Numbered from the stretch's first letter, positions 1 through 64,000 are shown. The stretch: DNA of 64,000 bases from Marsupella aquatica (GCA_973895155.1 OZ316898.1:21478122-21542121); one strand, 5' to 3'. Made by a program: numbers and translations. Notes: generated from the sequence alone by a model not told the origin.

Positions 1-436
1 AGGCAACTTCAAAAATTAGACCTGTCCAGCTTTGCGCATTTTTAATTTCATTTCTATTGGCTAAAAAAGGTGTGAATTTATTGCCTGATAGTATAGACAT
101 AGCCGTATACTCTGGTAAAAGATCAGTGCCACTAGAGCTTCAAGTTGAGAAATAACAACGTACAAATATATATAAAATAGACAAAGCTAACCAGTGATCA
201 GTTTGCTGCACTTTACACAAATGTCTTCTATATAAGGCCGATGTCACCTAAGATGATTTCACCTAAGCTGATTTACCTAAGTTGACCTTAAGTTAACCTC
301 ACCTAAGCAGATCTGACCTCAGCCAAAATTTATCTGGTTAGTTTGTTGCAAATTAAAAGACATGATTAATGCCTTCTAACAACTGTTTCCATGGTATGTG
401 AAGGGTTGTGAAGTGAATCAATGTGTTTTTGCATAT

Positions 437-1052
437 GGATGGACATTCTTATATATTGCTAGTTGTGGTGATATACACATATGAACGAACCAGTGTACAG
501 GTATGTTGACTTAGAGATGTATGGTTAACCCAGTTTAGGGTTTGTCCATGATCAAAATAAAAACACATACATTGGCCATATCTTTGGCAAGTCACAACCT
601 GAGCTCCGTGACACAATACTCTTGAATTCTCTCTCCACTCTCCAACTCTCGACCATTGATATCTAGTGTCAGCACAATGAAGTGTTCCTCCAAGGTATAG
701 GCCCTCTAACTAGTCTAACCTCAGCAGCACTTAAACATGGTTAAGTTTTGCTCAGACAGTTAACTTATTTAGCTAATTGCTCTAGTTAAGTATCAACAAG
801 TTGTTAACCCTTTCTACTTTCAACAATGTTGTAATGGATGGGGCTCTTGTAAAAGAACCCTACACCCTGATTCTCCCCTGCCCTCCCACCCCCACCCCCT
901 TCCCCTAATCACATCAAACAACTTTACTAATTTTTTAGCACCAAACAGAGTTTGCCTTTAATTTGGTAGAGTTCATTTGATAGAAAAGTGGTTGGAAAAT
1001 GAAAGGTCAATGTTACTAACAAATCCCAACTAGACCCACATAGTTACTGGTT
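437..1052. repeat. Dispersed ~600-bp repeat, copy 1 (copy 2 at ~5200-5976)
   Basis: Shared blocks such as cccagtttagggt and caatgttactaaca(a/g)atcccaactagacccacata occur in both copies. Confidence 0.85.
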
Positions 1053-2449
1053 TTTTTATGTTAATGTCAATTCCAAATCCCTGGCACGAGGATGGTGACA
1101 AACAGGACAGAGCTTCTCTGAAAAAAAAAAGGTTGTTGTCATGTTTTGTGTTCATATTCGTTTAAATATATTATTGGGAGCCATTCCTTAAGTATTAAGC
1201 GTAAAACAAATCAGGAGAAAAAGGAAGAGATGTCATTTAGTAAAATAAAGTTACCATTTTGATTTTATTATTTAGAGATATAATTATGAAATCAAAATCA
1301 GAACAGAAAAAAGTTCTTCCTCTACTCCTTTGCTAAAGTTCCCACCCACTAATTTATTTTTTTAACCCTTTATTTTAAAGGAGAAATTGGTATTAGTCAG
1401 TCGCAACATTTGAACCCAATACCTATTAGTCTCCAGTCAAGTGAGTGACCACACGTGAGTGACCACACAGCCATGCTAAGACTTCCCACCCATTTTTAAA
1501 CATAAATCTATAATTATATTTTAGTAATTATTGGCTGAACTTTCAACTTTGCTTTGTGATGTTCGAATGCTTCCAAGCTCTTTTCTGTGCATACTTTCTT
1601 CACATAAATACCTTATACTCTCTCCCTCAACAAGGTACAGTTTATGCAAAGGCAAGGGCATTCTGGGTACATAGTACCTTCAAGAAGGTAATCCATGAGG
1701 AGATCCTATTATCTGCTACCAGAAAGGGCCCAAACCTCGAAATGTATGAGAAGAGAGTATAAAATGGCCTGGCCTGGGAGTCAGGGGACTCACAGTTGTC
1801 CATGTATTTTGGGTTCAACTTATTTTATTTTTATTTTTATGTAGAGGGTGGCGCTTGGCATTGATTTCAGACTTTGTCCAGAATTTCTATAGTACTCTCT
1901 TTAGGTTTTACGTGGTTTGAAATTTTCACTTACATTTATCTATTTTATAGTCCTTTTCTGCAATGGAGACTCCTGACCTTCCTAATTGACCTTGTAAACG
2001 GCCTCCTCCGGAAGGTACCCACCGACCGGGTCCCACAGGAGGTTTGGGATGAGTGGGACGACCGGGCAGCGTAATCCTAAACTATACACTGTTGCTCCTT
2101 TTTTCCCGTGGTCGTCATTCAAAAATGCAGTGCCAACAAAAAAAGGTAATCAATAGACACAAAGGATAAAACCAAAAACGAATTAAATATAGAGTGGACC
2201 ATAAGTACAGTAAATGTTTTCAATATTAATTTAAAACTAATTATTAAAATTGAGTTTTAAAGAATTGGATATTAGCCTGAAAGTTGTTTTGGTAAAACTT
2301 GAGTATAAATAAAATGTATACAATATTAATTACTCTAAAAAATTTAAGAACTAATTTTTTGTATCATTCGGTTGTGCTTGGACTCTATGCTACAGTGACC
2401 GTTATCTCGCCTCTTCAATTTCTATGTGCAAATGCATGAGTTGTTGAAC

Positions 2450-3320
2450 ACCACCACAACTCTACCTTGCCTTGACATCTCTCATCTTGCCTCACATTTA
2501 CTTCTTTATCTCACCAAGACAATTTTTTTCTCATTTGACTCGACATCTTGTAAGTCCTTGATTTTTGTTTCTCTCCTCCATATATTTTATCATTTGACTC
2601 GACATGTTTTCCTCACCTCCACATGTTTTCTCTCCTCAACAAATTTTCCTCATCATTACATTCAACTTTTTCTCACATCGCCATGTTTTCTCTCCTGGAC
2701 ATGTTTTTTTCACCTTGACTTCTTTGCCTCACGTCAACATCTCTTTTTCTCATTGAATGTCAATTTGTTTTCACCTCAACATCTGACCTTTTCCTCATTG
2801 TCACATTTTTATCTCACCACAACATCTTTCCCTTATCTCCACATATTTCTCTCACATTGCCCTTTTCTCTTCTTGATATATTTTTTGCTCGAACTCTTTT
2901 TCTCAGCTCGACATCTCTTTTTCTCGTGAAAATCTTTGTTCACCTCGACATCTTCTCCTCTCCTCGACATCTTTATCTCACCTCAACATCTTTCCTCTCC
3001 CTTGACATCTTTTTCTCACTTCAACTACTTTTTCTCACCACACCATGTTTTGTGCAACTTTTGTCTTAACAACATAGTTTTTACTTAACCACAACTTTTC
3101 TCTTAATTAACAACATCTTGGGTGCCACAACATCTTTTTTATTAACTACATCTTGGGTGACACAACATCTTTTTTCTTATGTACATCTTGGGTGCCACGA
3201 CATTTTTTTCGTAACGACATCTTGGGTGACACAACATCTTTTTTCTTAAAGACACCTTGGGGTGACACCACATTAGTTTTCTTCAGAACATCTTCGGCGA
3301 CACGACATTTTCTTTCTCCT
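2450..3320 (-). repeat. Pyrimidine-rich satellite built on ACATC motifs (35-bp period at 3110-3320)
   Basis: catcttggg recurs at 3114, 3149, 3184 and 3219; it is the reverse complement of the 3540-4512 array. Confidence 0.85.
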
Positions 3321-3539
3321 TGATTGCACTACCTTGAGGAAGCACACACTGTCACACTGAGGTAGAGGTGAGAGGAAGCACGATACTGACCACCTCATTC
3401 TTTTATCATCAAAATGCGATGGCATGATCCGATGGCTATATATGTATCCGCCAAAATTGTTTGTGTGAAAGGACGACGTTGCCCAAAAGGGCGGGATCGA
3501 GTATTATAGAATAAGTAGCTCAATACCTGTGCGTTGCAC

Positions 3540-4512
3540 AAAAGAAGTCGTGTCGGCCAAGATGTCATTGAGAAAATGTTGAGCATAGACGACATTCGCA
3601 ATTACAAGCCCATGAACCATCCAACGCAAAATAGTCGACACAGAGAGATACGTGGTTCACCTCCACATGAGGCTACGTCCACGGGAACACACAAGAGCTT
3701 TACTGCACTCTAGTCCGACCGGCCATACCAAGCATCCACAGCACAAGCTCTCCCTATCTCTCAACTAGCTCTGTAACAATGAGCCTAAGTTCCTCCAGGG
3801 TCTGGCATCAGCCCTGGCTATATGCACACCAGCACTACCGCTAACATTAGCTAAGTCCTAACCCGAGTTAGACTAACTGTGGTTAGCTCATGAGTCACAA
3901 GACTAGAGCAATGTCTAACAGAAAAATGATGTAGTGTCAGCCAAGAGGTCGTGGAGAAAAAAGATGTAGTGTTGCCTAGGAGGTCATGGAGAGAAAAGAT
4001 ATTGTTTTGCCCAAGAGGTTGTGGAGAGAAAAGATGTTGTGTTGCCCAAGAGGTCGTTGAGAGAAACGATGTCATGTTGCCCAAGAGGTCGTTGAGAGTA
4101 AAGATGTTGTGTCGCCCAAGAGGTCATTGAGAGAAGAGAAGTTGTGTTGGTCAAGATGTCGTTCAGAAAAAAAGATGTTGTATTGGCCATGAGGTCGTTC
4201 AAAGAAAATATGTAGTGTCAACCAAGAGGTCGTGGAGAAAAAAGATGTCTTGTCGCCCAAGAGGTCATTGAGAAATAAAGATGTCGAGTCGGCCAAGAAG
4301 ACGTTGAGAAAAAAAGATGTCGTGTTCACCAAAGAGATCATTGAACAAAAAAATGTCATGTTGGCCAAGAAGTGGTTGAGAAAAAAGACGATGTGTCGGC
4401 CAAGATGTCGTTGAGAAAAAATTGTCATGTTGGCGAAGATGTTGAGAAAAAAACTTAATGTCGGCCAAGACATCGTTCACGGAAAATACCTGTGCTTTGC
4501 ACAAAAGATGTT
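3540..4512 (+). repeat. 35-bp satellite (ccaagaggtcgttgagagaaaagatgttgtgttgc), interrupted by a solo LTR
   Basis: Units start at 3941, 3976, 4011, 4046 and onward; related arrays lie at ~5975-6185 and ~29900-30310. Confidence 0.9.
3577..3920. mobile_element. Solo LTR (344 bp)
   Basis: TGTTG...TAACA termini, perfect 5-bp TSD GAAAA, homologous to 22384-22725. Confidence 0.92.
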
Positions 4513-5160
4513 GTTACGGGTCTAGTTAGAGACGCTTGTAATTCTGAAAATCCACATCACCTCATAAATTCTTAACCATTGGAATATTGGATCTATGTAA
4601 TTGGACCATCTAGATTCTTTTCATGTGTGAACACTTGTGTGAGCAGTTAGGTGGGACAAAAGTGTCACTTCAATTCTCAGCCATTGGATGTTTTTGATTG
4701 GAGCATCTAGATGCTTGCATGGGGGAACACATGTGGGACAAAAATGAGAACTAAGATCAGATTGCATTAGATAATGTGCATGCATTCATGTTATGCCAAA
4801 ATAGATGCATGTATATTTCTCTCCCATTTTTCTTAACCATACCATGCCAAGTGAATGAGTGTACAATTAACTTTCCCCCCATTCTACGCCTCCACATCTA
4901 TTCTCCACCAGATCATCATCATCAAACACTACAAGATCCCCCAGCCCCCCCGAAATCCCCCCTTTTTCTTCAACTTTTGTCCTTTATAAATGAGGAAAGA
5001 GTGTGACTCAGAAGAGGGTATTTCAAATACTAAAATCTCAAAGATTCTAATAACTTAGGAGGATTTTCTATAGAACTAAAATTACTTTTTAGAACAAACA
5101 AGATAGATTTAAATGTTCCTCCAAAATATAAGAAGGGGTACCTGGGAGGCTTCGGTCACA
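4512..5160. mobile_element. Possible LTR remnant
   Basis: TGTTAC...GTCACA ends and an internal TATA-like tttataaa at ~4984; no TSD found. Confidence 0.3.
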
Positions 5161-5199
5161 TGTATATCTCATTACATTTCCCTTAGTGAGGGCCCAGGG

Positions 5200-5976
5200 G
5201 GATGTACATCCTTAATATTGTCAGTTATTTTGAGATACAATTGGCCCACCATGTTGTCACATGGAACTAGTGTACAATATACAATCTATTTTGACATAGA
5301 GATGTTTAGTTCGCCCAGTTTAGGGTGCATCTATGACCCAAAGAAAAAAATCACTCTACACTAACACCATACATTGTAATTGAGCAGCAAATTAACAACT
5401 TGTTACAATTGCTCCATCCATTTACAACATTGTTGAGCAGCAAATTAACAACTTGTTGATACATAACTCTGGCAAGTGGTTACATGGGGTTAACTGGAGC
5501 ACAATTTAATCACGGATAAGTGTTGCTTAGGTTAGACTAGTGGAGAAGGCCCATACCTTGGAGGAACACTTTATTGTGCTCACACTAGAGATCAATGGTC
5601 AAGAGTTGGAGACTGGAAAGAGAGAAGAATATTGTGTCATGGAGCTCAGTTTGTGACTACCGTAGCCAATGTATGGTGTTAGTGTATAGTGAATTTTTCC
5701 TCCTTAGGACTGACTAGTGGAGAAGGCCTATACATTGTTACAATTGCTCCATCCATTACAACATTGAGCAATTGTAAAAAAGGACACACACGCACTCCAA
5801 TCCTCCCCCACTTAACCCTAAACCTACCCCCCTTTCCCTTTACCACATCAAACAACTTTCCTAATTTTGGCACCAAACAAATTTTGCCTTTCGGTAGAGT
5901 CCAATTGATAGAAAAATGGTCAGAAAATTAAAGCTCAATGTTACTAACAGATCCCAACTAGACCCACATACTGGTT
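5200..5976. repeat. Dispersed repeat, copy 2, with an internal inversion relative to copy 1
   Basis: 5400-5680 is the reverse complement of ~565-850, while the flanks are in direct orientation. Confidence 0.85.
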
Positions 5977-6380
5977 AAGAAATAAGATGTCCTGTTGCCC
6001 AAGATGTTGTTAAGTGAAAGATGTCACAAAGTAAAAAGATGTCTTAAAGAAAAAGTAGTTTTGCCATACATGCCATTGTGTGAAAGATGTTATTAAGAAA
6101 AATGTGTCATTTTGCCAAAGATATCGTGAAGTAAAAGATGTTAAAAGAAAAATGGTGTTATTTCACCCAAGCTATCGTTCTGTGAAAGCTACAAAATAAC
6201 TACAGTAGCACATGCAAGTACTTTAAGATATATTATATCTACCTTGTACAATAACTTACATACCTACCTTGTAATATAACTTACAGCCAATTTTAGGTTC
6301 CCATCTCACTCAATCCAAGAGCCATAAATAATTCAAGAAAATATCTGATGGCTTAGTTTTGTTCCCTCCTTCTTCATTTT

Positions 6381-6832
6381 TGTAACGGGACGAAGGACTA
6401 AAACTGGCGGGATTCGTTATTATAGTAGAAGATAAAAGAAAGATAGAAGAAAGAAGATGAATTATAAAAACAACAATCATTCATTTCATGTGTATGTGCA
6501 AATCTTTTTTTTCGAGCTATATCATGTGTATGCGCAAATCTTTCTTTCAATGCACATATACTTTAAACTCGAGAAGGCCTACACCCAGACCCTAGCTTCC
6601 CCTTGGCACTTTCTTTTGAGTAAGTTAAGCCGGTCGTGTGCCGGCTGTACGTTGTGGAAAGTATGAGTGAGACTGTGCGCAAAAGGCATGTGTGATCAAG
6701 CAGAGGGAGTCCGTATGCCGACCCAAGTATGCTCTGAGACACCTGGGAGGTTGTATAAACCATAACTTACACCGTATGCCTTTGATCGTGTTGATTGGCC
6801 CACATTGACCCTGACAGGATTCCCTTCCTCCT
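6381..6832 (-). mobile_element. 3' LTR (6381-6816) with polypurine tract (6820-6832) of a minus-strand LTR element
   Basis: Minus strand reads AGGAGGAAGGGAA-TCC-TGTCAGGG...CCCGTTACA; no partner LTR seen in the window. Confidence 0.65.
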
Positions 6833-7449
6833 GAAAGCCCTCAAAGATGCAGACTAACCAGACACGTGAGAGATATCGTTATCAATAAACGCATGACGTT
6901 AAAGGTAGAGTAAACTACAAGATAATAATACGGCGATGAGTCTGGATCATAAATAACTCGAAAGAGAATCGTGGCCGTCCACATTTGAGCACGCAGCCGC
7001 CAAAATTGAATCCTGAGGTACGAGCATACTCATTACATGCAGTCAATGCACAGGTCAGATTCAGGGCATAGACCATCAGTACTTCCTTCGTACAAGACCA
7101 ATCGTAAGTGGGAAAGGAACTTGGAGGCCGAATACGTTCTGGACGGTGTGTGTATAGATTGCGAGTAAGGAGTTACCAAAGCGAAAACCCGGTGGGCTAA
7201 ACTTTGGAAAAGAGTTCCCGACCACAAAGTTCCCCTCGGAGAAGTGCTCTTCGTTGTTGGAAGGCTACGTGTATGCGGGAAAATTGTGAACAGTCGGACA
7301 ATAAATCGGATTGTGAAAAGAGGTAGTGGGAGATTCGATCACCTTCAACCCGGGCTCAATTTGCAATTCCGGGAAGTCAGAAATAGGCCCCTTTGCTTTG
7401 ACCGAAACGGCTTTGGTGCAAAATTGGTTGTCATAGGAGCTGCGAAATC

Positions 7450-9812
7450 GTGATGGGCAGAAACAAAAAGGAAACGGTTGCTCGGAATAAGAAGATGAGA
7501 GAAGAACCACCACCATCATGCGGAATCATCCACACCAGCGTACCTCATGCAGAGGAAACCATCGATCGGTTGCGAGCAAATTTAACCACGATGGGCCTTG
7601 TGAATTTGATTCGTGTGCCATGGGGGATAAAGTCGAGCGCTATCGTGGAGGATGTGTGGATGCGAGGCATGCGAAGAGAATCCAAAGATACAACAATTCG
7701 TGGAAACCCTGATCAGTGGACTGAGAAGCTCATTGCCGAGGTCTATGATTTGAAGTCGAAAGGAGAAGGTATGTTGAGATGCATTGATTTGACTGGACCT
7801 TACTTCGCAGGAAAGAAAAATGTACGTATCGGCTGGAATCTGGAACAATGTGCTGATAAATTGAACCTCCTACCTTTGCTGGAATTTCTGGTTCCTATTT
7901 TAAATCCGGAACGTCAGAATAGAGCACCCGTAGCTCTGGCCAGCACCATCATCGCTTCTTGGAAGGGACAGAAGGTGATCAACTGGGCGAATGTGCTCTG
8001 CTCCGTGATCAAGACGCAGATTTTGTCAATGAGGTCTGGTTCCTTCACTTGGATTGCTGTTTACCTTTCCCATGTGTACGCGCACAAGAAATGTTTGACA
8101 GCACCCGAGTTGATTGAGTGGAAGCTTCATCTTGCCTACCTGGAGAATGGAGAGAGGGATCCCGATGCGGATACCACGCCCGAATCGGAAGGCGAATCAA
8201 GCGAAGACGAGCCCGGTGAATCGGAGGACGAGGCGAAAGTCGAGGTGAACCAGGAAAATCCCCGATGGGCCGTCTTTCTAAAGGAAAGTGAAGCGCTGTC
8301 TAAAATCTCTATGACCCAGTTGAAAATTCTGTCTGAATTAACTAGCTTAATCGGCTGTCCACCGGATCAATTGCTCAGCAAGTTTCAGGACTTTTCTTTC
8401 TTTTCCATCGAAGAGTTTACCAAGATAGATAAGGACAGATCGGAAGCTCTGATACGTGTGGAAACTCTGACTGCCGAGAAATTCAATCTCCAAGAGAAAT
8501 TCCAGATTCGTGTGGAAGCTCTGTCCGCGGAGAACCTCGATCTCCAAGAGAAAATACGGTGTGCTACTGCCAGGAGTTCTGATGTTTCTTTTACTCTAGA
8601 TCGGGCTCTAGATAAGCTGCGACCTCTGTTGGATGTTCCGGCGATTGACCTGATGAAAGCAAAGTTGTTTGATGAAGCACTCATGCAGCTCGATCACAAT
8701 GTAGCGGATAGAGTACTTAGATGCGCTACCAGCTTTGCATCTACAGTTCAGGTTTATTATGATGCCATGAGTGACCTGCACAAGGACTTGATGCGTACGG
8801 ATCCGAAGATCTAGGTAAGAAGCGGAAGTTGGATTTTCTTTCTGCTGCTTCGATTGATGCTACTTCATCCCGATCTCAATACGAGTCTACGGCAAAAATA
8901 TCTGCATGCCCACCTTCCGTACCATCACCTACTACCTCTGTCTATGCGTCCCTAGCACCTACTGCTGAGCTTCCGAAGCTTCCGGCCGCGAGTGTGTCAT
9001 TGAAGAAGGAAGAGGAGGATGAGAATTTTAGGCGGAAGTTCACTTTGTTCAGGCAAGAAGCTTCCCGATTTGAGATGCCGATCTTGGAGTTTTGGCGCTA
9101 CTATTACCATCGTGTTTTAGAGATTTCTGTGTTGCTCAACATTGTTCCCGGTGGTTCGGTCACCCTCGAGCATTGCGATCTGGAGAGATACTGGACATTA
9201 TGTAAACAATATCAACCTCTACTCGCTTTTATGTTGCTGTACGGTGATCTGTCCGTGGTAAAGGTTGAGGCTGCCTTTGCCTACTTTGGCAACTTGCCTT
9301 TGTACTCGCTGCAATTCATTGTTGAATTCTTGGAGCAGACCAATGCCCAGGCTACTGTCGTCATTCCTACTGGCCCTGTGCATTCGGTTTCACCTCAGCT
9401 GTCTGCTACGGAGAAGCATACCATATGGGGTACTATTGCTGCTCAACGCAGGCTAGCACACTGCGAGCACTACAGGAACACTATGGAGTACCTTAGCCCT
9501 TTTGTCGAGACTTGGAAGGACGAACATAAATTTCGCACAGCTTACCCCTCTTATCATTATCATTCCTGTTCACGCATTGATTTGATCCGAATCTGGATGG
9601 AAGCTGCTCGAGTACATCGGATGTTCACAGAAAATGAGTTGCCAGATCTGAACCGCAACAGGCAGATTTGTTCCTTACCGTTTGCTGCTCACTATCCTGC
9701 CGTCCATGGCTTGGTGGAGAAATGCCTGGTCGAAAACTCGTTCGCTTCCCCTTCGTTCGATACCTTTGAGTCAGGCACCGCTGTTGTTGGATTCGATGCT
9801 GATGCGGTGTAG
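7450..9812 (+). pseudogene. Retroelement-associated accessory protein (N-terminal helical domain, acidic tract, coiled coil, C-terminal domain), split by one frameshift near 8810
   Basis: 454-aa and 327-aa ORFs; the second frame overlaps the end of the first (DLGKKRKLDF); antisense to the LTR/PPT at 6381-6832. Confidence 0.65.
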
Positions 9813-12098
9813 TTCCATGGCAATCTTCATGCTCTGGTTTTTACTCGAATTCAACATTTTTTTGCATCCAGACATATTTTCATGTAGTTTTATATGACTG
9901 TACTGTACTTATGTAGTTCATTCCTCATAGTTACGAGAATTTAGTTTTCCTCGGTGTGTCCTTCCGGATCACGCTTTCCTCACATACTCCTTGTGGGACG
10001 TCAGAGTGCTATACCAGTGAGTCCTACACTTTTGTAATTGTGCAACTTCTCGACCATGTAGGTCACTTCTTTTTGTAGAATGATGTATGTACTCGCAAGA
10101 ATCAGGCGATTTTCCCGTTGCCTCTATGATTCGAATATGGTTTGGAAATAAAAACCTCAGTCTTTGTTTTCATTTGCCATACATTAATGAGATGTTATTT
10201 TGCACGTTGGTTATGACTAGACGAATATATTATGATGTCTAGAGTGCAGTGCATGTGTGATGGGTATGAATAGTGTGTCAGTGATGAGGATGAGGGTTTC
10301 CAATTTACTTGTACGAGTAATGTGTTCTGTAGCTCCTTTGGGGTCAAGTGATTATTGACGGGTAACCTCTACAGCCGGTTCCCATCTGGAATCAAAAAGA
10401 GTACTGAGTGGCACTAGAGGCGTCGGAACCCCACTCTTTGGGGATTGTGTGTGTAAATTCTGCGGGGACCAAAAAAGACTATATGTGTAGCTAGAGGGGG
10501 GCGGCCTCTGAACCCCACTTTTGGGGATGATGTGTGTTCAAAAGCTTGGGGTGAGTTTCGAACCCGGCATCTGAGGTGGCCCACATTCTTTCCCTCTACC
10601 AGTAGCCCAGGGATTGCAGGATCAGGGTTTTTAGACTCTTTGAACCTCTTAGGTTCTCCGCCAAGGTTGTCAAGGTGATCTTTCATTTTTAGGGGCTTTA
10701 GGCTGCTGCCACGTTAGCCTTTGTGGCCTTGATTATATCTCATTAAAACTAGATTGTATTTATACATACGGTCTTTAAGATTTTTTCCTCGGGGTTTGCC
10801 CTGTGCAAGTTACAACTTCAGATCTTAACACGGTCGTGATGCATTAGGTCTTGCTAAAGTCTGTTTAATCAATGTTTCGTTCCTTAACAAACAGCTAAAG
10901 ACCTGGGTACATTGTGACACCAACAAACATGCACCCAAATGACACTCCGCAATCATAAAATGACAACAGAGTGACACATTTGGAATACCAACACTTTCAC
11001 GACAATCACACGACCAAGGGCACGACCACGGGCACGGCCAATGGACCCCACCCAATTGGTTCTCCCATTTCCTTGACATTACTTGGAATTATATTTTCTA
11101 CCCCAAAGCTCATAGTGTCTCTTGCTCATAAGATAATGATTTTTCTTTGCATACACTTCTATTTGCTATTTGCCCAAGTTCAATTTTGTGTCTCTTCTCT
11201 AGCTCTGAGAGTATTTTCTGTCTTGCCTCGACACCATTACACCTTGGCCTGGGCCTGGCCTCTCACCCCAACTCCAACCGCAAGTATTCTTGCATTGGAC
11301 TCCCCTTTTTTGTGGGGTCCAAGCTCTCCTCTCCCTCCCTTTGCCCCATGGAATGACAATCTATCTTTTGACTCTTTGTTCCGCTTGCAACAGCCTTCCT
11401 GATAACTACAAGTGGAGGGGGAGAGGAGGAAATGGAAGAGGTGGAGCAAGAATGAGGTAGAACAGGGAAGGGAGGAGGGCTATAATAATTGAAAAAATAG
11501 ACATAAATTAAGTGAAAATCCCCTTTCCCATCCACTGAAAGGTTTCTTGCTCCTTATTTGGATTTCAAACTTCAATTTTATTTTCGAATTCCTTGAAGTT
11601 TCTCATTCCTGACCCCCCCTGCTGACCTCACATCCCAATCACAAACCATGTTTGCCTCACCTCAACATCTTGCCCTCACCTCAAAATCTTGCCCTCACTC
11701 GAAATGTTTCGTGCAACGCGCGGGCATGGGGCTTGTATCCCATAAAGGGATACCCCTGGTCCTTAACTTTATACGTCCCGTAGAGGGTGGAGGGTGTATA
11801 GACTGTATGAGCACGGTGCATTTATTTTGACAGGGACATCCAATCCAGATTCCAGCCTGGACTACAAGCTTAGTCGTGCTAATAATGTAGAACAGTCATA
11901 GTTATTGTGCCTATCATTGTGTCCGTATAGTCGTAGTTATTGCTATCATTGTACAGTTGGATGTCCCTTTACTGCGCACTATACGTGTCAGTAGTTAAAA
12001 ATACCGCGAACAGGATCCAGCCGTCCAAGGCTACGATCTACAGCAGTAGTAGTGGCAAATCCTCCAGGCTGGCCACTTGGGGCGTCACTTGACTTATT

Positions 12099-12600
12099 CA
12101 GGGAGACGCTTCCCTCATTCCCTGCTTTGTCTTTCAAATATGCACCTCGATTTTCCCCCGCATCCCACCGGAATGCTCTCCCCATTTCAGTTCCAGGCCA
12201 GCCCCGTTTTTGGGTTCCGGTTCAGTTTTGAGGAGGGCACAGATTTTGTTAGTACATTCCAATGCTCGACTGTTCTAACCTATTCAAAAATAATGTAAAA
12301 CTAGCTATTTTAAATAATTCTAAAATTTTAAAAGTCAATGAGCATTGAGAATTGATGCCATAAGTAGTGTTTGACCTAGTGGTATTGGAGCTCAGTTGAG
12401 ACTACAAGGTGGTGTGTTCAAGGCACATAACGTGCATGGAAAGGTCTAATTGTACTTGAAAATGGAAATGGTAAAATGAGATATATATGGGGAGTTCAAG
12501 TAATGTGGAGATAGAAAAAATGGGGGAGAGCATTCCGGTGGGATGTGGGGGACAATCGAGGTGCATAATTGAATGACAAAGCAGGGAAAGTGTCGCCCTG
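12099..12600. mobile_element. Non-autonomous TIR element with ~85-bp imperfect TIRs (CAGGG...CCCTG ends, hAT-like)
   Basis: 12099-12187 is the reverse complement of 12518-12600; no clean TSD; a related lone TIR lies at ~38787-38836. Confidence 0.55.
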
Positions 12601-13059
12601 CATCTTTTGACTGGGGGTGAGTGAAATAGTGCGGGTGAAAATAGGGGGGAGGAGCCGGAAGCCTAAGGCAGAAGCGCCTCCAAGGCATGGTCCGATTGCG
12701 TTTAGTTTGGCGGCTGTCCGGGCAGAATTGCAAAGGGCCAAAGCCACCATAGCCGATCATGAGGCTCGAGCGGAAGGGCTACTGGTTAACCTTGAGAAAG
12801 TGTCCGGCCTTGTTGCCGTGCTGAAGGAAAGTGTGGGACCGGGGCCGCTGTACAGTGCCCGTAAATTGGGCGTTTAGGGTAATCTCTGCGAGTCCGATAA
12901 CAAGTTCTCCGAGGATTGAACATATGCTGTAGGGTTTAGGGTTTAGGTGAACCTGAACTTGACGACAGACAGACTGTAGACGTCAGAGTATGTGTCTCCT
13001 AGACGCCAGCCACGGGGCTTAGCACTATATTTAGTTCACAGAAGCACATGTTTGCTCTA

Positions 13060-14380
13060 CACTACTGTCGTGTGAGTGGCTGCCCCTTGGGCACACATCC
13101 ATCAGGATTTGTTTTGGCACATTTTTACTCTTCGGACAGTTTTCATAACTGATGTGATTCACACACCCTAAACAGAACGAAAGCGGAGAGCAAGTTTTCA
13201 AATTCCATCTGTTTGTAACGGCCGAGTAAAGTTACATCATCAGTTATCAATGTTTTCCATCAGTCGACCTGATATTAGTCGCCACGTCATCTTAGAGAGG
13301 CCGCCAAGTTGGGGTGCAGAAAAAAAATGCGAAAAAAAAAACTTTTGCGCATCTCAGCTAGGGCAGCTGAGATTGACTCAATCTCAACTGACCTCGCCGA
13401 GATTGGCGTAAGGCCAAAAAAAATGAAAAAAATTAATTAATTTTGTTTCCAAAAATTCTCAAAAAAAAAAATTCCCCAAAAATATTTTTTTCACTATGGG
13501 TGTCCGTACCGTACGGACATCGGACTATCTCGGCGGGTCTCGCCGAGATGCGATAGTCCGATGTCCGTACGGTACAGACACCGAATTTTGTCGGAATTTT
13601 TTTTAAGATTTTGTTTTTTTGAGAATTTTTGAAAAAAAAATTTTAATTTTTTTTCTTCATTTTTTTTGTCCTTACGCCGATCTCGGCGAGGTCAGCTGAG
13701 ATGCGCGAAAGTGCGAAGGCCCTATCTCAGCTGCTCAGCTGAGATTCAGAAATTTCAAGGCGACCAAACTGATATCAGTTATCAGCCACTGATAACTGAT
13801 GATCCTCGCTACCCCGTAACGGCCCACAATTTCAGGTTATGGGTCAGGTTATTGGCCAGTCAAGTATTTGCACTGTTTATCCTTGCGGTATGGCATGCTC
13901 GGAAGTTTCATGTTTGGAGTTAGGTGTTCCAGTTTAGGATCTGCCCAAACAATCTTTGAGCTACGTCCCCAATGACTGTCATGCCCAAATTATGACATAA
14001 TTCATGAACAGAGTTCATCGCATCACGAATGCAATGTACCCCAAAGAAACTAAACGACGTCACGCGGACTATCAGTTTGGTGTAATCTGATTTTTGTAGG
14101 ACACATTGATCCGAATGCATATTCTCCCACAATGTTCAAATTCACCGTGTCGGAAAGTGTGGTGCACAACTCTAGCTGTATAGCGACACGAAATGAACTA
14201 GTGGCACAGATTGTCATTTTTTCGTGTTATTTGTGTTTTGTCCTGTTCTCTCTAAACTATTGTCGTGTGAGTGGCTGCCCTTCGGCGTGCATCCACCAGG
14301 GTTGTTCCCTGACGTATTTTCTACTTTTGGGACACTTTTCAAAACTGATGTGATTTACACACCCTAAACTGAATGAAAGC
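13060..14380 (+). repeat. Dispersed repeat family (blocks at 13060-13200 and 14100-14380; also 25325-25670)
   Basis: Shared motifs gtgtgagtggctgccc and gatgtgattcacacaccctaaac, plus gcacaactctagctg. Confidence 0.75.
13224..13815. mobile_element. Mutator-like foldback MITE (592 bp)
   Basis: 9-bp TSD GTAACGGCC at 13215-13223 and 13816-13824, G...C ends, nested inverted arms centred at ~13538. Confidence 0.9.
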
Positions 14381-14999
14381 GTCTCATCAAAATAATTATT
14401 GCGGAAGAAGGTCTGCTTGACAAGCCATTTTCGGCGGAATTTGTTTTGGCGGAGCTGGACGGTTGATTGTTTTTCCCTGTTTTCAGGAATAGTGCTCTTT
14501 GTTGGTATTTTACTGCAGTTCCTGTGTTCGGTGTTGCGGATGTTTAAGTTTCGGTTCGAAGTTTTGAAATTGGTCGGGCTTATGGGGGGGATCATACCCC
14601 AAACCCTACACCCTTTTGACTCTTGTTGACATCTTTGGCTCTTGAGCGTATGGTCTGTGTATTATTTGAATTCATGGGCAGAAGTAGGGCTTCACTATGA
14701 TGGGAGTTGTAGTTTGAAGGTCTGGGGGTTCGGAGGGTTGTGTTCATCATCTGATGAAGTGATGGAGTTGGGATAGCGTGATGGATATGAGAAGATTTAA
14801 ACCACGGGAGTCAGACGGATGGAGACAACAACAACAACATCGTGATCACAAGCCTTCTCCCTAAACTCCAATTTCAGTGAGTCGAATCGGGAAGACGTTA
14901 ATTGTCGTACATCAAGGGTGGATAGGCGAGGTGAAGGAACGTTGGAATGGGGGAATGGGAGCAAACGGTTGGAGACAACCTCTACCACTCCGTTACATT

Positions 15000-16320
15000 T
15001 GGGAGTTTATTCAGGACTCCAAATTTATATAGCACCTGGGGTTTTTGAAGAGCTACAACAACCAGAATAAAGTGGTTCTATGTTTTGAGGGTGTTGTGAA
15101 TATCAGGAAAGGCGAGCGGAGGAGTGGATTGACTGGACATTTTTGAACCGCCTGCGAATGCACTGTTTGTCGTAACTGTGATTGACGAGAATTCAATTAA
15201 TACTGTTAAGGCTCTTATCGATCTTGTCTTCTCCTCTCATTATAGCCGAGCATAAAGTGCAACGTGCTAACCTGGCAAACTTGAATGCAAAATCCTTGTT
15301 GATTGAGTATAGGCAGGTGGCTGTAAAGGCCTTCTCCCCTGATTTTGATTTGAAGAAGCCGATTGCATTCAAATACTTGGTTACATCTCAAATTGCTAAA
15401 GCAAATCAACTTCGTTTGTGCATTTTGGATTGGGTGTTTCGGAAGATTGGTAAAGTGACTCAAAGATTTCTGTGTAATGGGGTTTGATAAGCACCGGTTT
15501 ATTGTGTTAGTGGAAACTAAACCGCGGTGTGGACATCAACCATTGCATTGTCTTTCCTCTTAGTGACACGATTGAGAAAGGTTATATCGAGTTCGATACT
15601 GTTGATAAGCAACCTCGGTGCTCACATTGCTTTTCACCAACGCACTCAGCCAGTGGATGCTTTGAAGGAGGAGATAGTGAGAAGAAAAATCACTTGATAT
15701 TGAATCAAGGGGCGAGGGACAATTCTTTACGAAAGATTCAGTGTCAGGAGAGGGATCCTCAGTACGGGTCATGTAATCGGATTACAGTAACACTGGGGCA
15801 GACAGTAATCCACATGCACAGGATCATTCTGAGGCACAACCAGCGTGGAAGTCGTGGAAGTCTTCTTCTAGTCACCCCCTCCAGGTCCATTGACTCAGCG
15901 ACTGCTTTGAAATTGGTTATCTCCATCACAAGCTAATCGGACTATATTCACGGAAAGAAGGATCGCTCAGAGAATAAAGAGGAGGTAGTGAAGGGGAAAG
16001 TTGTGTCTGTATCTGACAATTCGGAGCTGGAAACACTGTTGGGGTCCCGGGAGAACTTTAGGGTGGAAAATCTGGACTCACAATCATTATCGGGAGATGC
16101 TAGGGCTACTCCTGGTGATAACCAGAAGGGTAACTACCAATTTCTTCAATCTGGCTGAAGAAGAAGATCGTATTCAAACGGCGTATCTAAAAGATCAGGA
16201 GGTGGCTTTACAGAAGTGGCAGGTGACGAAAATCAATCGACGGAACAAACAATTGGCTCCGACAAAAAATTTGAAGAAGAAAAGTAGCGATGATAAGGTC
16301 TGCTTCATACCTCTTGGCCT
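15000..16320 (+). pseudogene. Degenerate non-LTR (L1-type) ORF1 with DUF4283-like region and zinc knuckle
   Basis: CSHCFSPTHSASGC (CX2CX4HX4C) at 15619-15660; VKAFSPDFDLKKP segment resembles the 44390-45430 remnant; stops and frameshifts present. Confidence 0.7.
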
Positions 16321-16859
16321 CTCATATCTCATACTACAGTAGATTCTCAAGGGAGTTTTTGATCGTATTGTGGTGGAGCCGTGGTCGTTTGCAGTGGGGT
16401 TCTTGGGTAATCTCAACAAGTTTAGATGAAGCTTCACATCGTTTCACACAATGTGCAGGGTGTATGCATTATTTCTAAAGTTTGCTTAATATTCATCCAT
16501 GCTTTCGTACCAGATTTGGAAGGAGGCAGACTTATTTTTCTGTCCTGCTACAGATGGTCATGGGAATGGGATAACTGCACCACAGAATAAATAATCACCA
16601 CTAATAGATCTGGATTCCTTATTCACATGTAATCTCAAGACCATTGAAGATCACAAAGGGAGAATACCGTTGAAACTGAACAAAGGGAATTTCATATTCA
16701 AAAGTTTAAAACGGAAATACATGTCATCTTCCACGGACACAGCCACGAACGGCAGCAGCTAATGTCGTCATCTTACCTACAAACTATGGTTGGTGAAACA
16801 GATCCCTATACTGAAAAACACAGACACTTGTCGAAGCGAGCTCAAAATCCATCTTTCAT

Positions 16860-18162
16860 CTAAAAAAATTCCCATGGACCTTGCGAATAATCGGCAGGGT
16901 GTGCCACAGTTAGTGGTTGAGGTGCACTACATCCCACTGTCACAATTTCCTCGTTGACCTTCCAAGCTTCACCAGGTTCAATGTTAGGCTGCTTGTTTTT
17001 GTTGTAGACGCATCCACGGGCAAGTACAGGCTGATCGGTAATGGGGGATGTCTGCTTCGACCGCTTGCGCTTCATCATAGCAGGGGCTTGAATGGCATGG
17101 TGTCGTGACCTGACAGGTGCACACCCACCAGTGGGTTCTTCATTCCTCCATTGTTCCCTAGTTCCGTCAGTGGCTTTTGATGTTGGGAAGTTGGTGTGGT
17201 GCGCTCGTATGCGCTCAGGGTCATTGGGTGGCAAGTAGGGCCTTTGAGCGTGGTCATACTCCTGCTCTTCGGGCCCATCAGAGTCGTCATGAATATCCAT
17301 CTCGAGATGTCCCTGCACAAATGTATGTACAGGAAATCGATATGTCAGCAAATTAAGGCCTTCCGCAAGTCGTTGGGTTTCCGAAACATCAGGCTACAAA
17401 TGAAATACTGGAAATGCTTGTAGACGGTACTTTCGCAACTGATTCATCATGGGTGAATGACAAAGCTCGATTTGCTTTGTATACATCATCCCTAATCTGC
17501 TGTAGCCATGACACTTTGTGCTTTCGTTTCCATATTTCATAACTTGTTTTGGCAGCGGCCCTCTCCTCCATATGTTCATCAGAGTGCTCCCACTGCAACA
17601 GCCTTTGTTTGGCATCAATCCACAACAGCGCAAGCTGAGAGTGCTCCCTAAGACACTGTTTTGTGCCTTCGTCCATGTCCTCGAACCATTTCGATGTAAT
17701 GAGGCCCAAAGCACCCAAATGGACCTTCAGGCCGAGGTCATTGAAATATGCTTGGCTGCACATTGGCTCGTCACTGCCAATGTTTGACTCACGCCACCTT
17801 TGTACCCATTCACTGACAGTGTTACCCGTTGCGGCCTTTCGAATCAAAGCCCTTACTGTTCGACATTGCACCTCATCCAACAAGCAATCCCAGGCAACCA
17901 TGTTCATCTCTGGAATGACAGCGTGTTTCATCAGTTCTATCAAAGGAGGTGGACTGCCAAAGTCAGAGGGTGATGCCTTCATGTTATGCATGAGCTTGGC
18001 ATTTTCATTGAGGCTGGTCCTAACGGAGGTCTTCCGAATGTTCCAAATATCCTTCACTCGGGCAGTGAAAGGATAATAATGCCAGAAATATGGATTCATT
18101 GTTACCAACTTATTGAAAGACTCTCCGGAAGATAGGATACAATTGACAGTCGAGTGAGGCAG
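16860..18162 (-). CDS. Spliced gene fragment of unknown function (exons ~18162-17431 and 17312-~16870)
   Basis: 239-aa and 163-aa ORFs are joined in frame by a GT-AG intron at 17430-17313 (phase 0: VAK|GHLEM). Confidence 0.5.
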
Positions 18163-19009
18163 CTACATTCGATTTGTCATGAAGCAGTCGACAACAACAA
18201 TGCAGACCCAGAGATACATCGAGACTCTTAATACCTCCTCAACACCTCACAGAGTACCTAAGCAACACAAATTCATCATCATTATTCACAGCGTCCGCCT
18301 TTCCCCGTACCTTGGCGCGCATTCAACATGGAGGACCTACTCATTAGTACACAAGTAGTACTCGCAAGGCAAGAGATCCCGATTCGCGATGAAAGGCAAT
18401 CTCGAGGCTCATTATGAGCCTCGGGTACACACCTGCCTTTTACATATTTTTTCGAATGTTAATAGCGTGAATGATCCCCACTTTTTGGGTGGGGTGAATG
18501 TTAAAATGCATTCTTTGATACAACCAATTCGAACCCGGGACCTCCTCATCCCTACCATTGAGTCTCTCCACAATTATACTCGAGATTGAGTTTCGTCCTT
18601 AATAGATCCCGGGGCCAAACACTCTGAAATATTCAGATGGACACAAACAAAAGTTTGGGAGGGAGAATGAAGTGCATTATATAGCATGTTCATCCTGGAA
18701 CATGTTTTGTTTTTTCGTCTTGTATATATGTAATTCATTTAAATAGGGAGATGTAAATATATCTACAACTATAATAAGGGATCCCACCTTTTTTCGTCCT
18801 TGGTCACCATACAAAAAAGCTTCTGGGCGGGAAATATCCACAGCCGTTGGATTTGATTACATGTTTTTGCTCACCATTGATGAGAGAAATGTACACCCCT
18901 ATCACGTATTTGCTTCCCGCTGCCCCATAATGCCCCCGGCCAATCCCTATGGGCTTGTATGCACTTAAAATCACATTATGACCAAGAAAGTACAAAGTAC
19001 TAAAGAGTT

Positions 19010-19230
19010 GAGTTGTGCACAAATTCATTTGAGAAAAAAGAGAATTCACTAAAGACTGATTGAAAAGGAAAGATAAAACCTTTATGAGGAGAGCCAAATA
19101 CATTCAAAATACTCTAAGTTCACTAAAATTAAGTTAATGCAAATGATCTACCTTGTTAAGGCACATTAAAGTCAAAATACTTGACACAAAATATGAATGA
19201 AACAAAATCTGTAAAATTATAGCAGCTTCA
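19010..19230 (+). repeat. Solitary copy of the long-TIR sequence at 28770-29252/30457-30921
   Basis: tttatgaggagagccaaatacatt...aagttcactaaaat...ccttgttaag is shared with ~30760-30870. Confidence 0.75.
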
Positions 19231-21039
19231 TAACAGTCTTGAATCCATCTAGAATGAAACTGCTATAATGGTGAATCCATCTTCCAGTATTTTGTCTTCT
19301 TCAAACTTATTTTCTTCTGTATTTTAATTCAATGTGACTTACCAAGGTGCATCCCTTGTATACTTTAAATTTTGAATTTAATCTGGCACCCCTGTAAATT
19401 TTTCATTATTAGATATACTTTTGATCATCCACCCCCTTTAACAACGCTCACGGAAGTTCTAGCCCTTAGTCAAGAATAAATGATCTAATTAAAGTGCACT
19501 CCTCATGTCTTTAAGTTTTACTCATGGGCTTGTGTCGTACATTTATGGTTTTAATTCATTTGAGTGTCATTTCCTAAGATAAGTACATAAGTATCTTTAC
19601 TGGTGTATAGTATGTGCAGACCCAATACCATAGACTTAAATTTTTCCTGTTCATTGTTACTTTTCTTTACATGTGTACCTTTATTCTTGTACCTTATGTG
19701 CCCAACTTTTCAATGTCACGCTTCCTAATCAATGTCCTATTTATATTTGCCACAAAAAAATAGATCACCTGTATTTCACTAAAAAACTTAACCCTAAACC
19801 CCTTTTTAGTGAAATACATATGTTAGAGGACAACATAACTTTTCATGTTCCAGGATGAGTATGCTATTGAAACTGAAATACAACGAAACCGTGCAAGAAA
19901 ACTGTCTGTCATCCCAAATGTCACATTCAAAGTTAATTTTCAAAGCACAAAATTCGCTGCGTTGTACGGTGGAGGACTGAAGACAAAGACCACGGTGGAT
20001 GCTCTCAAGATTCCTGTAATGGTGCTCCGTACGGGGTTAATAAAGGCTAATCGCATTGATTAGCCTCGATGTTGCCTTTCGTTCTTAATTAATTGGTAGG
20101 CCACATTCCAATGTGGTAGGCCACCGTCCTAAATTAGTTACTTAAATTAGACCCTGAGGTGAGCTATGTTATAGGGTAGGCACATGTGAGGGAATGTGTA
20201 GCATGAGAGAATACACAATATTCTTGTTTGACTTGACCAAGGATCCAAGGGGATGCCACTCCATGTATTTTAAACCCTAAACCCCTCACTACTCAATGAC
20301 ATATACACCGGATTTCCATATTCTTGGGCTCGTGGATTTTTAACATGGTATAAGAGCCTTGTTGCATTACTTCTGAATTGTGGGACTTCATATTAATTTC
20401 TTTTGAGGAGAGGATAGTTGGTCTAGAGAGAAGATTCCCCTCTAGAACTACTTTAATCAAATTTGAAGAAATTAAAATTGGACTCAATTCCCTACCAATT
20501 GATGAGAAAAGTTTTTGGGAGCAAGCTACGTCGGGCAGCAAGACATTTTTTTTGTTTGGGGGGGGGGCAGTTGAGACCAAATCTAAGCATGATTAGAGGG
20601 CATTTCAGATGGAGCAGAGTTTGTTCAATTCACTTTCTGGGAGAGAGGGTGCTTGATCTCAAATTTGGTTTTTTGGCATTGTGAAGAATGTGACGAGGCA
20701 GATGCAACAAAGAGCGCGCGTTCCGAGTAGGTCATCTACAATACAACCGAGCAACAGACAAAATGTGTTCTATTTTATAAAGAAAATATATAGACCTATT
20801 TTATAAAGAAAATATTCCTAGAATATTCTCTATTTTTAATAGTAATGACCTATTTTACTTTATAAACTGTATATATTAACAAATATTCTATAAACATGAG
20901 TTTATAATACCTTCTTTTGCCTCCTACGCTTTTTAAAAATTTAGTTCAGTTCTATCCAAAATACCTATTTTGGATCGCACGTGGTTCCTAAGATTTTTTA
21001 TAGTCAACCCCCCGGGCAAACAACTCCAACGTACACCCC

Positions 21040-24000
21040 AACAAAAGATGAATTGGAAGAGTCGGATCACAAAGACAACAAGGCACTTCAAATTCTGACA
21101 CAAGGCATGGAAAATTCACATTCAAGCACATCATATTAGTAGTGCCAAGACTGCTGCAGAAGCATGGTCAACACTTTTAAACATGTTTGAAGCAAGTGAT
21201 AACCAAGATGTATCTTCATGACAAGTTGGCCACTCTGAAGATGAAGGAACGAGAAAGTGTCATAAAGGCTTTTGAAGCAACTTAATGGGGCGGGAGCATC
21301 AGTGTCAGATGAGGATGCATGATTGACACTCATGAGGAGCATGCCTCAAAGTTGGAGGGTGGAAATCATTCCTCTAAGGAGGGATACAACTCTTACTCTT
21401 CCGTCCTTGATTGCATATCTACTACAAGAGGAAACGATGCAAAAAACGGAGGACTTGGCAGGGTTGACAACAACGCTTTACATTGACTCAAGGCTAGGGA
21501 AATCTACCATCTCACAAGATAGTAATTTTGGGAAGGCAAGCACCTCCCAAAAACCATGGAAGGAGAAAGCTTCCAAGATGAAATGTCACTTTTGTAAACG
21601 GAAAGGACATTTTATTCGTGACTGCAGAGCAAGGATAGCCAAGGAGGGAAATGATGCAAGAAGGTTCAAGCGAAATCAGTCATACATAAGTTGTATGTGG
21701 CAAACTCCAGAAATTCCAGTGAAGGGGATTCAAGTTGCATTGGTATGTGGACACAGCGGCAACCCAACATATGGCGCATCATTGAGAAAGCTTTGTGGAG
21801 TACATAGCTTGGGATCATGCCCAAGTAGTGTATTTGGGAGATGATTCGACCTTGCAGATTGTTGGAGTGTGAAGTGTTCCCATTAAACTCCATGATGGTT
21901 CAGTGAGGATGGTGGAAAAGGTGCTTCATGTACCTTGTCTCACAAAGCACCTATTTTCAGTGAACCAACTTGATGAAGAACGAGGAGATCGAGGCTATCA
22001 TCAAGAAAGGTTCATGTGCTTTGAAGAGTCCAAGTGGCTCTATCATTAGTACTTGCTTTACTGTGAACAAGTTAATATATAAACTTGGTGTAACTGTAAG
22101 CCTCCATACTGCAAATATTGCTATCGCAACAAGTGACTGCGGAGATGTGGCATAAAAGGCTTGGCCACATCAATGAAGCTAGAATGCATCAACTGCAAGA
22201 CCACAACATGGTGGAAGGCATTGGTAAATTCGATGGCAGGAGTTTCTTTGTCTAATTGCGGAGCGTGTGCAAAGGCAAACTCTACAAAGCTGAAATTTCC
22301 GAAGGGTGGAAGATCCAAGGCAACTGAACTTCTTGCCTTAGTTCATTCAGATATTTGTGGCCTAGTTCGCCCTTCCACTCATTTGTTGAGCATAGACGAC
22401 AATTGCAACGGTAAGCACATGACACATCCAACGCTCAAGTAGTCGACATTTAGGGTTACGTGGTTTACCTCCTTGAGGCTACGTCCAGGCACCGGAACAC
22501 ACAAGAGAGCTTTACTGAACTCTAAGCCCGTCGGCTATACCAAGTCTCCACAGTGTAAGCTCTCCTCATCTCTCAAGTGGCTCCATAACAATGAGCCTAA
22601 GTTCCACTTATCCAAGCAAACACCGCTTGGCATATAGTGTGCATCCTAGTTAACCTAACCACGACTACGGTTAGTCTAACTATGGTTACATGTCGTACCC
22701 CTAGACCTTGAGTAAATACCTAACATCATTCAGGCTATGTCTACTTCATCACATTCATTGATGATTTCTCGAGATATTTTACCATATGTATATATATATA
22801 TATTTATCTTGAGGCACAAGTCAGAAGCCTTTGACAAATTCAAAGAGTTCAAAGTTGTTGCAGAAACACAAACCGGCAAAAAGGTTAAATAAGGTGTTGC
22901 TGTCTGACAATGGAGGAGAGTACAAGTTGACAACCTTTGACCTATTTTGCAAGGAACATGGGATTGCAAGGCAATTTATAGCTAGTTGCAGAGACTCCTC
23001 AACGAAATGGAGTAGCTGAGAGAAAGAATAGAACACTAGTACGTGGAGGCAGTTCTATCCTTGTTGAATCATTCAGGTCTGTCTAGATCCTATTGGGGGG
23101 AAGCTATTCATACAGCCAACTACCTTCAAAATTAAATCGAACACCCACAAAAGCACTAGATGCGGACAAGACACCATATGAGCTTTGGTATGGGAGAAAA
23201 CCAAACTTGGCACATGTTAGGGTTTTTGGATGTAGAGCACATCTTAACATCAACATAAACCATCAAGGGAAGTTTGACAATCATGCAGAAGATTGCATCT
23301 TTTTGGGATATCCAGAAGTCTCCACATCAAGAGATGTCTATAGGGTTTAACAAACAACGGATCCCAAGGTGATTGTGGCAAGAGATGTTCGATTTAAAGA
23401 AGACCAGCTTGGTGGAAAAGGACCAGTTACCTCAGAGTTGGATGATCCCGTGCTATTTTTCACTTCCAATAGCACCAGCACCAACACCATCTCTAGTGGG
23501 AGCACCAGTGCTAGCACCGGCACCAGGTCTAGTGGGAGCACCAGCACTAGCACCAGTGGTAGCACCGGCCTTAGCTCAAGTGGGAGCTAATGCACCTCAT
23601 GTTAGAGAAGAGGCTACTGAAATTTCAAGCACATGAAAGAGGATCACAACCAAGTAGTCTGTCCACAACCACATCCAGGTCCAGGTCTACAGAATCATTT
23701 GCAACACCTTTTGATGAATTCTCAGAACCAGAATTTGGAAGGGGAAAGAGGAAGAAGATACCAACGAGGAGATATGGTTTTGACTCTGATTCAGCTATTG
23801 TGGCCTTAGTGACTGAATCTGGTCCAAGAATGGTGGAACCTACTTCTTTGAAGGAGGCACTTACAAGACCAGATGCAGAGCAATGGAGGAAAGCCATTAA
23901 TGATGAGTTAGACTCATTGAAGAAAAACAACACATGGACCATAGTCAAGCTTCCTCAAAATTGAAAGGCGGTGGGCTGCAAGTGGGTATTCAAGTTGAAG

Positions 24001-24772
24001 TACAACCTGGATGGAAGTTTTGCAAGATACAAAGCTAGACTTGTAGCCAAAGGCTACCCCCAAGTCTATGGGGTTGATTACTTGGATACTTTTTCACCAG
24101 TAGTGAAAATCACATCTATAAGGCTCATTCTATCCTTGGTGGCCTTTTATGACCTTTAGGCCATCCTTTTAGATGTGAAGACAACATTTCTGAATGGTAT
24201 ATTCACGAAACCAATCTACATGGAGTTGCCTGAAGGATTAGAGTGGTTGGAGATAATTCTTGACCCTAAAATGGTATGTCTCCTACTGAGGGCATTATAT
24301 GGCCTCAAGCAATCCTCTAGGTTATGGTATAAGAGTTTAAGGTCTCTTTCTTGTTAAGCATAGGCTTTAGAAAGTGCATAGCTGACTCAAATGTGTACTA
24401 TTATGAGTGAGGAGGAAACTTTTTGATATTAGCTCTATATGTTGATGATTCCATACTTGCAAGCAATGACACCAACATATTAGCTGAAGTCAAAAAGACA
24501 CTCATGAGAATTGCAAGGCAGTGCATACTCCAGTTGAGTTGGGCTTAAAGCTAAGTAAGGAGGATAGCCCACAAACTCATGATGAAAAGTTACAGATGGA
24601 GACTGTACCATACCAGAATGCAGTTGGAAGCCTCATGTGGGCTATCATCTACACAAGGCCCGACTTATCCTATGCAGTTGGGTCAATGGCACAATTCATG
24701 TCCAATCCAGGTCCAAAACATTGGATGGCTGTGAAGCCAATTTTTTGGTACTTGAAGGGCACAACTATTTTA
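21040..24772 (+). mobile_element. Decayed Ty1/copia gag-pol (gag, zinc knuckle, protease, integrase, RT), 3'-truncated before RNase H
   Basis: Motifs [74 protein letters not shown] and LYVDD in copia order; many stops and frameshifts; no LTRs found. Confidence 0.95.
22384..22725. mobile_element. Solo LTR (342 bp) inserted in the copia integrase
   Basis: TGTTG...TAACA termini and TSD TCATT; removing it restores ICGLVRPSTH-SGYVYFITFIDD. Confidence 0.95.
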
Positions 24773-24958
24773 GCGATCCACGGTACAGGCAGTTCAAGAG
24801 AAGGGCACGTTGGGGATGATTTACTCACGGTCGTGGATTCCAGTCAGCCAACTGCAATTGGTCCACGTAGTGATTGTTTTGTTGATACCCAACAAGTGCA
24901 TAATATGGCGAAGTATGCTTGAAAAGTCTCCACTGTAATATCCGCTCCAATTAAACAA

Positions 24959-25186
24959 ATGGAATGTAGGGAAGAATACTTACGGGAGTCTATTCAATCC
25001 CTCACAGCGCGATATACTTCAGATTTAGAAATATCAAGTAAACCCGCTTTAAAGCAACGAGAGTCGGAAATCATGCTGGAATTGAAGAGTGTTTTGAAGC
25101 AACGAGAGTCGAAGATGTTGGAACTGAAGAGTGCTTTAAAGCAACGAGAGTTGCAGATATTGGAATTAAGGAGTATGCCAATACAG
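24959..25186 (+). pseudogene. Coiled-coil gene fragment with three 14-15-aa repeats (LKQRES..MLELKS) abutting the truncated copia RT
   Basis: ORF track shows the repeats; possible donor site cag|gtaac at 25187. Confidence 0.4.
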
Positions 25187-26199
25187 GTAACAGTATCCAT
25201 AACTCGGGCAAATTGTACACTTTCATGCACGAATTTGAGTTTCCAGAATACCTGCTAGTTCATTTAAGAACGAGAACCGTGTAAATCAGGTTGCTGTCTT
25301 TAATTCATCTTTTTGTAACAGCGCACATCACATGGATCCGAACGTATATCCCCCCGTGACGTTTGAAGGCACCATGTCGCAAAGCACAAATTGTCAGTTT
25401 TCCCTATTATTTGTGTTCTCTGTCTGGTTTTCTCTACGCTATTGTCATGTGAGATGCTGCCCTTCGGAGTGTGAGTTGTTTCCGGCGCATTTTTTAACTT
25501 TTGGGATTAGTTTTCAGTACTAATGTGATTCACACACCATAAACTCAACGAAAGTAGTGACCAATTTTATTGGATCACATCACATGGATCCGAACCGTGA
25601 CGTTTTAAGGCACCATGTTGGAAAGTGCGACGCACAACTGTAGCTGAATAGTGACAAGAAATCAACTAGTAGGGAGCCCGGATACGGCAACGGACTCAAC
25701 CTTGTTTAGTGTTTAGGGTTTAGGGTTTGTATACATGTATATCTTTTGCTCGCCAAATCACCCCTAAATTCTACACCCAGACCGGGTGTCGCAAACAAGC
25801 CCAAGCCGGAATTGAATAGCCAAACACTCGTAAACTGAAACATTCCAACTGTAACTGAAACTATTCAGCAAGACACATACCCGAGCAATGAAACAGTGAC
25901 AAACTCCTCACAGAAGCACCCTAAACTGTAGTGCACTACGACACTAACAAACTACCAAGTAAAACACTTGAATACCATATACAAAGGAATTGCAGCGTAT
26001 CCTTTACTGATTGCAAAACTCATCCAAGCAGGTGAAAGGTTCCGTATTCTCTACATGCAGCTCAGATAAATCTGATGCCCCCTAAATCCTAAAGCCTCGG
26101 GTTGTATGCCACGCTGCGAAGGTGTCCCTCAACCCTAAAGCTCCAAAAATGCTACCTCCATTACCATGAAAGTGTAATTGGTGACAGACACATTACCCC

Positions 26200-27638
26200 T
26201 AACTTAACCCTGAAGTACCCTCCCCATCTTGAAACGCATCAGAGATAGTCTGCGCCACGAGCAGGCATGTTCTCACCATTACGCCCTCACACTTGAAGTC
26301 TGCTGTAGGATTTTTGCGCAACATTTTTAGACCCTCCTCCATGTCGCCATCGAATTGTCATTGTAGATGAGAGCGAACTGTTTCGAGTAAGTTCTCCGCC
26401 TGATCCACTAAGCTATTCATGTGTCGCGTAGCAATTACCACACCAAATGCTGATGTAATGTCGCGCTTTCTCTTCAGAACGTCCAGTTGCTTGCCAAGTG
26501 AGTTAATGGTGGATCTCCCCTTTGCCAACTCCTCTGCCTTGGCTTTGCTTTGTACATCCACCTTCCATAAGTCCTGTTTGAGAAGGGATTGAACTCTTTC
26601 CGAATGTGTCTTAAGCTCCTTCTTCTTCTTACACTATGCAACATACGCGAGCAGAAGACGACGGATCTCTGCTTCTGTGTCAACAAGAAACGTCTCTACC
26701 CTATCACGAAGTACATAACCTAGCATTTTCTCCACGATTTTAACCCTTTGCCTAATGGCAGCATGGTCCTCTCCTTCACAAATGTAGTCTGCAGCGGTCT
26801 CGCTCGGATTGAACCGATGAGCTAATGGCGCATTGGCGTCATCTTCCCTCTCTTCCGAACTCGGAGGGGCTGTCCCGATTGATCCAACGATGGCGTCACA
26901 CTCTAACTTGCCGCTTTCACCGATTTGTGCAGTATTCAGCTCCGACGCAGCGGCGGTCATCAATCCATCCTCGTCTGGTATCGTGGCAATCCATTCGCTC
27001 CAATCCCAACTTTCGGGAGGAGATGTTTCCGGGTCAGCCTCAAATCCGATTGATCCAAGGATGGCGTCGGAATCCAACTTAAAGCTTGGACGGCTTTGTG
27101 CAGTGTTCAACTCCCATGCAGCGGCGGTCCTAATTCCATCCTCACCTAGTATCGTGGCAATCCATTTGCTCCAATTGCAACTTTCGGGAGGAGATGTTTC
27201 CGGTTCAGCCTCAAATCTGATTGATCCAAGGATGGCGTCGGAATCCAACTTAAAGCTTGGACGGCTTTGTGTAGTGTTCAGCTCCAATGCAGCGGCGGTC
27301 ATCAATCCATCCTCGTCTGGTATCATGGCTATCCATTCGCTCCAATTGCTTCTTTTGGGAGAAGATGTTTTGTGGTCAGCCTCAAATTCGGGTCCTTGGT
27401 GATCTTCCTCCGATCGACTCTTTCCCCGAACCTTTCCCAGGGTTCTTGGTGTTGGGGCCTGAGCTCGGCCCTTTCCTCTCGGAGGTGCGATTGTACCTCG
27501 GGTAGTCAATTTCTCAGCTTGTCTCTTCTTTGTTGGTGGTGCTGCGGCTGCGCTTGTACCTCGGGCGTCCATTGCTGGTGGCTCTACTACTGTAGCCGAT
27601 TTCTCTGTTTGTCCTCCGATTACTTGCTCCGGTCCCAC
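26200..27638 (-). pseudogene. Unknown protein with ~2.7 copies of a 57-aa (171-bp) repeat and a C-terminal coiled coil
   Basis: gcggcggtc at 26950, 27121 and 27292; the frame continues through the TAG at 26634 into ORF 26358-26561. Confidence 0.6.
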
Positions 27639-28361
27639 TCTTATGTCGTCCCTTCGCCAACCGCAGTGGCTCTTTGAATATAACTGTAGATGACCTGATC
27701 GGCTGTTGATTCGAGTAGGTCCAACTTGAACTTGAATGTTGGATTGGACGAGAACTCATCTGCAGTGTACTACTCCTTTCCGGTCCCAATCGTGGAACAT
27801 CGATCTGCTCCGCATCAGCTGGCTGGGCCGCCCGGAGAGAAATGGCATCCTCAAAACCATCGAGATGATAAGATGTTTAGGCCCTTCACTCTGTAGCTAA
27901 AGATGTTTCTTCGCGTAAACTTCACCCTAAACCGGCAATTAGTTGCGTCGGCAGGAACCGAGGGAACGGTTCCCGCCGTAATTACCATTTATTATCATTA
28001 TTATTAAAGACTTCTACCGGTAGCCCGGGCTACCCCTCCTTAACGAAACGCAGAATCTGGAGCATAAACTTACGATTGGATCTCAGCCATAGATCTCGAC
28101 AATAAGGTCACTAGGATGATATGTTGGCATTATCGGGTCATGGGGCAAACGAATGACATCAGCGCCCAAATCAGGCTCTGTTGGCAAAGTCCCCTCTCCA
28201 ATTGCTAGTAAGTAACCAATCGCTAAAGCCTTGTTTCTCAAGTGTGTCCGGTCCTAGATATAAGAACATCCAAGACTTTGTTTCAAAAGTGTAGAAACAA
28301 ATTATAAGTTAGTATAATCTCCTAATCCCAGCATTGAGAACTTACTGTAGTTCTAAAACAA

Positions 28362-28558
28362 ATTACAACTTTGAAGATGTTGTGATTGACAATAATGCCA
28401 TGGATTTTTTTGTATTTATAAAAATGACACGGTTTCGTATATGGATGACAAGGTCCCCAAGGTAACCATGGTGTTTAGGGTTTATAGAAACTATGGCATT
28501 TTTGTAAATACAACAAAAACCGTGGCAGTATTATAAATTAAAACATCTTTAGTGGTAA
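28362..28558. mobile_element. Small foldback/MITE with ~65-75-bp inverted arms
   Basis: 28374-28436 is the imperfect reverse complement of 28487-28548. Confidence 0.65.
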
Positions 28559-28769
28559 TGTACTTAAAAGCTGAAATAAATCAACATTTCAAATACGAAG
28601 GAGTGAATATGTAATTGTAGATTGAAGTATTATTCCTAGTTGTAAAATATACATCTCTAAAAACGATTTGATAGGAAAACAAACATTCTAGTGTTTTGAC
28701 TGTCACAATCATGCAATTATCCTCATCCCTTTCATCTATGACCATATAGAAGAACTCAACCATAAATTT

Positions 28770-30921
28770 TGAAGCTGCTATATAGATGTTGAATGCACGC
28801 TTCATATTCTGTCTTATTCAAATTTTATGTCCAGTATTTTGATTTTAGTGTGCCCTAACAAGGTGAACCATTTGTATTAGGTTGATTTTCAATTAACTTT
28901 TGGACCCCTTTAAATTTTAGTGAACTTAGAGTATTTTGAATGTATTTGGCTCCCTCCATAAATGTTTAATCTTTCATTTTTGAATCACTCCTTAGTGAAC
29001 TTTTTTTCTTTCTCATGAGGTGAGAGAAATGAATTTGAACAATGTGCACATTTGGTGCACTAAGTTCCACTCGTGGTTTCCTTTACAAATGTTATGGTTT
29101 TAGTTCAGCAGATTTTCATGCTTTTTTTGGCACGTGTACTTAGGATTTTGTGTGTTATGGCACTCAAATACTAATTTCGTGGTATATACTTGACATGTAC
29201 CTACTTCTTTTATCTTAAAATCACTACAAGACAGCAAAAAAAGAGGCATGTTCCAGAGATTTATCCATCAAGAGGAAGGTCCAGCATACATACAAAGTTT
29301 CATGGCTAAAAATCAGCTGCAAGGGTCAGGAAACCAAACCAGCCCTAAACCCTAAACAAATTGCACTGCGGCAATATACCATACAATTACAGTTTCTTTA
29401 TGCCTCTATTCGATAAACAAATAAATTAAGATTCTGCTTGTCTTATAAATTCTGTTGCTGCACACAAGAAGCCTGATTTAGCTGCATCAGAAAACCTCCA
29501 CCCAATCCTCGTTTGTACTCCCACCCCAGATTTTTTATTTGTTCCCCCTTGGATCTATGAAAACGTACAAAACATTGCCAAAAAAAATAAATCTGCCCTA
29601 ATTCTCTTTCATCTTTGCCCCATTTTTGGGTCCAGCATACTTTCAGTTTTGTGTTTACCAAGAGTCATTGCGAGCTTTGAAATGATGATGGAAAGCATGC
29701 TACATTTCATCGTTTTTACATACATCGTTCAAAACTCTCCATGCACATCCTTTTTGGTGGCGCCTATTCTCATTCTCTCCATTTTGGTGGGGCCCCAAAG
29801 TTACGGTCTAGAGGCTTCAGTCTAGAAGCCTACACCCCACCTCCAGCTTGGAGTTCGCGCCTTACACCTAAGTGTAGCTCAATACCCGTTCGTTGGAACA
29901 AGATGTCGCGATGTGTTGTTGTCATGTCGCCCAATATGTCGTGAAGAGAAAGGATGTTGAAATTTTTATTTATGTATTTTATTTATTTATTCAGGGTTTA
30001 GGTTTTTTAGGTTTTAGGGTTTGAAGAAAAATATATTATTGTGTCAGTCAAGATATATTGTTAGCATAAAAGATGTCGTGAAAAAATAAAAAATGTAGTG
30101 TCGCCCAAGACGTCGCGTTTCTCCCAATACGGTCTTATGTCTTGGCACCCAAAATGACACTAAGAAAGAGGATGTCATTAGGAAAAAAGGTGTCGTGGTG
30201 CCCAAATGTCGCGAAGTGCAAAGTTGATGTGTACCCAAGATGTCGTTTTTCCAAAGAAACTGTAAAAAGATTGTCGTTTTCCCAAAGATGTCGTGAAGTA
30301 AAAAATGGTGAGTACCAAGGGGGAATGGGTGTGTACACTCTCCTTGCATTGCATGCACACTATAAAATTGAGTTTAGTGTGAATGATAAAGAGTCACACA
30401 GTCGAAGCAAGAGTGAATGAAATGGGATAAAATATAAAAAGAAAAAGGATTCGAGTAACACGCCTTTTTTTTGTCTTGTAGTGATGTTTATTTTATGATA
30501 AAAAATTAGTAGGTACATGTAAAGTATATGCTGGCCAAGGAATTAATATTTGTTACTTAAGAGTGAGTGAAATACCATTTACCATTTTGTAAAGGAAACC
30601 AGAAGGGGTAACGTAGTAGACCACATGACATTGTGTACATTATTCAAATTCATTTCTCTCACTCTCATGAGAAAATGAGAATTCAGTAAGGATTGATTCA
30701 AAATGAAAGATTCAAAATGAAAGATTCAAAATGAAAGATTCAAAATGAAAGATTAAACATTTATGAGGGAAGCCAAATACATTAAAAAAACTCGAAGTTC
30801 ACTAAAATCATAAGGGTTCCAAAAATTAATTAAAAATGAACTTAATACAAACGATTCACCTTGTTAAGTCACACTAAAATAAAAATTCCGGACACATAAT
30901 CTGAATAAGACAAAATTTGAA
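28770..30921. mobile_element. Long-TIR (~450 bp) non-autonomous DNA element (MULE/foldback-like) carrying a satellite block
   Basis: 28801-29252 is the reverse complement of 30457-30921; the right arm has a 4x14-bp expansion (30695-30750) and looks truncated. Confidence 0.75.
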
Positions 30922-31974
30922 AGACCAAATATTAATAGTTCATACGGTCAACAAATTAAACACTTCCTTTCGGGGACACGAGTAGTGAGCGTATTTAATA
31001 ATATCTACTTTTCTACTGTAAGTTCCGGGGACCAACCCCTCCTCGGCGATGGGCCGGGTTATCATTTAGGTCGGGGTATTTATGAGGATCCCTTGCATGC
31101 CGTCGTTGACAGCTTACATATACTAGGCCGGGTAAACCGGTGAAGATGCGAAGTCTTATCCTGCTTGGTTGCTTGTCCCATACGTTTCGCCAGTATCCTG
31201 TACTTCAAATGCTTTCCGCAAGCGTGTAAACGATTTAATCGCTTGCAAATTGATACCGACATAATTTAGGGGCTCCCGTGCCCCCCAGGGTGATGGCTCC
31301 GGCTGGGACGCCTGGATATTTATTGTACCACTCGTGCCATTATTATGATGACTCCTTACCCGCCGTTTGTCCGAGACAACTACGTACATCTTGGAGTACA
31401 ATCATTACCAGGTCGGGTGAAGTCTTTATCCTGCTTGTCCTATACATTTTGTTAGGATCCAAAGCAAGGTTGGACTTCAAAATATTCACGCGTGCCACAC
31501 AATTATATGGCGGCAACCCGTGCCTTCCGCGAATGCAGAACTACGGTACTGTAGATCGGTTAATATGATAAATCTTCGTGTAGAATGGAAATGCCCTATG
31601 CCCGCGTCGTGTAGGCGTGGAGAGAGAAGACATGCCTAACATGAGTAGGACCACATTTAATGTAGTGAGTTGATCAGGACGTATATGCTGTCTCCATTCT
31701 GAAGTAGTGTTGCTCCTACAAATCATGACTACATTATTTTAGGGTTTACTAGGTTAAAGTTTATTATAAATTAAGTTCCTTATTAGTCTCCCATATATTG
31801 ATGAATTAAAAATTACACTAAACAACCTTCATGTGTACTGTGAGTCTCAAACCGATGATTCTGGATGACAAGAAGACGATGTCAATGTTTACATGACAAG
31901 TCTGGATCTGGAAATGGATTTCGAGTATACCCTAAACATTAAAGGAAACATCTACTGACAACTAACTTAGAGGT

Positions 31975-32270
31975 TACTGGATCCCATCACCTATAACCTA
32001 TATTAACCTTTTACACCTTTCTCATATCCAAGGAAAATGTACTTCCTCGACTTGGACTCCAACTTAGACCAAAGCTGGGAAGGTGTAAGCACATATGCAT
32101 CACATCCAAAAACCTTCACATGTGAATAATCCGCTTGATGCCTGTACCTCATTTCAAATGGCGTCTTGAATCCAATTGCACTGGATGCAGAGAAATTTAC
32201 CAAAAAAGCTGCAGTGTTGACAGCTTCTACCCAAAATTCATGTGGTAAGCATTAGGGCTTTAGGCCCTAA
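31975..32270 (-). pseudogene. Second Ty1/copia fragment (integrase C-terminal/SH3 region)
   Basis: FWVEAVNTAAFLVN...KTPFE...VKVFGCDAYV...KLESKSRKYIFLGY. Confidence 0.9.
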
Positions 32271-32841
32271 AGCATCATTGGCTGAACATACTCCTCGAAC
32301 GACATTCCAATTATAATGCTTGGTTGAGCCTCTTAGAAACACCATTTTGCAGAGTATAACTTGTTGTGAATTGGCGTGTAATCCGCTGCTTCTCTTTACA
32401 ATATGTTCCAAATTCACCAGAACCTTATTCACAGTGTGCGGACCCCATATATTTATTCACCACAGCACTTATGGGGTAATCAATGCTAATCCGCATTGAT
32501 TGCCCTCGAGATTGCCTTTTGTCCTTAATATATATTTCGAGTAAAGCACCATTATTACCTTAATACGGTTAGGATAGCCATAATATGTACTTAAGATACC
32601 GCCGCCATACGAAGGAAGAGGAAGCTGTGTACATAGCCACAGATACCGTGCCTTTGCAAAGTTATGAGTAAAGATGCAATCATGAGTGCCAGCAGAATAA
32701 CGCCATGATTAGGATCATCAGAATGGCCCGCTCGACCGAGGCACTTCACGATTTCGAGACAACGACTATCCCATTCGTCCGGACATCTGCGGACCAAAGA
32801 GGCACCACATTTGAGCTTAAGGCAGGGGGGCGGGATAGTTT

Positions 32842-35800
32842 TTGTCTCACAACTCATCAGAACTCTCGACAAACCACCCCCCGCGCCCCCCCACAAGAAC
32901 ACTTGGCGATCACCAGCACCACCATCCACTCACTCCTCACTTACATCAAGCAAAAATGGAAGCGGCAGGAGCACGAAGAGCAGAGGTTCCCCCGACCAAG
33001 AACAAGAATGGAGCCTTGTTGGCCGAAGAGAAGATCCGCAACTCCATTATGGAGGTCCAACGTATCGAGGAGAGCCGACCGGTACTTGACAAAGCCTACG
33101 TTTACGGCTTGGTCCGAATGGACCGCTATCTATCAACATCTCAAGCAGGAGAAATCTGCTCACGAATCACTAAGGTAGCCATGTCACCCGAGGGGATGTT
33201 TATTACGTATCGGGGAATGACGTATAGTTTCTACAACTCAAAGCTGTGCGCAATGTTCGATCTTCCCAGGGTTGGAGAACTACCTCTCACGTACCAAGTA
33301 GACCCCATCGAGGAAGCAGGCGTAGCGAACTTCTTTCAATAGGCGGATGTCCGGATAAGTCGGGGAAATATACAGTATGGCGCCATCCAGCAAAAGGAGT
33401 ATCGCAACTTCATCGAGTTTTGCACCAAGTGGGTGATGGTTAAGAGCGGGTACCATCATGCCACACTACCAAGGATTGCCGTCGCAAGGGCCCTATTCTT
33501 GGGATCCCTCCATCCGCTTCAATTATGGAAGGCAAGTGTATCCATTGTGATCGACACGAAAGGTTGTCCGAAGTTCCCGTCACTATTAGCGTATCAATTA
33601 GCAGTTGTAATTTTTGAGATCCTACAGACAGTAAGTAGAGTTCTGCCGGAGAATTCGGACTCAGGAGAGTCGGAGTCAGAAGATGAAGAAGAAGCCCAGG
33701 GGATATTACCAGTAAGAGCGGAGTTGGGATCCACAGCTAACGTTAATGTGGATCCGCCAGAATACGATGAAGAAGATTTTGAGGATGACGAAGAGGAAGA
33801 GGAAGAGGAGGGGGAAGCACCTCAAAATTTGGATGCAGAGAGCGAAGGAGGGGCAGAGGCCTTACGAAACCTGAAGGAGCAGGCCGAGCAATGTCGCAAG
33901 AGCCTCAAGAGGAAACGGAGGGCAGTAACCCTCCCGGAGGAAGATGAAGATGAAGAAGAAGAAGAAGAAGGGAGGAATGGCACCTTCCAACAACCCACGC
34001 TGTCCGAACTTCCAGATAGCACCAATCTGGCAGAGTTGAGGACTTTTGCCCAACGTCTGACGTTCATCGGGAAGCCAATCCCCAACACCAGGGATCTACG
34101 TTACTGGTTTAGGGATTTGAAGGAGACCAAGGCAATGGCGACGATAGCAGTTATGGAATGTGAGGGCAAGACTCGGGACATGGAGAAGCTGAGGGTAGCA
34201 GAAGAGAAGGTTGAGCGACTCCTCGCAAAGGTACGAAAGAAGTCCGATTCTAACAAGCTGATATTGAAACAGCTGGAGGACTCAGAAGGATTGATAGACA
34301 AGGCGAGGGAGAAAAATGAGGAAGCAACCCCAGCCCTGCAGCAGGCCCGGGAGGCGGTCCGGACAGAGAAGGTTGGGACACAGGCCTTAAAGGTCGAGTT
34401 AGGAAATGCCCAGAAGGAAAGAAAGAAGCTGCAGGAGCTGCTGGCTGACAAGGAGGAAGAATGGAGCCACCTATTGTCTACCGCCGAAGAGGAATTAAAG
34501 GAGGTAACCACCCAGCACGCGAAGTGCGGTTCTGCATCCCATCAGATGGCCGATGAGCTGCAAAGGGTAATTAAAGAGTTGGAGCAAAGTGTACTAGGGG
34601 AAGGAGAACAATTGGCACTCCGGCTGTCCGACCAGCTGGCTGCACATGGGAAAATGGCAGAAGAGCTCACAGAGAAAGAGGCGTCAGCCAGACTAGGGGC
34701 TTTGGAATGCGAAGAGAAGCTCCAAGGAGTAAGGAGAACCAATCATGAGCTACAAGGACAATTAGAGGAGAAGCAGGCATACGTTGCTGCGTTAGAAGAA
34801 GAAGGAGAAAGAAGAGAGAAGGAGAGGAAGAGATGGCTACAGGAAGTAGCAAGTAAGGAGCTCGTCCAGAAATGCAATAAGGTGGTCCGTATTCCGACGG
34901 ACACTTACGAGGCCTGGGACCTGGAAGTGCAGGGCCTGCAAAATGAGGCTGCCACGGCAGCTAAGTTATTGAAGGATGCACTAGCAGATCCGGTGCACAA
35001 GAGGAGGCTGGAACAGCTCAAGAAGGTGAGTGTAAACTCGTGGAAACTATTCACGGGGCAGAAGATAGCATCCCGAAATGCTATTGAAGTTGATGAAGCT
35101 ATGGGGTTGGAAACTCTCCGTGTTATTTTGGCCGCAGCGGGGATTAACAAGAGGGCCATTCGTCCGGACGACTGCGACCAGATATGGTACGACATCCCGG
35201 TCCGGATCAGATTTATGCTTCCATTCTTTGAATGGTCGGGAGCCATTGGGTTCACCCAACCCACAGACTTATATTTTTGATTGGGAGGAAGGGCCAACAG
35301 CAGAGTAACGCAAATTTTGTTGTCCGAACTGGAGCGAGAGCACCCAGGCCATCCTCATTATGTGGCCCTCATAACAGATGCAAACACTACGCATCCCGAC
35401 TGTCCGGCACGGAAATTGCATTGGTTCTATAGTTTAGCAGTACATAGGAAAGCCTTTGATTTAGTAGAAGTAGTGATGAAGTCCTGGGCGGCGAGAGAAA
35501 TCCACACCAATTGTGGGAAGTATACCCTGCCCCGCCTGGTTACCTTTCTCCAAAAGGCCGGATGGCACAACATAGAGAGAAATGGGACAAGGGTGATTTT
35601 CAATCCTTACTACACCTCCCATCTTATGGTAACCAATGAGTGGATGAGCTTCGTAGACCTCCCCGTCCTACCCCAATTCAGTCATATTGCCATGACTCAC
35701 TTTTATTCACTAAGTAGGGATCCGGCTGCAGTGGCTTGTGCGGGGAACACTATCCGGACCGACGAGCTTCCCTTCGATCCAGTTGTTTTGTGTCTGGGTG

Positions 35801-36675
35801 TTTGGGAGAAGACATCCTTTTGGGAAAGGGTGACCCCTACGGAGAATGTAATTAGATGGTTAGAGGCAAGTGTACATAATAATAGATTAGGAAATTACTT
35901 CGGACCTGCAATCTTCTGGACACCACACCAATTCTTCCGGGAGCTTGACGACGGGTTTGGTCTACACATCGAGACCAACCCTATAGCTGCATATCATTCA
36001 ATATGGCAGCATGATCCCTGGGTTAGGATGAGACTGCCCCAGCACGAGACCGACCCCCCATCAAGTCTTTTGGGTCAACTCAGGCGGTGGATAAATGCCC
36101 TTACAAATCGATATCCTTTCGGGCATTCGCTTGAGGACCCCCGCTACTTCCGGTGGTCCTGTTTTGCGCGTTCTTTAATTGAGGTAGTGGATCGATCCGG
36201 ATGAGCAGGCGAAGTCGACGTGGATCTTAATGGCGAGATGAAGTGTAAAGGGATGATTATGTGGAAGCTGTTCAGCCGGGCGAGGCCAGCCGCCGCACGA
36301 ATGTACAATTTGTTAATAAGCGCCGAGTTCTTGAAGGGGGAAGACCCCATAATTAGATGCGGAGGACCACCAGCGCCAACTCGGGCGTACCTCATGGTAT
36401 ACCAACCCAATCCTGACACCGTGGACGACAAAATCGAGGTTCAGGAAGAAGGGGGTCCTAACACTTACGAAGAATACCACAATTGGTGGGTAGTTGCGGG
36501 TGAGACGCCGGGGGAAAGGGAGGAACGATGCTTGAGACAGCAGAATGAGTTTCGACGACAGCGCTGGGCTTGCCGCTGGATTGTGGCAGTGGCAGCAAGG
36601 GATGCAGAGGCAGCCGCGTGGGAGGCCGCCCATGAAAGAGGAACAGGGCGGCCGCCTGTTCTGCTGGAGGAGTGA
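32842..36675 (+). pseudogene. Giant (~1240-1270 codon) retroelement-type accessory ORF: N-terminal domain, acidic tract, long coiled coil, unknown C-terminal domains; three in-frame stops
   Basis: ORFs 32842-33342, 33433-35280, 35281-36204 and 36220-36675 share one frame; probable ATG at 32956. Confidence 0.75.
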
Positions 36676-36891
36676 ACGAGCGGCGGATAGGATTAGGTTA
36701 GGAAGAGCACATTACTCAGTAGAATGACGGTGGCCATTGGCCCATTCTTAGGACGGATTGCAAAGTATTTAAACCCCTGGTCTGTGTGTAGAAGGGGTGA
36801 GAGCATTGCTCAGTTATATCGTACACATTCTTGCAAGCAGGATCACGTTGGTGTGTAATGTTCTTTCCCGTTCTGATAAGTCAGTCTTTAT

Positions 36892-37071
36892 TGAATTCGC
36901 AGTAGAGAATGTCGTTGAGGAAGTAGGGTTCGGATGCTAACACTAGTGACATGAATTTGCAGTAGAGAATGTCGTTGAGGAAGTAGGGTTCGGATGCTAA
37001 CACTAGTGACATGAATTCGTAGTAGAGAATGTCGTTGAGGAAGTAGGGTTCGGATGCTAACACTAGTGACA
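36892..37071. repeat. Three near-perfect 60-bp tandem repeats
   Basis: tgaattcgcagtagagaatgtcgttgaggaagtagggttcggatgctaacactagtgaca x3. Confidence 0.97.
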
Positions 37072-40000
37072 ACAAGTGGATGTTTTCCCCTATATTGTAG
37101 TCTATCCGGACCACTGTCAAGAACGAACGAGCTCAATTGTTGTTGATGACTATGTGTCTCGCCTACGATAAGAGTAAGGATGAAGAGCCCCAATGGTGAG
37201 GTGAGTTTAGGAGTCTACCTGGAAATTAACCCCTACGCTCCACCTCTTGTCTCCGCCCTGTGGAATAACCCATAAGACGAAGGCCTTTTATACATTGCTC
37301 TGGCGGCATACGCACTGTTTGGGGGTGGCTAAGGGAAAAGAGGTAGTATCCCCTTTTTCCCTACCCGTTTTCCTATCCCCCGGGTGGTTCGGATGCAGTC
37401 GGAAGGGTTCACCTCTGCTAATGAACCATCTTGTGATCTCGTGGTCAGAATAAGAGAAGGTTTGCTCGGGGGAGGTTCGGACAAAGTAGAGCACTCTGAG
37501 CGGACGTCCAGGCTAAGCCCAGACCAAACTCACAGCCCTATACTTGGTCCGGATACCATCATGATAGGACGTCAGGTACGGAAGCCTGTAGCAAGGATAC
37601 TGTCACATATTATTGTACAAGAGAAATAATTGTGATTGTCTACACGACTCTCTTGTAGAATATGGAAGAGGATATGTGTCGCTTTTCTTAAGCCGTGTGG
37701 ATAATCTCTTAGTGATGTTCTTCGTAATTGTTGTGTACTTCAATCATGCTTCATGAACTAAGTGAGACTACCAATAAAATTTATATAGCCGCTTCTTTCA
37801 AGTTGTGCACTTTAACAACTTTCTTTTTTCCGGACCTCATTCCTCTGGTAACCCATCCCGAGTTGACCTTCATCTCCTGAACTTGGGCTTCTGCCCCTAG
37901 TCTTTTGGGTGGGCGAGAAGATGTGTGGCGGGAGATGCATATATTATTATTTATTCTTGTGAAGGGCGTCAACCATTCCCTCCCGTTGGACCGTAGATGG
38001 CCGTCTGTTGCACTCAGGAGGGCAGCGATTTAATTATTGATTGTACACACAGTCCAGTCATACACACACTTCATCTGACTGACAAACCAATCAGGATTGG
38101 GTTCACACTAAGTAGCTAATAAGTAGTTTAGGGTTTTGTGGGAAGTCGAGTTATGTACAATTTCTTTCTCTTCCTTAGAAGGCCCCTATACAACCTTATG
38201 TCTAGCTCGGGCCAAACTGTCCAGCATAGCACAAGCCTGGAGAACCCATGGCCTCCCTTGAAGCTCATTGTTTGTTTCCCGAACAAACTAGAAAAAGTCC
38301 ACCATATATTCTACTTTCAGGAGGTGATGTAAAGCCTAAAGCAAAATTAGGCTTATCTTTCTGTTAACCTGATTCGGAGACAGTCCAACTTGCCGTCCGC
38401 GGAAGGTGAACTGAATGGCATCCACAAGGTTTTGTTTTGTGTGCATTCACATTTAATTCAATTTCAATTGACAATCATAATGGAAAATGAGAAATGCAAC
38501 GTAGAAGTGCGCACAGAACTGTGGACCAATGGTATCTCCCAAAAATCCTTTGGAGACTAGCAATGATGTGGATGAATTGGCTCGGGCGACGGGCCAGCAC
38601 ACAATGGGGCAAAATCAAAACGAGGGGGGCAAGTCCGATCCGTCATGATTGAGCCGCCGCATCCCATCCGTATTCAATTCCCGTTGCCTGACGGGTCCAA
38701 GTCAAAGTTTGACTGGGATCGGGCCTCGGTTTCAGGTGTTTAGGGTGCCCGGTAGTGACAGACTGACAGCCCTAAACTCTAAAATTCAGGGAGACGAGTC
38801 CCTGTTTTGTCATTAAATGCATATTGGTTTTCCCCCACTATTTTTTAAAATTTGTTTTCTGCAACTAAATCGCGTGTGATTTAAACAAATTTTTGATGCG
38901 ATTTTGCCATATTGAGTAACCATAGAGACGTGAATTGTGATATGATTTTGATAGCACATTTTGTGGTTGTTTCACCAACATTGAGCTCAAATTTTTCATA
39001 TAACTGCTTTTACATTTGTTACTATGTGCATCCTAATGCTCATTTTTATGAATTCAATTAGTGCATTGTGTCCTAAGCTAAACAATAAAAATTACCATTT
39101 AAGTGACATTGTGTAAATTGCCTGAAATGCTCTAGCTAGGTGCTCAACTCTGAAAAAAACTTTCACAATAATAACACCAACAAAATGCTGAAGTCTAAGG
39201 GTGTTTTTAATTCAAATTTAATGCATGTAAATTTAATACAAATTTATAACACTCCTCTGAATGCACTTTGGCTATATAATTTATGTGAAAGAATTGAGCT
39301 GGACCCACATACTAGTTAATATGTGCTTTTCTTTGCAGGTACTCTACATGATCTACTCCCTTCTTTCATCATAAATAAATTAAAATAATTACACATCACT
39401 ATAAGACGTATTTATTTTTTAAATAACATGTTCCACGGTTCACACTTTTATAACGTTGTCGTCGTTTAAAATTGGAGTGCCAAATAGGAAAGTAATCAAT
39501 AAATAGAAAATATAATGTAAATTAGCATAGCGTGGACCTAAATGACCAGAAACCTTTCACACAATAAGGAATGAAATGGTGATCAGAAAAGACAAAAACT
39601 AAAACAAATCCGGTTAGTACCTCATTTTATTATCATGCATGCACCACAAAAGCTACATGCCACATTGACATTTCACCCAAAGGAATTAAAAAAACAAAGA
39701 AGAAAAAACAAAGACATTGACATTTGTAGAGGAACAAAAGGGAATCCATAGCAATAAACACTCTCTAGAAATAAACAAAACATTAAATGCTCCCTCTCAT
39801 CCCGTTTTTTCTCATGCTGCAGTACATGTACAATACTCTGGGGAAAATACTTTACTCTCCTCAAGTGAGGCCTAGTTACAAAAGACAAAGTATAGCAGAC
39901 CAATGTATTTTGGGCCCCCCATCACATGTACTGAACCAAATTCACAAGTTCAGCCAATCACAAATTAGAAAATTAAAATCAATTTAAAACTGCGGGAAAT

Positions 40001-40236
40001 CTGTTTCATCACCTTTGGGGTGACATTCGACAATTTGAAAACCACACGACGATCGCGATTTCTGCACTCGCTTACCCTAAACCCTAAATCTGCCCGTTCT
40101 GGGAAGTCGGCATCCTTAACCGAATTGGAGCAGACGAAAATGTGGCTTAAACGGGCTTTGGCTTCGATGGGAGGTCATTTTTTTGCCATAGCGAAGTGAT
40201 TGTAGTTGGGAGATCGGCACTGCAGCAAACAACCTC

Positions 40237-40692
40237 ATGGATCGAATTGAGACCACGCTCGAGCCAGGACGACATGTTTTGCCTCCGGAGGCTGTGAGCT
40301 TTTCACCCGCCGTGTCCATATCGACTGAGGTGACTGATTCGACCAATTTTCGCAATCGGCACCTTCTTCCTCCAGACGAGGCGGTTAGTCCCGGGGAGCG
40401 TCATGTCCTTTGGGTTCGAGACTCCCCCCCAATGTCGATCGCGGAACGGTTTACCATTCATAGGCCTCCATATCCAGTGACTCTAACTCGAGCGACCGAG
40501 ATGCGTTGCGCGGAGTTTCATGGCCGCGTTGATTTCCAGAATACTATGACGTCGGGTGTTGCCCAAGCTAGGACGGATGAACGCCGACCTTCTCGTGGAT
40601 ATATCAGAACCCGAGGGTTGGGATTTAAAGCTGATCTCTACCGAACTGTAGCTGGTCTCAACGATGATTGCGCGTCATCCACAAAACAGTAG
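40237..40692 (+). CDS. Unassigned GC-rich ORF/exon with short internal repeats (RHVLPPEAVS)
   Basis: 151-aa open frame; no recognisable domain. Confidence 0.3.
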   Translation: MDRIETTLEPGRHVLPPEAVSFSPAVSISTEVTDSTNFRNRHLLPPDEAVSPGERHVLWVRDSPPMSIAERFTIHRPPYPVTLTRATEMRCAEFHGRVDFQNTMTSGVAQARTDERRPSRGYIRTRGLGFKADLYRTVAGLNDDCASSTKQ

Positions 40693-41859
40693 GCTTGGCA
40701 TGGCGGGACTGCTCCACAATGGGCCACAATGTCCAATGCCGGCACATCATCTTGTCACGGTGACATGAGCAGCATCGTTGTTTTGCTGTGACACAAGCAT
40801 TCCATTTGTGCACGCCATGCATGTGTTGCACAAATATAGAAACTACTTTTAGCAAGGATGAGGACAGTTTGTGTCACTCAAATGTTGCAGAATACAAGAG
40901 CAGTGCGCCGGTTCATGTTCTAGTTACATAATGTTGTTTCATATGCCTCTGTGCACGATATATATAAACCTATATTTGTTTTGACTTATGTAGTGCAATG
41001 TGCCTTGTATGTCTCATGTGGCTTGAATGTTATCCAGCAGCTGTGTTATTCCACACTAATCCGCAGTGTGGAATTTGAATTGTATAAGTGTGCGTGGGGC
41101 AGCTAGCAGAGCTCAGCCCTCATAAATCCGCAACACATTCATGCACAAAGGAATGTGAACCTTTTAGGGTGTGCGGAATGTGAACCCACACTCTCCGAAA
41201 ACATCTACCCGTACATAGTCCCAACTTATTCATTGGAAAAGGTTTGATCAATTGCCCTCTTTCTATATGGGTTACGAATGTAAACTTTAGGATGCGTCGG
41301 TACTGGTTTTGAGCCCAAAAGCACATGCAATGAGATAGGCACGACATGTGATAGAGTTATGTGTGTCCATGTACGATTGTTTAAAGCAGTATTGCTGCTG
41401 TATAGTTTCGCAAAGCTAGATTCACATTTGCGACGCATGACGTTAGGAACTTCTCAGTCGTCCCGTGCCCGATGAAGTGAGTGGGTTGGTAGGGGCCTTG
41501 GATCACCTCATCTATTCGATTCTGCCAGTTCCGGCCTCTAAGTCACTCGATTAACAATTCAAAATAATGTCGATGAAGCCTTAAAACTCTGAACTAACAA
41601 TCAACTTGATGTCAAGTGCTCGGAACTTGAGTAAGAGAATTCCACTTCAAAACTAATGGTTCCTCGCCATCGCTCCCGAATATGAAGGAATACATGAGTC
41701 GAGTAGCATCCACGTCTAGAAGAGAGAAGAGAGTACGCAAGCACGCACTAGATTGGGCAGGATCCATAGCATTGATAGGCAGTGAGTTTTGAAGACTTCT
41801 ATCTCCCTCAGTAAAATAGGATGAAAAAGTCTTATATCCGGAAGAGTAACTATATATAT

Positions 41860-42456
41860 AGGGTTTAGGGTTTAGGGTGAGTTTTGTGAGTGGTGTGTTG
41901 CAGGGTTGAGGGTGGCCGAGGTTTGTGAGGGTTGAGTGTTGTGGGGTCGAGGGGTGTGGAGAGTTGAGTTTTGCGAGAGGTGTGCTGCAGGGTTGAGGGG
42001 TTTGGAGTTTTGTGAGTGGTGTGCTGCAGGGTTGAGGGTTTTGTGAGTGGTGTGTTGCAGGGTTGAGGGTGGTCGAGGTTTGTGAGGGTTGAGTGTTGTG
42101 GGGTTGAGGGGTGTGGAGAGTGGAGTTTTGTGAGTGGTGTGTGTGGGTTGAGGGCTCTGGGGTTGAGGGGTTTGGAGTTTTGCGAGTGGTGTGTGTTGCA
42201 GGGTCGTTGTGGGGTTTGGAGTTTTGAGTGAGTTTGGAGTTTGGAGTTTTGTGAGGGGTGTGTTGTAGGGTTGACAGAGGGGTTTGGAGTTTTGTGAGTG
42301 GTGTGCTGCTCGGTTGAGGGTTTTGTGAGTGGTGTGTTGCAGGGTTGAGGGTGGTCGAGGTTTGTGAGGGTTGAGTGTTGTGGGGTTGAGGGGTGTGGAG
42401 AGTGGAGTTTTGTGAGTGGTGTGTGTAGGTTGAGGGCTCTGGGGTTGAGGGGTTTG
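41860..42456 (+). repeat. G/T-rich telomere-like satellite starting from TTTAGGG repeats
   Basis: gggtttagggtttaggg followed by GGGTTGAGGG/TTTTGTGAG units; a ~175-bp block is duplicated at a 282-bp offset. Confidence 0.9.
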
Positions 42457-42832
42457 GAATCCATCTTGGCCACGAATTTATGCGTGAATATTTTTTGGAA
42501 AAAACCCTAAAAATCTGCCTCAAAAAACCCTGGAATTTAGGGTTTAGGGTTTAGGGTTTTTTGCCCCGAGTTTTCGCCCCTTGTTTTCAAAGTGGTCCAT
42601 CAGTTTTGGGGCATGGTTTTTTGGGGTGAAAAGGCCCTCTGAAAAAGGCCAAAACAGGCCCGGAAAAAGCCCCAAAAAAAAGGGGAAAAAAAGGGAAAAA
42701 AAGGGAAAAAAGGGGGAAGTTTTTCCCCGGGGAATCCATCTTGGCCACGAATTTATGCGTGAATATTTTTTGGAAAAAACCCTAAAAATCTGCCTCAAAA
42801 AACCCTGGAAAAAACCCTAAAAAATAAAAACG
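42457..42832. other. Junction cassette: 79-bp direct repeats (42457-42535, 42732-42810) flanking (TTTAGGG)3 and a homopolymer-rich spacer
   Basis: gaatccatcttggccacg...aaaccctggaa occurs twice; tttaggg x3 at 42536-42556. Confidence 0.85.
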
Positions 42833-43140
42833 TGCCTTGCATGTATGAAGTAGGCAAAGTGTAGCATGAGTAGGCAAACATGACAAACAATAAAATCTCA
42901 CACAAAATCTGTCAGGGCATTTCCTAACAACTGGTCTGACATCAATAGAGCTCTCATAAGATCCCAACTTCCCACATTGTGCACACTTAGCCTGCTTCTC
43001 TACACAATCAATGCACATTCAGGCTCCCTGGTGTGCAGAGGGGAGGCCCACCCCTGTATATATCTTCTCTGCACAGCGCGTGCAATGAGGCCGGTCTTCA
43101 GGCCATTTCAGGGTATTTAGGGAGCGCGGTGCATGGTCTC
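42833..43140 (-). pseudogene. Truncated copy of the EDM2-like PHD exon
   Basis: Nearly identical to the 60765-61303 copy up to ...HTCKA, then cut by the junction. Confidence 0.85.
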
Positions 43141-43652
43141 CTACATGCAGTGCACGGTCTCGACGTTTCAACATTTGGACTCCCACAACATTATTATTAA
43201 AACCTTTAAACTCCGCTAGTATTGATTAGGGTGACTTACGGGTGGTTGCCATAGGCTCCCATAACATTATTTTTTAAGTGTTCATACACCACTAGCATTC
43301 ATTGTGACTCACTTGTAGTCCCGCACTCCCATAACATTTCCAATAAAAGTCTTTTGCAGCTATAACATTCATGTTGAAACCATTGGACTCCCTTAGCATC
43401 AAAAGTGTCACCATTCAATTAGGTTCGTGAGAAATACAAAGGAAACAAAGCTTGGTCAATGCTTCTAGAATTCATGTACCAGCCTTCAATCTGGTTCTTT
43501 AATGTGCTTGTCACCTTCAAATTCCCTTCTGCATTATTGTTGGGTCGGTATTTTGGTCGGGAAGCATTGGCCTTCAAGAATTCCTGCTGCTGGCCTTCAA
43601 TCTGGTCCTTGACTGTGCTCGCCACCTCCAAATTCCCTTCAATCTGCATCTT

Positions 43653-43935
43653 GAATCTTGCGTCGCTTGGATGGCGTACTGACGTTGTCAATAATTGCAG
43701 CAAGTGATGGATTAGAGTCATTGTCAGATGCAGTCTTCGAGCAAAGGCGTTTCCGAATGGTTACGGTTTTTATGCTTACTGGTGGCAGTGCATCATGAAT
43801 CTTGTGTTGCTTGGATGGCGTACTGACGTTGTCAATAATTGCAGCAAGTGATGGATTTGAGTCGTTCTTGGATGTAGTCTTTGAGCGAAGGCGTTTCCGA
43901 ATGGTTGCGTTTTTGATGCTTACTGGTGGCAGTGG
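43653..43935. repeat. Two 144-bp (48-codon) tandem repeats (also at ~61816-62098)
   Basis: gaatcttg.gt.gcttggatggcgtactgacg at 43653 and 43797. Confidence 0.9.
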
Positions 43936-44389
43936 CGTGGCGTGGTTTTAGGCCGAGTGTGCAGTGATGGAGCTTCCCTTCTGTACAACATCCATGGTTG
44001 CGGTATTCATGCCTTGCTACTCACCTCCATCTGTGTTGCAACTCCATTCAGACACTCCTAGGACCCAAATCGCCTTCACTGTCCAACCCACCATACAAGA
44101 CTCTCATGTAAAGGCTGTGTCTCACATGCGATGCATGGTATGTCTCCAAGTTTCAGCATATGGACTCCCACAACATTTCTGGTTAAAGTGGAGGCTCCCA
44201 TAACATTTCCGGTTAAACCATAGACTCCCATAGCTTTCATGTTGAAACCTTTAAACTCCGTTAGCATCAAATGTGTCACCATTCAATTTTGGACGTGGGA
44301 AATGAGATACAAATTAAAGAAGACCAGGCTTCCTGATTAGAACTAATTCACTCTGTATAGTTGTGATATATTATTTACTCTCTAGACTC

Positions 44390-45430
44390 AATGCTAATCC
44401 ACACCCGGGTCTATGCCCGATCCGCCTCAAACTCTTGGGCCCGTAATGCCAGGTGTGGTAATTCAGCTTCCTCCTGTTGTTGCTGCTCCTCAGCCTACGC
44501 CTGCCAAAAAGCTGCCTTCTGCCTTGCCTTATACTCCACCCCTTGGCACACTTGTAGGACCTCGCGATCCGGCTGTTCCTTTTGATGTGTGGGATGTCGA
44601 GTTTCTGCTTCACGAATGTTGAATTGTGTTACCAGGTTGTCAAAATAATGGGGCCGTGATGCAGAACACGCGGCCGGTAAGGGCCTGTAGGAGAAGCAAA
44701 AACAACACTGACCGCAAATTCTTGCCCACGTAGTCAAAGAGGATAGTAGACACCTCGGAGTCACTAAGCCGTTGGGAAAATCTTGAGTGTGGATTCCACC
44801 AGAGCTGAAATGTGATGATGCTCAATACAGGAGTCTAGCTTAGCCCGAGTAAATTTACCCACCGGCGCCTCAATGAACTTGATAAATTCATAGATCACCG
44901 GGTCGCCCCATTTGATGTAGATAGATTCCAACTGCTTGAAGTCTGGTTGGTTACACGGGTCAAAGTTTGCTTTGTAGTCATTCACTACGGCATGTTTGTC
45001 AAGTGCCTTGAGAGGAGATCTTTGGAGCAGTTGTTGTTGGATGTCTTCCCCCAAGCTGGCGTTGAATTGAACCACAAAGAGAGCATTACTTAGGCAGTTC
45101 GTCGTGGAGTCCCAACTTAATCTCATTCTCCTGGTTGAAAGCTGACAGCCAATCTCTAGCTTGCCAGGAATTGAATTCCGATTCAAAGCCTAGTACCACC
45201 TTATTCCTAAAAATCCGTTGGCTACCCAGCTGTAGAATCTCCATGGGGGATGCAGAAGATTTCCTCATTGTCGGCCGTGGGAATACTAGGTGGGTTAAGA
45301 TTCTTCAAGTGGACAGGTCCATGGGAGGTGGCCTTTGTTGCGTGGCGGTGGATCACATTTGTAGATTTCAATGAGGTCGGTTTAGACTTCCACTGCGAGT
45401 GGGCGCTGGCCATATCGAGACAAATGTTTT
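44390..45430 (-). pseudogene. Degenerate L1-type ORF1 remnant
   Basis: SPLKALDKHAVVNDYKANFDP resembles the 15-kb remnant; FDYVGKNLR is followed by CCFCFSYRPLPAAC (CX2CX4[H>P]X4C) at 44707-44666; frameshifted. Confidence 0.65.
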
Positions 45431-45747
45431 TCATATTTTTTGACAGAGCGTGAAAGCAGCCTTCAAATTAACTTACTGCCACTTCTGTCGCATTATAGTT
45501 CTAGCTCTCCTGCTATCTTCCTTTGTACCCGTCTCTTCTCTCTTCTGGTTGGAATTGCTGCTCGACTTAGCATTTCCTTCATATCCGCGAGCGATGGCGG
45601 GCAATTTGCTCTCTGTTGGACAGAATGCTTGACAGAATTCCACGATCACTTGTTATACATAGTTGATATATTCTTGTGTTCATTTTTCTTGTCCATTTGG
45701 AAATTGCACAAATTAACAAAGTATCCATAAAGGTCTGTCATCGTAGA

Positions 45748-47175
45748 AAGTCAATTTTAAGCACTCCCTCGGAGGTGTAATTGTTCAGCATTTGTAAATA
45801 CCTCGCACTATATATCAGGGCTGTACACATCGAATTAGTTCTACTCAGCCATTTCCCACGTCCAAATTTGAATGGTGACACTTTTGATACTAACGGCGTT
45901 TAAAGGTTTCAACATGAATGCTATTGCTGCAAAAATGTTTAACCGGAAATGTTATGGGAGCCTACGAGCGACGAGCACATTAAGGAACCAGATTGAAGAC
46001 GGGCAATAGGAATTCTAGAAGGCCAATACTTCCCGACCATAATACCATCCCAACCATGGCGCAGAAGGGAAATTGAAGGCGGCAAGCACATTAAGGAACC
46101 AAATTGAAGGCGGACAGGAATTCTAGAAGGCCAATGCTTCCCAACTATAATACCAGCCCAACCATGGCATTGAAGGAATTTGAAGGCGTAGAAAGTGATG
46201 ACGTCAAGTCAATTTTAAGCACTCCCTCGGAGGTATAATTGTTCAGCATTTGTAAATACCTCGCACTATATATCACGACTGTACACATTGAATTAGTTCT
46301 AATCAGCCATTTCCCGCGTCCAAAATTGAATGGTGACACTTTTGATACTAACGGAGTTTAAAGGTTTCAACATGAATGCTATTGCTGCAAAAATGTTTAA
46401 CCGGAAATGTTATGGGAGTCTACGGTTTAACCGGAAATGTTATGGGAGCCTACGAGCGATGAGCACATTAAGGAACCAGATTGAAGACGGGCAATAGGAA
46501 TTCTAGAAGGCCAATGCTTCCCAACTATAATACCAGCCCAACCATGGCGTTGAAGGGAATTTGAAGGTGTAGAAAGTGATGACGTCAAGTCAATTTTAAG
46601 CACTCCCTCGGAGGTGTAATTGTTCAGCATTTGTAAATACCTCGCACTATATATCACAACTGGACACATTGAATTAGTTCTAATCAGCCATTTCCCACGT
46701 CCAAAATTGAATGGTGACACTTTTGATACTAACGTAGTTTAAAGGTTTCGACATGAATGCTATTGCTGCAAAAATGTTTAACCGGAAATGTTATGGGAGT
46801 CGACTACGGTTTAACCAAAAATGTTATGGGAGGTAATCAGCCATTTCCCACCTCCAAAATTGAATGGTGACATTTTTGATACTAACGGAGTTTAAAGGTT
46901 TCAACATGAATGCTATTGCTGCAAAAATGTTTAACCAGAAATGTTATGGGAGCCTACGAGCGACGAGCACATTAAAGAACCATATTGAAGATGGGCAATA
47001 GGAATTCTAGAAGACCAATACTTCCCGACCATAATACCAGCCCAACCATGGCACAGAAGGGAATTTGAAGGTGAAGAGCACATTAAGGAACCAGATTGAA
47101 GGTGTGCAGCAGGAATTCTAGAAAGCCAATCCTTTCCGACTAAAATACCACCCCAACCATAGTGCAGAAGGGAAG
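45748..47175 (+). repeat. Modular tandem repeats, inverted relative to modules at 43150-44305
   Basis: aagtcaattttaagcactccctcggagg at 45748, 46206 and 46587; catttcccacgtccaaa...gttatgggag is the reverse complement of 44160-44305. Confidence 0.9.
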
Positions 47176-49345
47176 GGTCTGTCGGCAATTTGAATTACTT
47201 GTTCCCAGGCTGCTTCCAAGTGCAAGCAAGCGTGGACGTGGGTTCCCACTTTAGTTAGACAAACTGTAACTTTAGTTAGAGAAATTCATTGAACGTGGGA
47301 CGAACAAAAGTATTGTGCTTGCAAAAAGAATAGAGACAGTTTGTGTCTATCCCAACTTCATATTCTCGCTGCCTTTGGCAACAGAGAAGAAGATTTAATT
47401 GCACAATGAATTGGTAATACAGAGCGTACAATGGTTTTGGTGGGGACAGTTGCCAACTCAATAACTTTGAGCTTTTAACTATGTTGTGGCCTACCTAATT
47501 ATCGCTGAAAGTGCTCAGACAATAAATGTTCACCTATTGCCGTAAAGTATAAACATTGTGCACGTTCAGTTCCGCTACTTGAATTTACTAAATCGAATCG
47601 GCAAGTGTTGGATTACACATCACTTCCCAAGTTAAAGCAACTTAAATTAGCTGGAGTGAGGGTCGCCACCTATTGGAATTTGGAACTGGAGTGCTTCTTG
47701 TGCACCACCATCAGCTTTGCCTCGGCTGACTTTTGGTGTAGTCCTCCCATCAAGCGTGCGTAGCCCCTGAGACACGAATTGCAGCTCATGAGCTTCAAAC
47801 GCTCTACAAGCATTACAAGCATTTGTGTAGCAATTCTAATGGTTGTCGTGAGCAATTGAAGGATAGACTTATATTGCAGATAATAATGCCGACAGACCCA
47901 TCCCAATTTCCTCATTCCAATCAGTAGTGTGCTCTGGTTTATGCCACAGCTCTTGTGGGGCCCGATAGAAACTTCCAACCATGGCAACTCAAATGAGCAA
48001 GAAGCAGAAGAGGTATTCATCGATTTGACTAACCGGTGTTGCGACAATGCTCGCTCGAAAGGACTCAAACAATTCCAGTGCCAATTTTCAAGTGGCTTGC
48101 TCAGCCACTCGCTGCGAAGTTGCGCAGCTACCTTCGGTTCTGCTGTTGCATGAAGACACGGAATTGGCCAGAAAATTTGCAAACAGTTATGTGAAGGAGA
48201 AATGATGCAGGTGGGGCAAGTCAATGGCCCGGGCTAAACTCAAAGCATCAATTCAGAGCTTGAAAGGGAACAAAATGGCAGTTGACTAAAAAGTTTTGTT
48301 GTGGTGGGTGTGTTGACCTCGCCACACAACAACTCACAGGACGGTAGGGTGAAACAAGTTATAAAATGTTAAGTTCCAAGATTTTTGGCACTTAACTTTC
48401 TAGTGAAGTACTTGCAAAATGACAGACACTAATTAGAGATCGTTAGTGATTTTAACTATCAGATTTAACTATGAGTGCGAGTTGAGCCGGCAGGAACCCT
48501 GCGCTTGTTTTCTTTTGATTTAACAGGATTAGTTGAAAAGATAACCCACCCTAAGAAAATTAACTAGGCGCAGGGGCGTTCTGGACAGCCCAAATGTCTA
48601 TTTTTACTTAGAATCTCATGTTGAGCGAGTATTTAACCAAAAAGTTAAGTGCAAAGACACATGGAACTTATCTTTTTTCACCCCCGCACTCACATAAATG
48701 TTTGTCATGGCAGAAGAGCAGAGAGCCAGAGCCACGCACTCTTTCAATCCCACTTTGTCTTGGCTTGGGTTTGTTACTTACTATGCTCCATGTTGACGAC
48801 ATTCCCTACTCCTTGTTCCTCCTCGGACCCAATGACATCAGACTTTTAACATGACAGGTTTTTCAGTTAGAACTGGGGATAGGAGAAAAATTTGTCTTTA
48901 ATCAATGCAAATGATCAGAACAGCCACACATTCAAGCACATAATTATATACAAGCCATCCGGATAGTGCACTTGTGATGCTCGTTGAACTCAAACTGCCA
49001 TCGGAAGCTATGGACAAAATGCTTGACAGAATTACACAATCACTTGTTATACATAGTTGATATATTCCTGAATTCATTTTTCCTGTCCACTTGGAAATTG
49101 CACAGATTAACAGAAGTATCCATGAAGGTCTGTCATCGTAGAAAGAGATTTCCAGCAAAAACTTGTAAGAAAATTGCAAGACGTGAGGTGCTCAACAGTT
49201 TTTTGTGTCTTGGCCAGTCTTGGGAGGCCATAGGCATTCGTCTATTTGCAGGACGTTTGTTAGCTTTTTTGGGTTTGCATAGATTGCGGTACGGTGGCTT
49301 ACCTTTGGTTGGCAATTTGAGTTCAACGGGCATCACAAGTGCACT

Positions 49346-50527
49346 GCCACCATGTGCTGGGGTAATGCCAATGCCCATGTGCTTGGATGGGTATGTATGT
49401 TTAAAATTACAGTATTTTGAAGGTTGGGGGGTACGACGGATGGGGTATTCCAAAACGCACAGCCACCATGTGCTGGGGTAATGCAAATGCCCATGTGCTC
49501 GGATGGGTATGTATGTTTCAAATTACAGTATTTTGAAGGTTGGGGGGTACGACGGATGGGGTATTCCAAAACGCACAGCTACCATGTGCTGGGGTAATGC
49601 AAGTGCCAATGTGCTCCAAAGGGTATGTATATATCAAATTACAATATTTTGAAGGTCGGGGGGTACAATGGATGGGGTATTCCAAAACGCACAGCCACCA
49701 TGTGCTGGGGTAATGCAAGTGCCAATGTGCTCCGAAGGGTATCTATATATCAAATTACAGTATTTTGAAGGTTGGGGGGTACGAGGGATGGGGTATTCCA
49801 AAACGCACAACCACCATGTGCTGGGGTAATGCAAGTGCCAATGTGCTCCAAAGGGTATGTATGTTTCAAATTACAGTATTTTGAAGGTTGGGGGGTACGA
49901 CGGATGGGGTATTCCAAAATGCACAGTCACCATGTGCAGGGGTAATGCAAGTGCCAATGTGCTCTGAAGGGTATGTATGTATCAAATTACAGTATTTTGA
50001 AGGTTGAGGTACGAGGGATGGGGTATTCCAAAATGCACAGCCACCATGTGTTGGGGTAATGCAAATGTCAATGTGCACCAAAGGGTATGTATGTATCAAA
50101 TTACAGTATTGAAGGTTGGGGATACCAGGGATGGGGTATTCCAAAATGCACAGCCACCATTTGTTGGGGTAATGCAAGTGCCAATGTGCTCCGAAGGGTA
50201 TGTATTATCAAATTACAATATTTTGAAGGTTGGGGGGTACAAGGGATGGGGTATTCCAAAACGCATAGCCACCATGTGCTGGGGTAATGCAAATGCCCAT
50301 GTGCTTGGATGGGCATGTATGTTTCAAATTACAGTATTTTGAAAGTTGGGTGGTACGAGGGATGGGGTATTCCAAAATGCACAGCCAACATGTGTTGGGA
50401 TAATGCAAAATAATGTCAATGTGCACCGAAGGGTATGTATGTATCAAATTACAGTATTTTGAAGGTTGGGAGGTACGAGGGATGGGGTATTCTATAACGC
50501 ACAGCCACAGTGTGCTCGGGTAATGCA
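49346..50527. repeat. 116-bp satellite, ~10 copies
   Basis: gccaccatgtgctggggtaatgc at 49346, 49462, 49578 ... 50504. Confidence 0.97.
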
Positions 50528-50758
50528 GAAGGACTGTACAACGCCCTTTACCCGAGCACCAACTGTGCACAACTTTGGTGCTTATGGGGTGCTGACAATA
50601 TAGGAGCATTTTAGTTCGCATCTCCGGATTCTAGAAAGGTTGGCAGTGACTTGGACAAGACGCCTCATAACAAAGGGAACGTTTCTTCACAACAAGGAGT
50701 TTAAGTTTAAGTACATGGATTGACAGCATCCAATAGAGCAACAAGCAGCTTTGAGGAA

Positions 50759-53700
50759 ATGGAATCTGTCATGTTTTGAGAGGCTCCTTGCGTGTCAATA
50801 CCCTCCTTCCGTCGAGTAAGCCTCATGAGTTGCTCACGACAATGTGTTGGTGATAGGATTAGGGTTTACTTAATTGGACTACCTTTCATACGACAGAAGC
50901 GAATTTCAAGCACAGCAGATCTTGAAGACCTTGAAGAAAAGCTTGTGCAGGTGACAAAGCGCAATGACGAATACCAAGTTGCTAAACAAGGTTGGAAGGA
51001 GGACCAATCGCGCATGGCAGAATTGAGTGCTGACCTTCAAATGGGCACTGCAGAACGAGACGAGGTCACTAGCGAATTTGAAGAGTTCAAATTGCAGTCA
51101 CAGTCCAGGTTGAAAGACCTTGAAGAAAAGCTTATGCAGGTGACAATGCGCAATGACGAATACCAAGCTGCTGAACAAGATGGAAGAAGGACCAATCGCG
51201 CATGGCAAAATTGAGTGTTAAACTTGAAATGGGCACTGTAGGATGAGATGCTATCGCCAACAAATTTGAAGAGTTCAAATTGCAGTCACAATGCAAGTTG
51301 AAAGACCTTGAAGAAAATTTTGTGCAGGTGACAAAGCGCAATGACGAATACCAAGCTACTGAACAAGGTTGGAAGGAGGACCAATCACGCATGGCAGAAT
51401 TGATTGTTGAACTTCAAATGGGCACTGCAGAACGAGATGCGGTCACCAGCGAATTTGAAGAGTTCAAATTGCAGTCACAATGCAGGTTGAAAAACCTTGA
51501 AGAAAAGCTTGTGTAGGTGACAATGCACAATGACGAATACCAAGCTACTGAGCAAGGTTGGAAGGAGGACCAATCGCGCATGGCAGAATTGAGTGTTGAA
51601 CTTCAAATGGGCACTACAGAATGAGATGCGATCACCAGTGAATTTTAAGAGTTCAAATTGCAGTCACAATGGAGGTTGAAAGACCTTGAAGAAAAGCTTG
51701 TGCTGGTGACAAAGCGCAATGACAATTACCAAGCTGCTGAACAAGGTTGGAAGGAGGACCAATCGCGCATGGCAGAATTGAGTGCTAACCTTGAAAGGTG
51801 TGTTGCAGGACGAGATGCCGCGATCAATGAACTTGAGTTGTTGAAATTGTCATCAGAAAGCAGGTTTGAAGATGTTCAACGGAAGCTTGTAGAGCAGGCA
51901 GTGCGCATGGAATCATGTTTAGCTAGGTGCTGAATGTGCTTTGAAGAATATCCAAATACGCATGGAAGAATTGGAAAGTGAACTTGCAGGGTGCACTAAA
52001 CAACGAGATGATGTGAGCACACAACTTCAGTTGTCCAGATTAGAGTCACAGAGCAGGTTGGAAGACCTTCAACGAGCACTTGTAGAACAGACAAGGCTGA
52101 AGGCGGAATACACAGTTGCTCACAAAGCTTTGAAGGAGAAGGAAATGTGCATGGGGGAACTGAGAAATGAGGTAGCAAAGTGCACTGCCAAACGCAATAC
52201 TCAGCGCACTAACGTGGAGTCTTTGAAATTGGACTTAGAGCGTACAATGGCAGAGCTTGAACAGGTGCATTGTAGATTGGGCGAGAATGTAGACTTGCAA
52301 CAAATAGTTTTGACTCAGAAAGTAGAATTAAAATTCAAGGATGACCAATTGCACATAGCTCTTGCAAAGGTTGAAGAGTTGGAATGTACAGTGAGGAATT
52401 TGAAGAGAAAGCAGGTGTCGAACGCTAAACCAGTTATACCGTTCATGGTGGAACCAAAGAGGCAAGCTCATGGACGTCCATTACTTGGTTCAACCTCCAA
52501 CAATGAAATGACAACAGTGCCATGTAAAAATTGCGTACAGAGGGATGAGACTGCAAGTTGTTCTCTGTCTGTGGTCTCGCAATTGACTCGTATTAATTTG
52601 GAGGACCCCCCAAAAAGGCGACGACTATTGCGGTCGTTTGATAATGAAGGGGATAGCTTGGATCATGTTGACATTGACGCTACCTCCGTGCGTTGTACAA
52701 TTGCAGATTCCTGTTCCAATTCAGATTCAGAGATGGACTTTCCCCGAGTCCGAGTCCAACCTTTTTTGCAAACAGAGGAACGAGTGAGTAAACTAACCAT
52801 GTTGCAACGTCTTGTCCAAATACTCAGTTTGGATGAACAGAGCCGGTTAAGAAGGCTGACTGTTATTCCATGACCATTGCAGGAATACATCGATGATAGG
52901 GACTTCACAGGAGAAGCAAGCCCACTAGCTAGATGGGCTTATGCAAAATGTGACAGTTTACCAACATCAACGGAAAGGTCTATTCTGGATGCTGTCAAGG
53001 GAGAGTGGTGATTCCAAATGTTTTGGGGGCATTTTGGCAGATGACCAGGTAAAACCCTAAAGCTCACATCATTTCCTAATGTTGAGTGGGCTACGCATTG
53101 ACTTCAGGGTCATCATGTGTTTTGTGGTATGAACTTGGAATTTTCTTCCCCATTGCATGAAATGAACTAACTGTATTTGTTGGTAGGGAATGGGGAAGAC
53201 AATTCAACTGATTACACTCTTAGTCACCAATCGACCACCCAAAAGCAAGACCCTTATCATTTGTCCTGGAAGTGTTATGACTCAGTGGAAACGTGAGATT
53301 ACCACTAAAACTACTGCAAGGGCAAATGTAAAAGTGGTAATATTTCACGGGTCGGACAGATGTATGGATCCAAAGCAGTTGACCTTATATGATGTTATAA
53401 TTACCACTTACGGTACTCTCGCCCAACATTCCACTGTGGACCCACCTACACTGAGAAGAAAAGGGAAATTAAGTCAGAAAATTTCTGTGGAGCCAACACC
53501 CAAGAAAATGAAGGATCCATTGCCTCCTTGCCTGGAGCAGGTACAATGGTACAGGGTGATTCTAGACGAGTGTCAGGCAATCTCAACCATAGGAGTGGCA
53601 GAGCATTAGCTGCTTGCAACCTACATGCAAGAAGCAGATGGTGTGTAAGTGGAAATCCTGTGTCAAATTCTACTTGGGAGGCATACAGTTATTTCAAATT

Positions 53701-55440
53701 TCTTGGATACCCCCCTTATTGTGACATAGATAGGTTCAAGATTTTGAGGCAACATATTGCGAAAAGTAGGAAAGCTGGACACGCAATACTACACAACGAG
53801 CTGAGGGCCATTACATTGAGAAGAGATAAGAGTAAGACAACTACAACTACAATGTTCACATGTGTTGGAATTGGACTTTTCCATTATTTGGAATTGGTTG
53901 AATTTCATATGGATTTCTATGTGTTGTATGCTTGTATGCAATCTTACAGTTGGACATATTTTGTTTGCAGGTATCCTGAATCTACCTAAGAAGCATGTAA
54001 GAGTAGCTCATCTCGACTTTTTAGTTGAAGGTGATGCCATAGTGTATAAGAAATTAGAGGCAAGGAGTGCACCGGAAGACTCGGTATGTTCAATGTTTGG
54101 CCCACCCTATGTGGGTGTACTTTGTCATTATTCAATTGTGCACATATACCGTGGTTGCCCTGTTGTTTTGTACAATTACTCAACCGGGTCGATTTGTGGG
54201 CTTCACAAAAGGGAAACAAGAAAGAGACAGCTAAATTGCTGTCGTTGATGCTGAGAATGAGACGCCACTGTGGGCATCGTGACCTTGTCTTTCACAATGA
54301 AAAAGAAGATAGTGTGAATACTCCCAAGATCCAACCTGATGGAGTCCGTTCAGGCGAATTGGTAAACAAGTTGTTGGATGCTCCAGAAGGGGTGACTTGT
54401 AACAAGTGCCAGGTGATTTTTTGCACAGAGTAAATCCTATTCATAAATCCAGTACCCCGTGGGAGTGTTGTTCAACCGGGGGGTGATTGTTGAAACATTT
54501 GACATTGCACACTAACTTTGAAGTCCATTTTTGTAATATTTGCAGGGTGAGCTTTTTGATGACCCCATGATTTCCATCTGTGGTCACTATTACTGTTCCA
54601 GTTCAGCTTGTTATTTTGATCCGCTGGAAGAGGATATAATATGTGGAGCACCAGACTGTAAGCAGCAAATTTCATGGAGTACGGTGTACAGAGTATGTGA
54701 TATATGTACGTCGTCTAGCACTGAATTGGCAGAGGAGGACTTGGAAATTCTTGGTTTTCATACTTCTGGGCCATCACCCAAAATTGATGGTGTCATGTCT
54801 TACTTGAACGAGCTGCGAGAGTCTGGAAGTGACGATAAGACCATTGTGTTTTCTCAATGGACCGGCTTAATTGACTTGTTACAAGGAACTCTTGAAAGTG
54901 CAAACATCCAGTTCACAAGGGTGGACGGGAGCATGAGTTTGGAGAAGCGTGACCGAAATCTGAGAGACTTTGCCAAATCTCGCCAGGTATGCATAAAGCA
55001 CCCCATATAGGTTGTTTTGGTGCATGTTTTTGAGAAATTGTACATCTGTCACTCACTAAGCATTTCACTACACTGGATTGATTCAGATACAAGTCGCCCT
55101 ACTGTCATTAAAGGCTACCAATACGGGATTAAATATCATGGCTGCCAATCATGTACTCTTTACAGATATATGGTGGAATCCAACAGCAGAAGATCAAGCA
55201 GTGGACAGAACTCATCGTGTAGGGCAGACAAAAGAAGTGTTTGTTACACATTTCCTAATGAGGAATACTATTGAGGAGACATTGTGGCATGTACAACAGA
55301 GAAAGAGGACACTGATTGATGAATGTGTACACGGAAGTTTGAGTAGCGGAAAAAAGGATAACGCAATATTGTAGGAAGTATTGAAAGAGGAGCGACTCAG
55401 GTTGTCTAGGCAACAAGCAGTAGGAAGGCCGAGACGATAG
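50759..55440 (+). pseudogene. SNF2-RING-HELICc ATPase (RAD5/RAD16/RIS1 group, CHR27/CHR28/FRG-like) with an N-terminal coiled-coil repeat region
   Basis: Exons ~50759-50815, 50897-52783, 52883-53048, 53187-53831, 53971-54083, 54188-54412, 54546-54986, 55087-55440. Motifs GGILADDQ|GMGKT, TLIICP, DVIITTY, RVILDECQ, split RING (CNKC..CGHYYC..C), KTIVFSQW, WWNPTAEDQAVDRTHRVGQ. Lesions: stops, 4-bp duplication ~52925, frameshift ~53582, AG>GG acceptor at 54186. Confidence 0.93.
50927..52100 (+). repeat. 189-bp (63-aa) coding tandem repeats: five well-conserved and two degenerate
   Basis: gaccttgaagaaaag-like starts at 50927, 51116, 51304, 51493 and 51682; degenerate copies at 51871 and 52064. Confidence 0.95.
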
Positions 55441-57584
55441 AGCATTCACAAAGCTAGGCACATTGCTCGCCATCTAGAGTCTTTTGAGGCAGGCTTTGAG
55501 ACTCTTACAGTTATGACGAGTGATGGAGGCCACTTGAGTTGAGCTAATGACATCCTCTGCCACCATATTGCCCAAGCATTTGCAAAACCTCCAGTTGGTG
55601 GTGTGCAAAGAGGTGCATATGTGCCGTACATGTTTTAACGGACTCTGTAAAATTGTATTTGAAGTAGGCTAAGGCTTACTCCCATTGGATATGAGATGCA
55701 GGTGACGAGAATGCTGATAGTGTATGCACCACACAGGGCCTAAAATAGGATGCATCTATGGGCACATAACAAGTGGGTGAGATATGGCTTTGCATAGCAC
55801 AAGTTCTGACACGAGTATGTGGGCAGAAGAGAGAAAGGAAGTTCAGAAATTGACCATATTGTGATTGCAGCGGTGTATATCCTCCTCTGCATATAATGTC
55901 CAGCTTCCTCTAACAATATGTGGCCTTTTCTTTCACCAGGTTATGTTTGTGATGCTTCATGATGTGCTGGATGTTGGTGTCAGACATCCAGCCAAAGAGT
56001 ATCGTGGTATGGATGCGTCCTTGCAATTGACTTCCCGGTTATTGTCCAAGATTGTGCTCCAAGTGAACAGTAAGCTCTTCGGGCTAGCTGCCTAGTTTTT
56101 GAGCAATATGGCTGGCTGTGGTGGGCCGATTGGATATGTAGATTCAGCCCCGACTGAGGGGAAAAAGCAGTGAAAAGTTGGAAGATGTCATTCCTGAGTT
56201 GCTGAAGAACAAGTTGCTATCATGCACAAAGAAGGAGTCCTTGTGCAACGGAGTAGTATAAGTGGGGATAGTTTATGGGAGGTGACTTGGCATGAGGTCG
56301 AGGGTATAGCACCCAACCTTGAAGTTGAGCTTTTCCCAGAACCCCAACTGGAGCCGGAACAAGAGTCAGCTGTTGTTTCGGACTCCTCCAATGAGACGGT
56401 GGACTGGAGTGAACATCCTGTATGAACTGGTGAAGGGGATACAACTGTTGAACCTGAAAACAACAGTCAAAGAGGAGGAAGCTGAGGTGCATTTGGCAAA
56501 ATTTACCAAAAGCACAATGACAGGCAGGGTACGGTCTCGCCCATTTCATGATTGCAAGGTGAATTGCTGTGGATGGATGCAAAAGTGTGACCTCATTGAT
56601 TGCATATTCAGTACCACTCGGGATGTGTGGTATTCCCATGATAAGCTGGAACTGTTGTCTTCTCTTGTGTGTATGGTGAAATTAATTGGATTTGTCATCA
56701 ATTCATGGTGTAGGTGGTGAATTTTGTGGGTGCAACACTAAAAACTCGCGCTTTGGGTATAATGTGGTCCACAAATATCCCCTGTAGATGGTGAGCAGCT
56801 CAAAGTCTGGTGCTCTTATTACTGTTATAGTTCATTTGCAGATTGTAGGTGATGCAACATATGGTCATTTAAGATGTAGCTGAATATGGTTGCTACCTTG
56901 ACATTGCCCTTGCTTGTAGTGATCGGATGAGGATACATGAGTACAATTAAAACCTACCTCTGACAGGTGCACGGGAGCTGAACGTTGGATCCCTTGGGGA
57001 GTAGAAACCAGCAGGAAGTTTATCACCAGGACTCTTCAGGCTGAGCACATGATGTGATGTTGCTCAGAGAAGTCTTCGTTCAACATTGAAGAACTATTTC
57101 CTTACATGAATAGAAACTTTTGTGTAGTGGATGACGTTTTTGGCTTGAGCAAGAATTCACCATTTTGAATTCAACTGAACTTTTTTTCCCCTCTTCAAAA
57201 AGTGAATTAACATTGTGGCGGATGTTGATTGATATAGAATGTTGATTTCTGTTCAGCCTGCTATTGTAAGGAGGTTGAATGGGCAACCTTCTAGTAGGGG
57301 TGAAGGTTTGTTTGGGAACAAACAGGCACAGCAGGGTAGTATGGTTGCCTAATCTATCTTGTTGTGGGCATTGTATTGCACCTCGCGCTAACCCTTGGTA
57401 CACTCTTAATCTTAATAGGTGTTCATCTGTAAAGGAACAAGCTAGGCCAAGTATTCTGATAAACCCACACAACACTGTTTAAAGAAAAAGAACAAGGCTG
57501 AGTATTTTGAGAAAACCACACACTGTTGACACTGTTTACATGATAAACGGCCATTGTCAATAAGAGATACAAAAGTTGAGGTCA

Positions 57585-57950
57585 TGTAATGCGGTATTAT
57601 GGTTCATATTAGGAAATTGGGCCATATACGTGGATATCATGCACAAGCCAGGGTAATCTAATAATCGAGTAATGTACAACTAAGGTTAATGTTAGGAATA
57701 CGTCCGAACCTCGGGGTAATCCAATCACGAAGCAATGTACTAGACAGGTTAATCTTAGGATATTGTGCCATACACACGGATACAAAAGTTGGGGTAATCT
57801 TATCCATCAATAAATGTACATTAATTAATGTTCAAGATTTGTGCCATACACATGGATACAAAAGCTGGGGTAATCCTATAATTAATTAAAGTTTGAATGA
57901 ATGTATTAAGGAATGTACTAAGCCGGGCTGTAAAAATGTGGGGTTTTACA
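57585..57950. mobile_element. Possible solo-LTR remnant
   Basis: TGTAA...GGGGTTTTACA termini and an internal duplication; no TSD. Confidence 0.35.
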
Positions 57951-59065
57951 TACATGGACACAAGACTATAAACGCGATGACATGATGTAATCATGCAGGT
58001 TAGGTAAAGTAGGAAGACTGTTTGTTACAAAGTCTTCCTAAAGTCTTCGGCCACAAATGAGGTGTTGTACAACACATTTGTTATGTCGTACAACCATCTA
58101 TTTGAGTAGTGTTTTTTATCTAGATGCCAATGTCCAGTGCAAGGGAAAATTGGCAGGTCATGTGGGACCGGGGAAAATTAAATTTTGATTTATGTGAAGT
58201 GTGCCTCACATGTCCCTTCTAGGTTCTGAAAATCTAGGGTTGACGGTAAAAATAAAAATGTATAATGTGAGTATGAAATAGATACGGAGGTGTTGAGGAG
58301 TAAAACTAGATGACACCAGAATGGGGTAGGGGAAGTTTAGGGTCCATTTATATTGAATGTAATGAGAGAATTGTTTACTAGAATAAATGGTACCCCATAT
58401 TCTAATAATGTGTCTATTGGTCGATACCCAGGAAAGAAAATACCGTCCTATCTTCTTTGCACTTCAACCGACGCACAATGCTTGCCTTTCTGGGGAACAA
58501 GGTAGCCAAAATAAATTCACCGAAGAGAATAGATACGTTCAAAACTCCCGACTTTAATTTACAAATACTACAAAAAAATATTTGACTCTTACCTGAAGTT
58601 TTCCTATCGTCTAAAATCTTAAAGTTTCCCTTTCTTGAAGCTCAAATTGTTTTTCCTTCCCTGCCCTCCCTCAAGTTTTTTTCCCTAGCGCCTGAAGTTG
58701 GAGTTTTTTTTCCTTCCCCCCTGAAGGTGAAGTTTTTTTTTCTTCCTGGAAAAAGCTGAATTTTTTTCGCTTGCTTTGGTTTTTGCTATTTTTCTTCTCT
58801 CCCACTTTCACATTATGTAGGTTTACATCATGTGTGAAAAAAACTAGGATACAACGTATGGATTTGATGAAAAAAATCACCCCTGGCTTAGGGAACTAAT
58901 ATAGAGCAGGTAAATTTAGGCATGTACTTCGCCCAGTATTTGTCCATGCAATACCCAAAATGTTGGTGTAGTGAGGTTTAGGGTCTTTTCAGTACGTTCG
59001 GAGTCCTTCTGCCGGCGCGGGGCGCCTTCATGGGGTTCCCTGTCCGCTTTGTTGCTTGCTATGAC

Positions 59066-59505
59066 TAATAAAAGTACCCTCATTAATAAGAGTACCCTCA
59101 TGCACAAGACCCAACACAAGGGTACCCTTAGGAGATAAGAGTACCCTCACTGATAAGGGTACCCTCATTATCAAAGTACCATTGTTGATAAGCGTACCCA
59201 GTACTCTTGCTGATATAAGAGTACCCTCATTGATAAGAGTACCCTCATACACAAGGGTACCCTCAGGAGATAAGAGTATCCTCATTGATAAGGGTACCCT
59301 CATTGATCAAAGCACCATTATTGATAAGCGTACCCATTGATAAGAGTACCCTCGTTGATAAGAGTACCCTCAGGAGATAAGAGTACCCTCATTGATCTAA
59401 TTAAGTACCATCGTTGATAAATGTACCACATTGATAAGAGTACCCTCACTGACAAGAGTACCCTCATGCACAAGGGTACCCTCAGGAGATAAGAGTACCC
59501 TCATT
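59066..59505. repeat. Array of ~18-bp units (gataagagtaccctcatt) with a palindromic GGGTACCC/GAGTACCC core
   Basis: Over 20 gtacc cores visible in the array. Confidence 0.93.
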
Positions 59506-60764
59506 CACACGGGGAACAATGAAAATAGAAATAATTGTAACCATGTCCAAAATATGAGATCTTTGATAGCCATTCAAAAATAGTGTCCTTCAAAACCTTG
59601 AGGACTTTAGTTTAAGAACTTTTCTAACAAAAAATTCAAGAATGTTTTCATAGCAAAGAATCCAATAAAGTGTAAACTTCAATTTTATGGTGTCCAATTT
59701 TTTTAGATCTTCCCACACTGTAGTAAACAAATCCACTAAATTTTTTTCTTCTAATTTCAATTCAGTAAAAATTACAATTCCGGTCAAATAGTACACGAAC
59801 CATTTTAGATCTGAGTACCGAAATGCCGTAAGTTGTCATTTTTATCATTAGATTTATGAATAATTCAACATGTAGGTGGGGAGAAAGGGGGAATTTTGAT
59901 GTTGAGGTACTCACCTTCATAAATCTACTATTGATTTGTCCCAAGGAGTGTACAGTTCTTTCCTTGGTCTTGCCTCAATATTTGTACAATGTTGGCATGA
60001 ATGACACTGCACAGAACACTAAAAGGATTTAGTGTCTTGAGGATGACCAAAAACAATGACAAGAAACCTAAAACTGAAACTCATTTCTCCAAGTGCATGT
60101 AGAGCTTCATATCATTGGTAACAATAGTGCTTGAAGCCAACTTACTTTTGAATGAACTGTAAGGCAATATCTTGTGAAAGAGGGCCAATAGCTTCCCAAC
60201 TACTAAAGGAAGTAGATTTTGCACCCACAAAGTCATCCCAATGTCAACCAGATCCCCTTGTGCAATCTGAGAAATGTGGAGTATTCAATAAAAGTTCAAA
60301 GCAAAATGCAATAAAACCATCATAAACTCAATATAATGAAATGATGTGATGTGTTCTGCAAACCCTTCTATTTTTAAAATATCTACTAATTAAAAGGAAA
60401 GGATAATACACTAGAATTTACTTCAAAACTGTTAATCATGTTCTCCAAACAATAAGAATGATAGGGAGGGAAAATGTCAACCTGGCCATACGCCCAAGTT
60501 AGGGTGTGAAGCTTAATTTTCAAGAGTTTATGAAATAATAATAAGTTTATGATAGATTTTATTAATTTTCAAAATGATTGTTGAGTCTGAAGAGATCCTG
60601 GAAAGCTAAGGAAATTTTTTAGAGGCATGTACCCAACCACATGTAAGCACAAGATAACTGTTGTCTAATGTCTTGATGGTTCTTCTGATAAAAAATGAAC
60701 TCTCTACAATTTCCGAACAATACATCCACATCAGGGGCACTATGCCAACCCACTTTGTTCAACA

Positions 60765-61303
60765 TCAAAGCCAAGATATGTGATCTCTGACAGGAATGCG
60801 CAAAGTAGGATCGATGGGATGACAATGACAATAAAAGATCCATCGATCAACACCATGTGCAAAGTGATCATAGATTTCTCTGTCACAAGCATAGCCTTCT
60901 GTCTGACGCTCCTTCAAGCAATGATAATGCCACATTGTGGGACACCTAACACAATGGACTATGTTTGTCCAATACTCATCATCATGCTCACCACATGCCT
61001 TGCATGTATGAAGTGGGCAAAGTGTAGCATGAGTAGGCAAACATGACAAACAATAAAATCTCACACAAAATCTATCAGGGCATTTCCTAACAACTGGTCT
61101 AACATCAATAGAGCTCTCATAAGATCCCAACTTCCCACATTGTGCACACTTAGCCTGCTTCTCTACACAATCAATGCACATTCAGGCTCCCTGGTGTGCA
61201 GAGGGGAGGCCCACCCCTGTATATATCTTCTCTGCACAGCGCGTGCAATGAGGCCGGTCTTCAGGCCATTTCAGGGTATTTAGGGAGCGCGGTGCATGGT
61301 CTC
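60765..61303 (-). pseudogene. EDM2-like atypical PHD-finger cluster exon
   Basis: CxxC..KLGS..S..V..C....C..FY, CPLHTCKAC, CVRCPTMWHYHCL and IFYCHCHPIDPTLRIPVRDHISW match the recalled EDM2 pattern (YC..H.ID..L..PVRDH); in-frame TGA at 61182-61184. Confidence 0.85.
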
Positions 61304-64000
61304 CTACATGCAGTGCACGGTCTCGATGTTTCAACATTTGGACTCCCATAACATTATTATTAAAACCTTTAAACTCCGCTAGTATTGATTAGGGTGACTT
61401 ACGGGTGGTTGCCGTAGGCTCCCATAACATTATTTTTTAAGTGTTCATACACCACTAGCATTCATTGTGACTCACTTGTAGTCCCGCACTCCCATAACAT
61501 TTCCAATAAAAGTCTTTTGCAGCTATAACATTCATGCTGAAACCATTGGACTCCCTTAGCATCAAAAGTGTCACCATTCAATTAGGTTCGTGAGAAATAC
61601 AAAGGAAACAAAGCTTGGTCAATGCTTCTAGAATTCCTGTACCAGCCTTCAATCTGGTTCTTTAATGTGCTTATCACCTTCAAATTCCCTTCTGCATTAT
61701 TGTTGGGTCGGTATTTTGGTCGGGAAGCATTGGCCTTCGAGAATTCCTGCTGCTGGCCTTCAATCTGGTCCTTGACTGTGCTCGCCACCTCCAAATTCCC
61801 TTCAATCTGCATCTTGAATCTTGCGTCGCTTGGATGGCGTACTGACGTTGTCAATAATTGCAGCAAGTGATGGATTAGAGTCATTGTCAGATGCAGTCTT
61901 CGAGCAAAGGCGTTTCCGAATGGTTACGGTTTTTATGCTTACTGGTGGCAGTGCATCGTGAATCTTGTGTTGCTTGGATGGCGTACTGACGTTGTCAATA
62001 ATTGCAGCAAGTGATGGATTTGAGTCGTTGTTGGATGCAGTCTTTGAGCGAAGGCGTTTCCGAATGGTTGCGTTTTTTATGCTTACTGGTGGCAGTGGCG
62101 TGGCGTGGTTTCAGGCCGAGTGTGCAGTGATGGAGCTTCCCTTCTGTACAACATCCACGGTTGCGGTATTCATGCCTTGCTACTCACCTCCATCTGTGTT
62201 GCAACTCCATTCAGACACTCCTAGGACCCAAATCGCCTTCACTGTCCAACCCACCATACAAGACTCTTATGTAAAGGCTGTGTCTCACATGCGATGCATG
62301 GTATGTCTCCAAGTTTCAGCATATGGACTCCCACAACATTTCTGGTTAAAGTGGAGGCTCCCATAACATTTCCGGTTAAACCATAGACTCCCATAGCTTT
62401 CATGTTGAAACCTTTAAACTCCGTTAGCATCAAATGTGTCACCATTCAATTTTGGACGTGGGAAATGAGATACAAATTAAAGAAGACCAGGCTTCCTAAT
62501 TAGAACTAATTCACTCTGTATAGTTGTGATATATTATTTACTCTCTAGACTCAATGCTAATCCACACCCAGGTCTATGCCCGATCCGCCTCAAACTCTTG
62601 GGCCCGTAATGCCAGGTGTGGTAATTCAGCTTCCTCCTGTTGTTGCTGCTCCTCAGCCTACGCCTGCCAAAAAGCTGCCTTCTGCCTTGCCTTATACTCC
62701 ACCCCTTGGCACACTTGTAGGACCTCGCGATCCGGCTGTTCCTTTTGATGTGTGGGATGTCGAGTTTCTGCTTCACGAATGTTGAATTGTGTTACCAGGT
62801 TGTCAAAATAATGGGGCCGTGATGCAGAACACGCGGCCGGTAAGGGCCTGTAGGAGAAGCAAAAACAACACTGACCGCAAATTCTTGCCCACGTAGTCAA
62901 AGAGGATAGTAGACACCTCGGAGTCACTAAGCCGTTGGGAAAATCTTGAGTGTGGATTCCACCAGAGCTGAAATGTGATGATGCTCAATACAGGAGTCTA
63001 GCTTAGCCCGAGTAAATTTACCCACCGGCGCCTCAATGAACTTGATAAATTCATAGATCACCGGGTCGCCCCATTTGATGTAGATAGATTCCAACTGCTT
63101 GAAGTCTGGTTGGTTACACGGGTCAAAGTTTGCTTTGTAGTCATTCACTACGGCATGTTTGTCAAGTGCCTTGAGAGGAGATCTTTGGAGCAGTTGTTGT
63201 TGGATGTCTTCCCCCAAGCTGGCGTTGAATTGAACCACAAAGAGAGCATTACTTAGGCAGTTCGTCGTGGAGTCCCAACTTAATCTCATTCTCCTGGTTG
63301 AAAGTTGACAGCCAATCTCTAGCCTGCCAGGAATTGAATTCCGATTCAAAGCCTAGTACCACCTTATTCCTAAAAATCCGTTGGCTACCCAGCTGTAGAA
63401 TCTCCATGGGGGATGCAGAAGATTTCCTCATTGTCGGCCGTGGGAATACTAGGTGGGTTAAGATTCTTCAGGTGGACAGGTCCACGGGAGGTGGCCTTTG
63501 TTGCGTGGCGGTGGATCACATTTGTAGATTTCAATGAGGTCGGTTTAGACTTCCACTGCGAGTGGGCGCTGGCCATACCGAGACAAAACTTTTTCATATT
63601 TTTTGACAGAGCGTGAAAGCAGCCTTCAAATTAACTTACTGCCACTTTTGTCGCATTATAGTTCTAGCTCTCCTGCTATCTTCCTTTGTACCCGTCTCTT
63701 CTCTCTTCTGGTTGGAATTGCTGCTCGACTTAGCATTTCCTTCATATCCACGAGCGATGGCGGGCAATTTGCTCTCTGTTGGACAGAATGCTTGACAGAA
63801 TTCCACGATCACTTGTTATACATAGTTGATATATTCTTGTGTTCATTTTTCTTGTCCATTTGGAAATTGCACAAATTAACAAAAGTATCCATAAAGGTCT
63901 GTCATCGTAGAAAGTCAATTTTAAGCACTCCCTCGGAGGTGTAATTGTTCAGCATTTGTAAATACCTCGCACTATATATCACGGCTGTACACATCGAATT
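60996..64000 (+). repeat. Segmental duplication, copy 2 (runs off the window end; includes the ORF1 remnant at ~62553-63593)
   Basis: Matches 42833-45836. Confidence 0.98.

What the first reader, a model, noticed from the sequence alone, without database searches (positions are those of the whole stretch)
42833..64000. ~18.16-kb amplified unit co-carrying two silencing-pathway genes (EDM2-type PHD reader and FRG/CHR27-28-type SNF2-RING helicase)
Seen: 42833-45836 recurs at +18163 bp at roughly 99% identity by eye. The PHD exon reads continuously across 60996, so the period looks like a tandem unit whose first copy is left-truncated. The unit holds the two genes convergently, with satellites between them. 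Known: Arabidopsis EDM2 PHD fingers read H3K9me2-type heterochromatin, and FRG1/2 act in RNA-directed DNA methylation. Inference: this is an amplicon or giant mobile element that captured chromatin regulators, possibly as anti-silencing cargo, a decoy or an siRNA source. No transposase is visible and both genes are damaged here.
Basis: partly seen in the sequence, partly recalled or inferred. Interest (0 to 1): 0.8.

Follow-up and report, generated by a model that had tools for sequence, protein, structure and literature searches.

The report
Duplicated DNA block with two dead genes
A 3-kb stretch of plant DNA really is present twice, 18 kb apart, but the two "silencing" genes near it are broken relics and only 3 kb of the proposed 18-kb amplified unit can be seen twice, so this looks like an ordinary young duplication in repeat-rich DNA.

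Summary
The repeat is real. 42830-45836 matches 60993-64000 at 98.97% over 3008 bp, offset 18,163 bp. The 30 substitutions (24 transitions) and 1 indel point to true divergence, not sequencing noise. The window end cuts the second copy, so only about 3 of the claimed 18.16 kb is seen twice.

Both genes are correctly identified and both are dead.
- **PHD gene:** a 671-bp fragment of a small stand-alone triple-PHD (NSD/EDM2-like) gene. Finger 1 is missing, and both copies share an in-frame TGA. Copy 1 is cut mid-exon and abuts a degenerate telomere-repeat tract.
- **SNF2-RING gene:** CHR28/FRG-like (Ris1 subfamily), with plant introns. It has two frameshifts in the ATPase core, and four stops plus two frameshifts in its 63-aa repeat rod.

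No transposase, RT or integrase domain, no CACTA ends and no LTR logic were found.

Best reading: a young direct segmental duplication, possibly tandem, in a decayed, subtelomere-like repeat patchwork. I see no functional cargo and no giant mobile element.

This scan has already noted both gene families elsewhere in this genome: a CACTA-borne PHD gene and "TE-borne" SNF2-RING genes. I did not check those notes. Whether the SNF2 relic recurs after 64000 cannot be told from this window.

The parts
42830..45836 (.). Repeat copy 1 (left copy). It starts inside the PHD relic and runs into the first unit of the ~380-bp satellite.
   Evidence: 98.97% over 3008 bp with 60993-64000; 30 substitutions, 1 indel.
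60993..64000 (.). Repeat copy 2 (right copy), cut by the window end, so its true length is unknown.
   Evidence: The last 89 bp already match satellite units at 46206-46294 and 46587-46675.
60566..61236 (-). PHD-gene relic, copy 2. It covers codons 71-226 of a 226-codon triple-PHD gene (fingers 2 and 3 only) plus about 200 nt of 3' flank. There is an in-frame TGA at 61182-61184, and the first finger is absent.
   Evidence: PHD_NSD, PHDvar_NSD. (80% and 74% identity to P0001 and P0002; DNA homology to L001 runs 61236-60566). (TGG>TGA). (first-finger HMM finds nothing significant in the window).
42833..43073 (-). PHD-gene relic, copy 1. It covers codons 71-150 only, carries the same TGA at 43019-43021, and is cut mid-exon at 42830-42833.
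50780..52870 (+). Decayed coiled-coil 'rod' exon of the SNF2-RING pseudogene (63-aa / 189-bp repeats). Stops lie at 51244-51246, 51514-51516, 51622-51624 and 51646-51648. Frameshifts lie near 51175 and 51925. No N-terminal domain lies upstream.
   Evidence: 189-bp x 4.6 repeat.
52874..55374 (+). SNF2_N - RING - Helicase_C part of the CHR28/FRG-like pseudogene, with five inferred introns. There is a +4 frameshift at about 52925-52928 and a -1 frameshift at 53583/53584, in the Lys codon after DECQAI.
   Evidence: Pfam SNF2-rel_dom 2e-17 and 3e-12, Helicase_C 3e-10, RING 0.007. (tblastn with CHR28 P0153). (genomic relative L003 keeps one frame across both sites). (RING and linker exons).
45748..47174 (.). 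Satellite of about 380-bp units built from ~110-bp and ~160-bp modules. The same modules occur inverted inside the repeated block, at 43325-43640 and 44165-44304.
49341..50527 (.). 116-bp satellite, 10.2 copies, 89% matches, directly upstream of the rod exon.
55375..60565 (.). Featureless spacer between the two relics. It holds an 18/37-bp microsatellite at 59134-59509, no protein domain, and no repeat shared with the rest of the window.
41860..42829 (.). Left junction of copy 1: a degenerate telomere-repeat tract. Exact (TTTAGGG)3 occurs at 41861-41880 and 42536-42556. C-strand-like CCCTAAA bits lie at 42497-42533 and 42775-42829 and abut the block. A hairpin forms at 42497-42562.
   Evidence: sequence; dG -19.5 kcal/mol, z -3.4.

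Best explanation
This is a young (about 1% diverged) direct segmental duplication in a decayed, gene-poor, subtelomere-like repeat patchwork. It is not a working amplicon or a mobile element. What is demonstrably duplicated is a block of at least 3 kb, essentially non-coding, that begins inside a dead fragment of a small triple-PHD gene and ends in a satellite. Between the copies lie more satellites, a long-dead CHR28/FRG-like SNF2-RING pseudogene and 5 kb of featureless spacer. The simplest history has four steps. (1) Relics of two gene families that are multi-copy in this genome came to lie side by side and decayed. (2) A direct duplication arose by unequal recombination or replication-based repair; I put about 45% on a true tandem event whose unit is 18,163 bp and so includes the SNF2 relic. 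(3) The left copy was broken inside the PHD relic and the end was capped by, or joined to, telomere repeats. (4) Both copies went on accumulating CpG-biased transitions. Shown: the repeat, its divergence spectrum, both gene identities, all lesions, the absence of mobility genes and the telomere-repeat junction. Inferred: the order of events, the mechanism, the subtelomere-like setting and the extent of copy 2 beyond the window.
For: The repeat is real and genuinely diverged: 30 substitutions, Ts:Tv 4:1, 9 of the transitions at CpG, and only 1 indel. The PHD stop (TGG>TGA) and the missing first finger are shared by both copies, so the gene was dead before the duplication. Family dN/dS of 0.22-0.42 shows the relic descends from a once-selected gene. 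The SNF2-RING gene has at least 8 lesions, and two frameshifts are confirmed against CHR28 and against a collinear genomic relative whose frame is continuous. None of 90 further ORFs of 70 aa or more in 42.5-64 kb hits a transposase, RT or integrase family, and 45 ORFs of 100 aa or more in 1-42.8 kb give only a gag-like zinc knuckle and one weak, probably spurious hit (Pertussis_S2S3, E 6e-4). No CACTA terminal pair flanks the block. There are no Rfam or tRNA hits. Copy 1's left junction is a telomere-repeat tract with a head-to-head hairpin. Copy 2's left flank is the native continuation of the PHD exon, so copy 1 is the truncated copy.
Against: Copy 2 cannot be followed past 64000, so its extent, and therefore whether the duplication is tandem or interspersed, is unknown. 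In a simple two-copy tandem duplication the left copy should keep the native junction; here it does not, so an extra truncation event or a longer original array is needed. Unchecked notes from this scan say the PHD gene family rides on CACTA transposons and that SNF2-RING genes elsewhere look TE-borne, which would favour a transposon-fragment origin for the block. The subtelomere-like setting is inferred only from the telomere tracts and from neighbours' notes.
Confidence: 0.55

Rival explanations
1. The two blocks are dispersed copies of one transposon-derived fragment, for example the head of a CACTA element that carries a triple-PHD accessory gene. One copy is truncated. The SNF2 pseudogene and spacer are unrelated DNA that happens to lie between them and do not recur.
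For: The PHD relic is a 671-bp island with sharp homology limits on both sides. Its only relatives are small stand-alone triple-PHD genes, and one is followed by a further ORF with weak BRCT-like (53BP1) similarity. The block contains inverted copies of the adjacent satellite modules, as transposon subterminal regions do. Unchecked notes from this scan report this PHD family as a CACTA accessory gene and place CACTA-plus-PHD findings 32-38 kb past the window end.
Against: No CACTA terminal pair, transposase, BRCT or F-box domain was found anywhere in the window. Only two copies occur in 64 kb, both in direct orientation. The BRCT similarity in L004 is not significant (E 0.4).
Confidence: 0.25
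2. One reading: an amplified 18-kb unit or giant mobile element that carries a chromatin reader and a remodeler together as anti-silencing cargo, decoy or siRNA source.
For: Two chromatin-pathway gene families lie within 6 kb of each other and in phase with an 18,163-bp repeat. Inverted modules could give hairpin RNA. Both families are noted as TE-associated elsewhere in this genome (unchecked). A neighbour's note on a telomeric tract starts exactly 2 x 18,163 bp after the tract at 42536-42556.
Against: Both genes are non-functional here, and the PHD lesions predate the duplication. There are no termini, TSDs or mobility genes. Only 3 kb is seen twice. The neighbours' notes mention no SNF2 gene after the window end and place a different gene where a third unit's SNF2 would lie.
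Confidence: 0.08
3. The duplication is an assembly artefact, such as an uncollapsed haplotype or a false join at the odd low-complexity tract at 42560-42730.
For: The sequence just left of copy 1 is unusual low-complexity DNA (A/G runs and telomere-like bits) of the kind seen at contig ends.
Against: Differences between the copies are almost all substitutions with a biological spectrum (24 transitions, 6 transversions, CpG bias) and only one indel. The copies have different left flanks and lie 18 kb apart rather than adjacent.
Confidence: 0.03
4. The two blocks are the long terminal repeats of a giant non-autonomous LTR retrotransposon whose interior holds the SNF2 pseudogene.
For: Direct repeats of at least 3 kb at 99% identity separated by 15 kb are the classic LTR signature.
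Against: Homology to an intact PHD gene runs straight across the supposed right-LTR start at 60993, so that point is not an element boundary. There is no gag, pol or integrase in the interior.
Confidence: 0.02

Closest known systems
Arabidopsis FRG1/CHR27 and FRG2/CHR28 (Ris1 subfamily SNF2-RING remodelers, needed for DNA methylation at some RdDM loci; PMC5452414)
   Same: Same domain order, SNF2_N - RING - Helicase_C. The named plant best hits of the motif I-II exon are all CHR28, with fungal Ris1-like proteins among them. Conserved blocks are 37-46% identical to Aristolochia CHR28.
   Different: This copy is a pseudogene with at least 8 lesions. It carries a long 63-aa-repeat coiled-coil rod upstream that the CHR28 hits do not align to. 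The RING ligand spacing is altered (C-x4-C where CHR28 has C-x2-C). No close relative exists in 1.84 billion representatives; the best is 65% over 81 aa. Orthology to FRG was not tested by a tree.
EDM2 / NSD-type PHD finger module
   Same: Intact relatives have the NSD-type trio PHD-1st_NSD, PHD_NSD and PHDvar_NSD. The window copy keeps fingers 2 and 3 with all zinc ligands.
   Different: The relatives are small stand-alone proteins of 217-245 aa, with none of EDM2's other domains. The window copy lacks finger 1 and has a stop. The first finger of the relatives aligns best to AIRE PHD1 among solved structures. Descent from EDM2 was not tested here.
Subtelomeric duplicons bounded by degenerate interstitial telomere repeats (as described for yeast and human subtelomeres; from general knowledge)
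   Same: A young duplicated block whose boundary is a degenerate telomere-repeat tract, in satellite-rich DNA with pseudogene content.
   Different: The chromosomal position of the window is not known to me, and only one boundary is visible.
Transposon gene capture and accessory genes
   Same: A gene fragment with sharp homology limits embedded in repeat DNA. Per earlier notes, the gene family is found on CACTA elements.
   Different: No transposon termini, TSDs or transposase are present here, and the fragment is non-functional.

Membership tests
FRG/CHR27-CHR28 (Ris1 subfamily) SNF2-RING helicase | SNF2_N ATPase lobe with motifs I and II, and a Helicase_C lobe | tested here: met
   Pfam SNF2-rel_dom 2.2e-17 and 3.1e-12; Helicase_C 3e-7 and 3.3e-10. 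The start of the domain lies at 52929-53057.
FRG/CHR27-CHR28 (Ris1 subfamily) SNF2-RING helicase | RING finger inserted between the two ATPase lobes | tested here: inconclusive
   The RING is split over two exons (54416-54430 and 54546-54689). The Pfam zf-RING_UBOX hit is only E 0.0074. It aligns to the CHR28 RING, but with C-x4-C where CHR28 has C-x2-C.
FRG/CHR27-CHR28 (Ris1 subfamily) SNF2-RING helicase | Closest relatives are CHR27/28-type proteins rather than Rad5, Rad16 or SHPRH types | tested here: met
   Among the 20 top-ranked clusters whose names were looked up, the plant entries that carry a descriptive name are CHR28 (Aristolochia, Salvia, Lactuca, Araucaria, Nepenthes) or S. pombe C23E6.02-like; most other entries are unnamed or hypothetical, and the fungal ones are taken as Ris1-like by size and rank. 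This is best-hit evidence only; no tree was built.
FRG/CHR27-CHR28 (Ris1 subfamily) SNF2-RING helicase | Intact open reading frame (a working member) | tested here: not met
   Frameshifts at about 52925 and at 53583/4, confirmed against P0153 and L003. Four stops and two frameshifts in the rod.
EDM2-type PHD reader | Three NSD-type PHD fingers in series | tested here: not met
   Relatives P0001, P0154 and P0155 have all three. The window has only fingers 2 and 3. A first-finger HMM finds nothing significant; the best hit is E 0.09, on the opposite strand.
EDM2-type PHD reader | Descent from or orthology to EDM2, and H3K9me2 binding | not tested
Atlas look-alikes are streptophyte PHD_NSD/PHDvar_NSD proteins. 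Binding cannot be tested with these tools.
Tandem amplicon (unit 18,163 bp) | At least two units visible over their whole length | not testable with these tools
   Only 1.17 units lie in the window. 45837-60992 has no second copy in the window. No public source for the flanking DNA was found.
Tandem amplicon (unit 18,163 bp) | Junction logic: native left flank on the first copy, fusion junction on the later copy | tested here: not met
   The reverse is seen. Copy 2 has the native PHD continuation and copy 1 has a telomere-repeat junction. The model survives only with an extra truncation event.
CACTA (En/Spm) transposon | CACTA terminal inverted repeats, TnpD/TnpA transposase genes, 3-bp TSD | tested here: not met
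   No matching CACTA... termini flank the block. No transposase family hits any ORF. Inverted subterminal-like modules exist but are not diagnostic.
LTR retrotransposon (blocks as LTRs) | LTR boundaries are element boundaries; gag-pol or at least PBS/PPT inside | tested here: not met
   PHD homology crosses 60993. There is no gag, pol or integrase in 45.8-61 kb.

The most novel reading that the evidence does not exclude
Both relics are remains of one composite mobile or subtelomeric unit that carried an FRG-type SNF2-RING remodeler and a triple-PHD histone reader together, a self-contained chromatin toolkit. Intact copies would exist elsewhere in this or related liverwort-type genomes, and the 18,163-bp period would be that unit's length.
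Probability: 0.1. Interest if true: 0.6.

Novelty: new member of a known kind. Interest (0 to 1): 0.2.

Why it matters
As it stands this matters little. It is one more young segmental duplication of pseudogene and satellite DNA in a repeat-rich, probably silenced region.

Its value is as context. It adds a decayed locus where relics of two chromatin-gene families lie side by side: a stand-alone triple-PHD reader and an FRG/CHR28-like SNF2-RING remodeler. This scan has repeatedly flagged both families as transposon-associated in this genome.

The locus also shows a duplicon boundary made of head-to-head telomere repeats. If an intact locus pairing the two genes were found, it would bear on whether bryophyte transposons carry whole chromatin toolkits. 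This window alone does not show that.

Tried and rejected
- **LTR-pair reading:** rejected, because PHD homology crosses the supposed LTR start at 60993 and there is no gag or pol.
- **Assembly artefact:** rejected on the substitution spectrum.
- **Interrupted rather than truncated copy 1:** the 3' part of the PHD relic (60566-60992) has no match anywhere in 1-42829.
- **CACTA ends:** CACTA-type termini were compared pairwise and none flank the block.
- **PHD exon 1:** tblastn and a first-finger HMM gave only a non-significant hit (E 0.01 and 0.09) on the opposite strand, in a repeated module at 45593-45643 / 63756-63806. I do not count it.
- **The 141-aa ORF inside the block (62930-63352):** no Pfam hit, no Atlas hit and low recognition, so probably not a gene.
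- **Word search with the RING/Helicase_C exon:** nothing in the allowed length range.
- **Metagenome scan for PHD relatives:** nothing.
- **SRA run identity of the Logan relatives:** not found in the literature.
- **PDB searches with single exons:** added little.
- **Spliced model:** I searched the SNF2 gene exon by exon, by reference.
- **Human sequence:** no contig looked human.


Full report
**Observation.** A self-comparison of the window finds one long repeat. 42830-45836 matches 60993-64000 at 98.97% identity over 3008 aligned bases, an offset of 18,163 bp. The window end cuts the right copy, so its true length is unknown. A base-by-base alignment gives 30 substitutions (24 transitions and 6 transversions, 9 of the transitions at CpG) and a single 1-bp indel. 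That spectrum is biological, not sequencing noise or a collapsed-read artefact. Nothing between 45837 and 60992 has a second copy in the window; only short modules of 70-160 bp are shared. So 3.0 kb of the proposed 18.16-kb unit is seen twice, and the rest is inferred from spacing.

**The PHD gene.** The open frame 60768-61181 on the minus strand (138 codons) hits Pfam PHD_NSD and PHDvar_NSD.
- The word search found only four relatives, all on ~1-2 kb Logan contigs from one block of SRA runs. P0001 (226 aa) and P0002 (220 aa) are 80% and 74% identical to the window frame. P0154 (245 aa) and P0155 (217 aa) are 53% and 39% identical to P0001.
- These are small stand-alone proteins with three NSD-type fingers: PHD-1st_NSD, PHD_NSD and PHDvar_NSD.
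- The window matches only residues 71-226, at 61236 down to 60768. DNA homology to contig L001 continues about 200 nt past the stop, to 60566.
- The Trp codon just before the frame's Met reads TGA, at 61182-61184 in copy 2 and 43019-43021 in copy 1.
- Homology stops abruptly about 20 nt upstream of the Gly-Val-Gly-Leu-Pro motif.
- The first finger is nowhere in the window. tblastn and a purpose-built HMM give only non-significant hits.
- All zinc ligands of fingers 2 and 3 are still present. dN/dS against the intact relatives is 0.22-0.42. The fragment therefore descends from a gene that was under selection and died fairly recently.
- Copy 1 stops at residue ~150, exactly where the repeat begins.
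- Both copies share the stop and the missing finger, so the gene was already dead when the block was duplicated.

**The SNF2-RING gene.** On the plus strand, 52929-55371 holds SNF2-rel_dom, a weak RING and Helicase_C, spread over exon-like frames with plausible introns. I searched it exon by exon, by reference.
- The word search with the RING/Helicase_C exon gave nothing in its length range, so the exhaustive search was used once, with the motif I-II exon.
- No protein among 1.84 billion representatives is close. The best is an 87-aa fragment at 65% over 81 aa, and the rest are 35-50%.
- Among the 20 top-ranked clusters I looked up, the plant entries that carry a descriptive name are all 'helicase-like transcription factor CHR28' or S. 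pombe C23E6.02-like; most other entries are unnamed or hypothetical, and fungal proteins that I take to be Ris1-like are interleaved.
- FRG1/CHR27 and FRG2/CHR28 are Ris1-subfamily remodelers required for methylation at some RdDM loci (PMC5452414).

The gene is dead.
- Against CHR28 (P0153), the run that reads 'EASPPDG' in CHR28 is split between two frames by 4 extra bases at about 52925-52928.
- The Lys codon after DECQAI has lost a base at 53583/53584.
- Genomic relative L003 is 69% identical and collinear over 52865-54071, introns included. It keeps a single frame across both sites.
- The upstream rod of 63-aa (189-bp) repeats, 50780-52870, has stops at 51244, 51514, 51622 and 51646. It also has frameshifts near 51175 and 51925.
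- No further N-terminal domain lies upstream. The 116-bp satellite is there instead.
- The RING has C-x4-C where CHR28 has C-x2-C.

**What is not there.**
- None of 90 further ORFs of 70 aa or more in 42.5-64 kb hits any transposase, reverse transcriptase or integrase family. The only hit is copy 1's PHD stump.
- In 1-42.8 kb, 45 ORFs of 100 aa or more yield only a gag-like zinc knuckle and one weak, probably spurious hit (Pertussis_S2S3, E 6e-4).
- No pair of CACTA-type termini flanks the block.
- There are no Rfam families or tRNAs.
- The 5.2-kb spacer 55375-60565 is featureless apart from a microsatellite.
- The block itself contains modules (43325-43640, 44165-44304) that recur inverted in the adjacent ~380-bp satellite at 45748-47174. 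This is ordinary for repeat DNA and could form hairpin RNA if transcribed.

**The junctions.** The left flank of copy 2 is the native continuation of the PHD exon, so copy 1 is the truncated copy. Left of copy 1 lies a ~970-bp degenerate telomere-repeat tract (41860-42829). Exact (TTTAGGG)3 occurs at 41861-41880 and 42536-42556. C-strand-like CCCTAAA pieces directly abut the block. A hairpin forms between the C-like and G-like runs.

This looks like a broken end capped by telomere repeats and then joined head to head to another telomere-bearing end, or like a telomere-attaching repeat. A simple two-copy tandem duplication would leave the native junction on the left copy. The reverse is seen, so a tandem model needs a later truncation or a once-longer array. 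The LTR reading fails because gene homology crosses 60993.

**Leads from this scan's earlier notes (unchecked).**
- The genome is described as liverwort-like.
- The triple-PHD gene is repeatedly described as a conserved accessory gene of CACTA transposons. CACTA-plus-PHD notes lie 32-38 kb past the window end.
- Several SNF2-RING genes elsewhere are called TE-borne, and a giant-exon FRG-type paralogue with a broken duplicate is noted.
- My own partial check: in L004 the PHD gene is followed by an ORF with weak, non-significant 53BP1-BRCT similarity.
- No note mentions an SNF2 gene after 64000. A different gene is noted where a third unit's SNF2 would lie.
- One coincidence stays unexplained. 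A note on a stem-loop beside a telomeric tract starts 14,883 nt past the window end. That is exactly 2 x 18,163 after the first base following the tract at 42536-42556. By my rough estimate such a match would occur by chance a few percent of the time.

**Verdict.** The repeat and both gene identifications are right. The 'amplified 18-kb unit' is unproven, and the 'cargo, decoy or giant mobile element' reading has no positive support. For these copies it is contradicted at the protein level, because both genes are dead.

The most likely picture is a young direct segmental duplication of pseudogene and satellite DNA in a decayed, subtelomere-like patchwork (confidence 0.55). I put about 45% on the duplication being truly tandem and including the SNF2 relic. 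The main rival is that the blocks are two copies of a transposon-derived fragment, with the SNF2 relic merely lying between them (0.25). The decisive test is a dot plot of the next 18 kb against 45837-60992, which I could not run because no tool reaches beyond the window.

Noticed in passing
window 41860-42829: A ~970-bp degenerate telomere-repeat tract. It holds exact (TTTAGGG)3 at two places, C-strand-like pieces and a hairpin at 42497-42562 (dG -19.5, z -3.4). A 76-bp unit occurs twice (42455-42530 and 42733-42810). Odd A/G low-complexity DNA lies at 42560-42730. It looks like a head-to-head telomere junction or a telomere-attaching repeat.
   Followed up: partly
It starts exactly 2 x 18,163 nt after the base that follows the window's (TTTAGGG)3 tract. 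This is either chance (a few percent) or a sign that the junction recurs two periods on.
   Followed up: no
window 45440-45750, 63603-63914, 49011-49145 (92%), and inverted at 41600-41858 (about 80%): A repeated ~135-310-bp module sits directly before each satellite array and, inverted, directly against the telomere tract. Its + strand frame has a weak, non-significant resemblance to the missing first PHD finger (E 0.01 to 0.09).
   Followed up: partly
window 3107-3317 and 3920-4477: Two arrays of a 35-bp repeat in opposite orientation, about 600 bp apart, with CACTAC motifs. They look like subterminal repeat arrays of DNA-transposon ends.
   Followed up: no
window 7402-9809 (+) and 33343-36672 (+): Two sets of long adjacent open frames (470+345 aa and 645+307+156 aa). 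They have acidic and coiled-coil stretches, no Pfam hit, and no similarity to each other. They are possibly proteins of undescribed mobile elements.
   Followed up: partly
window 26875-27387: A 171-bp x 3 tandem repeat (86%) inside a 373-codon open frame on the - strand (26637-27755). It is a coding-looking repeat of unknown nature.
   Followed up: no
window 21323-21841 (+): An ORF with a CCHC zinc knuckle (Pfam E 4e-5). It is a gag-like retroelement relic and the only mobile-element domain found in the window.
   Followed up: no
P0001 residues 34-98 (Logan contig L001): Among solved structures, the first finger of the intact triple-PHD relatives aligns best to AIRE PHD1 (E 9e-4), which I recall as a reader of unmodified H3K4. 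The family may not read H3K9me2 as assumed for EDM2.
   Followed up: no
L003 (Logan SRR18067484), 323-1495: A related SNF2-RING gene copy from another sample shares the exon-intron layout of window 52865-54071 at 69% DNA identity. Its frame is continuous where the window is frameshifted, yet its called product is only 87 aa, so it may be damaged elsewhere.
   Followed up: partly
window 36892-37071: A 60-bp x 3 tandem repeat at 97% identity just downstream of the long open frames at 33.3-36.7 kb.
   Followed up: no
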